The notes under the pieces are model-generated. The model saw nothing but the letters and a program-made list of their open reading frames with translations, did not search any database and had not been told where the DNA came from. This document shows positions 1-54,520 of a DNA stretch of 54,520 nucleotides, piece after piece (the first letter of the stretch is position 1; the number at the start of each line of letters is the position of its first letter). Source of the DNA: Planctomycetia bacterium. GTDB taxonomy: Bacteria > Planctomycetota > UBA1135 > GCA-002686595. Both the position numbers and the translations under genes were made by a program. The DNA lies in assembly GCA_046341775.1 (NCBI GenBank), contig JBKDQQ010000054.1, forward strand, positions 1 to 54,520, given 5' to 3'.

Positions 1-213
1 GTCGATGCGCGCCACTCCCTCGGTGGGCGGCAGGATCGAGGCGAGCATGCGCAGCGTGGTCGTCTTGCCCGCGCCGTTCTGTCCGAGCAGGCCGAACACC
101 TCGCCCTGTCGCACGGCGAGGGCGACGCCGGGCACGGCCTCCACGCGGCCGCGCTTGGGATCGTGGTAGCTCTTCTTGAGGCCGATGGCCTCGATGGCGA
201 GTTGGGGATTCAT
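1..213 (-). CDS. ABC transporter ATP-binding protein (N-terminal 71 aa only; the gene continues past the window start)
   Basis: Reverse-complement translation from the ATG at 213-211 gives MNPQLAIEAIGLKKSYHDPKRGRVEAVPGVALAVRQGEVFGLLGQNGAGKTTTLRMLA, with the Walker A motif GQNGAGKTT. It lies directly downstream of the permease on the same strand. Confidence 0.8.
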   Translation of the reverse strand, partial: MNPQLAIEAIGLKKSYHDPKRGRVEAVPGVALAVRQGEVFGLLGQNGAGKTTTLRMLASILPPTEGVARID

Positions 214-220
214 GCTGACC

Positions 221-1485
221 TCAGGCGGCCTTCCCGCCGCGCGACGCGAACCACGGACGAGCGCCTTCCTCGCGCTGCAGGAACCAGGTCGCGCCGCGCA
301 CGGCGACCAAGGCCAGGACGAGCACGGATGCGGCGGCGATGGCGTACTCGAGCGGCGCCGCGCGACCCTTCAGCAGGTCGCGGAAGGCCAGCACCACGTT
401 GACGACCGGCACGCAGGCGAGCGCGGGGGTCAGCGCCAAGCCCGGGAGCGCGCCCGCCATCGCCGGCAGGTAGAAGAACAACTGCAACGGCCCGAGCGCG
501 GCCTGGCCTTCCTTGAACGTCTTGGCGCGCGAGGCGAAGACCATCATCGTCGCCGCGACGAAGAAGGCGAACAGCAAGGCCAGCGGAGCGATGGCCACGA
601 AGGCGGTCCACGGCACCTCGAACTGCAGTTGCGCGCCGCCGCCCTTGAGCATGCCCAGCAAGTGGCCCACAGACAGGCCCATCGCCAGCACGTTGAGCAA
701 GGTCGCCAGCATCGCCAGCGCCGCCACCGCGAGGATCTTGCCCTGCAGCACTGTCGAGCGCGTCACCGGCAGCAGCAGCGTCGTGTCGTGCGTGCCGCGC
801 TCGCGCTCGCCCGCCGTGGCGTCGATCGCCGGGTAGAAGGCGCCGGAGAGGGTCATCATCACCATCAGCATCGGCAGCAGGAAGCTGAGCAGGAACGCGG
901 CCTTGTCCTCCTGCGGAGCGAGGTCGCGCCGCGCCTCGACGACCAGCGCGTCGAGCGCGTCCGCCCCCAATCCGGCGTCGCGCGCGCCTGCCTGCCGCAG
1001 ATCCTCCGCCAGGCGCTCGAGTCGCGGCAGCAGCCGGCGCACGGCCAGTTCGCCCTTGCCACGGGTCGAGTCGTGCACGAGCAGCGCCCCTTCGGCTCGC
1101 GGGCCGCAGAGCACCGCGTCGGGGCCGTCTTCTTCCGCGAACCACGCGCGCGCCGCGTCCTCGCCGCCTTGGCGCGCCGCGAGCACCTCGACCGGTTCCA
1201 GCGGCCGCGCACCGGGAGTCGCGGCCGCGTTCGGCCCGCCGCGCATCGCATCCTCGAGGCGCTGCCGGTCGGCCGGCGCGAGATCGGCCGGCTCGACCAC
1301 GCCGACGCGCACCAGCGCGTGCTGCTCGCGTCCGCGCACGACGAGGAACACCTGCACCACCACGAACAGCAGCACCGGGTACAGCGCCAGCGGCAGCAGC
1401 ACCGCGTAGACCATCGTCATGCGGTCGCGCAACGACGACAACAGCTCGGCGTGCGCGATGCGCAGGCTGGCGGCGAGGGGGCTCA
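221..1485 (-). CDS. ABC-2 family transporter permease with a large extracytoplasmic loop
   Basis: Minus-strand ORF 221..1651. The most plausible start is MSPLAASL at 1485. There are multiple hydrophobic TM segments (LLSFLLPMLMVMMTLSGAFYP, FVAIAPLALLFAFFVAATMMVF). It is followed 7 bp downstream by the ABC ATPase. Confidence 0.65.
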
Positions 1486-1601
1486 TGCGGGGGCGCGCGC
1501 TTCGCCCGATCGGGCGGGGCGCGGAGAGGATACGGGCGCGGGCGCGACGGTTTCGAGCCAGCGAGTCGAATTCGCGCGCCCGATCCCGCCACGCGCACCC
1601 G

Positions 1602-2879
1602 TCAGGGCGCCTTCCAATCCACGGGCCATTCGCCAAAGTGGTCGGCTCCACCCTCGACCACGACGACGATGTCCTCGAGGCGCACGCCGTAGCGTCCCTC
1701 GCGGTACACGCCCGGCTCGTCGGAGAAGGTCATGCCGGGCTCCAGCACGACCTCGCTGCCGCCGTCGAAGTAGGGGTCCTCGTGCCCCTCGACGCCGATG
1801 CCATGGCCGAGCCGGTGGGTGAGCGCCTCGTAGCCTGCGCCGAACCCGGCGCGTTCGAGCACGGCGCGAGCGGCCGCGTCGACATCCTTGCAGCGCGCGC
1901 CCGGCTTGATCGCCGCGTAGGCCGCCTGCTGCGCGTCGCGCGTCGCCGACCATGCGCGCCGCGCCTCCTCCTCCGGCTCGCCCTCGACGCACCAGGTGCG
2001 CGTATGGTCGCTCTGGTACTCGAGCAGCGTCGCGCCCGTGTCGACGAGCAGCAAGTCGCCGCGCGCGATGGGGCGCGGCGAGTTGTCGCCGTGCGGCAGC
2101 GCCGCGCTCTCGCCCACGAGCGCCAGGCACCACGAGCCCTTCATCGACAGCGCGGCGTGAGCCGCCGCCATGCGCGCCGCCACTTCGTCGCCGTCGATCC
2201 CCGGCTCGAGGGTCGCGGCCACGGCCGACAGGGCGAGCTGCGTCAACTCGTTCGCGCGCCGCAGCAGCGCCAACTCGTGCGCGTCCTTCCTGGCGCGCAG
2301 GTCGACGAGCCACAGGTCGCCCAGCGCGATGCGGCCGTTCCACTCGCGCGCGAGGCGGCCGACGTGCACGTGGCGCACGGCGTTCTCCACGAGGAGCGTG
2401 GCGACGCGGCGTCGCTCCAGTTCCGCCGCCAGCGGCCGCGATGGATGCTCGTGCTCCTGCCACGCGACGATCTCGCCGCCGCACTCGGCGATCTTGCCGC
2501 GCACGCGCGAGGCCTCGAAGGCCGGGCAGATCCACGCGTGCGAACCGTCGGCCAGCAGCAGCAGCGCGAAGAGTCGTTCGCTGCGCCCGAACGAGACCCC
2601 GGTCAACCACGCCATCGTCGCGCCGGGCTCCACGAGCACCGCGTCCGCGCCATGCGCCGCCAACAGTCGTGCCGCGCGCGCGCGGCGCTGCGCCCGCTCG
2701 GCCGCCGAGATGGGCGACTGGCCGTGCGCCACGCGCTCGAGGTGCGCGAAGAGCTCCGCGCGCGCGGCTCCCTGGTCCGCGGCGCGCGCGGGATCCTCCT
2801 TCCTGCCCACGGCGCCGCAGGCGGCGGCGGTGGTGGCGGAGGCGATGAGCAAGGCGCGACGGTCGAGGTGCATGGCCAT
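1602..2879 (-). CDS. M24 family metallopeptidase (Xaa-Pro dipeptidase/aminopeptidase-like) with an N-terminal Tat-like/lipobox-like signal
   Basis: M24 metal-ligand blocks LLLVDTGATLLEYQSDHTRTW, HRLGHGIGVEGHEDP, GMTFSDEPGVY and RLEDIVVV. The start MAMHLDRRALLIASATTAAAC (RR motif plus Cys) is at 2879. Confidence 0.8.
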   Translation of the reverse strand: MAMHLDRRALLIASATTAAACGAVGRKEDPARAADQGAARAELFAHLERVAHGQSPISAAERAQRRARAARLLAAHGADAVLVEPGATMAWLTGVSFGRSERLFALLLLADGSHAWICPAFEASRVRGKIAECGGEIVAWQEHEHPSRPLAAELERRRVATLLVENAVRHVHVGRLAREWNGRIALGDLWLVDLRARKDAHELALLRRANELTQLALSAVAATLEPGIDGDEVAARMAAAHAALSMKGSWCLALVGESAALPHGDNSPRPIARGDLLLVDTGATLLEYQSDHTRTWCVEGEPEEEARRAWSATRDAQQAAYAAIKPGARCKDVDAAARAVLERAGFGAGYEALTHRLGHGIGVEGHEDPYFDGGSEVVLEPGMTFSDEPGVYREGRYGVRLEDIVVVVEGGADHFGEWPVDWKAP

Positions 2880-2974
2880 GGGGCCAGCGTAGCCGCGCGC
2901 CACTTCGGCGGCCAAGGCGGCGACTCGCGCAAAATCTCGCGTGATTTCTTCAATTTCGCATTTGTGGGACTCCG

Positions 2975-3544
2975 ATGCACCCCGCCATGGAACCGCGACC
3001 GGCGGAAGGACTTGCGGAGCGGCGGCTGGATTCGCCCAAGTCGGGCGGCACCTTCGGCGCCCTGTGGACGGGGACAAAGATCGGCGCCCTGTGCGTGGCG
3101 CTGTACGCGTCCTTGTTCCACGTCTCCATCGTGCGCGGAGGATCGATGGCCCCGGGCATCCACGATGGCGATCGCATCCTCGTCGACCAGCTCAGCCCGG
3201 TCCTGGGTTCGGTCGCGCGCGGCGACATCGTGATCCTGCGGTGCCCGCTCGATCCGCGCTACGACTACATCAAGCGCGTGGTCGCGCTGCCCGGCGAGAC
3301 CGTGGAGGTGCGCCACGGGCGCGTGTGGATCGACGGCCTCGAACTCGACGAGCCGTACGTCGAGCGCCAGGACCCGCGCAGCGCGCTGCGCATGGTCGTG
3401 CCGGACGACTCGTACTTCGTCATGGGCGACAACCGCCGCCACTCCTCGGACAGCCGCGAGTTCGGCGTGGTCGCCGGCGAGCAGTTGCTCGGGGTCGTGG
3501 GGGTGCGCCTGTGGCCGTTGGAGCGCGCCGGCGCGCTGCCTTGA
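2975..3544 (+). CDS. lepB: signal peptidase I (S26 family)
   Basis: Conserved blocks are present: SMAPGIHDGDRILVD (Ser nucleophile), YIKRVVALPGETVEV (Lys), VMGDNRRHSSDSREFG (GDNR box). Confidence 0.85.
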   Translation: MHPAMEPRPAEGLAERRLDSPKSGGTFGALWTGTKIGALCVALYASLFHVSIVRGGSMAPGIHDGDRILVDQLSPVLGSVARGDIVILRCPLDPRYDYIKRVVALPGETVEVRHGRVWIDGLELDEPYVERQDPRSALRMVVPDDSYFVMGDNRRHSSDSREFGVVAGEQLLGVVGVRLWPLERAGALP

Positions 3545-3579
3545 GGGCGGTGGTCCCCGGCCTCCGCTAGGATGGCGGC

Positions 3580-4302
3580 ATGGCCTCCGGACCGGTCGTC
3601 CTCGTCGTGGGTGCGTCGCGCGGCATCGGCGCCGCCTGCGTCGCCGAGTTCACGCGCCTCGGAGCCCGCGTCCACGGCACTTGGCGCAGCGACGGCTCCA
3701 ATGCCGAGCGCTTGCAGTCGCTGCTCGGCGCGCGCGCCTGGCGCTGCGACCTCGCCAAGCCGCAGGACGCGCCGGCGGTGGTCGAAGGCGTCGTGGCCGC
3801 CGAGGGTCGGCTCGATGCGCTGGTCGTGGCGGCCGGCGACTACTTGCCCGGGACCTTGGAGGACCACGGCAGCGGGCGCATTGAGGCGCAGCTCGCCGCG
3901 CAGGTGGTCGGTCCCGCGCGCGTCTTCGAGGCCGCGCGCCCGCACGTGAGGGCCTCGCGCGGCGCGGTCGTCTTCTTCGGCGTGGCTGGACTCGACGGAC
4001 TGCGTGGACGACGCCGCAGCGCGGCCTACTGCGCGGCGAAGAGCGCCTTGCTCGTGCTGGTCCGATCCTGGTCGCTCGAGGAGGCGGCGCATGGAGTGCG
4101 CGTGAACATGGTCTCGCCCGGCGTGGTGCCGCATCCCGACGCGGACCAGGAGACCTTGGATCCGGCCATCCTCGCCAAGGTCCCGTTGCCCGGCGCGACC
4201 ACGCCGGGAGACCTCGCCAACGCGGTGCGCTGGTTGTGCTCCGCCGAGGCGCGCCATGTCACGGGGGTCGACCTGCCCGTGGCCGGCGGCTTCGCACTCT
4301 AG
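3580..4302 (+). CDS. SDR family NAD(P)-dependent oxidoreductase
   Basis: N-terminal Rossmann motif VLVVGASRGIGAA, a catalytic YxxxK (SAAYCAAK), and the typical C-terminal VNMVSPGVV. Confidence 0.85.
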   Translation: MASGPVVLVVGASRGIGAACVAEFTRLGARVHGTWRSDGSNAERLQSLLGARAWRCDLAKPQDAPAVVEGVVAAEGRLDALVVAAGDYLPGTLEDHGSGRIEAQLAAQVVGPARVFEAARPHVRASRGAVVFFGVAGLDGLRGRRRSAAYCAAKSALLVLVRSWSLEEAAHGVRVNMVSPGVVPHPDADQETLDPAILAKVPLPGATTPGDLANAVRWLCSAEARHVTGVDLPVAGGFAL

Positions 4303-4487
4303 GCCGCGCAGGCTCCGGTCGCGATCCGGAACTTCCTTCCAAGCGCGCGGACGGCAGGGCGGGAACGCGCCTCAAGGGCGCCTGCTCGACCTGCCGATGC
4401 ACTGGCGTCGGCGCACATCCCCAAGGTCTTGCCGCGCGCGAGGTTGACTCGCGCGCGCGCGGTCCTGACCATGGCGCCGCGACGAAC

Positions 4488-5381
4488 ATGGTCGACTACG
4501 GTGCGGTGCGCTTCGAGGGCGACGACGGTGGGCTCTTCGGGCCCGCCGAGATCGAGCATTTCCTGCGCACGGAGCACGAGCGGGCGCGGCGCTACAAGTA
4601 CCCGGTGGTCTGCAGCGTGCTGGCCATCGACCGCCTCGACCAGTTGCAGGATCTCTACGGCTACGAGGCGCGCGAGACCATCGTCAAGAGCGTCGTGCGC
4701 GTCGTGCGCGCGGCCATGCGCGACTCCGACCTGCTCGGCCGCCTGGCGGGCGACCGCCTGCTCGTGCTGTGGTCGCACACGAACAAGGAGACGGGCGCGC
4801 TGCTCGCCAAGCGCCTGCTGGCGGCCGTCAAGCGCCAGTCGTTCGACCTCGACGGGCGCATGCTGAAGGTGACCGCCTCGGTGGGCGTGTCGCACAACGG
4901 CGCGGAGGACGCGCATTCGTTCGACACGCTCGTCGCCGTCGCGGAGGAGGGCCTGCTCGTGGCGCAGAAGGCCGGTGGCGACCGCCACGTCGAGACCGAG
5001 CTGTACCGGCTGCACGAAGCGCGTCGACGCGGCGCCGAGGCGGTGCCCGCGCCCATGCCGGCCGCGCCGGTCGCGTCCGCGCCGGCTCCGCGCGCCAGGC
5101 CGAGCTTGTCCGACGAACTCGTCGAGCGCGACCTGAAGATCGAACTGCTCGAGCGTCGCGTGGCGAAGTTGATGGCCATGCTCGACGTCTCCGAGGAGGA
5201 GTTGCGCCGCGTGCGTTCCGCGCGCCAGGTGGACGTGGGCGTGCCTTCGATCTACCGCGAGGTGCAAGGGCTCTCCGCCGACGCGGCGCAGCACGAGCGC
5301 AAGCGCGAGATGATGCGATCGATCTTCGAAGCCAACCTCGCCTTGCGCGCCAAGGCCAAGGAAGGCGACGCGGGCGCCTGA
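4488..5381 (+). CDS. degenerate GGDEF-domain protein with a C-terminal coiled-coil tail
   Basis: GGDEF-fold blocks (ERARRYKYPVVCSVLAIDRLDQL..., KVTASVGVS, LLVAQKAGGDRHV) but the GG(D/E)EF signature reads AGDRL. The C-terminal ~110 aa have heptad-like pattern (ELLERRVAKLMAMLDVSEEELRRV). The start MVDYGAV is at 4488, in frame with ORF 4236..5381. Confidence 0.7.
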   Translation: MVDYGAVRFEGDDGGLFGPAEIEHFLRTEHERARRYKYPVVCSVLAIDRLDQLQDLYGYEARETIVKSVVRVVRAAMRDSDLLGRLAGDRLLVLWSHTNKETGALLAKRLLAAVKRQSFDLDGRMLKVTASVGVSHNGAEDAHSFDTLVAVAEEGLLVAQKAGGDRHVETELYRLHEARRRGAEAVPAPMPAAPVASAPAPRARPSLSDELVERDLKIELLERRVAKLMAMLDVSEEELRRVRSARQVDVGVPSIYREVQGLSADAAQHERKREMMRSIFEANLALRAKAKEGDAGA

Positions 5382-5465
5382 GCCCCTCCGCGTCCGCGCC
5401 GCGGACGGCGATTGCTAGACTTCCACCACCCTTACCACACGGCTCCGAGCAACCACCATTCCGCC

Positions 5466-6503
5466 ATGACCACCCCCGACGCGAAGGACAAGGGCGTCCT
5501 CTACCTGGGCATCGACCTCGGCACTTCAAGGACCTCGGTGGCCGCCAGCAACGGCGTGCGCGAGACCGTCGCCTCCTACGTTGGCTACGCCAAGGATCCG
5601 GTGGCGTTGAAGAAGCTGGGCAAGGAGACGCTCTACGGCGACGAGGCCATCGCCAATCGCCTCTCGCTCAAGCTCTATCGCCCGTTGGCGCACGGCGTGA
5701 TCCAGGCCGACTCCGATCCGGAGGGCAACATGCGCGCGGCCACCGACCTCATCAAGGAGATCATCCGGCGCGCGCGGCCCAAGGCGGACGAGCTGGTCTA
5801 CGCCGTGATCGGCGCCCCGGCCCAGGCCTCGATCAAGAACAAGCAGGCGATCCTCGACGCGGCCCGTTCGACGGTGAACTCCGTCATGTTGTGCTCGGAG
5901 CCCTTCTCGGTGGCGTACGGCCTGGACATGCTCGACGACGTGCTCGTCGTCGACATCGGCGCCGGCACCACCGACATGTGCCGCATGCACGGCACGATGC
6001 CCGAGGACTCCGACCAGATCACCAACACCTACGCCGGCGACCACGTCGATTCCAGGCTCGCGGAGCTGATCAAGTCCACCTGCCAGGGCGCGGACTTCTC
6101 GAAGGAGATGGTCAAGGCGATCAAGGAGAAGCACGCTTCCGTGTTCGACGAGATGCCGCGCGCGCTGGTCAAGCTGCCCGTCATGGGCAAGCCGACCGAG
6201 TTCGACATCACCGAGCAGGTCAAGGCCGCCTGCCGCAGCATCGTTCCGCCCATCGTCGACGGCATCCAGCAACTCGTGGCCAGCTTCGATCCCGAGTTCC
6301 AGGAGCGGCTCAAGGGCCGCGTGCTGCTCGCCGGCGGCGGCAGCCAGATCAAGGGGCTCGACCACGAGGTCGAGCGGCAGATGCACGAGCGCCTCGGCTC
6401 CGGCCGGGTGATCCGCATCGAGGAGCCCGTGTACGGCGGCGCCAATGGCGCGCTCAAGCTGGCGCACGACATGCCGGCCGAGTACTGGGAGCAGCTCAAG
6501 TAG
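5466..6503 (+). CDS. MamK-family actin-like ATPase (MreB/ParM superfamily)
   Basis: Phosphate-1 GIDLGTSRTSVAAS; VGYAKDP; VIGAPAQAS; SEPFSVAYGLDML; phosphate-2 VVDIGAGTTDMC; AGGGSQIKGL; C-terminal AEYWEQLK. From memory this block pattern matches MamK better than MreB or FtsA. The ATG is at 5466, with a TTG alternative at 5412. Confidence 0.8.
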   Translation: MTTPDAKDKGVLYLGIDLGTSRTSVAASNGVRETVASYVGYAKDPVALKKLGKETLYGDEAIANRLSLKLYRPLAHGVIQADSDPEGNMRAATDLIKEIIRRARPKADELVYAVIGAPAQASIKNKQAILDAARSTVNSVMLCSEPFSVAYGLDMLDDVLVVDIGAGTTDMCRMHGTMPEDSDQITNTYAGDHVDSRLAELIKSTCQGADFSKEMVKAIKEKHASVFDEMPRALVKLPVMGKPTEFDITEQVKAACRSIVPPIVDGIQQLVASFDPEFQERLKGRVLLAGGGSQIKGLDHEVERQMHERLGSGRVIRIEEPVYGGANGALKLAHDMPAEYWEQLK

Positions 6504-6632
6504 TCCCGCGGCGCGTCGGCGCCGGCGGCAGGAACGGTCGGCCCCGCCGGATCGGACGATCCGGCGGGGCCGATTGTCAAGTATTCCGGACGAGGCTCGC
6601 GTCGCGCGCCTGCTTGCACGCCTTCGTCCGCG

Positions 6633-8429
6633 CTACTGGCCGCGCACGCAACTGCCCAGCGCCAGGAGCGCGTAGCTCGTGGCGAGGATCGGGTTGCCCT
6701 CGTACCAGCGCGGGGAGTTCTCGTTCAGCCACGAGCCGTCGTCCTTCCGCTGGATGGCGACGAGGCGTCCGGCTAGGTCCTTGCGCCACGAGCGCGACTC
6801 GCCGCGCGCGTCGACGATGTTCGCCTCGCCCGCCACCTCGAGCGTGCGCGCCATCGTCGAGAAGTAGTAGAAGAGGCCTTGGAACGCCGCCGAGGGATCC
6901 TCCGCGGCCTCGAAGCCGGGATTGACGTCGAGCGTGTAGTTGCGCCGCAGCCATTCGGATGCCGCCTTGACGCGCGGGTCGTCCTTCGGAACTCCGGCGA
7001 AGATGTAGCTCTTCAGGAGCGCGTAGGTCATCGACCCGTAGCTGCGCGGGATCTTGCGTCCGCCCTCGAGCTCGATGTAGCCGGCCATGCTCTGGCCCGG
7101 CGCGTAGGCGGAACCGCCGTCGTCCCCCGAGACGACCACCTTGCCGCCTTCGGGGATCCTCACGTCGTTGCGTTCCGAGCGGTTCTGGCAACGCTCCAGG
7201 AAGCGCAAGCTGCGCCGGAACGCCTCGTGGTCCTTGTCGAGTCCCGAGACCGACAAGGCCTCGAGCGCCATCTGGAGGTTCGACAAGTCCGGGCGTTCCG
7301 ACGAGCCGTAGCCGATGCCGCCGTAGTAGGGATGGTCCTCGGCGTAGTCGTCCTCGGGACCCAGTTGCAGCGCCACGAGCCAATCGCGAGCGCGCAGGAG
7401 CGCGGCGCGGTGGGACTCGCGCCCATCGGCCGCGAGCGCCATCACCGCCGCCGACGTGACGTAGTTGGCGACCTTGCCCTGGTGGATCGATCCATCGGGT
7501 TGCTGGAGGGAGACGAGCCAGGCGAGGCCGGCGTCGATCGTCGCCTGCACGCGCGGCTCGCGCGGCATCGGCGTCGCGAGCAGCGCGCCCAGCGCCATGG
7601 CGGTGATGCCCGCGTCGGGCTTGCCGGGCTCGCCCCACTTGCCTTCGTTGGCGATGGAGACGAGGAAGCGCGCACCTCCGGCCAAGGCGTCGAGCGCGGC
7701 TTGCTTGTCGGCCGGTTCGAAGGCGGCCAGCGGCTTGGCTCCCTTGGGGCCGGCGGCCGCCGGCTTGAGCACGGGGGCGGCGCGCACGAGCAGCACCGCC
7801 GCCTCCGCCGTGGCGCGCGCGGACCCGTCCCAGGAACCGTCGCTCCTGCGCTTGGAGAGCAGGTCGGTCGCGAGCTTGCGCACCGCCGCGCGCGACTCCG
7901 GCAGCGGTTGGTCGCCCCACGGCTCGGCCGACGACGCCTCGCCCAGGTGCTTGAGCGCCGCGCCCAAGGCGGCCTTGTTGGACTCGCTCGCGTGCAGCGT
8001 CAACGCCGCCGCCGCGAGGCGCGTCTGGCGCGTGCGATCCGCGCCGCTCGCGCCGGCGTCGGCGATCGATCCGTCCGGCGCCTGCCGCGCGACGAGGTAG
8101 TCGAGCGCGCGCTGCACGAACGGCCCGTCGATCGCCTGGTACTTGCGCGGGGACTCGCGCAGCGCGCGCAGCGCCAGCGCCGTGGTCGCCACGTCGGGCC
8201 CGTAGCCGCCGCTGTCGCGATCCTGCGCGTAGCGCAACCAGCGCAGCGCCTTGTCGATGTCCGGACCGAGGTCGAGCGTCGAGTCGACGCCCGCTTGCAC
8301 GGCCCCGGTCGCGGCCGGCCCCGTCGTCGTCGCGGGCGGAACCGCGGGCTGCGACCCTTGGTTGGAACGGGCCGTGGTCGCGAGGCAGGCGAGGAAGGCG
8401 ATCCCGCAGAGGTGGCGAAGGTTCGTCAT
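6633..8429 (-). CDS. secreted prenyltransferase/squalene-oxidase-repeat (alpha-alpha toroid) protein
   Basis: Signal peptide MTNLRHLCGIAFLACLATTARS. Repeated QxxDGSW/DGS motifs (RQAPDGSIAD, SKRRSDGSWDG, LQQPDGSIHQG, IQRKDDGSWLN) are typical of terpene-cyclase/prenyltransferase beta-subunit repeats. Confidence 0.7.
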   Translation of the reverse strand: MTNLRHLCGIAFLACLATTARSNQGSQPAVPPATTTGPAATGAVQAGVDSTLDLGPDIDKALRWLRYAQDRDSGGYGPDVATTALALRALRESPRKYQAIDGPFVQRALDYLVARQAPDGSIADAGASGADRTRQTRLAAAALTLHASESNKAALGAALKHLGEASSAEPWGDQPLPESRAAVRKLATDLLSKRRSDGSWDGSARATAEAAVLLVRAAPVLKPAAAGPKGAKPLAAFEPADKQAALDALAGGARFLVSIANEGKWGEPGKPDAGITAMALGALLATPMPREPRVQATIDAGLAWLVSLQQPDGSIHQGKVANYVTSAAVMALAADGRESHRAALLRARDWLVALQLGPEDDYAEDHPYYGGIGYGSSERPDLSNLQMALEALSVSGLDKDHEAFRRSLRFLERCQNRSERNDVRIPEGGKVVVSGDDGGSAYAPGQSMAGYIELEGGRKIPRSYGSMTYALLKSYIFAGVPKDDPRVKAASEWLRRNYTLDVNPGFEAAEDPSAAFQGLFYYFSTMARTLEVAGEANIVDARGESRSWRKDLAGRLVAIQRKDDGSWLNENSPRWYEGNPILATSYALLALGSCVRGQ

Positions 8430-8588
8430 GGCATCCAGATCTAGCCTCTCCGTGGTCGGGCGCACGCGCCGATTCGGCAAGACTTGTGCAGGCAGGAGGG
8501 TAATGCGCCCGCCGGGGGGGTCAAGGCGGCCGCCCTGGCGCGTCGCGGTGGGGGGGCGCGCTCGCGCGCGGATGGGGCTCGCGGCCCT

Positions 8589-8903
8589 TCAGGCGAGCTT
8601 CACCGCGGTGCCGTAGGCCAGCACTTCGGCGGCGCCCCGCGCGATTTCGCTCGAGGCGAAGCGCACGCCCACGACGGCGTCCGCGCCGGCATGGCGCGCC
8701 TGCTCGACCATGCGGTCCAGCGCTTGTTCGCGCGCCTGCGCCAGCACCGCCGTGTACTCGGGCAATTCTCCGCCCGCGGCGTTCTTCAGCAACGCGTCGA
8801 AGTCCGCCAAGGCGTGCGCGGCGCGCACGGACACCCCGCGCACGAGCCCCAGTGTCTCGCGGATCTCGCGCCCGGGCAGCGCGTCGGTGGTGGCGAGGAT
8901 CAT
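8589..8903 (-). CDS. YbjQ/UPF0145 family protein (heavy-metal-binding-like domain)
   Basis: 104 aa, MILATTDALPGREIRETLGLVRGVSVRA...GADAVVGVRFASSEIARGAAEVLAYGTAVKL. This is the characteristic YbjQ architecture. Confidence 0.85.
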   Translation of the reverse strand: MILATTDALPGREIRETLGLVRGVSVRAAHALADFDALLKNAAGGELPEYTAVLAQAREQALDRMVEQARHAGADAVVGVRFASSEIARGAAEVLAYGTAVKLA

Positions 8904-8911
8904 CGCGCGGC

Positions 8912-9364
8912 TCAGCGCTCCAGGTCGCGGTAGGGATCGAGGTGGCGCGTGGCGAGGCGCGCGCGCACCGCCCGCCACAAGAGGAACATGAAGCCCAGCA
9001 GCGCGCCCTCGAAGGCGTAGGCCATCCAGCGCGGCACGCGCGAGTACTCGCTCGTCAGGACGAAGTGCATGAACCCCACGAGGATGACGATGCCGGCGAA
9101 GAGCACCACGACGCCCAGCCAACGCAGCACGCGCGCGGTCGGCGTCGACTCGCGCGCTTCCCACGCCTCCAATGCCGCGTCGCGCGGGCTCCAGTTGCGC
9201 GCCATCAAGGCGAGCCGACGTTGCGCGGCGACCTCGGCGGCCAGCAAGGGTTCGCGCGCGAGGCGCGCCTCGAACGACTCGCGTTCGCCCGCCGGCAGTT
9301 CGCCGTCGGCGTGCATCATGGCCTGTTGCAGGTCGGCTTCGGACAGCGGTTGGTTCGCGCTCAT
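8912..9364 (-). CDS. membrane-anchored anti-sigma factor
   Basis: 150 aa. The N-terminal anti-sigma-like region is followed by two TM helices (VLRWLGVVVLFAGIVILVGFMHFVL, MAYAFEGALLGFMFLLW). Its ATG overlaps the sigma-factor stop by 4 bp (ATGA). Confidence 0.6.
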   Translation of the reverse strand: MSANQPLSEADLQQAMMHADGELPAGERESFEARLAREPLLAAEVAAQRRLALMARNWSPRDAALEAWEARESTPTARVLRWLGVVVLFAGIVILVGFMHFVLTSEYSRVPRWMAYAFEGALLGFMFLLWRAVRARLATRHLDPYRDLER

Positions 9365-9981
9365 CGGCGCAGCTCCTCGGCCAGCTCGGGCGGCAGCGCC
9401 TCGCGCAGGCGGCGCCTGGCGTGGAAGAGCCGCGACATGACGGTGCCTTGCGGGATCGCGAGCGAGGCGGAGAGCTCCGCGTAGGAAAGGCCCTCGAAGT
9501 GGCGCAGCGCGAGGATCTCGCGGTCGCGCGTGGACAGCTTGCCCAGCGCCGCCCAGAACAGGCGCGCGTGTTCGTCGGCGGCGAGGTGCTCGGGCGGAGG
9601 CGACTCGTCGTCGACGTAGTCCCAATCCGCATCTTCCTCGCCCAGCTGGTCCGGACGGAAAGCCTCCTTCGCGCGCACGCGTTCGCGCGAGCGCAGCCAG
9701 CCGATGCACAGGTTGCGCAGGATGCCGTGGAACCAAGGCACGACGCCTCGCGCCTCGACCCACTCCGCGCGCGACTTCCACAGTCGCAGCAGGCACTCCT
9801 GCGTCAGCTCCAGCGCATCCTCGTCCGACCCGACGAGCGCGCGCGCGAACCGGCGACCGCGCGGCTCGAGTCGCAGCGCGAGCCGCCCGAAGGCGTCGCG
9901 GTCTCCTTGTTGCGCGGCGCGCATCAAGGACGCGAGGTCCGTGGTGGACGCGGAGGTGGAGTGCTCGGACAAGGCCCGCAT
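9361..9981 (-). CDS. RNA polymerase sigma-70 ECF-subfamily factor
   Basis: Region 2 (ELTQECLLRLWKS, VPWFHGILRNLCIGWLR) and region 4 (LSTRDREILALRHFEGLSYAELSASLAIPQGTVMSRLFHARRRL). Start MRALSEH at 9981. Confidence 0.85.
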   Translation of the reverse strand: MRALSEHSTSASTTDLASLMRAAQQGDRDAFGRLALRLEPRGRRFARALVGSDEDALELTQECLLRLWKSRAEWVEARGVVPWFHGILRNLCIGWLRSRERVRAKEAFRPDQLGEEDADWDYVDDESPPPEHLAADEHARLFWAALGKLSTRDREILALRHFEGLSYAELSASLAIPQGTVMSRLFHARRRLREALPPELAEELRR

Positions 9982-10081
9982 ATTCAGCGCTCGCGCCGGG
10001 GACCAGCGCAAGCAAAAGCCGCCCTGCTTCGCGACGCGCGGATCGAGCCGGCCAAGGCGCGGGGCGCCGGTCGCGTCGCGT

Positions 10082-11533
10082 TCAAGCCGGAGATCGCGGG
10101 TGGCAGGCGACGGCCGCCACCCACCCGGCGGCCCGCGCGATCGCGCCCGGGCCGCCGAGCCGCGCGCGCGCCGTCGCCATGCGCCGTGCGCAGTCCGCGC
10201 GCCATGCATCGTCCTCCAAGGCGCGTCGCAGGTCGGCGAGGATCGCCTGGCGCGGCGCTTCGCCGGCGAAGGCGTGCTCGGGCATCACCGGCGCGGCGGC
10301 CAGCAAGTTCGGGCCGGCGATGTGGGGGACATGGACCAACGCGCGCGCCAGGTTGGCCTCGAACCGTCCGGCGACGCGGTACACGACGACGGCGGGCACG
10401 CCGCGCGCCAGGAGGTCGATCGTGATCGTGCCCGAGACGGTCAACGCGGCGCGCGCTCGCGAGAGGAGGCCGTGCAGATCGCCCGCGCGCACTTCGAGCC
10501 GCCCCGCGGCGAGGGGCGCCGCGAGCAACCGCCGCAACTCGTCGGCGACCTCGGCGCGTTCGTGGGCGACGACGACGCGCCATCCGCGTTCGCGCGCCGC
10601 CTCGATGGCCAGGTCCGCCATCCATGCGGCGTGGCGCGCCACGACGGAGGGACGACTGCCGCACAGGACGACGAGCGTGTCGCCGTCGCTCGCCACCTGC
10701 GCGTCGTTCGCGCCGATGGCGTCGAGTTGCGGATGGCCCACCAACGCGACGCGCGCTCCGCGTCGCGCGAACCACGCGGGCTCGAAGGGCAGGATGGCGA
10801 GACCGAGGCCGGTGCAGCGCGCCCAGCGTCGCGCGCGCCACGCGGCCCACGCCCAATGCTGCGGCGCGACGAGGTGGACCGTGCGGCATCCGCGCGCGCG
10901 CAGCATCGAGAAGAGCGGCACGTGCAAGGCGGGCGAGTCGACGGCGACGACCACGTCCGGCTGGAACGCGTCGCTGCGGGCCACGGCGTCCTCGAGCAGC
11001 CCCAGGTAGCGCGACAGCGAGCGCAGCACCGCGCTGAAGCCCATCTGCGCGCGGCTCACGGTGTCGTGCCAGCACTCGACGCCCGCGGCCGCGAGGCGCG
11101 GCCCGCCCAGGCCGGCGAAGCGCGGTTCCGGCGCGCCGCGCGCGCGCGCTTGCGCCCGCAGCGCAGCCACGAGGTTCGCCGCATGGACTTCGCCCGAGAC
11201 CTCCGCGCACGAGACGAGCACGCGCAACGGCCGATCCTCGGGCCACTCCGCCAAGGGCGGCTCGAGCAGTTCGGCCGGCGCCGACAAGCAGTCGACCAGC
11301 TCCGCGCGCAGCGCGCGGCCGCGGACGATCGAGAGCGCCACGCGCGCCGGCCACGAGAACGCGTCGCCGACGGCTCGCGCCAGCTCGCGCCGCACGAGCG
11401 CGCGTGCCGAGGCTCGGCCGGTTCGCGCGGCGAGCGCCGCCCCGCAGGCCTCCTCCACGAGCCTGCGCGCCCGCTGCGAGTCCCGCGGACCGCCGGCGCC
11501 CTCCGCGCGCAGGGACTTCGGTTGGTGCGCCAC
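10082..11533 (-). CDS. lpxB: lipid-A-disaccharide synthase (GT19)
   Basis: LRVLVSCAEVSGEVHAANLVAALR, PRFAGLGGPRLAAAGVECW, KPDVVVAVDSPALHVPLF, VHLVAPQHWAWAAWRARR, GLAILPFEPAWF. These are collinear with LpxB. The true start is uncertain: there is no ATG near the conserved N-terminus, so it may use GTG/TTG and be 50-100 aa shorter than the ORF. Confidence 0.7.
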   Translation of the reverse strand: MAHQPKSLRAEGAGGPRDSQRARRLVEEACGAALAARTGRASARALVRRELARAVGDAFSWPARVALSIVRGRALRAELVDCLSAPAELLEPPLAEWPEDRPLRVLVSCAEVSGEVHAANLVAALRAQARARGAPEPRFAGLGGPRLAAAGVECWHDTVSRAQMGFSAVLRSLSRYLGLLEDAVARSDAFQPDVVVAVDSPALHVPLFSMLRARGCRTVHLVAPQHWAWAAWRARRWARCTGLGLAILPFEPAWFARRGARVALVGHPQLDAIGANDAQVASDGDTLVVLCGSRPSVVARHAAWMADLAIEAARERGWRVVVAHERAEVADELRRLLAAPLAAGRLEVRAGDLHGLLSRARAALTVSGTITIDLLARGVPAVVVYRVAGRFEANLARALVHVPHIAGPNLLAAAPVMPEHAFAGEAPRQAILADLRRALEDDAWRADCARRMATARARLGGPGAIARAAGWVAAVACHPRSPA

Positions 11534-11606
11534 GCACCCGCAGGATGGTGGCGGATGGCCCCGGAAGCAAGCCGCAAGCGCGTCCGCGCGCTATCCTTCC
11601 CCGCCC

Positions 11607-12299
11607 ATGCTGCGCCTCGTGTCGTGGTTCCTCGCCGTGTTCGTGCTGCTGCACCTGCTGCGGCTCGTGCCCGCGGTGGGACGCCTGTTCGACGTGCCCT
11701 TCCTCGGCTTCTTCCTCGCCGCGGCCATCCTGTCCTTCGCCGTCGCTCGCGGCGGCGAGGCCATGGCCCGGCGCGCCGCGGCGGCGCGCGTGCGGCGCGA
11801 GCTGGGCTCGGTCGACACGCCGCACCAGCGCGGCAAGCTGGGCACGCACCTCCTCGCCGCCGGCGCGGCGCGCGAAGCAGAGGGGCACCTCGCGGCGGCT
11901 GCCGCGGGCGACTCCGAACGGCTGGAGTGGAGCTACAAGCTCGGTTGCGCGCGTCTCGCGCTCGGCCGGGCGAGCGACGCCATCGCTCCGCTGGCCTTCG
12001 TGGTGGCGCGCGAGGAGGAGCACGCCTTCGGCGCGGCCGTGCTGCGCCTCGCGCAAGCGGCGCTGGCGACGGGGGAGCTCGACCTTGCCGCGCGCGAGCT
12101 CGCGCGCTTCGAGAGGAACCACGGCCCCACGCCGGAGAGCGCGTGGTGGAGGAGCCGCCTCGCCAAGGCGCGCGGCGACCGCGCCGCCGCGCGCGCGGCT
12201 TGCGAGGAGGTGCTGGCGCTGCAGGCGCGCGCCACGCGCTTCCAGAAGAAGGCCGGTCGCTCCTACGCCCTCAAGGCCTGGTTCGCGCGACGCACGTGA
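11607..12299 (+). CDS. hypothetical membrane protein with an Ala-rich TPR-like C-terminal domain
   Basis: Two N-terminal TM helices (LVSWFLAVFVLLHLL, FLGFFLAAAILSFAVA), then helical Ala/Leu/Arg-rich repeats. Divergent from lpxB. Confidence 0.5.
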   Translation: MLRLVSWFLAVFVLLHLLRLVPAVGRLFDVPFLGFFLAAAILSFAVARGGEAMARRAAAARVRRELGSVDTPHQRGKLGTHLLAAGAAREAEGHLAAAAAGDSERLEWSYKLGCARLALGRASDAIAPLAFVVAREEEHAFGAAVLRLAQAALATGELDLAARELARFERNHGPTPESAWWRSRLAKARGDRAAARAACEEVLALQARATRFQKKAGRSYALKAWFARRT

Positions 12300-12332
12300 T
12301 CCGACCGGAGGCTCGACGGGCGCGGGCGCGCC

Positions 12333-13094
12333 TCAAGGCGTCCGACGCGCGTACAGTCGCTGGGACAACTCGAAGAATCCCGCGGTGGCGGCGACGAGGC
12401 CCAGCGCGACCCACGGATCGAGCGCGTGCTGCGCCATGATGCGCGCGAAGGCGTCGATGTCCGTCAGCCGGAACACGGACCAGTGCGTCAAGGTCTGCAC
12501 GAGGTAGATGGAGAACTCGGCCAGCATGAAGAGCAGCATGCCGAAGCCGATGACCATCGGGCGCGAACTGGCGCAGCTCAAGGCGAAGGTGGCCGAGTAC
12601 ATCGCCAGCAGCAGCAGTCCCTGATGCGTGGCGGCGAGGAACAACGGCCAGTGCTCCATGTCCTCGTCGATGAAGCCCAGGAGCCAGGGGATGCTGTGCG
12701 TCGAGGCGTAGACCGGCAGGAGGACGGCCAGCGCGCCGGCGATCCAGCGCTCGGACAGCACGCGGCGGCGCGACATGGGGCGCGCGAGCAGGATCTCGAG
12801 CGTGCCGCGCTGCGCCTCGCCGGCGACGACGCCCATGGCGAACACCACCGCCGCCAGCACTCCGACCGTGTTGCAGCCCTTGAAGAAGTGCTGGCCGTTG
12901 ACGTAGGCGACGATGCCGCCCGCCTCCAGCTGGTCGATCATGCCCTTCAACGATTCCATCGGCGCCATGTCGCGCAGGGCGTCGATGTTGTCCTCGAAGC
13001 TGGGCCAGAACAGGATCGCGCCGACGAGCAGCGCCTCGAGCACCACGAACCACGCCAGCGCGCCCCACAGGGCGAAGCGATGCTCGCGCAGCAT
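12333..13094 (-). CDS. ABC-2 family transporter permease
   Basis: 253 aa and about 6 TM segments. The start ATG at 13094 overlaps the upstream ATPase stop (ATGA). Confidence 0.7.
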   Translation of the reverse strand: MLREHRFALWGALAWFVVLEALLVGAILFWPSFEDNIDALRDMAPMESLKGMIDQLEAGGIVAYVNGQHFFKGCNTVGVLAAVVFAMGVVAGEAQRGTLEILLARPMSRRRVLSERWIAGALAVLLPVYASTHSIPWLLGFIDEDMEHWPLFLAATHQGLLLLAMYSATFALSCASSRPMVIGFGMLLFMLAEFSIYLVQTLTHWSVFRLTDIDAFARIMAQHALDPWVALGLVAATAGFFELSQRLYARRTP

Positions 13095-14047
13095 CAGCAA
13101 CCCTCCACGCCGTACAGCTCGCGGTAGAGCTCGGCCAGCGACAACTTGCCATGCTCGATCGCGCGCGGCGGCGGCAGTCCCGGCAGCGACAGGAACCGGG
13201 CCAGCCACTCGCGCGGCTCGCCGTCCACGCGCACGGAGGCGCGCAGCTCGTCCTCGACGCGCTCCCACCCGATCTGGGCGCCGCCGAGCTGGCGCAGCGC
13301 CTGTTCGAGGCGCGCGTCGTCCGCGCCGGCCGCGAAGGCGAGGCGCACGACTCGCGCGGCGCGCGCCTTCACGGCCTGCGTCGTCTCGTCGGCGAGGATG
13401 CGCCCCGCCTGCACGAACACGAGGCGCGCGCAGGCGCGATCGACCTCGCCCAGATGGTGCGATGACAACAGCACGGTCGTGCCGCGCGCCGCGTCCTCGA
13501 AGAGCATCTCCAGCACTTGCCCGCGCTTCGTGGGATCGAGTCCCTCGGTGGGCTCGTCGAGGATCCTGACCGGAACGTCCGGCGCCAACGCCGCGCACAC
13601 CAGCAGTTGGCGCTTCATGCCATGGCTGAACGAGCGCACGCGCTTCGAGAGCGGCAGCTCGAGGCGCGCCGCCAGCGCCAGCCCGCGCTCGAGCGCGCCG
13701 CGTTCGCGTCCACGCAGCAACCACTCGAGGTGCTCGCGCGCGGTGAGCTCGCCGTACAGGGCGATCTCGCCGGGCGCGTAGGCGGCGCGGCGCCGGATGG
13801 CGACCCCGTCGCCGACCAGCCTGGCGCCCGCGACCTCGATTTCGCCCGCGTCCGGACGCACCAGGCCGTACAGGCAACGCAGGAAGGTGCTCTTGCCGCT
13901 GCCGTTCGGGCCGAGCAAGCCGGTGATGCCCGGGCCGGCCGCGAGGTCGATGCCCGCCACCGCCACCTTGTCGCCGAAGCGCCGCGCCACGCCGCGCGCG
14001 ACGATCGTGGGGGCGCCGGGCGCCGTGGGGGGGAGGGCGGTCTGCAC
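13094..14047 (-). CDS. ABC transporter ATP-binding protein
   Basis: Walker A GPNGSGKST, signature LSHGMKRQLLVCAALA (LSGG-like), Walker B VRILDEPTEGLD, H-loop SSHHL. I take the start as GTG at 14047 because there is no in-frame ATG. The start is uncertain. Confidence 0.75.
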   Translation of the reverse strand: MQTALPPTAPGAPTIVARGVARRFGDKVAVAGIDLAAGPGITGLLGPNGSGKSTFLRCLYGLVRPDAGEIEVAGARLVGDGVAIRRRAAYAPGEIALYGELTAREHLEWLLRGRERGALERGLALAARLELPLSKRVRSFSHGMKRQLLVCAALAPDVPVRILDEPTEGLDPTKRGQVLEMLFEDAARGTTVLLSSHHLGEVDRACARLVFVQAGRILADETTQAVKARAARVVRLAFAAGADDARLEQALRQLGGAQIGWERVEDELRASVRVDGEPREWLARFLSLPGLPPPRAIEHGKLSLAELYRELYGVEGC

Positions 14048-14133
14048 GACCTTCCATGGTACGCCCGGGCATCTCCTCCCGATGCGAACGGCTTGGCTGC
14101 GGGCGTTCCGGAGCGCAGACTGCCTCGTCTCCC

Positions 14134-14877
14134 ATGCGGGGATCCGCGCGGCAACTCGAGCTCGTCGCCACGCTGAAGCACGATGTCTTCGGCGTCGTGG
14201 AGCTCGTGCGTGGCGAAGAAGGGCTGTGCGTGCGTCGTCGCACGCGCCGAGGCCGCTTCGACCCGCGCGCCGTGCTGGCGCGGATGCTGCTGGCGCGCGA
14301 GCGCGCGGCCCTCGAGCGCCTCGCGGGCTTGGCGGGCGTGCCGCGCCTGTCGGGCCACGACCGCGGTCGCGCCGACGAGCTGGTGCGCACGCACCTCGCG
14401 GGAGCGCCGTTGCAGTCCGCGATGCGCATCCCGCGCGACTACTTCGATCGGCTCGACGAGCTGGTCGCGGCCTTGCACGCGCGTGGCGTGTGCCACAACG
14501 ACCTGCACAAGGAACCCAACATCCTCGTCGGCGATGACGGCCGGCCTGCGTTGCTCGACTTCCAACTGGCGAGCGTCCACGCCGGGCGGCGCACGCGCAC
14601 CTTCGATGTGCGCGCCGGCGAGGACCTGCGCCACGCCGAGAAGCACCGTCGCCGCTACGCGCGCCACGGCGGACTGGAGCACGGCGTCGCGCCTCAGGGC
14701 GCAGGTGCAGGTCGCCGACGCAGCGCCCTGGCGCGCGCCTGGCGCCACGTGGGCAAGCCGACTTGGGATTGGGTGCGCGGCTCCCTGGGACGCTCGCGCG
14801 AATTGGAAGGTGGACGCCCCGACGCGGGTCCGTGGCCGGAGTGGAGCGAGCCGGTCGGAGTGCCCGACGAGTCGTGA
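14134..14877 (+). CDS. atypical small protein-kinase-like protein (lipopolysaccharide/Kdo-kinase or RIO-like fold?)
   Basis: Catalytic-loop-like VCHNDLHKEPNILV (HxDLxxxxN) and LLDFQLAS (DFG-like). There is no canonical Gly-rich loop or VAIK Lys. The C-terminus is Arg/Gly-rich low complexity. Divergent from the ABC ATPase. Confidence 0.5.
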   Translation: MRGSARQLELVATLKHDVFGVVELVRGEEGLCVRRRTRRGRFDPRAVLARMLLARERAALERLAGLAGVPRLSGHDRGRADELVRTHLAGAPLQSAMRIPRDYFDRLDELVAALHARGVCHNDLHKEPNILVGDDGRPALLDFQLASVHAGRRTRTFDVRAGEDLRHAEKHRRRYARHGGLEHGVAPQGAGAGRRRSALARAWRHVGKPTWDWVRGSLGRSRELEGGRPDAGPWPEWSEPVGVPDES

Positions 14878-15122
14878 TCGCACCCGCGGCGGCCGAATGC
14901 GCGCGGTCGGCGCACGGCGCAAGGCGCTTGCCGGTGCCATGGCATGCCAACGCGGTGTTGTCCCGCGCACGAAGGGAGGTGCCTAGGCCTCCACGGCATC
15001 GCTGCGCGCGAAGGACCTTCGTCCACGAGTGACGCTCGCCTCGAGGGATCGTCACCCCGGGGAGACATCATGCCGCGGAGGATGCACCCCGCTGAGAAGG
15101 CACCCCGCTGAGAAGGCGCGTC

Positions 15123-15776
15123 TCAGAGGATGTCTTCGCGGTAGATCCAGCCCTTGCGGTCGGGCGCGCCGCGCGCCACGAGGCGCCACAGGTGCTCCGG
15201 GCCGACGACGGCGAGGTACTCGCGCTCGCCGTCGCGCGTTTGCAGCAGGATGCGGCCGGAGACCAGCCCGACCAGGCGCTTCTCGTGCTCGCGCTCCTCG
15301 GGCACGACGAACACGCCCGCCCCGATGTACTCCGGATGGCCGCGCAGGCGGTCGGGCACGGTGGTGACGAGTCCGAAGACGCGCGGGTCTTCGAGGACCA
15401 CGACCTTCTCCTTCCACGGACCCGCGGCATCGCGGCCGTGGATCCACAGCAGCTCGCCGGCCTTGGGCGAACGGAACTCGAGCGTGCAGTCCGGCAGGCG
15501 GATCTCGGTCGAGGCGGTGTACACCGGGCCTCCGACCGGTTCGATCACCACCTTTTCGATGCTCGGGCCGTCGCCGAACCACGAGGTGACCTCCGCGGGC
15601 CCGGAACGCGCCGAGCGTCCGAGGAACACGAGGCCGTAGTCGGTGCACACGCCCAGTTCCTCGCCACCGGTGGTCTTGATGTGCACCACCGGGTCGGAGA
15701 TGGTCCGGACACCCGTGCAGGCGCCGAGGAAGGGCAGGGCGAGAACGAGGGCGGCGAGGGCTGTGCGCTGGATCAT
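15123..15776 (-). CDS. hypothetical lipoprotein
   Basis: Lipobox MIQRTALAALVLALPFLGAC. 217 aa. The ATG overlaps the upstream gene's stop (ATGA). Confidence 0.6.
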   Translation of the reverse strand: MIQRTALAALVLALPFLGACTGVRTISDPVVHIKTTGGEELGVCTDYGLVFLGRSARSGPAEVTSWFGDGPSIEKVVIEPVGGPVYTASTEIRLPDCTLEFRSPKAGELLWIHGRDAAGPWKEKVVVLEDPRVFGLVTTVPDRLRGHPEYIGAGVFVVPEEREHEKRLVGLVSGRILLQTRDGEREYLAVVGPEHLWRLVARGAPDRKGWIYREDIL

Positions 15777-17443
15777 TCGAAGCGTTCGTACCACGTCCGA
15801 TAGTAGTCGTTCTCGGGGTCGAGCTCCATCGCCAACCCGGCCCAGCGCTTGGCCTCCTCGTCGCTGAACTTCGACGCGTCGCCGTCGGAGACCTCGATGC
15901 CGCCGCCACCCGCGCCACGGCCGGTGCGCGTGTTGAGCCGGCCGACCTTGAGGGCCGACAGGTCGTAGTACACGTCCGCGTCCAACGGATCGAGCTCGAG
16001 CGCCTTGAGCAGGTCCGCCCGGGCCTTGGCCTCCGCGCCGGAGAACGCATTGGCCTTGGCGCGGCCCACGAAGGCGCGCGGGTCGGTCGTGCCCAATTCG
16101 ATGGCCGCGTCGAAGTCGGCGAGCGCCTCGTCGAGCTTGAACCCGCGCAGGTTGCTCAAGGCGCGCTTGAGGCGCGCCGTCGGGCCTTCGATGGGGATCT
16201 GCTTGATGTAGTCGATCCACAGCGCCTCGAGCTTCTCGACGTCCTTCTCGCCGATGCGCTTCAAGAGGTGCGCGCGGATGTCCTCGGGCTTCACGCCGAA
16301 GCCGCCGCCCATCGCCTCCGAGGGGATGCCCTTGGCGCGCGTGTAGATCTCCTTGAAGAAGCGGTTGAAGTTCTTCTGGTGCTTGGCGCCTTCGTAGGTG
16401 TTCAGGAAGTACACGAAGGACCATGCGTGCGCGTACTCGAAGCCGTCGAACGCGTTGCGGTCGAGCTTGAACATCGTCTCGAGCTTGGTGTAGCCCCGCC
16501 CACCGCGCCGCTTCTTGGCCTCGCCCGTGGCGGCTTGCGAGCCTTGCGTCACGCCGATCGCCTCCTGTACCGTCAACACGCGGTCGAGCTGGGGCTCGCC
16601 GGGCTCGATCACGAGCTTGCCCTTCTTGTCGCGGTAGACCTTCGAGCTGCCGTAGTAGTCCGCCACGGCTTCGTTGAGCCAGATCTGCTCCTCGTACTGC
16701 GGATCGATCAAGTACGTCAGGAGGTGCGTGCACTCGTGCAGCGCGACCCAGGTCGATTGCTCGGGCTCCTGGTAGTCGTGGTAGAAGTTGAGCGTCTTGT
16801 CGTACGCCCAGAAGTAGCCGAGCGTGCCCGGCCCCAAGTCCTCCGCCGCGGCGTTGGCGTGGAAGTCGTCGTAGGACTTGTAGATGTTGACGACCATCTT
16901 CGTGCGCATCAGGGACGGCGTCGGCTTGATGCCGATGCGGTTGTCCATGAGCGCGTAGTACGTCTCCAGGAGTTCGGCGTAGTAGTCGAGCAACTCGGTG
17001 CTCGTGTTGGTCTTGAAGACGAAGTGCTGCGTCTCCTTCTCCCAACCCGCGCCCCAGGTCGAGCGCGCCTTGATCTCCTCGATGCGCTTGGCGGCGGCGG
17101 CTTGCTCCTTGGCGCGCTCCGCCTCGTAGGCGGGCTTCGACCACCATTTCGAACGGTACCGCACGAAGCCCTGCGCGAGCTTCTCCTCCTCGTCCTTGTT
17201 GGCCGGGACGTAGTCGCTCATGTCGCCTTCGACCTCGATCGAGCGCACGAGCGAGCGGTCCTTGACCACGATCTCGCCGCCGGTCTCGAAGGTCAGCTTG
17301 ATCTCGCCGCCCGCCTCGCGCGCCTTGGCGGGCGTCACGACGCGACCATCCTTGGTCACGATGCGGTCGGCCAGCGCGTTCGGCGCGCACAGGAGGAGGA
17401 TGAAGGCGGCGCCGGCACTGGCGGCGAAATTCGTGTGTCGCAT
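15773..17443 (-). CDS. secreted HExxH-motif protein with C-terminal TPR repeats (DUF1570-like putative metallopeptidase)
   Basis: Signal peptide MRHTNFAASAGAAFILLLCAPNALA, motif WVALHECTHLLTYL, and a C-terminal TPR-like region (ALADFDAAIELGTTDPRAFVGRAKA...). Confidence 0.7.
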   Translation of the reverse strand: MRHTNFAASAGAAFILLLCAPNALADRIVTKDGRVVTPAKAREAGGEIKLTFETGGEIVVKDRSLVRSIEVEGDMSDYVPANKDEEEKLAQGFVRYRSKWWSKPAYEAERAKEQAAAAKRIEEIKARSTWGAGWEKETQHFVFKTNTSTELLDYYAELLETYYALMDNRIGIKPTPSLMRTKMVVNIYKSYDDFHANAAAEDLGPGTLGYFWAYDKTLNFYHDYQEPEQSTWVALHECTHLLTYLIDPQYEEQIWLNEAVADYYGSSKVYRDKKGKLVIEPGEPQLDRVLTVQEAIGVTQGSQAATGEAKKRRGGRGYTKLETMFKLDRNAFDGFEYAHAWSFVYFLNTYEGAKHQKNFNRFFKEIYTRAKGIPSEAMGGGFGVKPEDIRAHLLKRIGEKDVEKLEALWIDYIKQIPIEGPTARLKRALSNLRGFKLDEALADFDAAIELGTTDPRAFVGRAKANAFSGAEAKARADLLKALELDPLDADVYYDLSALKVGRLNTRTGRGAGGGGIEVSDGDASKFSDEEAKRWAGLAMELDPENDYYRTWYERFE

Positions 17444-17448
17444 GCTTG

Positions 17449-19053
17449 TCACTTGGAGACGATGTAGTCCTTCCACGATTCCGTCAGCGCGTCCATGTCG
17501 ATGCCGCGGAAGGCGTCCTCGACCGCCTGGTTCAAGTTGCCGGTCATCGCCAGCGTCTTGAAGTACGTGTCGAGGATCTTGTCCCAATCGGCGTTCCAGT
17601 TCTTGGCGCCCTTCTTCTTGCCTGTGCGCAGGAAGTAGATGAAGGACCATCCCTGCGCGTAGTTCTGGAGACCGCCGGCGCCGTACTTGTTCTGGCCGTA
17701 GTACTCCTGCTGCGTGAAGCGCACGAGGTCGGTCAAGGGCACGAATCGGTTGTCGCGGATCAGTTCGCGGACCGTGTCGACGCGCCAGACGGCCTTGGCT
17801 TGCTCGAAGCGTCCCCCGTACCACTTGTATCCGGAGTAGTAGTCGCCCGTGCCTTCGTTGTACCAGCTGTGCGGACTGATGTTCCCGTACAGGTAGAAGA
17901 TGTACTGGTGGAAGGCCTCGTGGTTGAGCACGAGCCAGGTGTCGTTGCGCCCGCCGCCGGCCTGATCGTCGTAGATGACCAGCTCCTGCTGCACCCACGC
18001 CCAATACCCTGCGCTGCCGCCGGGGCCGCCGTAGCTGTGGTAGGCGTCCTGGTCGGTCAGGACCCGCACCACCGAGCAGCGCGACAGCTCGCGCGGATCC
18101 GCGTCCCCGAGGATCTGCTTGGCGAGCTCCGCTTCGCCGGAGCGCTCGCGCTTCTCGGCGTCGGAGCCCGTCTGCAGGCCTTCGCCCGCCTTGCGCAGCT
18201 CCTGGGCCTTCTCGTAGGGGTAGTCGATCTCGAATTGCTTGCGGATGGCCTCGAGGCGTTCCTGCAGCTCCTTGACGAATAGCTTGTCCTTGTGCGGCGT
18301 GAGGATGAAGTAGTTCGGCGTCTCGTAGAGCTTCCACTCCCCGCCGAGCTTGGCGACCTCGGTCTGCAGTTGCGCGCGCTTGCGCGAGCGCACATCGTCG
18401 CCCTCCGCCGCCGCCAGCGCCTTCACCGCCACCGGCGCGAAGCTCTTCGCCATCTGGTCGAACGGACCTTCCCACTTGGCGGCCTTCTTCGGATCGCCGG
18501 GATAGACAGCCACGAACGCCACATCGACGCTTTCGTGCAGCTTCCAGCTCCACGCCTTGATCCAGCCGCCCTCGCCCGTGTCGTCGAGCCCCGACCACTC
18601 GTACACCTTGGCGGGCACCTTGTTGATTGTCGTTTCCTTGGGAGCACCCTGCGACTTGTAGGTGCGTCCGTACTCGGCCGTCACCCACGCCACCACATCC
18701 TTGCGGCCTGGACCCGACAGGTCGATCTTGGGCTTCTTGTCGTCCCCCTCGCTCTTGGGCTCGTCCTTCTTGCGGCGGTCGAACTTGACGAGTTGCGCGT
18801 CGATGTAGAGGGGCTTGCCTCCGACGAGCACGTACTTCTCCAAGGGCGGCGTGAACTTGGCGATCAGGTTCGGCTCGCCCGGTTGCGGCGGGATCAGGTC
18901 CCAATCCGCCGGCGTCTTGATCTTGAAGCCCAGGTCGACGGAGTCCTCGTAGTACTTGCCGACCTTCGGGGCCTGCACCTGCGCCGCAGCGGGCAAGGCG
19001 ATCGTCGCCAGCAGGGCGAGGAGGATCCACCAACGCGCCAGCGTGGCGCGCAT
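17449..19053 (-). CDS. secreted HExxH-motif protein, paralog of the adjacent gene (DUF1570-like)
   Basis: Signal peptide MRATLARWWILLALLATIALPAAAQ, motif WLVLNHEAFHQYIFYLYG. It shares blocks with the downstream paralog (HAWSFVYFL vs QGWSFIYFL). It sits 5 bp upstream of the paralog. Confidence 0.7.
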   Translation of the reverse strand: MRATLARWWILLALLATIALPAAAQVQAPKVGKYYEDSVDLGFKIKTPADWDLIPPQPGEPNLIAKFTPPLEKYVLVGGKPLYIDAQLVKFDRRKKDEPKSEGDDKKPKIDLSGPGRKDVVAWVTAEYGRTYKSQGAPKETTINKVPAKVYEWSGLDDTGEGGWIKAWSWKLHESVDVAFVAVYPGDPKKAAKWEGPFDQMAKSFAPVAVKALAAAEGDDVRSRKRAQLQTEVAKLGGEWKLYETPNYFILTPHKDKLFVKELQERLEAIRKQFEIDYPYEKAQELRKAGEGLQTGSDAEKRERSGEAELAKQILGDADPRELSRCSVVRVLTDQDAYHSYGGPGGSAGYWAWVQQELVIYDDQAGGGRNDTWLVLNHEAFHQYIFYLYGNISPHSWYNEGTGDYYSGYKWYGGRFEQAKAVWRVDTVRELIRDNRFVPLTDLVRFTQQEYYGQNKYGAGGLQNYAQGWSFIYFLRTGKKKGAKNWNADWDKILDTYFKTLAMTGNLNQAVEDAFRGIDMDALTESWKDYIVSK

Positions 19054-19300
19054 GGGCGAAGGTCGGGGATGGGTGCGCATGAGTGCGGAGAGGGGGCGAG
19101 GGTGTCGGCGCGGGACGATTCTCGCGCGCGCAAGCCCACAGGGCATCTACGCGGCGTGGCGGGCTTCCTTGCCACCCTCATCAGACCCGCCGGGCACGGC
19201 TCGTCGCAAGTCCCCGCGGGGGGACGCTTGCACAGGACTTTCCGCCGTGGGCAGGCAGGCGGTGCCGTTCCCCTCGGAGGTTTTGCACAATGGTCGCACG

Positions 19301-22300
19301 ATGAACTCGAAGATCTTGATCGGAGTGGCGCTCGTGGTGGTCGCGGGGGGTGCTTTCTTCCTCTTCAAGCCCAAGGATGCCGCCCCGGATGCCCCGCGGG
19401 CCATCGAAGCCGTCGCCGAGGACGCTGGGCCGGACGCGCAGCGGCCGCCGGCCGAGCTGGACGCTCCCGAATTGGCCGAGACCGACTCCGTGGGCGACGC
19501 GCGCTCCGTGGTGGCGACCGAGGGCGAGTCCAAGCCCGCTGCGGCGACGCCCAAGAAGTCGTCGGAACTGGTGCTCCTCGGGCGCGTCGTGGACGAGTCC
19601 GGTGCTCCTGTCGCCGGAGCCGAGGTCAAGGCCGCCGCGGCGCAGGGCGGTCCCGAGTTCGGGCTCGACGAGATCGACGCCGACATGTTCGGCGGTTGGA
19701 TCGTGGTCGATTCCGCCACGAGCGGCGCTGACGGTCGCTTCGAATTGCCATTGCGGCGCAAGGCCAACACCGTCCAGTTCGCGGCGCGCAAGGCCGGCTT
19801 CGCGCCGCTCGAACAGCGCTTCGACGTCCAACCCGGCCGCCACGAGGTGGGCGACGTGCGCCTGGCGCGTGGCGCGGTGGTCGCCGGCCGCGTCGTCAAT
19901 TCCTCTGGACGCGGAGTCGCGGGCGCCGCCGTGCACAGGAAGCGCGTCGGCGGAGACATGATGGCGCAGTTCAACCCCTTCCCCGGACCGGTCGTGGCCA
20001 CGACCGACGCGGCGGGCGCCTTCGTCGTCGACCAGCTCGCCATCGGCGACTACAAGCTGGTCGTCAAGCATGCGGAGCATCCGGACGGGGCCCTCGAGGG
20101 CAGCACCAGCCAAGGCTCGGAGCGCATCTCCGGCCTCGAAGTGCGCCTCGCCGACGGGGCTGCGATCATGGGCGTCGTCTCCGGCCTCGAAGGCAAGTGG
20201 ACCGAGGACCTGCGCGTCGCCGCCACCAAGGCCGGAGGTGGAGCCTTCGGCATGCCCGACTTCACCGGCGGCCGCCGCGCCAAGGTCGACAAGGACGGCG
20301 GCTTCCGCATCTCGGGCTTGTCGGCCGACACGAGCTACCGCCTCGCCGTCGTGCGCGGGGACAAGCCGAACATGACGCAGATGATGGGCGGCCGGCGCGG
20401 GCGCGACGGCGTCGAGGCCAAGAGCGGCGATGTCGGCGTGCGCGTGCCGCTCGTCGACGAGACCGCGCTCGTCGGCCAGGTGGTCGACGCGCGCACCAAG
20501 GCGCCGTTGACGCAGTTGCGCGTCGAGGCGGGGCGCGGTTGGCTGGTCCCCTTGGCGGACGAGAAGGGCAAGCCGCAGTCGAACTTCCCCGAAGGCCGCT
20601 TCCGCCATGCCAACCTCGTGCGCATGGGCTCCGGCGGCAAGCTCGACCTGAAGGTCGTGGCCGACGGCTACCGCACCTTCGAGCAGAAGGGCATCGAGGT
20701 GCCCGACGGCGCCACCACCGACATCGGCGTGATCGAGCTCGAGCCGGCGCCCCTGGCGCGCGTCGTCGTGCTCGACGCGACCACGCGCCAACCCGTCGCC
20801 AACGCCAAGGTGAACCTCGAGGTGCTGCGCGACGAGCAGGACGGCAACCGCGTGTTCGTCTCCGGCGGCGACGACGACGACGACGGAATGCCGATGATGC
20901 CGAGCGGCGAGACGCGCACGGGCAAGTCCGGGGCCGACGGCGTCGCCATGGTCGCGATGGAGCCCGGCAAGCGCATGCGCGCCGTGGTGCGCGCCAAGGG
21001 CCGCGCCGAATGGACCGGCACCGCCTTCGTCGCGCCCGCCGACGGCGAACAGTCGATCGAAGCCCTGCTGGTCGAAGGCGGCACCGTGGTGGTGAAGGTC
21101 GTCGACACGAGCGGCGCGCCCGTCCCCAAGGTCGCGGTCGAGCGCGAGGAAGACGACTCGGGCGTGCAAGTCTTCGCCATGGGCGGCGACCGCAAGACGA
21201 ACTCCAAGGGCGAGCTCGAGTTCAAGAACCTCCTGCCCGGTCCGCAGCGCTTCCGCGTCAAGGATGGCGGGATGTTCGGCGGCGCGCGCATGGGCCGCGC
21301 CCGCATGGCGCGCAACGCGGGTGCCGACGGCGCCGCGCTGTTCGACATGGGGGGCGACGAGGAACCACAATGGTCCAGCGTCGAGGTCGCCGACAAGGGC
21401 CGGCACGAAGTCGTGCTGGTCGTTCCGGCGCGGGCGACGCTGGTCGGTGTGGTGCGCGAAGGCGGCAAGCCCGTGGCGGGGTTGCGCGTGAAGGTGTCGG
21501 ACGGCGACGACATGGAGTTCGGCTTCGGCGGCGAATCGGGCGCCAAGACGGACGCCGATGGTCGCTTCGAGTTGGCCGACGTCGAGGCGGGCAAGCAGAA
21601 GCTCGTCGTCAGCGGCCCGCGGCGCGCCATGAACCATGAACAGGAGATCGAGATCTACGCCGGCGACAACAAGGTCGAGATCGACCTGCCTTCGGCCACC
21701 ATCGAAGGTCGCGTCGTCTCGGTCGACGGAGCGCCGATGGCAGGCGCGAAGGTCAAGGTCATGCTCGCGCCTGAAGGCTCCTTCGAGTCCGCCGCGGTCG
21801 AGTTCGCCGCGGTCGTCGCCTTCGACGGTGGAGATGCGGAAGGCGGCGTGATGGAGTTCGGCGCGGGGCAGGGCAACGCCGCCACGACGGATGCGCAAGG
21901 CCGCTACACCTTGCGCGGCGTGCGCGCGGGCGCGAAGCTCGTCGTCGAGGTCAAGGCCAAGGATTGCCAGCCCAAGCGCGGCGAGCCCTTCGAGCTGGCG
22001 ATCGACGAGGCGCGCACAGGCATGGACTTCGTGGTGCAGCCGGGCTGCACGCTCGAGGTGTCCTTGCGCAGCGCCGACGGCCGCCAGCGCGGCTTCTTCG
22101 CGCGCGCGGTGAAGCTCGACGACAAGGGCGACGAGGGCGCCGAGCAGTCCTCGCAGTTCGCCCAGCGCGCCAGCACCAAGCTGTCCGGGCTCGCGCCCGG
22201 CCGTTGGCGTGTCACGGTCAATCCGGTGTCCTTCGGCGAGGAGGACGGCGGGCAGGACGAAGACCCCGCGCCCAAGGAGATCGAGTTGAAGGTCGGCCAG

Positions 22301-22327
22301 AAGAACGAGCTGGTCTTCGACGGCTGA
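19301..22327 (+). CDS. large membrane-anchored protein built from carboxypeptidase-regulatory-like (CarboxypepD_reg) repeats
   Basis: N-terminal TM anchor MNSKILIGVALVVVAGGAFFLF and an acidic linker. There are at least 7 repeats of the G(R)VVD..GxPVAGAxV....TD..G.F type (LLGRVVDESGAPVAGAEVKA, VAGRVVNSSGRGVAGAAV, LVGQVVDARTKAPL, IEGRVVSVDGAPMAGAKVKV ...TDAQGRYTL). No catalytic domain is recognisable. Confidence 0.7.
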   Translation: MNSKILIGVALVVVAGGAFFLFKPKDAAPDAPRAIEAVAEDAGPDAQRPPAELDAPELAETDSVGDARSVVATEGESKPAAATPKKSSELVLLGRVVDESGAPVAGAEVKAAAAQGGPEFGLDEIDADMFGGWIVVDSATSGADGRFELPLRRKANTVQFAARKAGFAPLEQRFDVQPGRHEVGDVRLARGAVVAGRVVNSSGRGVAGAAVHRKRVGGDMMAQFNPFPGPVVATTDAAGAFVVDQLAIGDYKLVVKHAEHPDGALEGSTSQGSERISGLEVRLADGAAIMGVVSGLEGKWTEDLRVAATKAGGGAFGMPDFTGGRRAKVDKDGGFRISGLSADTSYRLAVVRGDKPNMTQMMGGRRGRDGVEAKSGDVGVRVPLVDETALVGQVVDARTKAPLTQLRVEAGRGWLVPLADEKGKPQSNFPEGRFRHANLVRMGSGGKLDLKVVADGYRTFEQKGIEVPDGATTDIGVIELEPAPLARVVVLDATTRQPVANAKVNLEVLRDEQDGNRVFVSGGDDDDDGMPMMPSGETRTGKSGADGVAMVAMEPGKRMRAVVRAKGRAEWTGTAFVAPADGEQSIEALLVEGGTVVVKVVDTSGAPVPKVAVEREEDDSGVQVFAMGGDRKTNSKGELEFKNLLPGPQRFRVKDGGMFGGARMGRARMARNAGADGAALFDMGGDEEPQWSSVEVADKGRHEVVLVVPARATLVGVVREGGKPVAGLRVKVSDGDDMEFGFGGESGAKTDADGRFELADVEAGKQKLVVSGPRRAMNHEQEIEIYAGDNKVEIDLPSATIEGRVVSVDGAPMAGAKVKVMLAPEGSFESAAVEFAAVVAFDGGDAEGGVMEFGAGQGNAATTDAQGRYTLRGVRAGAKLVVEVKAKDCQPKRGEPFELAIDEARTGMDFVVQPGCTLEVSLRSADGRQRGFFARAVKLDDKGDEGAEQSSQFAQRASTKLSGLAPGRWRVTVNPVSFGEEDGGQDEDPAPKEIELKVGQKNELVFDG

Positions 22328-22522
22328 GGTCCTCGAGGCGCCGCGCGCGGCCGCGTTGGTCCGGGGGCGCCCGGACGAGCCGGGCCGGCGCGGAGTTCCC
22401 GGGCCCGCAAGTGGTGGATCCGACCCTGCGGGCTCCACTTGCGGTCCGGCCTGCGCGCCAAATGCGGTCCCGCTGGGCCCAAGGCTTGGCTTTGCCCGCC
22501 GGAGTTGCTTTCCTCGCGTACG

Positions 22523-25500
22523 ATGAAGGCCTCGGGTGGCGCGCGCGTGAAGAATCGTCTGGTCCTCGGATTCGTCGCCGTGGCCGGCCTCTTGGCTTGG
22601 CTGTACTTCGCCCGTGGCGCGAGCGAGGTGCGCGCGCAGACCGTCGAGGCGCTCGAACTGGGCGAGGGCGAGGGTGATCTAGGCGCGGAGTTGTCCAACA
22701 CCGAATCCTCCACCGCTCGCGATGCGGCGGAGACGCCGCAGGACCCGTCGTCGTCGGAATCCTCGTCCACCGCGTCCGTGGTGCCGGCGGGCAAGGCGCG
22801 CGTCCTTGGTCGCGTGGTCGATCGGCAAGGTCGTGCCGTGGTCGGTGCGCGCGTCATCGCGGCCCTGGGCGACAACTGGTACGCGGTGCCGATCGACGCG
22901 GAACGCGACCTCCTCGAACGCAGCCAGATCGAGACGATCGAGACGCGCACGGACGGCGAGGGGCGCTACGACTTCGGCGACATCCAACCCGGCGCGGCGC
23001 GGCTGTGCGTGCGCGCCGCGGGCTTCGGCCCGTGGTACGGAACCGGCGAGACCTTGCCGGAGGGCGTGGAGACGCGCCTCCCGGACGTGGTGCTCGACGC
23101 CGGCGTCGTCGTGCGCGGCAAGGTCGTCGATCCGCGCGGGACTCCGGTGGCGGGGGCGACGGTGCTGGTCGCCTACGACTGCATCCGGCGCAAGACCAAG
23201 CTCGTGCTGCCCGGACGCGGCGCGCCTGTCGCGACCACCAACGCCGATGGCGAGTTCGTCGTCGACCAGCTCGCGCCGGGGGCTTGGCACATCTACGGCG
23301 ACGATGGCGTGCACTTGGCGGGCGAGGCGCGCGGCGAATTGGCGCGCGCCGGGCTCGAGCAGGGCGGCGTGCGCATCGAGCTGGGCGAGGCTTGGCGCAT
23401 CGTGGGCAAGGTCGTGCCCAAGGCCGGGGCGTTGCCCGCCGGGCTGCGCGTCTCGGCGCGGCTCGTCGAGGAGGGCCAAGGGGATCGCCGCCAAGAGGAG
23501 CAGGACGACGCCTGGGCCTTCTCCAGCACGCGCGTCGAGCGCGCCGACGATCCGGCGCGGTCCCAAGCAGCATCCCGCGTGCGGCACGCGCTGGTCGACG
23601 CCCAAGGCGCGTTCCAACTCGGCGCCCTCGTGCCGAGTCGCAAGTACCGACTCGGCCTCGCTCGTCCGCGCGCCGACGGCAAGGGTTGGCGCGCCGTCTC
23701 CACCGAGGAGCTGAAGCCCGTCGAGGCCGGCGAGCGCAACGCGCTGATCGAGCTGCGTGCGGCGACGAGCCTCGTCTTCAAGGTGGTCGACGATGCCACC
23801 GGCGCGCCGATCGAGGATCTCTTCGTGTGGGGCGGCCAGGGCCGCGAGCGCGTGCTGCGCGACGACGCTGGCAAGCCCGTCGCCAAGTTCGGCGGCGGGG
23901 TGGTCGAGTGGCCCGAGTTGCGCGTGCAGTCGGGCGGCAAGCCGTTCCAATTGCGCGTGGCGGCCACCGGTTACAAGGACCACGAGGCGCGCAACCTCGC
24001 CGTGCACGCGGGGCGCGTGAACGACCTGGGCGAGATCCGCCTCGCGCCGACCTCGGTCGTCGAGGCGTTCGTCTACAAGGAAGGCACGCGCGACCTGGTG
24101 CCCGGTGCGCGCGTGATCCTCGCCGACCGCTCGGAGGAGGACTTGCGCGGCATCTCCGAACGCGGCGTCGGAGATGACTTGACCTGGGACCCGCAGCTGA
24201 AGCACGCGATCGCCGACGACAAGGGCATGGCGCGCCTCACGGCTCCGGCGGGCAAGCACACGGCGTTGCAAGCCAGCGCCAAGGGCTGCGTGCCCGGGCC
24301 GGTGGTGCGCCAGTTGATCGCCGAGGAGGGCGTCACCAAGGTCGAACTGTTCGTGCGGCTCGGCGGGGTGGTCGAGGTCGTCGTCGACGATGGCGCGGGC
24401 AATCCCGTGCCGCGCCAATCGATCCAGCACATGCTGCCCCCCAAGCCCGGAGAGGGCGACGAGGAGTGGGGCGAATCCCTGCGCACCGACGACAAGGGCG
24501 TTGCGCGCTTCGAGGGCCTGGTCGAGGGACTGCACAAGTTCCGCGTCGAGAAGGAGCAGGGCAACGTCTGGACCTGGGGCGAGGTCGAGGCGCAGGAGGA
24601 GCCGTGGTCCGAGGCGCGCGTCGCTTCGGGCGAGCTCGCCACCTTGCGCCTGCGCGCCAAGCCGCGCGGCTCGCTGGAAGGCGTGGTGCGCGAGGATGGT
24701 CGACCGCTCGCCGACGCGGCAGTGCGCCTCGTGCCCTACAACCCTGACATGACCAACGGTTGGGCCGGCTGGAGCGGCGAGGACGATCCGCTGCTCGCCG
24801 TGTGCGACGACGAGGGTCGCTACCGCTTCGAGAGCATCCCGGTCGGGACCTACCGCTTGTTCGTCACGCACGAGCTGCGCCGCCACGCCAAGGAGTTCCG
24901 CGCCGACGTGCACGGGCTCGGCAGCCGCCAGGACCTCGACCTGATGGTCTCGAGCGTGGCCGGACGGGTGCTGGACGACGAAGGCAGCCCGCTCGCAGGA
25001 CTCGAGGTCCATTTGTGGGTCGACGGCGAGCGCATCGAGGTCGAGCCGCCGTACAAGCTCGTCTACGAGGAGGACGAGCGCGGCGGCGGCGACGTCGACT
25101 GGAAGGAATCCGCCGCGGCCAGCACGAAGACCGACGCCTCCGGCGCGTACATCATGCGCGGCGTGCAGACCGAGGCGGGTCTGACCGTCGTGGCGCAGGG
25201 CCGTTGGACGGAAGAGGGGCGCATCGGACCCTTCACGCTCGTCGATGGCGAGGTGCGGCACGGCGCCGACTTCAAGCTGCGGCGCGCCGGCGACATCGTC
25301 GTGCGCCTCGAGGCGCCGATGGCCGACGACGAGCTGGTGCACGCGCACCTCGTCAAGCAGGATGGCGCCGGGCAGTTGCGGCGCGACTTCGCGCTCGGAA
25401 GGTGGAACGACCGCGAGCGCCTGCGCGGATTGATCCCCGGCGAGTGGAAGCTCGTCTACCAGCGCCACGGACCCGGCGGCCCGCAGGGCGAGCCGCGCGA

Positions 25501-25558
25501 AGCGACCATCGTCGTGCAGGTCGGGCGCGAGGCGCGCCACGCCATCCAAGGCCTCTAG
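22523..25558 (+). CDS. large membrane-anchored CarboxypepD_reg-repeat protein, tandem paralog of the preceding gene
   Basis: N-terminal anchor MKASGGARVKNRLVLGFVAVAGLLAWLYF and a Ser/Glu-rich linker. Repeats include VLGRVVDRQGRAVVGARV...TDGEGRYDF, VVRGKVVDPRGTPVAGATV...TNADGEFVV and VAGRVLDDEGSPLAGLEV...TDASGAYIM. Confidence 0.7.
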   Translation: MKASGGARVKNRLVLGFVAVAGLLAWLYFARGASEVRAQTVEALELGEGEGDLGAELSNTESSTARDAAETPQDPSSSESSSTASVVPAGKARVLGRVVDRQGRAVVGARVIAALGDNWYAVPIDAERDLLERSQIETIETRTDGEGRYDFGDIQPGAARLCVRAAGFGPWYGTGETLPEGVETRLPDVVLDAGVVVRGKVVDPRGTPVAGATVLVAYDCIRRKTKLVLPGRGAPVATTNADGEFVVDQLAPGAWHIYGDDGVHLAGEARGELARAGLEQGGVRIELGEAWRIVGKVVPKAGALPAGLRVSARLVEEGQGDRRQEEQDDAWAFSSTRVERADDPARSQAASRVRHALVDAQGAFQLGALVPSRKYRLGLARPRADGKGWRAVSTEELKPVEAGERNALIELRAATSLVFKVVDDATGAPIEDLFVWGGQGRERVLRDDAGKPVAKFGGGVVEWPELRVQSGGKPFQLRVAATGYKDHEARNLAVHAGRVNDLGEIRLAPTSVVEAFVYKEGTRDLVPGARVILADRSEEDLRGISERGVGDDLTWDPQLKHAIADDKGMARLTAPAGKHTALQASAKGCVPGPVVRQLIAEEGVTKVELFVRLGGVVEVVVDDGAGNPVPRQSIQHMLPPKPGEGDEEWGESLRTDDKGVARFEGLVEGLHKFRVEKEQGNVWTWGEVEAQEEPWSEARVASGELATLRLRAKPRGSLEGVVREDGRPLADAAVRLVPYNPDMTNGWAGWSGEDDPLLAVCDDEGRYRFESIPVGTYRLFVTHELRRHAKEFRADVHGLGSRQDLDLMVSSVAGRVLDDEGSPLAGLEVHLWVDGERIEVEPPYKLVYEEDERGGGDVDWKESAAASTKTDASGAYIMRGVQTEAGLTVVAQGRWTEEGRIGPFTLVDGEVRHGADFKLRRAGDIVVRLEAPMADDELVHAHLVKQDGAGQLRRDFALGRWNDRERLRGLIPGEWKLVYQRHGPGGPQGEPREATIVVQVGREARHAIQGL

Positions 25559-25646
25559 TTCCGTGCGCGTCGCGCGGGGCGCGCAGCCGCGCCGCCACGC
25601 CCGGCCTTTCCATCGCCGGCCGCATCGCCTACCTTCGACGACGAAC

Positions 25647-26480
25647 ATGGGCGGCTACGACGCGGCGTTGATCGATCTCGACGGCACCTTGGTGGAGGGG
25701 GCCGACGGCTTGCTGGAGGAGAACGTCGCCGCGTTGCGCGCCGCGGAGGCGCGAGGCAAGCGCGTGATGATCGCCACGGGGCGCTCGACGGTGTCGACGC
25801 GGCCGGTGCTCGAACGATTGGGACTCGAGACGCCGGCGCTCGTCTTCAACGGCGCGGGGCTCTGGTGCCAGCGACGCGCGCGCATGCTCGAGGAGCGCAT
25901 CCTCTCGGGCCGCACCTTGGCGCGCGCGCTGGAATTCGGCGAGCGACACGGCCTGTTGACGATCCTGATGGCGTCCGAAGTCAAATGGGCCTCGCCGCCG
26001 GCGAACGCCGTCGAGGAGCGCGCCTTGCGCGGCCTGAAGGGCCTCGAGATCGTCCCGCGCGAGGAATTGGCCGCCAAGGAGTTCATCCTGCGCGTGACGC
26101 TCTTCTCGGCCACCCACGATGCCTCGGAACGCCTGATGCACGAGGCCGAGGCGCACATCCGCCAACCCGTCTACACGACGCACTTCCCGCTTTCCGTGCT
26201 GCATTCGCACCGCGAGAGTCCGATGTCGGTCATCGACATCCACGCGCCTTGCCGCGGCAAGGCCGAGGGCTTGCGCGTGCTGCGGGAACTGCACGGCATC
26301 CCCCCCGAGCGCGTCGTCGCCATCGGCGACGCGACCAACGACCTGCCCATGTTCGCCGCCGCGGGATTGGCGCTCGCCACCGAGGACGGCATGGAGGAGG
26401 CGCGTCGCGCCGCCCACAAGGTCATCGGCAAGGGCGGCAGCGCCGCCATCGCGCGCGCCATCGAGGAGCACCTCGCCTGA
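25647..26480 (+). CDS. HAD-superfamily hydrolase, Cof-type (HAD-IIB)
   Basis: Motif I LIDLDGTL, motif II MIATGRS, motif III/IV K...VVAIGDATNDLPMFAAAG. Confidence 0.8.
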   Translation: MGGYDAALIDLDGTLVEGADGLLEENVAALRAAEARGKRVMIATGRSTVSTRPVLERLGLETPALVFNGAGLWCQRRARMLEERILSGRTLARALEFGERHGLLTILMASEVKWASPPANAVEERALRGLKGLEIVPREELAAKEFILRVTLFSATHDASERLMHEAEAHIRQPVYTTHFPLSVLHSHRESPMSVIDIHAPCRGKAEGLRVLRELHGIPPERVVAIGDATNDLPMFAAAGLALATEDGMEEARRAAHKVIGKGGSAAIARAIEEHLA

Positions 26481-26756
26481 ACGGCACGAGGCGCGCGCCC
26501 GCCCGCAACTGCTCCGGCGCGGCGCGGCCTCGCGCCGTTCCCGTGCGCTGCTGCCGTGCGCTGGGGAAGCTCTGCGCAGCGACGAGGTGCGAATACGCCG
26601 AGTGCGAAAAGACGGGTGGCACGGCGAAACGAAACGCGGCACGTGCAACAAGACAGTACGACCCGAGACGTGGCACGCAGGTAGGTACGAGGCCTGGCAC
26701 GAGCGATGCCGCGAGCAGCAGGACGAGGGCAGCAGGACCTTGGCAGCAGGACGCGA

Positions 26757-26901
26757 GAGCCGCGAGACGAGCCGCGAGACGAGCCGCGAGACGAGCCGCG
26801 ATGAGACGCGATGAGCCGCGATGAGCCGCGATGAGACGCGATGAGACGCGATGAGACGCGATGAGAGACGCGCCGAGAGACGCGCCGAGAGACGCCGAGA
26901 G
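26757..26901. repeat. compound minisatellite
   Basis: Read directly from the sequence: 3.7 copies of the 12-mer gagccgcgagac at 26757-26800, 7 copies of the 10-mer gcgatgag(a/c)c at 26798-26867, and 2-3 copies of acgcgccgagag at 26868-26901. It lies in a convergent intergenic region and is not interrupted by spacers. Confidence 0.85.
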
Positions 26902-26941
26902 ACGAGGGTCGAGAGACGAGACTGCGCGTGGAGCGCTGGCG

Positions 26942-27280
26942 CTACGACTTGGACTTGGGCTTGGCTTCGGACTTCGCGGGAGTCTTCGCGGACGCGGGCT
27001 TGGCCTCAGCCGGCTTGGGCTCGCTCGCCTTGGCGGGTTCGCTCGGCGTCGCGGTGGTCGCTTCCTTGTCCTTCTTCGCGTCGCTCTTGTAGCCCTCGGA
27101 GCGATAGTCGGTCAGGTAGAAGCCCTCGCCCTTGAAGAGGAAGCCCGCGCCGGCGCCGATCTTCTTTTCGAGTCCGTTCTTGCCGCACTTCGGGCACTTC
27201 TTCTTCGGTGCGTCCTTCATCGAGTGGAAGATCTCCAACTCGTGGCCGCACTTCGTGCAGTGGTAGTCGTAGGTAGGCAT
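26942..27280 (-). CDS. FmdB-family zinc-ribbon protein with a Lys/Ala/Pro-rich C-terminal tail
   Basis: MPTYDYHCTKCGHELEIFHSMKDAPKKKCPKCG (CxxC...CxxC), then EPAKASEPKPAEAKPASAKTPAKSEAKPKSKS. Its ATG overlaps the grpE stop (ATGA). Confidence 0.75.
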   Translation of the reverse strand: MPTYDYHCTKCGHELEIFHSMKDAPKKKCPKCGKNGLEKKIGAGAGFLFKGEGFYLTDYRSEGYKSDAKKDKEATTATPSEPAKASEPKPAEAKPASAKTPAKSEAKPKSKS

Positions 27281-27894
27281 CAGGCCGTTCCCTCGCCGGC
27301 GGTCGCCTCGCCGCCCTTGGCCGCGGGCGCTCCGGCGACCTTGACCTGCGCGGGGCGCAAGACACCTTGCGTCGAGGTCCAGCCCCGCCGCAGCACGGCG
27401 ACGATCGACCCCGCCGGCTTGTCGGGCGCTTCCACGCTCTCGACGGCCTCGTGCAAGGCCGGGTCGAAGGCACCGTTGGCGGCGATCGGCTTGACGCCCT
27501 CGCGCTCGAGAGCCTGCAGCAGCACGCCGCGCGTCATCTCGACACCGGCGAGCAGGCCCTTGGCGTCGGCGCTCTGGCACGGGCTGGCGCAGGCCATGTC
27601 CAGGTAGTCGAGCACCAGCAGCAGCTCGGTGTAGAAGCCCTTCTTGGAGCGATGCACCGCCGCGTCGATGTCGCCCTGCACGCGCCGGCGCAGGTTCTGG
27701 TAGTCGGCCTGCGCGCGCTGCCAGTTGCGCAGGTACTCGTCGCGTTCGCGCGCGACGTCGCCCGGGGCGCCGGGGGATGCCGGTTCGCCGGCGCCGTGCA
27801 GGCCGTCGGCCGCTCCGCCGGAGGTCTCGGCGTCGCGTTGCGCGGACTCGGCTTCGAACTTGGCTTCGGCTTCTCGTTGCTCGGAAGGGGACAT
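27280..27894 (-). CDS. grpE: nucleotide exchange factor GrpE
   Basis: DEYLRNWQRAQADYQNLRRR, GVEMTRGVLLQALEREGVKPI, FDPALHEAVE. These are GrpE-typical. Confidence 0.85.
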   Translation of the reverse strand: MSPSEQREAEAKFEAESAQRDAETSGGAADGLHGAGEPASPGAPGDVARERDEYLRNWQRAQADYQNLRRRVQGDIDAAVHRSKKGFYTELLLVLDYLDMACASPCQSADAKGLLAGVEMTRGVLLQALEREGVKPIAANGAFDPALHEAVESVEAPDKPAGSIVAVLRRGWTSTQGVLRPAQVKVAGAPAAKGGEATAGEGTA

Positions 27895-27935
27895 GTGCTT
27901 GGCCTCGAGGCCGCGCAGCGCGAGCCGCGCGCGTG

Positions 27936-29042
27936 TCAGAGGAGGTTCTTGATCTTGTCGAAGAAGGACTTGCCGCCGGACGACTTCTTGTCGATGTCGG
28001 CGTACTCCTTGAGGAGCTCCTTCTGCCGGTCGCTGATCTTCGCGGGGATCTCGACGTCGACGCGCACGACGAGGTCTCCGCGGCCGCGGCCCTCGATGTG
28101 CGGCAGGCCTTCGCCCTTGACTCGCACGACCTTGCCCGCCGGAGTGCCGGCCGGGATCGAGAGCGCAGTCTTGCCGCGCAAGGTCGGGATCTCGACCTTG
28201 TCGCCCAGCACGAGTTGCGCGTACGAGAAGGGCAGCGCGCACACGAGGTCCGCTCCTTCGCGCTCGAACGACTTGTGCTCGATCTCGCGCACCACGCAGT
28301 ACAAGTCGCCGCGCGGCGCGTTCGTCTCGCCGGCGTCCCCTTGGCCTTCGATGCGCAGCGTCATGCCGTCCTCGACGCCGGCGGGGATCTGGATTTCGAT
28401 CTCCGCCTTGTCGTCGACCTTGCCCGCGCCCTTGCAGCTGGCGCACGGCGACTCGATGGCCTGGCCCGCGCCGCGGCACGACGGGCAAGGGGCGGCCATG
28501 GTGAAGAAGCCCTGGTTGCGGTGGACCTGCCCGCGTCCGCCGCAGGTGCGGCACGGCGTGGGGCCGGTGCCCGGCTTGCAGCCCGAGCCCTTGCACGTCC
28601 CGCAGTTCTCCTTGCGCTTGAGCGAGATGGTGCGCTTCGCGCCGGTGTCGATCTCCTCGAGCGTCAGCTCGACCTGGATCTTCAAGGAGCGACCTTGGCG
28701 CGGCCCGCCGCGGCGGCGGCCGCCGCCGAAGATGTCGCCGAAGATGGAGCCGCCGAACTGCTCGAAGATGTCCTCGATGTTCGTGAACTGCGGTCCGGCG
28801 TATTCCCCGCCTTGCCCGAAGGCCTGGTGGCCGAACTGGTCGTAGCGCTTGCGCTGCGCCTCGTCCGAGAGGACGCCGTAGGCCTCGGCGGCCTCCTTGA
28901 ACTTCTCCTCGGCCGCCTTGTCGCCCGGATTCTTGTCCGGGTGGTGCTGCATGGCGAGCTTGCGGTAGGCGCGCTTGATCGCATCGGCGTCGGCCGTGCG
29001 CTCGACGCCGAGCACTTCGTAGTAGTCGCGCTTGTCTGCCAT
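27936..29042 (-). CDS. dnaJ: molecular chaperone DnaJ
   Basis: J-domain DYYEVLGV...HPDKN, G/F region, four CxxCxGxG zinc-finger repeats ([32 protein letters not shown]), and a C-terminal substrate domain. Confidence 0.9.
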
Positions 29043-29175
29043 GGTCGAGGGCGCCCGTGCCGTCGGCGTTTCACGTCCGCGTCGTTGGCGCGCGCGGCGA
29101 CGACGGTGCTCCGCCGCCGCCGCGCGCGCTTCGATGGGGCGTCGCGTCGCGGCGGCGCGACGCCCCTCCGGCCGA

Positions 29176-30780
<1,605 letters not shown>

Positions 30781-30841
30781 GGTGGGGGATTCGCGTGCGG
30801 GTTCGTGGTTCTGGTTTGCGTGCTGGTGCGGGCGGGCCGGA

Positions 30842-32506
<1,665 letters not shown>

Positions 32507-32924
32507 GGGGTACTCGGCTCTTTCTCGGTGCTGCGGAAGCTGTCGGTTGCGCGAGGCGCAGCGCGCCGGCAGTGGTGGGCCGACGGCGACAGGTTGGGGA
32601 TCAGAGGTGTCTGCCCGCGTTGCGCCGGCGGTGTGTCCGACGCAAATCAGGCGCGCCTCTTTAGCAAGAACAGTGCCGAGTGGAGGCCAATTTCGAAGCT
32701 GTTGTCATTCATGGATTTAGAGCGAAGTTCTCGTTCGGAGCGGCTCTGCCAGCTTGGCAGGCCCTTTCGCCGCCGCGGAAGCGGCCTGCCAAGGCGGCAG
32801 GCTTGGCGAGGGACGCGTCCGCGCGTCTCGAACGCCGTGTGCCACGCCCATGGGCGCGGCCCGGGTGCGCCCTTTGGCGCGTCTCCGCGCGTCTCTCTTC
32901 CGTGTCGGACCCTAGGATGCCTGC

Positions 32925-34100
32925 ATGCACCTCGCGACGCTCGTCCACGCCTCGCTCCTCGCGGTCTGCGCACTGCCCTACGCGGCGGCGCAAGCCACCG
33001 TGGCCATCGACACCGCCGCCGCGCGCGGCAAGCCCGAGCCCATCGCGGCTCTGGACGCCTTGCCCGAAGGAGCGCTGCTGCTGCGCTTCCAAGGTGGCGA
33101 ACGCGGTCTGGGCGGCCACTCGGGCGAGCGCTTCGAAGTGTCCGGCGCCGGCGACGAGTTCCTCGTCGGCGGCCTCGGCTCGGGCGGGGAGGAGCTGCTC
33201 GAAGTCGAGCTCGACGGAGGCACGACGATCCCGCTGGGGATCGAGCACCTGCGCCTCCTGCGCCATCCCGTGCGCGCCCAAGGCCTGCCCCTCGAGCGGC
33301 CCAAGGAGGGCGATCGCCTGTGGCGCTCGCGCGGCTCCACCGTCGAGCGCATCGACGGAGCGCTGCTCTCCTTCGCCGGGGACGCGCTCGTCTTCGAAGG
33401 CGACAAGGTCGGCGAGCTCGTCGTGCCCTTCGCGGAGCTGGTGGCGCTGGCGGTCGAAGGCCTGGGCGGCGGTGCTGTCAAGCAAACTGGACAAGAGCGC
33501 CTCGTCTCGGTCGACCTGCGCGACGGCAGCCGGGTGCGCGGCGCGTTCGCGGCGCTGGACGGCCGCCGCCTGTCCTTGCGGCGCGAGGAGCGCGCGCTCG
33601 CGCTGCCGATCGGCCTCGTGTCGCAGGCGCTGGTGCTGGACGGTCGTGCGCGCTGGATCTCGTCCTTGCCTCCCGCCGAGGCCAGTCCCGCGCGCCCCTT
33701 CGGCGACGACCAGGGCATGTCGTGGGCGCCGCGCATGGACCGCAACTCCGCCGGCGGCCGGCTCGCCTGCGGCGGCGAGGTGCACGCGCGCGGCGTGGGG
33801 CTGCTCGCCGGAGCGCGCGTGGCGTGGGATCTGGACGGACGGCCCGCGCGCCTGCGCGCCACCTGCGGCCTCGACGACGGCGTGTCGTCCCTGTCCCTGG
33901 CCCCCGTGGCGCGCGCCGTGGTCGAAGTCGACGGCAAGGTGCTGTGGGACAGCGGCCCCTTGGCGGCGGGCGCCGCGCCGGTGTTCGTCGACCTCGACCT
34001 GGGCGCTGCGCGGCGCGTGGCGTTGGTCGCGCTGGATCACGACGGCGACTTCGCGGGCGATCGCGTCGCCTTCGCCTCGGCCCTGCTGATCCAGCCCTGA
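32925..34100 (+). CDS. secreted hypothetical protein with a C-terminal NPCBM-like beta-sandwich domain
   Basis: Signal peptide MHLATLVHASLLAVCALPYAAAQA. The C-terminal ~150 aa resemble NPCBM/NEW2 (GVGLLAGARVAWDLDGRPARLRATCGLDD...VEVDGKVLWDSG...VALDHDGDFAGDRVAF). Divergent from groEL. Confidence 0.55.
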   Translation: MHLATLVHASLLAVCALPYAAAQATVAIDTAAARGKPEPIAALDALPEGALLLRFQGGERGLGGHSGERFEVSGAGDEFLVGGLGSGGEELLEVELDGGTTIPLGIEHLRLLRHPVRAQGLPLERPKEGDRLWRSRGSTVERIDGALLSFAGDALVFEGDKVGELVVPFAELVALAVEGLGGGAVKQTGQERLVSVDLRDGSRVRGAFAALDGRRLSLRREERALALPIGLVSQALVLDGRARWISSLPPAEASPARPFGDDQGMSWAPRMDRNSAGGRLACGGEVHARGVGLLAGARVAWDLDGRPARLRATCGLDDGVSSLSLAPVARAVVEVDGKVLWDSGPLAAGAAPVFVDLDLGAARRVALVALDHDGDFAGDRVAFASALLIQP

Positions 34101-34153
34101 GGCCGCGCCGCGCGGACCGACGTCCTGCGCGCGACCCGGGCCGGGCGCTGGAC

Positions 34154-35092
34154 TCAGGCGAGGCGGCGCGCCAGCGAACGGTAGTACACGCCTCGATCGC
34201 CGCCGAGGCGCTTGGCCTCGCGCAGCGCGGTCTCGGCGCGCGCGCGCAGCGTCTCCGGCGAGATCTGCTCGCCCGGGTCGTAGCTCTCGAATCCGATGCT
34301 GGCGCTGACGGCGACATCCTCGGGCACGCCGTCGATGCGTCCTGTCACTCCGCGGATGCGGTCGGCGAGCCGCACGACGACATGGGCCGCGTCGAGCTTC
34401 TTCGTGTAGGGGAGCACGATGGCGAACTCGTCGCCGCCGAGCCGCCCCGGCACGTCCTCGGCCCGCAAGGCGTGGCGGATCGCCTCGCCCACCTTGGCGA
34501 TGACGCGATCGCCGACGACGTGGTCGTGCCGCTTGTTGATCTGGCCGAACTTGTCGAGGTCGATCAGGACGAAGGACAGCTCGTGGCGGTGGCGCAGCGC
34601 GGCGGACAGGTGCTGGAGCAGCCGCTCGTGGAAGGCGCGCGGCCGCAGCAAGCCCGTGCGCTCGTCGTAGAAGGCCGCCTGGCGCAGCCGGTCCATGTCC
34701 GCCTCGCGCCGACTGTCGTCGAGCAGGCGTTGGATGCGCAGGCGCGCCTCCTGTCCGCTGGCGCGCCGGTGCAGGATGTCGGCTGGCGCGCCGTCGTACT
34801 GCTGGATCGTCTCGAGCGCCGGATCGAGGCGCTCATGGTCGGCGACGAGCAGCAAGGGCACATGGCCCTTGGGCAACGCCTCGAGGATGCCGCTGGTCTC
34901 CGCCGCGCCGCCCTCGACCAGCGGGTCGATGACGACGAGCCCCGGGCGTTCCAAGGCCGCGGCGCGCCTTGATTCGCGCAAGGACCGCGTCACCAGCACG
35001 CGCAGCCCGGCGGCCTCGAGTCCGGCCATGCGCTCGGTCAACCCCGCGCCGCGGTGGTCGCAGATCAGGATCAGCGGGGTGGTCGGATGCAC
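34154..35092 (-). CDS. response regulator with receiver and GGDEF (diguanylate cyclase) domains
   Basis: REC-like N-terminus (LILICDH...LVVIDPL...LLLVADH). GGDEF domain with an intact signature RLGGDEFAIVLP, plus RHDHVVGDRVIAKVGE and VSASIGFESY. Confidence 0.8.
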   Translation of the reverse strand: MHPTTPLILICDHRGAGLTERMAGLEAAGLRVLVTRSLRESRRAAALERPGLVVIDPLVEGGAAETSGILEALPKGHVPLLLVADHERLDPALETIQQYDGAPADILHRRASGQEARLRIQRLLDDSRREADMDRLRQAAFYDERTGLLRPRAFHERLLQHLSAALRHRHELSFVLIDLDKFGQINKRHDHVVGDRVIAKVGEAIRHALRAEDVPGRLGGDEFAIVLPYTKKLDAAHVVVRLADRIRGVTGRIDGVPEDVAVSASIGFESYDPGEQISPETLRARAETALREAKRLGGDRGVYYRSLARRLA

Positions 35093-35248
35093 GGCGGTCG
35101 CAGCGGAAACTAGTCCAAAATGCCCTCAAGGCGTGGAAAAGCGGGATCTTGGACTTCCAGCACGAATCCTATCCCGCGCCCGGCGGGGGTGGAGCCACGC
35201 TCCTTGGATTCGCTTGACCGCGGAGCGCGTCTGGCTAGACTATTTGCC

Positions 35249-35297
35249 CCTTGGACATGGTCTTCGGCCGCGTTTGGCCGAAGACCGGCTTCCAAGG
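35249..35297. promoter_or_regulatory. strong imperfect palindrome/stem-loop in the rpsB upstream region
   Basis: CCTTGGA-cat-GGTCTTCGGCC-gcgttt-GGCCGAAGACC-ggct-TCCAAGG: a perfect 11-bp stem plus a 7-bp outer stem, read directly from the sequence. Its function is unknown (an RNA leader structure or an operator are both possible). Confidence 0.4.
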
Positions 35298-35696
35298 AGC
35301 TCCGGCGAGCTGTTCGCCGCGCGTGACGATCCGCCGGGGATCGCCGCACGACCCCACCCGGCAGCGGATCGTCCGCTCGGCCGCGCGCCGACCGTCCGAC
35401 GCCGCGACATCCCGACCCACCGAACCTTCCCTGACCGGAAGTTCCCGGCCGATCCCCGCCAAGGGCTCGACGCGGGCGCTGCCGCGGGCATGGGGGAGCG
35501 ATGCGCGCCGCGAGACGGCGTCGGATCGAACCCGCCTGCCGCGCCGCGCCCAGCCTCGACGAACGTCGCGCCGACGAACCTCCGTGGGACGCGCAGCCCC
35601 CGCGCTCGAGGGCCACATGCTCGACGAGGTCCTCGGCGAGCCGCTCCTTCGCGGGACGGCCTCGCGCCCGGACCAGCGCACGCAAGTCACAACACG

Positions 35697-36566
35697 ATGA
35701 CCGCCACCACGCAGAACCTCGAAGTCCAGCAACTGATCGACGCCGGCGTCCACTTCGGATGCCGCGTGTCCCGCTGGAACCCCCGCATGCGCCCCTACAT
35801 CCACGGGCGCCGCAACCAGATCCACATCATCGACCTGCGCGAGACCCTCAAGGGCATCCTGCGCGCGCAGAACCTGCTGTACCACCTCGCCGCCGAAGGT
35901 TCGACCATCCTGTGGGTCGGCACCAAGCGCCAGGTCAAGGGCGTCATCACCGAGACCGGCCAGCGCACCGGCATGCCGACCTGCATCGAGCGCTGGATCG
36001 GCGGCACGCTGACGAACTTCTCGGTCATCCGCACGCGCCTCAAGCGCCTCGAGGAGCTCGAGAAGATCCAGGAGTCCGGCGGCGACGGCCAGTTGTCGAA
36101 GAAGGTCCTGTCGAGCCTGCGTCGCGAGCAGCGCAAGATCTACCGCAACCTCGGCGGCATCCGCGAAATGACCTCGATGCCGGGCGCGATGGTCGTCGTC
36201 GACCCCGCGCGCGAGGCGAACGCCGTCAAGGAGGCCCGCAAGATGGGTCTCGTGGTGATCGGCATCCTGGACACCGATTGCGATCCCAGCGACGTCGACA
36301 TCGTCATCCCGGGCAACGACGACGCGCTCAAGTCCGTGCGCCTCCTGGTGGGCGAACTGGCGCGTTCGGTCGAGGAAGGCTGCGCCAACCACCGCGACCG
36401 CATGGCCGCGATGGGCGCCGCCGAGAAGCACGAGGGCGGCGAGGAAGTCCGCGTGGGCGACGAGCCGCGTCCGACGCGCGGCAACCGCATGCCCGAGGGC
36501 GGCCGCGGCCGCGGTCCGCGCGGGCGCGGTCCCCGCGGCGAGGAGGGCGGCGGCGAGGAGGGCTGA
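35697..36566 (+). CDS. rpsB: 30S ribosomal protein S2 with a Gly/Arg/Glu-rich C-terminal extension
   Basis: MTATTQNLEVQQLIDAGVHFGCRVSRWNPRMRPYI...DLRETLK...VLFVGTK-like core. The C-terminal ~50 aa are low complexity (GRGRGPRGRGPRGEEGGGEEG). Confidence 0.9.
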   Translation: MTATTQNLEVQQLIDAGVHFGCRVSRWNPRMRPYIHGRRNQIHIIDLRETLKGILRAQNLLYHLAAEGSTILWVGTKRQVKGVITETGQRTGMPTCIERWIGGTLTNFSVIRTRLKRLEELEKIQESGGDGQLSKKVLSSLRREQRKIYRNLGGIREMTSMPGAMVVVDPAREANAVKEARKMGLVVIGILDTDCDPSDVDIVIPGNDDALKSVRLLVGELARSVEEGCANHRDRMAAMGAAEKHEGGEEVRVGDEPRPTRGNRMPEGGRGRGPRGRGPRGEEGGGEEG

Positions 36567-36642
36567 GCGCCCGTCCCGTCCACCGCTCCACTGTCCAATA
36601 CATTTGACACCAGCACCAACCTCACAACGAACACGGCACGAC

Positions 36643-37485
36643 ATGGTCGAGATCTCCGGTGACATGGTCCGTCGGTTGCGCGAGCGCACCGGCGCGGGCC
36701 TGATGGAATGCAAGCGCGCCCTCGAACAGGCGGGCGGCGACGAGGAAGTGGCGGTCGACAACCTGCGCAAGGCGGGCTTGAAGACGGCCGAGAAGAAGGC
36801 CGGTCGCGAGATGGGCGAGGGTCGCGTGGCGGCCTGGGCGTCCCAGGACGGCAAGAGCGGAGCGCTGGTCGCCCTGACCTGCGAGACCGACTTCGTCGCG
36901 CGCACCGCCGACTTCGAGAACCTGCTCGGCGGCGCGGCGCGCCTCGCCGCCGAGTCGAAGTGCAGCGACGCGGCCGCCCTGTCCGGGATGGCCTTCGGCG
37001 GCTCGACGCTCGGCGAGACCATCAAGCTGATGGTCGGCAAGATCGGCGAGAACATCTCGATCGGCAAGGTCGGCGCGTTGCAGGCGGCCGACGGCCAGGT
37101 GGGCTTCTACGTCCACCACGACGGCAAGAAGGGCGCGCTGGTCGCCGTGAAGACGGGCGCCGACGCGGCCAAGGCGCAGGCAACCCTCAAGGAACTCGCC
37201 ATGCACGTCGTGTTCGCCAACCCCTCGGCGATGACGCGCGGCGAGATCGCAGCCGACCTCGTCGAGCGCGAGCGCGCCATCTACCTCGAGGAAGTGAAGT
37301 CGAAGCCCGCGGACATCCAGCAGAAGATCGTCGAGGGCAAGCTGAACGCCTACTACGCCACCCAGGTCCTGCCCGAGCAGAACTGGTTCAAGGACGACTC
37401 GAAGAAGGTCGCCGCCGTCGTCGAGGCCGAACTGGGCAAGGGTTCGGTGGTGCTCGGCTACGCGCGCTTCCAGATCGGCTCCTGA
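36643..37485 (+). CDS. tsf: translation elongation factor Ts
   Basis: VRRLRERTGAGLMECKRALEQAGGDEEVAVDNLRKAGL (UBA-like N-terminus), VVLGYARFQIG C-terminus. Gene order rpsB-tsf. Confidence 0.9.
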   Translation: MVEISGDMVRRLRERTGAGLMECKRALEQAGGDEEVAVDNLRKAGLKTAEKKAGREMGEGRVAAWASQDGKSGALVALTCETDFVARTADFENLLGGAARLAAESKCSDAAALSGMAFGGSTLGETIKLMVGKIGENISIGKVGALQAADGQVGFYVHHDGKKGALVAVKTGADAAKAQATLKELAMHVVFANPSAMTRGEIAADLVERERAIYLEEVKSKPADIQQKIVEGKLNAYYATQVLPEQNWFKDDSKKVAAVVEAELGKGSVVLGYARFQIGS

Positions 37486-37654
37486 AGGGGCGCGGACTCG
37501 CCGGCGCCGAGCGGCGCGACGGGCCAGTCGGGCGGGCGGCCGCCGCGGCCCAGATCCGCGGCGGCCGCCTGCGCATCGCCGCCACTCCCTCGCCGCGCGC
37601 GCAGGTGCATTGGGGCGCGCCACTCGCTAGGCTCCCAAGGCAGCGCCCCTCCCG

Positions 37655-38386
37655 ATGAGCTCCGCCACATCCCTCCAGCCCTACCAGCGCATCCTCCTCA
37701 AGCTCTCCGGCGAAGCCCTCGGCGATTCCAAGCTGGGCCACGGCTTGTCCGCCGAGGCGGTGCATTCGACCGCCGCGCAGGTGGCGCGCGTCGCGGGCTT
37801 GGGCGTCGAGGTCGCCATCGTGTGCGGCGGCGGCAACATCCTGCGCGGCGCGGAATTCGCCAAGCTGGGCGGCTCGCGCGCCTCGGCCGACTACATGGGC
37901 ATGCTCGGCACGGTGATCAACGCGCTGGCCCTGTCCGAGGCCATCGAGAAGCAGGGCCTCGAGACGCGCGTGATGACCGCGCTCGAAGTCCATGCCGTGG
38001 CCGAGCCCTTCGTGCGCCGCAAGGCGCTCTCGCACCTCGAGAAGGGCCGCGTCGTGCTGCTGGCGGCTGGCACGGGCAATCCGTTCTTCACCACCGACAC
38101 CGCCGCCGCCCTGCGCGCGACCGAGCTCGGCTGCGAAGTGCTGCTCAAGGCCACCAAGGTCGACGGCATCTACGACGCCGACCCCAAGAAGGTCGCCGGA
38201 GCCACGCGCTTCGAGGAGCTCACCTACATGGACGTGCTGTCGCGCGGCCTGAAGGTGATGGACGGCACGGCCGTCACGCTGGCCATGGAGAACAAGTTGC
38301 CGGTCGTCGTCTTCGACATGTTCGCCGAAGGCAACCTCGAGCGCGTCGTGCGCGGCGAGAAGATCGGCACCCGCATCCGGAGCTGA
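37655..38386 (+). CDS. pyrH: UMP kinase
   Basis: YQRILLKLSGEAL, VAIVCGGGNILRG, ADYMGMLGTVINALAL, AAGTGNPFFTTDTAAALRA. Confidence 0.9.
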   Translation: MSSATSLQPYQRILLKLSGEALGDSKLGHGLSAEAVHSTAAQVARVAGLGVEVAIVCGGGNILRGAEFAKLGGSRASADYMGMLGTVINALALSEAIEKQGLETRVMTALEVHAVAEPFVRRKALSHLEKGRVVLLAAGTGNPFFTTDTAAALRATELGCEVLLKATKVDGIYDADPKKVAGATRFEELTYMDVLSRGLKVMDGTAVTLAMENKLPVVVFDMFAEGNLERVVRGEKIGTRIRS

Positions 38387-38391
38387 ACCAC

Positions 38392-38952
38392 ATGACTAGC
38401 CAACAGATCCTCAAGGACACTCGCGAGAAGATGGACAAGTCGCTGTCGCACCTGGTCGACCAGCTGCGCCAGATCCGCACCTCGCGCGCCTCGCCCGCGC
38501 TGGTCGAAGGCATCCGCGTCGACTACTACGGCACGCCCAGCCCCATCTCGCAGGTCGCGCAGATCTCCGTGCCCGAGCCGCGGCAACTGGCCATCAAGCC
38601 GTTCGACGCCGCGATGCTCAAGGAGATCGAGAAGGCCATCCAGAAGAGCGATCTCGGGGTCACGCCGCAGTCCGACGGCAAGATCCTGCGCTTGACCATG
38701 CCGCCGCTCTCCGGCGACCAGCGCAAGAAGTACGCCGCGCGGGTCAAGGATCTGGCCGAGGAGGCGCGCGTGTCGATGCGCAACACGCGCCGCGACGAGA
38801 ACAAGCGCGCCGACGCCATGTTCAAGGACTCGAAGATGACCGAGGACGAGCACAAGAAGTGCCTCGACGACATCCAGAAGTGCCTCAAGGAATACGAGGA
38901 GAAGGTCACTGGCGTGCTCGACAAGAAGACCGCCGAAGTGATGGAGAACTGA
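38392..38952 (+). CDS. frr: ribosome recycling factor
   Basis: 186 aa. LRQIRTSRASPALVEGIRVDYYGTPSPISQVAQISVPEPRQLAIKPFD, RRDENKR. It completes rpsB-tsf-pyrH-frr. Confidence 0.9.
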   Translation: MTSQQILKDTREKMDKSLSHLVDQLRQIRTSRASPALVEGIRVDYYGTPSPISQVAQISVPEPRQLAIKPFDAAMLKEIEKAIQKSDLGVTPQSDGKILRLTMPPLSGDQRKKYAARVKDLAEEARVSMRNTRRDENKRADAMFKDSKMTEDEHKKCLDDIQKCLKEYEEKVTGVLDKKTAEVMEN

Positions 38953-38958
38953 AGCTCC

Positions 38959-38974
38959 GCGCGCCCTCGCGCGC
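38959..38974 (+). terminator. putative GC-rich hairpin downstream of frr
   Basis: GCGCGC-cctc-GCGCGC lies 7 bp after the frr stop. There is no U-tract, so this is weak. Confidence 0.2.
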
Positions 38975-39118
38975 CGCTTCGTCCGCCACTCGCGCCCGCG
39001 CACGCCGCGGGCGCCTTCGTTGGAATCCGCCGTCTCGCGGCCGCGCGGCGAGCCCCGCATGCCACGCGCCGCGCTCGCGCCGCGGGAGGCGCTCGCGCCG
39101 GTGCTATACTCGCCGACG

Positions 39119-40921
39119 ATGCGTCTCCACGCGGCCTTGGCACTGCGCTGTGCGCTGGCGATCTGCGCGGGCTTCGTCGCCGGCTGCGGGGCGCATGCGC
39201 CCGTCGAGCCCGCGTGGACCACCACCACGCTCGCCCCGGCGGCCGACCCTGCCGCGCCCGCGCCCGACGCGCCCGTGTGGATCGGCTCGGGCAACCGCAC
39301 CGTGCGCGAGTCGCGCCATGCGACGCCCATGCTGCGCTCCGAGGACGGCAAGTCGTGGAGCGCGCGCTTCCCGCTCGAGGGCGCGCCCGCGGGGGAGCTC
39401 GAGCTGCATGTCGGGTTCGACGGTTCCGACGGCGTGCGTGCGCGCGCGGTCTTGTCGCTTGACGGCGCCGAGTCCGCCCGCGCCGCGCTCGCTTGCGCGC
39501 CCGGCGGCTCGAGCTGGACGGGCTGGCGCGTGCCGGCTCCGCGCGCCTCCGCGCTGGCCGAGGTGCGCGTCGAGATGGAGTCGGGAGAGCCCAAGGCCGT
39601 GCACCTGGCGCGCCCGGCGTGGCGCGGCGCGGCGCCCCTCGCGCCCGACGGCGCGCGGCGTCCGCGCGGCGTGCTGCTCGTGTCGATCGACACGCTGCGG
39701 CCGGATCGGCTCGGCGCGTACGGCTCGACCAAGGGCTTGTCGCCGCAGATCGATCGCCTCGCCGCGCGCGGCGTCGTGTGGGAGCGCGCGTTGTCGAGCG
39801 CGCCGTGGACCCTGCCGAGCTACGCGAGCTTGTTCACCGCGCGCACTCCGCTCGCGCACGGCGCAGGCCTCGTCAAGAAGCGCCAGGAAGCCTGGCCGGA
39901 CGCGGGCGACGCGTCGAACGAGTTGACGCGCCTCGGCGACGCGGTGCCCACGCTCGCCGAGCAGTTCCAACGCGCCGGCTGGGCCACCGCCGGCCTGCAC
40001 GCCTCGCCCTTCCTCGAGCCGCCCTCCGGGCTGCACCGCGGCTTCGACTTGTGGCAGCGGCACGCCATCCGCGCCGACGCCGGCGTCGAGCGCGCGCTCG
40101 CCTGGATCGCCGAGCGCGGCGAGGAACCTTGGTTCCTCTTCCTGCACCTGATCGATCCGCACCTGCCGTACGCGCCGCCCGAGGAGTATATGCGCCGCCA
40201 CGCCGGGGTCGGCACGGCCGACCTGAAGGCCGAGCAGTTCGAGGTCGACATCCTGCGTCGCCAGGAACCCGAGGGCGCGCTCAAGCAGTTGCTGCTGGCG
40301 CTGTACGACGGCGAGGTGGCTTGGACCGACGCGCAGCTCGGTCGACTGTTCGACGGCCTCGAGGCGAACGGAGTGCTCGATGACATCGTCGTCGCGCTGC
40401 ATTCCGACCACGGCGAGGAGGTCTGGGAGCACGGCGGCTGCGAGCACGGCCACGCGCTCGTCGAGACCGTGCTGCACGTGCCGCTCGTCGTGGCCGCTCC
40501 CGGGTTGGCGCCGCAGCGCGTGGGTGATCGCGTGCGTTCGATGGACCTCGGGCCGACCCTGCTCGAACTCGCGGGCTTGGCGTCGATCCCGGGCGCCGAA
40601 GGCCGCAGCCTGCTCTCCGGCCCTGCCGGTCCGCGCGAGGTCGACGCCGAGGCGCTCCTGTACGGCGGCCTCGAGTGCAAGGCCCACTACGCCGGCGACG
40701 CGCGCCTCGTCTGGGCCGCCAGCGCGGCACCGGTGCTGGAAGGGGATCCCGGCGCCGGAACGATCAACGACGGCACGCTGCGGCAGGAGCTGCGGCGGCG
40801 CATGCTGCAGCGCGTCGAGCGCCTGCGGCCCGCCTTGTCCGGCGAGGCGGCGCGCCACAGCAGCGAGACGCTGCGCGAACTGCGTTCGATCGGCTACACG
40901 GGGCTCGACGGCGGGCGCTGA
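39119..40921 (+). CDS. sulfatase-like (alkaline-phosphatase superfamily) lipoprotein with Thr at the formylglycine position
   Basis: Lipobox MRLHAALALRCALAICAGFVAGC. VLLVSIDTLRPDRLGAYG (metal-binding Asp). SAPWTLPSYASLFTARTPLAHG aligns with the sulfatase C-x-P-S-R block but reads T-L-P-S-Y. There is also ALHSDHGEE. An N-terminal ~200 aa extra domain is present. Confidence 0.75.
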   Translation: MRLHAALALRCALAICAGFVAGCGAHAPVEPAWTTTTLAPAADPAAPAPDAPVWIGSGNRTVRESRHATPMLRSEDGKSWSARFPLEGAPAGELELHVGFDGSDGVRARAVLSLDGAESARAALACAPGGSSWTGWRVPAPRASALAEVRVEMESGEPKAVHLARPAWRGAAPLAPDGARRPRGVLLVSIDTLRPDRLGAYGSTKGLSPQIDRLAARGVVWERALSSAPWTLPSYASLFTARTPLAHGAGLVKKRQEAWPDAGDASNELTRLGDAVPTLAEQFQRAGWATAGLHASPFLEPPSGLHRGFDLWQRHAIRADAGVERALAWIAERGEEPWFLFLHLIDPHLPYAPPEEYMRRHAGVGTADLKAEQFEVDILRRQEPEGALKQLLLALYDGEVAWTDAQLGRLFDGLEANGVLDDIVVALHSDHGEEVWEHGGCEHGHALVETVLHVPLVVAAPGLAPQRVGDRVRSMDLGPTLLELAGLASIPGAEGRSLLSGPAGPREVDAEALLYGGLECKAHYAGDARLVWAASAAPVLEGDPGAGTINDGTLRQELRRRMLQRVERLRPALSGEAARHSSETLRELRSIGYTGLDGGR

Positions 40922-40997
40922 GCCGGGCGCGCCTTTGCGCGTCGAGCCCGGCGACTGTATCCTCGCGCCCCGCTCGCCCGGGTGGGCGATGCGGCGA

Positions 40998-41070
<73 letters not shown>

Positions 41071-41261
41071 CTTTCCTCGCCTCGCGGCAACCTTGATCGG
41101 CGTGCCTGCGCCTCGCCTCGGGCCACGCGCGCCGTCCGTCGGCGGTCCGCCTGGACTCCTCGAGCGGCGCCAGCGTCGGTTGACGGCGGCATGGGCTCCA
41201 CGCCGCTTCCGCGCCCGCTGCGCGATCGCGGGTTGGCGCGTACCATCACGAGCCCGCATCC

Positions 41262-43079
41262 ATGGCCACCATCCGCTCGCGCACTGTCGCGGCTTGCGCC
41301 GCGCTGTTCGTCCTCCTTGCCTCGTCGTGCGGCAGGGACGAAGCCGCCGTGCACGCCTTCCAAGGCGTCACGCTCAAGCCCGCCTTGGAGGCGGGCGTGC
41401 GCGAAGCCACGGGACCGCTGTGGAGGCGCGGCGGCTCGTACTCGGTGTCCGAGACGCGCCAGGCGTTCCAACTCGACTTCGACCAGCGGCACGGGCGCGC
41501 GGAGTCGCGGTTGCTCCTCGAAGAGCCGCGCGGCCGCATCCTCAAGCTGCACGTCGGCGTCGAGTCGGAGCAGGAGGTGCACCTGCGCGCGCGGGTGCGC
41601 CTCGCGGGGGAGCTCGTGGCCGAGCACACGCTGGTGCACACGCCGACCGGAGCCGCGTGGCTGCGGTTGCCGGCGTTGCGCCCCGCGCGCGGCGGCCCAT
41701 TGGTGGTGGAGCTCGAGGCCCTGCGCGGCCTGCCGGACGCCGTGTACCTCGCCGAACCCGTCTGGCGCGAACCTGTGCAGCCCGGCGACGCCGTGCGCGG
41801 CGTGTTGGTGGTTTCGATCGACACGCTGCGCGCCGATCGCCTGGGTGCGCTCGGCAACCGCCGCGGCTTGACGCCGAACCTCGACGCGTTGGCGGCGCGC
41901 GGCGTCGTCTGGGAACGCGCGTTGTCGAACTCTCCTTGGACGCTGCCGAGCTACGCGAGCTTGTTCACGGCGCGCACTCCGCTCGCGCACGGCGCGGGTC
42001 TGTCGCTCGAGTGCCAAGCCGCCTGGCCCGACGCGGGCGATTCGACCGCGAACCACTCCGCGCTCGCGACCGGCGTTCCCACGCTCGCCGAGCAGTTCCG
42101 CGCCGCGGGCTACGCCACGGCGGGATTCCACGCCTCGCCCTTCCTCGAGACGCGCACGGGGCTGCAGCGCGGCTTCGACTACTGGGTGCGCCATGCCGTG
42201 CGCGCCGACGCGGGCGTGGACCACGCCTTGGCGTGGATCCGGCGCCAGAAGGACCGGCACTGGTTCGCCTTCCTGCACCTGATGGACCCGCACTTGCCGT
42301 ACGCGCCGCCCGACGCGTGGTCGCGACGCTTCGCCGGCGTGGCGACCAGCGAACTTTCGTCGGACTTGTTCGACATCGACGCCCTGCGCCGCGCCAAGCC
42401 GGACGACGAGCGGCGCAAGCTACTCGAGGATCTGTACGACGCGGAAGTCGCCTGGACCGACGCGCAGGTCGGGCGCTTGCTCGACGGACTGCGCGAGGCA
42501 GGGCTCGCCGACGGCGTGGTGGTGGCGTTGCACTCCGACCATGGCGAGGAGTTCTGGGAGCATGGCGGCTACGAACACGGGCACGCGCTCGTGGAGGAGG
42601 TCCTGCGCGTGCCGTTGATCGTGGCGGCTCCGGGGCTCGCGCCCGCCCGGGTCCCCGAGCGCGTGCGCAGCATGGACCTCGGGCCCACCTTGCTCGAGCT
42701 GTGCGGATTGCCTCCGCTCCCCGGCGCGGAGGGCGCCAGCCTGGTGCGGCGCGGCGGCGCGCTGCTGCAGGCCGAGCGCGTGGTCCGCGTCGTCGATGCC
42801 GAGGCGCTGCTGTACGGCGACATCGAGGAGAAGGCCCGCTACGAGGACGCCGCGCGCCTCGTGTGGCGCGCCACCCAGGCGCCGCGCCTCCAGGCCGATC
42901 CTTCGGGAGCGCCGCTCGACGATCCCGCCCTGCGCGACGCGCTGCGCATGCAGATGCTCGAACGCGCACGCGCCTTGCGTGCCCGCGGCGCGGCGGGCCT
43001 GGTGCAGCACGACGAGGCCTCGATGGAGGACCTGCGCGGACTCGGCTACACGGGGATCGAGGCTCCGGAACCGCGCTGA
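41262..43079 (+). CDS. sulfatase-like lipoprotein, paralog of the gene at 39119-40921
   Basis: MATIRSRTVAACAALFVLLASSCG; VLVVSIDTLRADRLGALG; SNSPWTLPSYASLFTARTPLAHG (the same Thr/Tyr substitutions); ALHSDHGEE. Collinear with the paralog over the full length. Confidence 0.75.
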   Translation: MATIRSRTVAACAALFVLLASSCGRDEAAVHAFQGVTLKPALEAGVREATGPLWRRGGSYSVSETRQAFQLDFDQRHGRAESRLLLEEPRGRILKLHVGVESEQEVHLRARVRLAGELVAEHTLVHTPTGAAWLRLPALRPARGGPLVVELEALRGLPDAVYLAEPVWREPVQPGDAVRGVLVVSIDTLRADRLGALGNRRGLTPNLDALAARGVVWERALSNSPWTLPSYASLFTARTPLAHGAGLSLECQAAWPDAGDSTANHSALATGVPTLAEQFRAAGYATAGFHASPFLETRTGLQRGFDYWVRHAVRADAGVDHALAWIRRQKDRHWFAFLHLMDPHLPYAPPDAWSRRFAGVATSELSSDLFDIDALRRAKPDDERRKLLEDLYDAEVAWTDAQVGRLLDGLREAGLADGVVVALHSDHGEEFWEHGGYEHGHALVEEVLRVPLIVAAPGLAPARVPERVRSMDLGPTLLELCGLPPLPGAEGASLVRRGGALLQAERVVRVVDAEALLYGDIEEKARYEDAARLVWRATQAPRLQADPSGAPLDDPALRDALRMQMLERARALRARGAAGLVQHDEASMEDLRGLGYTGIEAPEPR

Positions 43080-43143
43080 GGCCCGCGCGCCGGCCCGCCG
43101 CGCGAGGACGACCTCCCGGCGTCGGTGGTCCTGCTCGCTCCGC

Positions 43144-44505
43144 TCACCTCGCGCCGATCGGCTCGAAGCTCGCCGCGCAGGCGGCCTCGACCTCCTCGAC
43201 GGTCTTCGGGATGCCGGCGGTGAGGACCTCGTGCCCGTGCACGGTCACGAGCACGTCGTCCTCGATGCGGATGCCGATGCCGCGCCAGCGCTCCGCCACC
43301 GTCGCCTCGTCCTCGGCGACGTAGAGCCCCGGCTCGACCGTGAGCACCATGCCCGGCTCGAGCACGCGCGAGGCGCCGTCGACGTTGTACGCGCCGCAGT
43401 CGTGCACATCGAGCCCGAGCCAGTGGCTCGTGCGGTGCATGTAGAAGCGGCGGTAGTTGTCCGACTTGAGCTCCTCCTCGACCGTGCCGTGGAGCAGGCC
43501 GTGCTTGACCAGGCCTTCGACCAGCGCGCGCAGCGCGGTCTCGTGCACGCTCGTGAAGGAGACGCCGGGCTGCACGTGCGCGATCGCCTTCAGTTGCGCT
43601 TCGAGGCAGACATCGTACAGGGCGCGCTGCTCGGCGGAGAAGCGCCCGTTGACGGGGAAGGTGCGCGTCACATCGCTGGCGTACCACTCGTACTCGGCGC
43701 CGGCGTCGATCAGCAGCAGGTCGCCGTCCTTCAGCGGGGCGTTGTTGTCGTTGTAGTGCAGGATCGTGGCGTTGGCGCCCGAGGCGACGATGTTCGTGTA
43801 CGCCGCTCCCGTGCCGCCGCGGGCGCGGAAGTGCCACTCGAGCAGGGCGTCGATCTCGCGCTCGTTCATGCCGGGGCGCGCCGCGGCCATGCACGCGGCG
43901 TGCGCCTCCTTGGTGATGCCCGCGGCGCGGCGCATCAAGTCCAACTCGGCCTTGGACTTCTTGAGGCGCAGCTCGCCCAGCACCGGGCCCGTGTCCAGCA
44001 CCTCGATCGGCGGCGGCACCGGACCCTTGGCCGTCATGCGCAGCTTGCCGAGCAGTTCGGTCATGCGCCGGTCCTCCTCGGCGTCGACGCCGAAGCGCCA
44101 CATGACGCGCTGCACGCCCTTGAGCACGACCGCGAGGTCGCTCCACAGCCGCTCGATGGGACGCGCCAGGTCGATGCCCAAGGTCGCCGGTGCGCGTTCC
44201 ACGCCGAGGCGCCGGCCGGTCCAGATCTCCATCGAGCGGTCGCGCTCGCGCAGGTACAGGATGCTGCGCGGCCCGCCCTTCCACGGCTTGCCGTCGAAGT
44301 CTAGCGCCCCCGGCAGCGCCGGCAGCAGCACGAGCACGCTGTCGGGCTCGGAGAAGCCCGTCAACCACGCGAAGTCCGAGTCGGGGCGGAAGCGGTACTC
44401 GGCGTCGAAGTTGCGCACCTTGTGGCGCGCGGTGGGGAAGATGCCCGCGGCACCCCGCGCCTGCAGCGCCTCGAGCGCCCTCGACCTGTGCTCCTTCTGC
44501 CTCAC
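43144..44505 (-). CDS. pepP: Xaa-Pro aminopeptidase (M24B, AMP_N plus peptidase domains)
   Basis: AMP_N-like N-terminus (FRPDSDFAWLTGFSEPDSVLVLL). M24 blocks LLLIDAGAEYEWYASDVTRTFPVNG, MHRTSHWLGLDVHD, GMVLTVEPGLY, GIRIEDDVLVT. The inferred start is GTG at 44505, overlapping the flotillin stop (GTGA). The start is uncertain. Confidence 0.75.
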   Translation of the reverse strand: MRQKEHRSRALEALQARGAAGIFPTARHKVRNFDAEYRFRPDSDFAWLTGFSEPDSVLVLLPALPGALDFDGKPWKGGPRSILYLRERDRSMEIWTGRRLGVERAPATLGIDLARPIERLWSDLAVVLKGVQRVMWRFGVDAEEDRRMTELLGKLRMTAKGPVPPPIEVLDTGPVLGELRLKKSKAELDLMRRAAGITKEAHAACMAAARPGMNEREIDALLEWHFRARGGTGAAYTNIVASGANATILHYNDNNAPLKDGDLLLIDAGAEYEWYASDVTRTFPVNGRFSAEQRALYDVCLEAQLKAIAHVQPGVSFTSVHETALRALVEGLVKHGLLHGTVEEELKSDNYRRFYMHRTSHWLGLDVHDCGAYNVDGASRVLEPGMVLTVEPGLYVAEDEATVAERWRGIGIRIEDDVLVTVHGHEVLTAGIPKTVEEVEAACAASFEPIGAR

Positions 44506-46098
44506 GCCTTCCGCTCCTCGGCCGCCGCGGCCTGCTCCTCGGGCTTCGCGTCCGCCACGAGCTTGCCGAAGTACTCCGGCATCTTCACGCCGCCGACCTC
44601 GCTCATCATGTGCATCATCGGCGGCAGCGAACCGGCCAAGGAGTGCAGGAAGTTCGAGGTGGCGTTGCGGCCGTCCTTGCCCTGGCCGCCGTCCCACACG
44701 ACGACCTTGTCGAACTTGACGTTGGAGATGGCCGTGGCCGCGGTCTTCGACAGCTCCTCTAGCTTCTCGAGCATCAGCATCTGGAAGGCCTGTTCGGCCC
44801 CGCCGCAGGCGTCGATGATGGCCTTCAAGCCTTCGCCCTTCTTGGCCAGCATCTCGTACTCGCCGCGCGCCTGCGCCTCGAGTCGCGCGTACATGGCGGC
44901 GGCCTCGGCCTGCGCCCCGATGCGCTGCCGCTCGGCCTCCGCTTCGGCCTCGATGATCACCTGCGACTTGACGGCGCGCGCCAAGGCCTCGAGTTCGGCG
45001 CGCTTCTCGGCCTCGATCTTCTTGGCCTGCGCCTCGGCCGCGCGGGCCTGGGCGAGGTACTGGGCCTCGAGCACGGCCGCCTGCGCCTCGCGCAGGCGCG
45101 TCTCGGACAACTGGTAGGCCTCGGCCTCGCGCACCTTGAGCGAGGCGTTGGAGGCCGCCATGTCGGCCTTCGACTTGTTCTCGCCCGTGACCGCCTCGGC
45201 GTCGGCGGCGGCCACCTGGATGCGCATGGCGCGTTGGGCGTCGCGCACCTTGGCGTCGCGCTCGAACTGCGCGGTCTGCTCGCCGATGGCGCGCTCCTTC
45301 TCCAACTCGGCGATCTTGACGGCGCGTTCGCGCTCGGCCGACTTGGTGCCGATGTCGCGCAGCTTCTCGTTGTTCGACACCTCGATCACGCGGTCGCGGT
45401 CGGCCTCGGCCACGCCGATGGCGCCCTTCTTGAACTGCATGGCGACGTCGATCTCGGCCTGCTGGATGGCCTCGGAGGCGGCCTTCTTGCCGATGGCCTC
45501 GATGTAGCCCGACTCGTCGGTGATGTCCTTGATGTTGACGTTGATCAGCACGAGGCCGATCTTCTTCAGCTCGGGTTCGAGCGAGTCCTGGATCTTCGAC
45601 AGGAACTTGTCGCGGTCGCGGTTGATCTCGTCGATCCGCATCGAGGCGATCACCTGGCGCAGCTGGCCGAAGATGATGTCCTCGGCCTGCTTGATGACGG
45701 CCGTGGTCTGCAGGCCCAGCAAGCGCACCGCGGCGTTGTTCATCGTCTCCTCGTCCGTGCCGATGGCGACGGTGAAGACGCTCGGCACGTTGACGCGGAT
45801 GTTCTCGATCGACAGCGCGCCCTGCAGCGGGATCTCGATCTGCACCGGATCCAGCGAGAGGTATTCGAAGTTCTGGATCAGCGGCCACACGAACACGCCG
45901 CCGCCGTGGATGCACTTGGAGGAGCGCCCCGTGCCGGTCTTGCCGTACACGACCAGCACGCGGTTCGACGGGCAGCGCTTGTAGCGGCGCGCGACGACCA
46001 GCATGAAGCTGATCAGCACCAGGCCGCCGACGAGGATCATGAAGGCGACCGGCAGGATCTCGGGATCGAACTCGACTTGCAGCAGCATCAGGTTCATG
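44502..46098 (-). CDS. flotillin / SPFH-domain protein (YqiK/FloA-like)
   Basis: N-terminal TM helix (ILPVAFMILVGGLVLISFMLVV), SPFH domain, then a long Ala/Glu-rich coiled coil (EAQAAVLEAQYLAQARAAEAQAKKIEAEKRAELEALARA). Confidence 0.85.
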
Positions 46099-46200
46099 GG
46101 AGTGCGGTGGGGGCGTGGCTTCTTGAGGATCGCTTCGGGACTCGGGCGCTCGCGGGGTTCGCGCCTTTGCGTGCGTGCAGGCGCTCGCGCGCGACTGCCG

Positions 46201-46779
46201 CTAGGACAACGGCTCGACCTCGAAGGTGTCGAGCGTGATCTGCTTGACGATGCGCACTTCGCTGCCGGACTCGAGGTCGCGCGCGGCGCGCGTGCAGGCC
46301 TGGAACTCGCCGGTGCGGCCCTGGACGAGCACCTGCACCTTGCCCTTGCCGGCGTTGTTGGCGGGGATCCGGATGTAGACGCGCGCGGTGCGACCAACGG
46401 CGTTCGCGGTGTCCATGTTGCCGGCGGAGTGCAGCTTCTTCTGCAGCGAGAAGAGCCAGGCCACGGCGAACAGCATGGCCGCGCCCGAGAGGAGGCCCAC
46501 GCCCAGCGCGGCTCCGTTGCCGAGGCCTTGCGCCAGCGCCATCCAACCACCGAGCCCGAAGAAGCAGAAGAAGCTCGCCACCGAGCGGATCGACAACAGG
46601 CCGAGGCCCTCGTCGTGGTGGATCTCGCCGCTGGCCGCGTTGCCGATCTCGGGGACCCCTTCGGCGAGCGTGTCGCCGCCGTCGTCGTGGCCGAAGAAGA
46701 GGAGCGCCGTCTGCACGACGAGCACCAGCCCGCCCAACGCGGAGCAGCCGAGGAACACGGTCAGCAAGGACAGATCCAT
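46201..46779 (-). CDS. NfeD-family membrane protein (YqiJ-like flotillin partner)
   Basis: 192 aa. N-terminal TM helices, then a C-terminal OB-fold-like segment (RTARVYIRIPANNAGKGKVQVLVQGRTGEFQA). Located immediately upstream of the flotillin gene. Confidence 0.7.
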   Translation of the reverse strand: MDLSLLTVFLGCSALGGLVLVVQTALLFFGHDDGGDTLAEGVPEIGNAASGEIHHDEGLGLLSIRSVASFFCFFGLGGWMALAQGLGNGAALGVGLLSGAAMLFAVAWLFSLQKKLHSAGNMDTANAVGRTARVYIRIPANNAGKGKVQVLVQGRTGEFQACTRAARDLESGSEVRIVKQITLDTFEVEPLS

Positions 46780-47063
46780 GCGTGGGGGGGGGCGCGAGGA
46801 GGCGCTCGAGGAAGATACGGCTTCTCCCTCCGCCGATTCAAAGGAATCGACCAGCGGCATCGCCGGCGACCCGCGGACGGCACGCACGCCGCGGGAAGGC
46901 CCGCTCTGCGACGCTTGAATCGTCCGTGCAGGGACGCGGGCGCGGGCCACGGGTGCCGACGGTCGAGGGCCGGCGGCTGAAGCGGGCGTCGGACGCGAGG
47001 CGCGCGACGCCGGTCGCTGGCGGCGCTGGAGCTCGCCCCGCCAAACGAGGTTCTCCCGTGATG

Positions 47064-48110
47064 TCAGCGCAGGAGGAAGCGCTCGACGCGGCCGGCGAGG
47101 TGCGGCCACTCGGCGAGCCTCGTCGCCGAGTCGCTCCAATCGACGAGCAGCGGCGCCGCTGCGCCGCCGGGCTCGGGACGCTTGTCCACGATGCTTGACG
47201 CGACGCCCACGCCCGCGGAGAGCGCACTGGCGAAGGCCTCCAGCGCCCCCGCATGCGAGCAACCGGGCTCGACGAGGATCAACATGCCGTGTGCGGCCAA
47301 TTGCCGCGGCACGCTGCTCGGCACGAGCAGGCTGCGCGCGGCCGAACCAGCCTTGAAGCGGCCGTAGAGCACGTGTTCCTCGCCGCCGGGCGCCAGATCC
47401 AGCTCCCACGCCTCGCCCAGTCGATCTTGTTGCCACCAGTCGACGAACTCGGCCTCGATGGCGAGGCTCGGGTGGCGCGGGATGCGCACCTTGAGGTTCG
47501 CCGCCTCGCCGCCTTGGTGGCGCACGACCACCTGCACGCCTTCGCCCTCGACGGACACCTCGATCCCGATGCGCGCCTTGCCGACCTCTAGTCCGTCGAC
47601 CTTGGCGACGCGCGGCGCCCAACGCATCGAGTCCGAGAGGCGCGGTTCATGCGGCAGCGCCGGCCGCAGCTCGACGCCGTCGGGCAGCGCGCCGCACAGT
47701 CCGCCGCCCGCGAGAGGCGCGCCAGCGGGCGCACCGGGCATGAAGCGCGGCAACAAGGCCGCGAGCAGCGCTTCGTCGCCGCGCGACGCGGCGAGGTGCG
47801 CCCACGCGTCGTCGGAGCGTTCCTGCTCCAAGGCCACGAGCGCGAGGCGCGCCCGCGCCAGTCCGCGCGCGGCCTCGTCGCCTTGGCCGAGCGCGCGCAG
47901 GTCCGCGCCCCACGCCTCCCATGTCGCGACGCTGTCAAGCGCGCTGGACACCGCCGGCGCGCGTCCGCCGGGGGCCAGCGCGGCGGAGGGCGCCGTGGCC
48001 GGACCCATCAACGCCAAGGCGTCGGCCAGCGGGCCCGCAGGCAGCTCCAGTCGCGCCTGGGGCGGGCCTTGGATCTCCTGGGCGAGCACGAGCAACGCGG
48101 AGAGCAGCAT
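47064..48110 (-). CDS. hypothetical secreted protein
   Basis: Long minus-strand ORF with a plausible signal peptide MLLSALLVLAQEIQG. No recognisable domain. Codon and amino-acid composition look coding rather than an Arg-rich artefact. Confidence 0.45.
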   Translation of the reverse strand: MLLSALLVLAQEIQGPPQARLELPAGPLADALALMGPATAPSAALAPGGRAPAVSSALDSVATWEAWGADLRALGQGDEAARGLARARLALVALEQERSDDAWAHLAASRGDEALLAALLPRFMPGAPAGAPLAGGGLCGALPDGVELRPALPHEPRLSDSMRWAPRVAKVDGLEVGKARIGIEVSVEGEGVQVVVRHQGGEAANLKVRIPRHPSLAIEAEFVDWWQQDRLGEAWELDLAPGGEEHVLYGRFKAGSAARSLLVPSSVPRQLAAHGMLILVEPGCSHAGALEAFASALSAGVGVASSIVDKRPEPGGAAAPLLVDWSDSATRLAEWPHLAGRVERFLLR

Positions 48111-48141
48111 GATTCCGATCGTGGTTGGTTGGGCCGCGAGC

Positions 48142-48897
48142 CTAGTTGCGCCGCCGCAGCTTCGCCAGCAGCTTCAACATCTCCACGTACAGCCACGCCA
48201 GCGTGACCATCAACGCGAAGGCGCCGTACCACTCGAGTCGCTTGTCCGCGCCCGCGGCGCAGGCGTTCTCGATGTAGTCGAAGTCGAGCACGAGGTTGAG
48301 GGCCGCCACCACGACGACGAACAGGCTGAAGCCGATGCCGATCGGGCCGCTGTCGTGGATGTAGGGGATCCCCCAGCCGAAGAACGAGCCGATGAATCCG
48401 GCCATGTAGACGAGCCCGATGCCGCCCGTGCAGGCGATCAGCACCAGGCGGAAGTTCTGGCTCGGGCGCACCACGCGCGCCACGTAGGCGAACAAGACCG
48501 CCACCAGCGTTCCGCCGGTCGCCAGCACCGCTTGCAGGGCGATGCCCGGGTAGCGCTGTTCGAACACCGCCGACAACGCTCCGAGGAACAAGCCCTGCGC
48601 CAGCGCGTAGCCCGGCGCGAGGAACGGCGCCCAATGCATCTTGAAGCGCAACACCAGCGCCAAGACGAAGCTCGCGATCATCCCGCCGAGAGTCCACGGC
48701 CAAGCACCCGCCGCGTCGCCGGCGAGGACCTGCGCCCACAGCACCGATCCGCTCGCCACCGCCAGGAGCAGCAGCAAGAGCGTCTTGAGCGCCGTGCCTT
48801 GCAGCGTCATGCCCTCGCCCGTGGGCGCGAAGGCTCGCGCCCTTGCGCCCTCGAAGGTGCCTTCGCCGAGTACGGGATTGCCGGAACGGGACATCAT
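48142..48897 (-). CDS. Bax inhibitor-1/YccA family membrane protein
   Basis: 251 aa with about 7 TM segments, and the family-typical C-terminal basic tail ...LKLLAKLRRRN. Start MMSRSG at 48897. Confidence 0.7.
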   Translation of the reverse strand: MMSRSGNPVLGEGTFEGARARAFAPTGEGMTLQGTALKTLLLLLLAVASGSVLWAQVLAGDAAGAWPWTLGGMIASFVLALVLRFKMHWAPFLAPGYALAQGLFLGALSAVFEQRYPGIALQAVLATGGTLVAVLFAYVARVVRPSQNFRLVLIACTGGIGLVYMAGFIGSFFGWGIPYIHDSGPIGIGFSLFVVVVAALNLVLDFDYIENACAAGADKRLEWYGAFALMVTLAWLYVEMLKLLAKLRRRN

Positions 48898-49287
48898 CGC
48901 CGGGGTGCTCCTCGACGCCCTGCGCGTCGCTGCCTGCGCTCGCCGAAGTAGCGGCGCCAGCGTCGCCGCCAAGCCTAGCAGAAGCGCCACGCCGCCCTTG
49001 ACAGCCCTGCACAGCCCCGGATCGCCTCGACGCAACCGCGATCGCCCACCATCCTCGGGAGTCGGGATCGGACGGAAGCCGCCTTGGAAGCGCCTAGTCC
49101 CGCCAGTCGCGCAGGAGCGCGCGTGGGATGCCGCGCGACTCGCCCGCGACGCCCGCCTGCCGTCCAGCCCGCGTCCTTGGCCGCGATTCGCGCGGCTTTG
49201 CCCGGATGCCGAGCTTGAGACGCCCGCGAGCGTGCGCCATGCTCTGTCCGCACCCCGCGTCCGTGCCTCGGCCGCGCCCGACCGCCC

Positions 49288-49569
49288 ATGACCGCCCTCG
49301 ACCACGACCTCCTGCAACGCGTCGTCTGCCCCGAGACCCGCCAGAAGCTCGCCGAAGGCGGCGCGGAGCTGCTCGCCGAGTTGAACCGCCGCATCGCCGA
49401 GAAGCGTCTCTCCAACCGTGGTGGCAAGGCGGTCGAGCGTCCGTTCGACGCCGTCCTCGTGCGCGCCGACGGGCAGTACGCCTACCCGGTGCGCGAGGGG
49501 ATCTTCTTCCTGTTCCTCGACGAAGCCGTGCCGCTCGCGGGTGTCGCCGCCGCGCCGCTCGCGCGCTGA
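49288..49569 (+). CDS. Trm112-like small protein (DUF343/UPF0434 family)
   Basis: 93 aa. LLQRVVCPETRQKLAE...YPVREGIFFLFLDEAVPL is characteristic of the Trm112/YcaR family. Confidence 0.7.
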   Translation: MTALDHDLLQRVVCPETRQKLAEGGAELLAELNRRIAEKRLSNRGGKAVERPFDAVLVRADGQYAYPVREGIFFLFLDEAVPLAGVAAAPLAR

Positions 49570-49593
49570 ACGCCCGCGCCGCGCCGCCGTTCC

Positions 49594-50910
49594 ATGCGCT
49601 TCACGCACGCCAGCGACCCGGCGCGGCGCCTCCTGCTCGGCTATTGCCTGAACCTGCATCCGGCGCGCGACCTCGAGGAGTTCATCCGGCGCACGGGTGC
49701 CGTCGCCGTGCCCTTGCGCGAGCGCCTCGGCGTGCGCGGACGCTTCGGCGTGGGTCCGTGGATGGGGGCGCAGCTCGTCGACGAGCTGCTGCGCTCGCCC
49801 GCCGCGTTGCGCCGCCTCGTCGAGTTCCTGCGCGACGAACGGCTCGAGCCCTTCACCTGGAACGCCTTTCCCTACGGCGAGTTCCACTCCGCCGGTGTGA
49901 AGGAGTCCGTCTTCGAGCCGCGCTGGAGCGATCCCGCGCGCGCCGCCTACACGCGCCAGACCGCCCAGTTGGCGCTCGAGCTGGCCGAGTTGCTCGACTC
50001 CGACGCGCCCGCGCCGCGCACTTGCGGCGACGAGCGCTTCGCCGACCCTCGCGCCCATGTCTCCATCAGCACCCACACCGGCGGCCACTCCACGCGCTGG
50101 AGCGAAGCCGACGAGGCGATGGCGTCAGGTTTGCTTGACAGCACGGCGCGCGCCCTCGCCAAGCTCTCCTTGGCCCACGGAAGGCGCGCGCGCCTCGGTC
50201 TCGAGCCGGAGCCGCGCGCGAACCTCTCCTCGCCGGCCGATCTGCGCGCGTACTGGGACCGCGTGCGCGCCGAGTTGCGCGCGCGCCCCGACGGCTTGGC
50301 GTGGCTCGCCGCATGGACGACGCACATGGGGGCCTGCCTCGACTTGTGCCACGGCGCGGTCGAGTTCGAGGACGATCCGCTGGAGCGCCTCGGCTCGAGC
50401 ACGCACGGCGGGGTGCCCATCGTCAAGGTACAGGTGACGAACGCCCTGCGCTTGGAGCATCCCGCGCAGCACCCGCGCGCCGTCGAGGCCTTGCTGGCGC
50501 TCGACGAGCCGCGCTGGCTGCACCAGACCAACGCCCGCGTCGGATCATCCGTGCTGCGCGCCGGCGATCTGCCCGAGGTGCGCGCCGCACTCGCCGGCCC
50601 GGAGCGCGAACGCTGGCTCGCCGCCGACGAGTGGCGCACCCATTTCCACGTCCCCGTCGACTTGGTGGCGGCCGAGGGCTTGTCGACGACCTTCGCCCTG
50701 ACGCGCCGTACCCTCGACCGGTTGCTCTCCACGCCGGCGGCCGAGGACCTGCACCTCGAGATCGAGACCTACACTTGGTCGGCGCTCGGCAGGCCGCTCG
50801 GTGGGGCGGACGCGAGCGCCGAAGTCGACCTCGTCGCGGGGTTGGAGCGCGAGTACCGCGCCCTGTTGCCGATCCTGGAAAGCCACGGCTGGCGTCGCGC
50901 CGACGCCTAG
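49594..50910 (+). CDS. hypothetical protein, possibly xylose-isomerase-like TIM-barrel (sugar-phosphate isomerase/epimerase) family
   Basis: 438-aa ORF with non-artefactual composition. It has weak resemblance to TIM-barrel isomerase/epimerase proteins (LGLEPEPRAN, ACLDLCH). The family assignment is tentative. Confidence 0.45.
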   Translation: MRFTHASDPARRLLLGYCLNLHPARDLEEFIRRTGAVAVPLRERLGVRGRFGVGPWMGAQLVDELLRSPAALRRLVEFLRDERLEPFTWNAFPYGEFHSAGVKESVFEPRWSDPARAAYTRQTAQLALELAELLDSDAPAPRTCGDERFADPRAHVSISTHTGGHSTRWSEADEAMASGLLDSTARALAKLSLAHGRRARLGLEPEPRANLSSPADLRAYWDRVRAELRARPDGLAWLAAWTTHMGACLDLCHGAVEFEDDPLERLGSSTHGGVPIVKVQVTNALRLEHPAQHPRAVEALLALDEPRWLHQTNARVGSSVLRAGDLPEVRAALAGPERERWLAADEWRTHFHVPVDLVAAEGLSTTFALTRRTLDRLLSTPAAEDLHLEIETYTWSALGRPLGGADASAEVDLVAGLEREYRALLPILESHGWRRADA

Positions 50911-51205
50911 GCCACGCGCCGCATCGCCGCGGCGACTCCGACGCGCTTGGGGTCCTTGGAGGAGCTCGTGTTCGGGCGCGCCGTTCCGAGCGCGGCCAGC
51001 CTCGTCGCGGCCGGGCGGGCTCTCGTTTGGGCAGCCGCCGATGCTGGTTCCGGCCTTCCGGAGGCGCGCAACCTGCTGGTTTCCCGCGCGATTCCCGCCC
51101 CCGCCAAGAACCCGCGCTGGCGATGGTTGACACGCGGGTGCCGGGACCCTATCTTCCTCGCCCTCGAACCGGTCAGCCGGGACAGGTTCGACCGACCGTA
51201 CAGGC

Positions 51206-51283
51206 GGCCCCATCGTCTAGCCCGGCCTAGGACACAAGGTTTTCATCCTTGCGACAGGGGTTCGAATCCCCTTGGGGTCACCA
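51206..51283 (+). tRNA. tRNA-Glu (anticodon UUC), CCA encoded
   Basis: GGCCCCATCGTCTAG...GGAC-A-CAAGG-TTTTCAT-CCTTG-CGAC-AGGGG-TTCGAAT-CCCCT-TGGGGTC-A-CCA. It is collinear with bacterial tRNA-Glu, and the anticodon loop reads TTTTCAT. Confidence 0.8.
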
Positions 51284-51587
51284 TCCAGCCGCCTCGGCGC
51301 CCAACAGCGCCGAGGCGGCTCCTTTTTGCGCCGGCCGCATTCCATCTGTCGGCTCCATTCCATTCGCCGGCTCCGTTCCAAGCTCCGCGCCCGACGCTGC
51401 AGCGGTCACGGCAGGGGGCGCAGTCGCTGCGCCCGGCGCCGGGCTCGTGCATGCCTCCTGGCGCTTCCATCACGATCCCCGCGCGCAGGAGCACTGTCCC
51501 GTGGCGGCGCCAGACGGATGCCGGCACCTGCTGCGCCACCGTGCGCGACGCGCAGGGGGGGGATGGCTCTCGTCCGGCCTCGGCCCG

Positions 51588-52706
51588 TCACCGATCGTCG
51601 CGCGCCACCGACTTGGATTGCGGGATGTGCCCGGCGGCGATCCAACTCGTCGCCTTCACGCGCCAGTCTTCGCCAAGGCGCTTGCCGATGACGGCGTCGA
51701 TCTCGTCGGGCGGCAGCTCGAGGTCGTCGGGCACGGGCGGCGTCGTCTTGCGCGCCAACGCCTCCCGCGCGCGTCGCAAGTCGTGCAACGCGTCGCTCAC
51801 ATCCTGCGGCGGTTGCGCCAGCAAGTAGCTCGCCATGCCGAAGGCGCGTCGCGATCCGGCGGCGTGCCACGCGCCGCGTCGACACGCCGACAACTCCAAC
51901 GGCAAGAGCGGCGCAACCGAGCCATCTTCGTCGATGCGCTTGGCGCACTCGCGCCGGATCTCGTTGCCCCACGCGCCGTGCTCGGCGCGTTGCACCGCGT
52001 CCGTGCGGTTCGGGAAGCAATGGATCTCCGCGTCGATGCGCCACTCGGCGCACCAACCGACTCCGAGCGCCAACCAATCGGGCTGCGGGCCGAAGCGGCG
52101 CTCGACCAACAGTTGCGCCAAGCGGTTCGCCATGTCGTGCTCCGCGTTCCAACGCGCGACTCCCTTGGGCTTGACCAGCACGGCGATCAAGAGCGGTTCG
52201 TACAGCACGAAGCCCGGCTTCTTCTTGGCGGTCTTGCTCCAATCCTTCAATGTCGGCTGGCGCGTGACGATGTCGTCGAGCAGCAAGCCCTGCTCCGCCT
52301 CGTCGCGCACCAGGTGCACGATGGCCGTGGGCAGGTCGCGCTCCTTGGCGGCGTCGTCCTGCGACGGCGGCGGCAGTCGCGCGTCGAACCACGCGGCGGT
52401 TTCGATGGCGGCTTCATGGCGCCGCAAGGCGCGCCTCTCCTTGGGATCCAGCACGAGCAGGAAGCGCTGCTCCGCGTCGAGCGCCGCGATCTTGCCGGTG
52501 CGTTCGCACCACGAGCGCACCTCGCCGATCGCCTTCGTCGCGGATGGCCCGATGGTCCCCGGCAAGGCGTCGAAGGCGTGCACGGAGCCTTCGTGCAGCA
52601 CGCCGCGCGCGTCGCCCGGCACGAGGGGCGGGATCTCCTCCTCGCCTTGCTTCTGGGCCTGCCCGAACGACAACGACGCCAGCGCCAACCAGATCAGCCA
52701 CGCCAT
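51588..52706 (-). CDS. hypothetical secreted protein
   Basis: Signal peptide MAWLIWLALASLSFGQA. 372 aa with normal composition and no recognised domain. Start coordinate taken from the ORF-track frame. Confidence 0.5.
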   Translation of the reverse strand: MAWLIWLALASLSFGQAQKQGEEEIPPLVPGDARGVLHEGSVHAFDALPGTIGPSATKAIGEVRSWCERTGKIAALDAEQRFLLVLDPKERRALRRHEAAIETAAWFDARLPPPSQDDAAKERDLPTAIVHLVRDEAEQGLLLDDIVTRQPTLKDWSKTAKKKPGFVLYEPLLIAVLVKPKGVARWNAEHDMANRLAQLLVERRFGPQPDWLALGVGWCAEWRIDAEIHCFPNRTDAVQRAEHGAWGNEIRRECAKRIDEDGSVAPLLPLELSACRRGAWHAAGSRRAFGMASYLLAQPPQDVSDALHDLRRAREALARKTTPPVPDDLELPPDEIDAVIGKRLGEDWRVKATSWIAAGHIPQSKSVARDDR

Positions 52707-52816
52707 GCGCACTGTTCTAACGCTTGGCGGGCGCCGAGCAACCGTCGCGTGCGGCTCCTCCCGCGTGGCCGCAGCGCTCGCACGACCAAGGCTCGAGCGC
52801 GACGCTCGTCGTCGCC

Positions 52817-53245
52817 TCATCCGAAGAACGCGCGGTGCAGCAACCGGCCGGGAGCGAAGGACAGCACCCCCGCGACGACCAACGCACCGAGGTACAAGCC
52901 CAGCATGTGGCGCTTGTGCGCTTGGATGTCGCCGCGCCGGATCGTCTGGAAGGCCATCCACGCTCCGCGCAAGGTGAGCGGCACCAGGAGGTGCAGCAAC
53001 CCGAGGCGCAGCGGCCCGACGACCACCGCGGGCCCGACTTGCGCGAGCAACCACACGGACGAGAGCGCCGCGACGACCATCAGCGCCAAGTACGCCTTGC
53101 CGACGGCGCGATGCCGCCGCCCGCCCTTCGGCGCGACGAACAACCACGCGCCCATCACGAACGCCGGCACGACCGATGCCAGGTGCACCTGGACCAGCCA
53201 AGGTGCATCGCCAAGCAGCCGCAGTCCCTCCATGGACGCCAGCAT
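52817..53245 (-). CDS. small integral membrane protein (DUF2306-like)
   Basis: Four predicted TM helices (VVPAFVMGAWLFVAP, LALMVVAALSSVWLLA, LLHLLVPLTLRGAWMAF, LYLGALVVAGVLSFAP). The start is ambiguous (MLASMEG at 53245 or upstream). Confidence 0.45.
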   Translation of the reverse strand: MLASMEGLRLLGDAPWLVQVHLASVVPAFVMGAWLFVAPKGGRRHRAVGKAYLALMVVAALSSVWLLAQVGPAVVVGPLRLGLLHLLVPLTLRGAWMAFQTIRRGDIQAHKRHMLGLYLGALVVAGVLSFAPGRLLHRAFFG

Positions 53246-53331
53246 AGGGACGCGCGACTCGCCGTCGAGACCGCGCGTCTGCGCTTTCCGACCACGCGAC
53301 AAGCGGCACGCGGCGTGCTATCCATCACCAT

Positions 53332-54393
53332 ATGCAGGCCTTCACCGCTCGCGCCATGGCCGCGTCCTCGGCCACCACCCCGCTCGCCCCGGCTTCCATC
53401 GCGCGCCGCGCGCCGCTCGCCAAGGACGTGCAGATCGAGGTGCTGTATTGCGGCATCTGCCACTCGGACATCCACCAGGCGCGCGACGAATGGCAACCCT
53501 ACATGCCGACGGCCTACCCGTGCGTGCCCGGGCACGAGATCGTCGGCCGCGTCGCCAAGACCGGCGCCTCGGCCACCAAGTTCAAGGTGGGCGAGCTCGT
53601 CGCGGTCGGTTGCATGGTCGACTCGTGCCGCGTCTGCTCCGGTTGCAAGGCGGGGGAGGAACAGTTCTGCGACGGGCCCGCGACCTTCACCTACAACGGA
53701 CCGGACAAGCACCTCGGTGGCGTGACCCATGGTGGCTACTCGGAGGCCATCGTCGTCGACGAGGACTTCGTGTTGCGCCTGCCGAACGGGCTGGATCCCG
53801 CGCGCGCAGCACCGCTCGTGTGCGCCGGCATCACGACGTACTCGCCGTTGCGCCATTGGAAGGTCGGTCCCGGCCACAAGGTCGGCGTCGTCGGCCTCGG
53901 CGGCCTCGGCCACATGGCCGTCAAGTTCGCGCGCGCCTTCGGAGCGCAGGTGGTCGTGTTCACGACCAGTCCCGCCAAGGTCGCCGAAGCGCAGCGCCTC
54001 GGCGCGCACGCGACGGTGGTCTCCACGGACGCCGCGCAGATGGCCGCGCACCTCGCGAGCTTCGACTTCATCCTCGACACGGTCTCCGCGCCGCACGACC
54101 TCAACGCCTACCTCGAACTGCTCAAGCTGGACGGCACGATGACGCTCGTCGGCGCGCCCGCCACGCCGATTCCGCTGGGCGTGTTCAGCCTGCTGTTCCG
54201 CCGCCGCCAACTGGCCGGATCCATCATCGGCGGCATCCGCGAGACGCAGGAGATGCTCGATTTTTGCGCGCTGCACCACATCGAGGCCGACATCGAGCTG
54301 ATCCCCGCGCAACGCATCAACGAGGCCTATTCGCGCATCGTGAAGAACGATGTGAAGTATCGGTTCGTGATCGACATGAAGACGCTGGGGTAG
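53332..54393 (+). CDS. zinc-dependent NAD(P)-alcohol dehydrogenase (YahK/cinnamyl-alcohol-dehydrogenase-like)
   Basis: YCGICHSDIHQ, PCVPGHEIVGRV, GCMVDSCRVCSGCKAGEEQFC (structural Zn Cys cluster), GVVGLGGLGHMAVKFA (Rossmann), MLDFCALHHIEADIE. From memory it is collinear with E. coli YahK over its full length. Confidence 0.85.
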   Translation: MQAFTARAMAASSATTPLAPASIARRAPLAKDVQIEVLYCGICHSDIHQARDEWQPYMPTAYPCVPGHEIVGRVAKTGASATKFKVGELVAVGCMVDSCRVCSGCKAGEEQFCDGPATFTYNGPDKHLGGVTHGGYSEAIVVDEDFVLRLPNGLDPARAAPLVCAGITTYSPLRHWKVGPGHKVGVVGLGGLGHMAVKFARAFGAQVVVFTTSPAKVAEAQRLGAHATVVSTDAAQMAAHLASFDFILDTVSAPHDLNAYLELLKLDGTMTLVGAPATPIPLGVFSLLFRRRQLAGSIIGGIRETQEMLDFCALHHIEADIELIPAQRINEAYSRIVKNDVKYRFVIDMKTLG

Positions 54394-54520
54394 GGGAGAT
54401 GATGCTGGTCCCGTTCATTGTGCGCGACGAGAGTCCAAGAATCGGCTGGACTGCGCTCGACGGCACGCCAGCGAGCGTTCATTGACCAATAGGGCTCTTG
54501 GTGCCCGACCCTGCCGAGGG

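Follow-up and report, generated by a model that had tools for sequence, protein, structure and literature searches.

A MamK-family actin and its conserved GGDEF-fold neighbour: a candidate two-gene cytoskeletal module in Planctomycetota

Introduction

The question raised by this locus is whether a MamK-type actin and the GGDEF-fold protein encoded directly in front of it work together as one cytoskeletal unit. The window (the whole stretch of DNA analysed, 54,520 nucleotides of contig JBKDQQ010000054.1 from a Planctomycetia bacterium) contains two neighbouring genes that, like the parts of the locus from 4303 to 6503 given below, lie on the forward (+) strand. Gene 1 (4488..5381) encodes a partner protein of 297 residues, in which a linker joins a degenerate GGDEF domain to a tail that is helical and conserved, and gene 2 (5466..6503) encodes a MamK-family (putatively saltatorellin-type) actin-like ATPase of 345 residues. 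A sequence-only reading of this DNA had proposed a MamK-type filament with a pseudo-cyclase partner, used outside any magnetosome. This stands as the best reading: the ATPase groups with neither MreB nor FtsA, the motif of the upstream gene is not intact, and the pair is conserved in related genomes.

The actin half of the locus has a precedent. Shape change, crawling and fusion have been reported for planctomycetes of the Saltatorellus clade, whose second, MamK-like actin was named "saltatorellin" in a 2019 preprint by Wiegand et al. (bioRxiv 10.1101/817700), in which the S. ferox protein forms filaments in E. coli and M. gryphiswaldense and is proposed to act in amoeboid movement and in changes of shape. 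Since this MamK-like actin has already been described (10.1101/817700), the actin half is not new. The upstream GGDEF-like gene goes unmentioned in the same preprint (10.1101/817700), where 'GGDEF' and 'diguanylate' have zero occurrences, and our literature search found no paper on the partner protein.

The locus

The positions of the open reading frames and ATG codons agree with the earlier coordinates of both genes and with the 84-nt gap between them on the same strand. Gene 1 starts at the ATG at 4488, inside an open reading frame of 4236-5381, and the family consensus (M..F....F.....GLF.P.EIE) begins at the same codon; gene 2 starts at the ATG at 5466, within an open reading frame of 5412-6503. 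The 185-nt intergenic region 5' of gene 1 (4303..4487), bounded upstream by the stop of an SDR gene at 4302, is assumed to be the promoter region of the two-gene unit. No sigma-70 consensus is found in this region, and a promoter and terminator scan of positions 4100-6800 gives no site upstream of or between the genes, with a consensus that may not suit planctomycete promoters. In the spacer between the genes (5382..5465, 84 nt) no site resembles a terminator or a promoter; the two genes share a frame across it, with one TGA in between. We considered programmed read-through or fusion of the two genes across this TGA and rejected it because the spacing and the frame are not conserved in other loci. 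A c-di-GMP riboswitch or other RNA element was also rejected, as the only Rfam matches in the window are two tRNAs. The GC content is 70-73% across most of the length of the window.

The actin

Among the NCBIfam models, the MamK family (NF040964) matches gene 2 with 413.5 bits (E 5.9e-124) over profile positions 1-330 of 335, a score that barely exceeds the curated cut-off of 400 bits. The scores for BeeR (193.5, cut-off 530) and MreB (77.4, cut-off 293) are much lower, and those for FtsA (31.9) and ParM (14.2) are negligible. The best match to a solved structure is MamK (PDB accession code: 5LJW; 259 bits, E 5e-76, 39.5% identity over 337 aligned positions), with BeeR (8R2N) at 124 bits and MreB (1JCE) at 55 bits. 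The nucleotide-binding motifs of gene 2 are intact and align with those of 5LJW (DLGTSRT, SEPF, DIGAGTTD and GGGSQIKGL), and E145, in SEPF, is the counterpart of MamK E143. All the blocks by which the gene had been recognised as MamK-type (VGYAKDP, SEPFSVAYGLD, VVDIGAGTTDMC, AGGGSQIKGL and AEYWEQL) are in its translation. Judged by these sequence comparisons, gene 2 is a MamK-family actin, far nearer to MamK than to BeeR or MreB, and its earlier assignment to the MamK type rather than to MreB, FtsA or ParM is borne out. The family to which it belongs is very large, with more than 3,700 homologues below E 1e-20, of which the best-scoring are without exception from Planctomycetota, and it is widespread in ordinary lake, soil and groundwater MAGs.

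Is gene 2 the saltatorellin of this organism? The likeness consists of a MamK-like actin in a non-magnetotactic, deep-branching member of the Planctomycetota with a GC content near 70%, a value also given for Saltatorellus-clade genomes (70%; PMC11032199). The reverse cloning primer for saltatorellin (10.1101/817700) encodes YWEQLK followed by a stop, which is the C-terminus of gene 2, whereas the N-termini are unlike (MTDITTD in the saltatorellin primer, MTTPDAK in gene 2). Equating gene 2 with S. ferox saltatorellin thus draws on the clade, the GC content and a six-residue C-terminus, and because YWEQLK or a close variant is common to much of the actin family and to MamK, the last of these is weak evidence for identity. 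A search by the primer sequences among the retrieved proteins and loci did not find the S. ferox protein.

The partner protein

The first domain of gene 1 (residues 20-170, 4545..4997) has the GGDEF fold and is catalytically degenerate. It matches the Pfam GGDEF family at residues 21-165 (E 8e-19), and the AF2 model of gene 1 (mean pLDDT 80) gives this domain block means mostly above 90, with 82-87 in three ten-residue blocks. In a Foldseek search of the PDB, the predicted head matches the GGDEF domains of DosC, PleD and SiaD, with target TM-scores of 0.82-0.88 and rmsd values of 1.4-2.4 A for isolated GGDEF-domain chains. As had been read from the letters, the signature is AGDRL (A87-L91, 4746..4760), which occupies the GG[DE]EF position and falls on the GGEEF of SiaD (7E6G) and of a Marinobacter cyclase (3IGN). 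None of the 75 partner homologues has GG[DE]EF, the motif columns across the family reading x-[D/G/E]-D-R-[L/I/V], so that the degenerate motif is a family trait and not a sequencing error. The GTP-binding positions are also replaced in the alignment to the same two structures (K to D51, N to Q54, D to E63, K to Q160 and R to G164). We take these positions to be K332, N335, D344, K442 and R446 of PleD. On the evidence of these residues, gene 1 is a protein with the GGDEF fold that lacks the substrate-binding residues and has, by all appearance, lost diguanylate-cyclase chemistry, as the earlier suggestion of a very probably dead enzyme had anticipated.

The inhibitory-site motif RxxD is a different matter. 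The window copy keeps it as RDSD (R78-D81, 4719..4730), which stands five residues ahead of the GGDEF position, the canonical spacing, and aligns to REYD of SiaD and RQSD of 3IGN. The idea that gene 1 could act as a c-di-GMP receptor may be kept to this extent and does not extend to the family: RxxD is kept in 42 of the 75 partners (56%), the window copy included, and its absence from the other 33 means that c-di-GMP sensing cannot be the common function. Such sensing may be proposed, from the motif, solely for the subfamily that keeps RxxD.

The rest of the protein (residues 186-297) had been described as a coiled-coil tail of about 110 residues, which fits one of its parts, a heptad helix at residues 207-245; the tail also has a linker, a conserved loop, which is the most conserved element, and an amphipathic helix. 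The Pro/Ala-rich linker of about 20 residues (186-206, 5043..5105) has pLDDT below 55 and no secondary structure, and varies in length and sequence among the partner family. The first helix (39 residues, 207-245, 5106..5222; I-E/D-x-LERR-I/V-AKL...L..TE.EL.R.) is predicted with pLDDT 86-92, and over 75 sequences the hydrophobic occupancy is 0.74 at the a and d positions against 0.13 elsewhere. Its R224 and L228 are invariant, and a search of the PDB with this helix gives generic coiled-coil matches only.

The 23-residue loop that follows (residues 246-268, 5223..5291) contains DVGVPSIYREVQGL, a candidate binding motif whose consensus DxGVASIYRxVQGL is nearly invariant (G251 and S254 in 73/73, V259 in 73/75, Q260 and G261 in 72/75). 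It is missing only in L002 and L003, close relatives that still hold the gene pair. Residues 251-262 have pLDDT below 50 and are predicted to be disordered in the isolated protein, as would be expected for a motif that folds on a partner. The second helix (27 residues, 269-295, 5292..5372; K-K/R-x-MM..IF.ANL.L), a helix in the AF2 model, is amphipathic with no clean heptad repeat; its hydrophobic face is formed by residues 275, 276, 279, 280, 284 and 286, and N283 (75/75), F280 (71/75) and K272 (71/75) are conserved.

The C-terminal tail, rather than the domain that gives the protein its name, is the best-conserved part of the partner, with a mean pairwise divergence (1 - identity) of 0.52 versus 0.66 for the GGDEF domain. 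Among 59 diverse representatives the tail is present in all 59, and a Pfam GGDEF match is detectable in just 30. The tail homologues were gathered by an exhaustive phmmer search, and the partner family has at least 767 representative clusters. The tail itself matches no known family.

Conservation of the gene pair

Does the pairing of the two genes hold outside the window? A homologue of gene 1 lies immediately upstream of the actin, on the same strand, in 80 of 80 related actin loci, all from Planctomycetota MAGs, and the pair is also present in an independently gene-called contig (L081), with the genes 4 nt apart, so the pairing is not peculiar to the window. More than 400 genomic loci have the two genes side by side. 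The distance from the end of the partner gene to the position that matches the actin start codon of the window is -7 to 281 nt over the 80 loci and 13-281 nt in 78 of them. The genes that flank the pair in the window are found in at most 10 of the 80 loci, and an unbiased clustering of the open reading frames puts the next-commonest family in 13, so that the GGDEF-like gene is the only conserved neighbour across the 80 loci.

The two genes also diversify together. Modules of types A to D are distinguished. The pair has been duplicated as a unit, and actin clades follow partner types: in 65 of 75 comparisons the nearest actin relative comes with a partner of the same type, and in each of the seven MAGs with two typable modules one partner has RxxD and the other does not. 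Universal adjacency and duplication as a unit are patterns typical of cognate binding partners. The correlation of actin and partner distances (Mantel/mirror-tree) gives r values of 0.74 for the tail and 0.44 for the GGDEF domain, values that are confounded by shared phylogeny; we dropped it as evidence, in favour of the typing of paralogous modules, since the shared species phylogeny explains it.

A model of the module

Combining these observations, we hold it moderately probable that Saltatorellus-type Planctomycetota possess, in these two genes, a dedicated module of the cytoskeleton, in which the partner dimerises and binds the filament by its tail. In this model gene 2 would be an ATP-dependent, filament-forming actin of the saltatorellin type and gene 1 its cognate partner, with diguanylate-cyclase chemistry presumably lost, both being co-transcribed. 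The partner would dimerise through the heptad helix, while the nearly invariant loop and the second helix would contact the actin monomer or filament, and its action could be to nucleate, bundle, cap or anchor the filament. That the two proteins touch is our inference. Regulation or docking would fall to the GGDEF-fold head.

Because the window-type partner keeps RxxD, it could bind c-di-GMP and in this way couple filament behaviour to the second messenger. The organism probably makes c-di-GMP, since a canonical and apparently active GGDEF enzyme is encoded in the same window (34154-35092). This gene had been called a c-di-GMP-linked response regulator; the GGDEF motif is indeed intact, and the response-regulator part of the name fails in that the N-terminal 139 residues give no receiver-domain match. 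One may go a step further and suppose that c-di-GMP at the RxxD of a type-A partner switches the nucleation, bundling or anchoring of saltatorellin filaments, and that a paralogous, c-di-GMP-blind module of type B or C, present alongside it in the cell, runs a filament system constitutively. We regard this extension as speculative and rather doubtful; if true, it would tie the second messenger of sessile and motile life directly to the shape-shifting and amoeboid movement that have been reported in these bacteria.

Alternative explanations

The first question to be put to this model is whether the two proteins touch at all. They may be co-transcribed and serve the same process without contact, the partner being a signalling or scaffold protein of a general kind with a tail that attaches elsewhere, for example to the membrane, to a polar landmark or to the machinery of pili or flagella. 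Adjacency by itself is no proof of contact, and the tail has no recognisable actin-binding homology. A fused-chain model (gene 1, the translated spacer without its stop, and gene 2) shows no docking, with pTM 0.53, loop pLDDT below 50 and no gain in confidence. It rested on a faulty alignment, in which MAFFT had put the tails of 39 of 41 unpaired partner homologues onto the actin half, contaminating the actin and leaving the tail with a depth near nil, so the model is uninformative in either direction. What makes us consider separate action unlikely is that the adjacency is universal and exclusive while the actins differ by 27% on average and every other neighbour changes, and that the pair duplicates as a unit with actin clades following partner types.

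A second possibility is a type II segregation system similar to ParM/ParR, where the actin would move a cargo such as DNA and gene 1 would be the cargo adaptor. An ATPase with one small dedicated adaptor is the classic layout of ParMRC, AlfAB and Alp7AR, and MamK itself positions cargo. The details of the locus argue otherwise: the partner has GGDEF-type matches only and no DNA-binding domain, there are no centromere-like iterons in 4303..4487 or between the genes (merely short two-copy chance repeats), the adaptor would stand upstream rather than downstream, the neighbours are chromosomal housekeeping genes (signal peptidase, SDR, LpxB and GroEL), and the actin belongs to the MamK family with a negligible ParM score. 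We consider such a system very unlikely.

It is even harder to see gene 1 as an enzyme of altered chemistry, a different nucleotide cyclase or, in the manner of the GdpP GGDEF domain, an NTPase, that makes or hydrolyses a nucleotide acting on the actin. What speaks for this highly improbable alternative is that gene 1 has weak matches to GGDEF_GdpP and GGDEF_2 and that two acidic residues persist, D48 (68 of 72 sequences), which corresponds to the first metal-binding Asp, and D89 (50 of 75). At every other position of catalysis or substrate binding the residue has changed (K to D, N to Q, E to R, K to Q, R to G). The active-site positions vary freely, with 47 distinct five-residue motifs at the GGDEF position in 75 sequences, and the domain is undetectable as GGDEF in half of the diverse members, as one would expect of a domain that is relaxed and no longer catalytic.

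That the locus derives from a magnetosome system, as its remnant or as a variant, with the actin organising magnetosomes as a true MamK, is hardly credible in spite of the MamK-family score, the 39.5% identity to MamK and the magnetosome genes reported in some Planctomycetota (PMC7449369), because a Pfam scan of 35 open reading frames of the window finds no mam-type domain, as the earlier claim of no other magnetosome genes in the window had it, the 80 loci share no additional neighbour, and the family has very many members spread widely across ordinary MAGs.

An anti-phage defence system was considered separately and rejected: PADLOC gives no match for the partner and a noise-level match for the actin.

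Relation to known systems

Returning to the module of actin and cognate partner, we compare each half with systems already described. The closest relatives of the head in kind are the degenerate GGDEF proteins PopA (Caulobacter), PelD (Pseudomonas), SgmT (Myxococcus) and CdgA (Bdellovibrio), which have the GGDEF fold with a dead active site and in several of which c-di-GMP binds to a retained RxxD, through which localisation or the binding of partners is controlled; CdgA is reportedly connected with the invasive pole. Gene 1 is like PopA, PelD and SgmT in keeping RxxD at the canonical spacing beside a dead GGDEF site, and its family is unlike such receptors in keeping RxxD in only 56% of its members. 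To our knowledge, and in the literature covered, an actin-like filament has none of these four proteins as its dedicated partner in an operon, nor does any of them have a tail of the gene 1 type.

As two-gene units of an actin-like ATPase and one cognate adaptor, ParM/ParR, AlfA/AlfB and Alp7A/Alp7R are similar in layout. Their adaptors bind the filament via a short C-terminal element. ParR, AlfB and Alp7R are, however, small DNA-binding proteins encoded downstream and beside centromere repeats, whereas gene 1 lies upstream and has neither a DNA-binding domain nor repeats. MamK works with a dedicated, partly disordered partner, MamJ, which links it to cargo. The MamK of Magnetospirillum (5LJV, 5LJW, 5JYG) is the closest solved structure to gene 2 and shares its nucleotide-binding motifs; MamJ is an acidic repeat protein and gene 1 a GGDEF-fold protein, and MamK has a magnetosome gene cluster where none turns up around gene 2. 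BeeR of the Verrucomicrobiota (8R2N; PMC11929497), which forms three-stranded tubular filaments, is like gene 2 a MamK-related actin from a non-magnetotactic member of the PVC superphylum, and is defined by a long disordered N-terminal domain (PMC11929497) that gene 2 does not have.

If the model is right, the partner gene, which lies beside the actin in every genome examined, gives a handle on the control of saltatorellin. Saltatorellin has been proposed as the motor of the shape changes, crawling and fusion of the clade. With the partner come a defined protein, a possible binding motif (DxGVASIYRxVQGL) and a possible ligand site (RxxD), each open to mutation and assay. A GGDEF-fold protein as the dedicated partner of a bacterial actin would be, as far as we know, the first such case. 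The partner family also illustrates, with good sampling, how the fold of a signalling enzyme decays into a domain with a structural or regulatory role. The names under which these proteins are found at NCBI mislead as to function, the actins being called 'MamK family' or 'rod shape-determining protein' and the partners 'diguanylate cyclase'.

Conservation of the gene pair

The two genes lie on the forward strand of a window with a GC content of 64-77% per 2-kb window and 70-73% over most of the length. Gene 1 (4488-5381), encoding the 297-aa partner, starts at the ATG at 4488 within the open reading frame 4236-5381, in agreement with the consensus start of its homologues, and gene 2 (5466-6503), encoding the 345-aa actin, starts at the ATG at 5466. 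These coordinates are the ones proposed in the sequence-only reading, whose peptide blocks are all found in the translations. The genes share a reading frame, in which (5379-5465) a single TGA is followed by a gap of 84 nt, or 28 sense codons (APPRPRRGRRLLDFHHPYHTAPSNHHSA). Read-through of this TGA was considered and rejected; spacing and frame vary in the other loci, so the shared frame is probably due to chance.

A scan with the actin over one genome per species gives 411 loci, of which 80 are used in our analyses. All 80 come from MAGs, the 77 with a taxon in the title are Planctomycetota, and the closest (L001, a "Planctomycetia bacterium" MAG) is 97% identical. The pair had been expected to be kept in related genomes, and a homologue of gene 1 is found (tblastn) directly upstream and on the same strand in all 80 loci. 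Measured from the end of the partner reading frame to the position matching the start codon of the window actin, the distance spans -7 to 281 nt over all loci and 13-281 nt in 78 of them. L081, a 2.3-Mb contig whose genes were called independently, has a spacing of 4 nt between the genes for a GGDEF protein of 346 aa and an MreB_Mbl-family protein of 344 aa. The remaining genes of the window (including an ABC-2 permease, M24 peptidase, signal peptidase, SDR, prenyltransferase-like protein, YbjQ, ECF sigma factor and LpxB) are found again in at most 10 of the 80 loci, and in an unbiased clustering of flanking reading frames the largest family beyond the gene pair and antisense shadows reaches 13 of 80. 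This is a strict two-gene module amid changing surroundings, and we are nearly certain that it is a conserved module of actin and pseudo-cyclase. The two genes would be co-transcribed; a scan finds no terminator-like site between them, which is weak evidence for it.

Convergent with the actin gene is a gene (6633-8480, reverse strand) for a 615-aa protein that weakly matches squalene-hopene-cyclase/prenyltransferase repeats; since only 10 of the 80 loci have it downstream of the gene pair, it is placed outside the module.

The tail of the partner

In the AlphaFold2 model, the tail of the partner comprises a disordered Pro/Ala-rich linker (residues 186-206), a 39-residue helix 1 (207-245, pLDDT about 90), a loop modelled with low confidence (246-268) and helix 2 (269-295). 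Pairwise divergence (1 - identity) averages 0.52 in the tail and 0.66 in the much less conserved head. In an alignment of 75 partners, helix 1 follows the consensus I-[D/E]-x-LERR-[I/V]-AKL...L..TE.EL.R (R224 and L228 are invariant), the loop follows D-x-G-[V/I/L]-[A/S]-S-[I/V/L]-[Y/F]-[R/K]-x-V-Q-G-L (73 of 73 sequences have G251 and S254), and helix 2 follows K-[K/R]-x-M-M-x-x-I-F-x-A-N-L-x-L (75 of 75 have N283). The heptads of helix 1 are clean, with a hydrophobic occupancy of 0.74 at a/d vs 0.13 elsewhere.

An exhaustive phmmer search of 1.84 billion representatives with the 94-residue tail as query gives 767 clusters with E ≤1e-3, of which 219 have E ≤1e-10. Among the best 150 matches, the tail lies within about 30 residues of the C-terminus in 149 (the exception is P0296), and 96 exceed 260 aa, of which 93 fall in the range of 260-400 aa. 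Searched with the tail profile, PDB and Pfam return generic coiled-coil similarity to helix 1 only, and no relatives of the loop or helix 2. The tail is under strong constraint and is without known relative. In two lake MAGs whose actin is 82% identical to that of the window, the partners (L002, 1011-1799; L003, 438-1223) have lost the loop motif GVASIYRxVQGL and have kept both tail helices and RDSD.

In the mechanism that we propose, the partner would dimerise via helix 1, the loop and helix 2, predicted to be disordered alone, would fold onto the actin, and the folded partner would nucleate, bundle, cap or anchor the filament. Judging from the sequences, we lean slightly towards the two proteins binding each other via the tail. 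Alternatively, the genes could be co-expressed with no contact between their products, which we consider unlikely. A partition system like ParMRC is much less plausible, given a partner without a DNA-binding domain, a context of chromosomal housekeeping genes and no iterons found. A defence system was also considered and is unsupported by the search.

The GGDEF-fold head

Pfam GGDEF matches residues 21-165 of the partner (E 8e-19). The AlphaFold2 model, built on 48 homologues, has a mean pLDDT of 80, with ten-residue block means above 90 across most of residues 20-170. In Foldseek, the domain superposes on GGDEF domains of cyclases, among them DosC, PleD and SiaD, with an rmsd of 1.4-2.4 Å and, for isolated GGDEF-domain chains, a target TM-score of 0.82-0.88. 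Aligned with HMMER, AGDRL falls opposite the GGEEF of SiaD (7E6G) and of a Marinobacter cyclase (3IGN), and D51, Q54, E63, Q160 and G164 occupy the positions that bind GTP and metal in active cyclases; with these positions replaced, cyclase activity is very unlikely.

The sequence-only reading had taken the motif as degenerate, a sequencing error being the caveat. The GGDEF position of the 75-partner alignment reads x-[D/G/E]-D-R-[L/I/V], in 47 different five-residue versions, and GG[DE]EF is absent from the whole sequence of all 75 partners, which excludes a sequencing error and indicates that the degeneracy is ancestral to the partner family. D48, the counterpart of the first metal-binding Asp, is retained in 68 of 72 sequences. 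Among 59 diverse full-length tail-bearing representatives, the window protein included, Pfam still detects GGDEF in 30, most strongly in the window copy, and finds no other domain. The head is under relaxed constraint. That it keeps a residual or altered enzymatic activity is very hard to credit, as the former active site varies freely across partners.

The RxxD inhibitory site is where PleD-type enzymes, and receptors such as PopA, bind c-di-GMP. In gene 1 it is formally intact, with RDSD (residues 78-81) at the canonical distance before AGDRL, and it is retained in 42 of the 75 partners, the window's among them (type A). A second GGDEF protein of the window (34154-35092, reverse strand, 312 aa) has an intact RLGGDEF and a RAED I-site and is probably an active cyclase, so c-di-GMP is probably made by the organism. 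It had been called a c-di-GMP-linked response regulator, a label left unconfirmed by Pfam, which matches no receiver domain in its N-terminal 139 residues (E up to 0.001). Within the proposed action of the partner on the filament, c-di-GMP at the RxxD site of type A partners could modulate that action, and we suggest it tentatively as a possible input to the module.

The actin and its known relatives

Gene 2 scores 413.5 bits (cut-off 400) against the NCBIfam model NF040964, "MamK family actin-like protein", and falls below the cut-offs for BeeR (193.5, cut-off 530) and MreB (77.4, cut-off 293), with FtsA, ParM and Hsp70 far lower still. Among all PDB sequences, its top matches are MamK (5LJW, 5JYG and 5LJV; 259 bits, E 5e-76; 39.5% identity over 337 aligned positions), followed by BeeR (8R2N, 124 bits) and MreB (1JCE, 55 bits). 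These scores bear out the earlier assignment to the MamK type rather than to MreB, FtsA or ParM. Its motifs for nucleotide binding are intact. At E <1e-20 it has more than 3,700 database matches; the best 120 are 69-92% identical, are named by NCBI "MamK family actin-like protein" or "rod shape-determining protein", and, where an organism is named, all come from Planctomycetota MAGs.

A MamK-like second actin of the shape-shifting Saltatorellus clade was named saltatorellin by Wiegand et al. 2019 (bioRxiv 10.1101/817700), who show filaments of its mCherry fusion both in E. coli and in a mamK mutant of Magnetospirillum. The reverse cloning primer of that preprint encodes YWEQLK-stop, the C-terminus of the gene 2 protein; as this ending or a close variant is common to much of the actin family and MamK, it is weak evidence alone. 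Saltatorellus-clade genomes have 70% GC (PMC11032199). From family membership, the MamK-like actin of the preprint, the C-terminus and GC, we infer that gene 2 encodes a saltatorellin-type protein; the term "Saltatorellus-type" for these MAGs is based on the preprint, on their phylum labels and on GC. A magnetosome role can practically be dismissed: the sequence-only reading had noted no other magnetosome gene in the window, and no mam-type neighbour turns up among the 35 window reading frames scanned against Pfam or in the clustering of flanking reading frames from the 80 loci.

In concept, the module combines two known kinds: an actin-like filament served by its own adaptor, as in ParM/ParR and MamK/MamJ, and a dead GGDEF domain put to new use as a receptor or adaptor, as in PopA, PelD, SgmT and CdgA. 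The actin half is already known, through the saltatorellin preprint and the NCBI MamK-family naming. Its pairing with a pseudo-cyclase is undescribed in the literature searched, whose coverage leaves out many subscription papers, so that absence is no proof; "degenerate GGDEF" with "actin-like" gives nothing relevant, and the preprint (bioRxiv 10.1101/817700) has zero mentions of GGDEF or diguanylate.

Paralogous modules

Typed by I-site and motif, the 75 partners comprise, besides type A, 11 of type B (SGDRI with RxxG), 11 of type C (F.../TE...) and 11 of other types. About ten MAGs supply two loci each, and all seven with both partners complete (locus pairs L042/L051, L052/L055, L037/L063, L053/L071, L034/L068, L057/L058 and L065/L080) carry one type A module and one of type B or C. 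The two actins within one such genome are 74-83% identical, and in 65 of 75 cases an actin and its closest relative are paired with partners of the same type. MAG contamination could explain some of the double modules; the consistent pattern of A plus non-A argues that the pair was really duplicated as a unit and that its members then diverged together.

Other features of the window

On the reverse strand, the region 15123-19146 includes the GC minimum (0.64 at 16-18 kb vs 0.70-0.73 over most of the window), and its long open reading frames (15123-17390 and 17449-19146) have no Pfam match; it may be acquired DNA or lineage-specific genes. Also without Pfam match are the reading frames 47064-48110 and 49594-50910, adjacent to the gene of a 682-aa SPFH/Band 7 domain protein (44502-46550, reverse strand). 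Two successive proteins of roughly 1,040-1,120 aa (18956-25558, forward strand) consist of repeated CarboxypepD_reg (transthyretin-like) domains and probably represent large proteins that are secreted or located at the surface. Two sulfatase genes (39020-43079, forward strand; products of 633 and 605 aa) stand on either side of a tRNA gene (40998-41070), the second tRNA of the window being at 51206-51280. Tandem Cpn60/GroEL paralogues (29176-30780 and 30842-32506) adjoin a full-length DnaJ (27936-29042) on the reverse strand (27936-32506).
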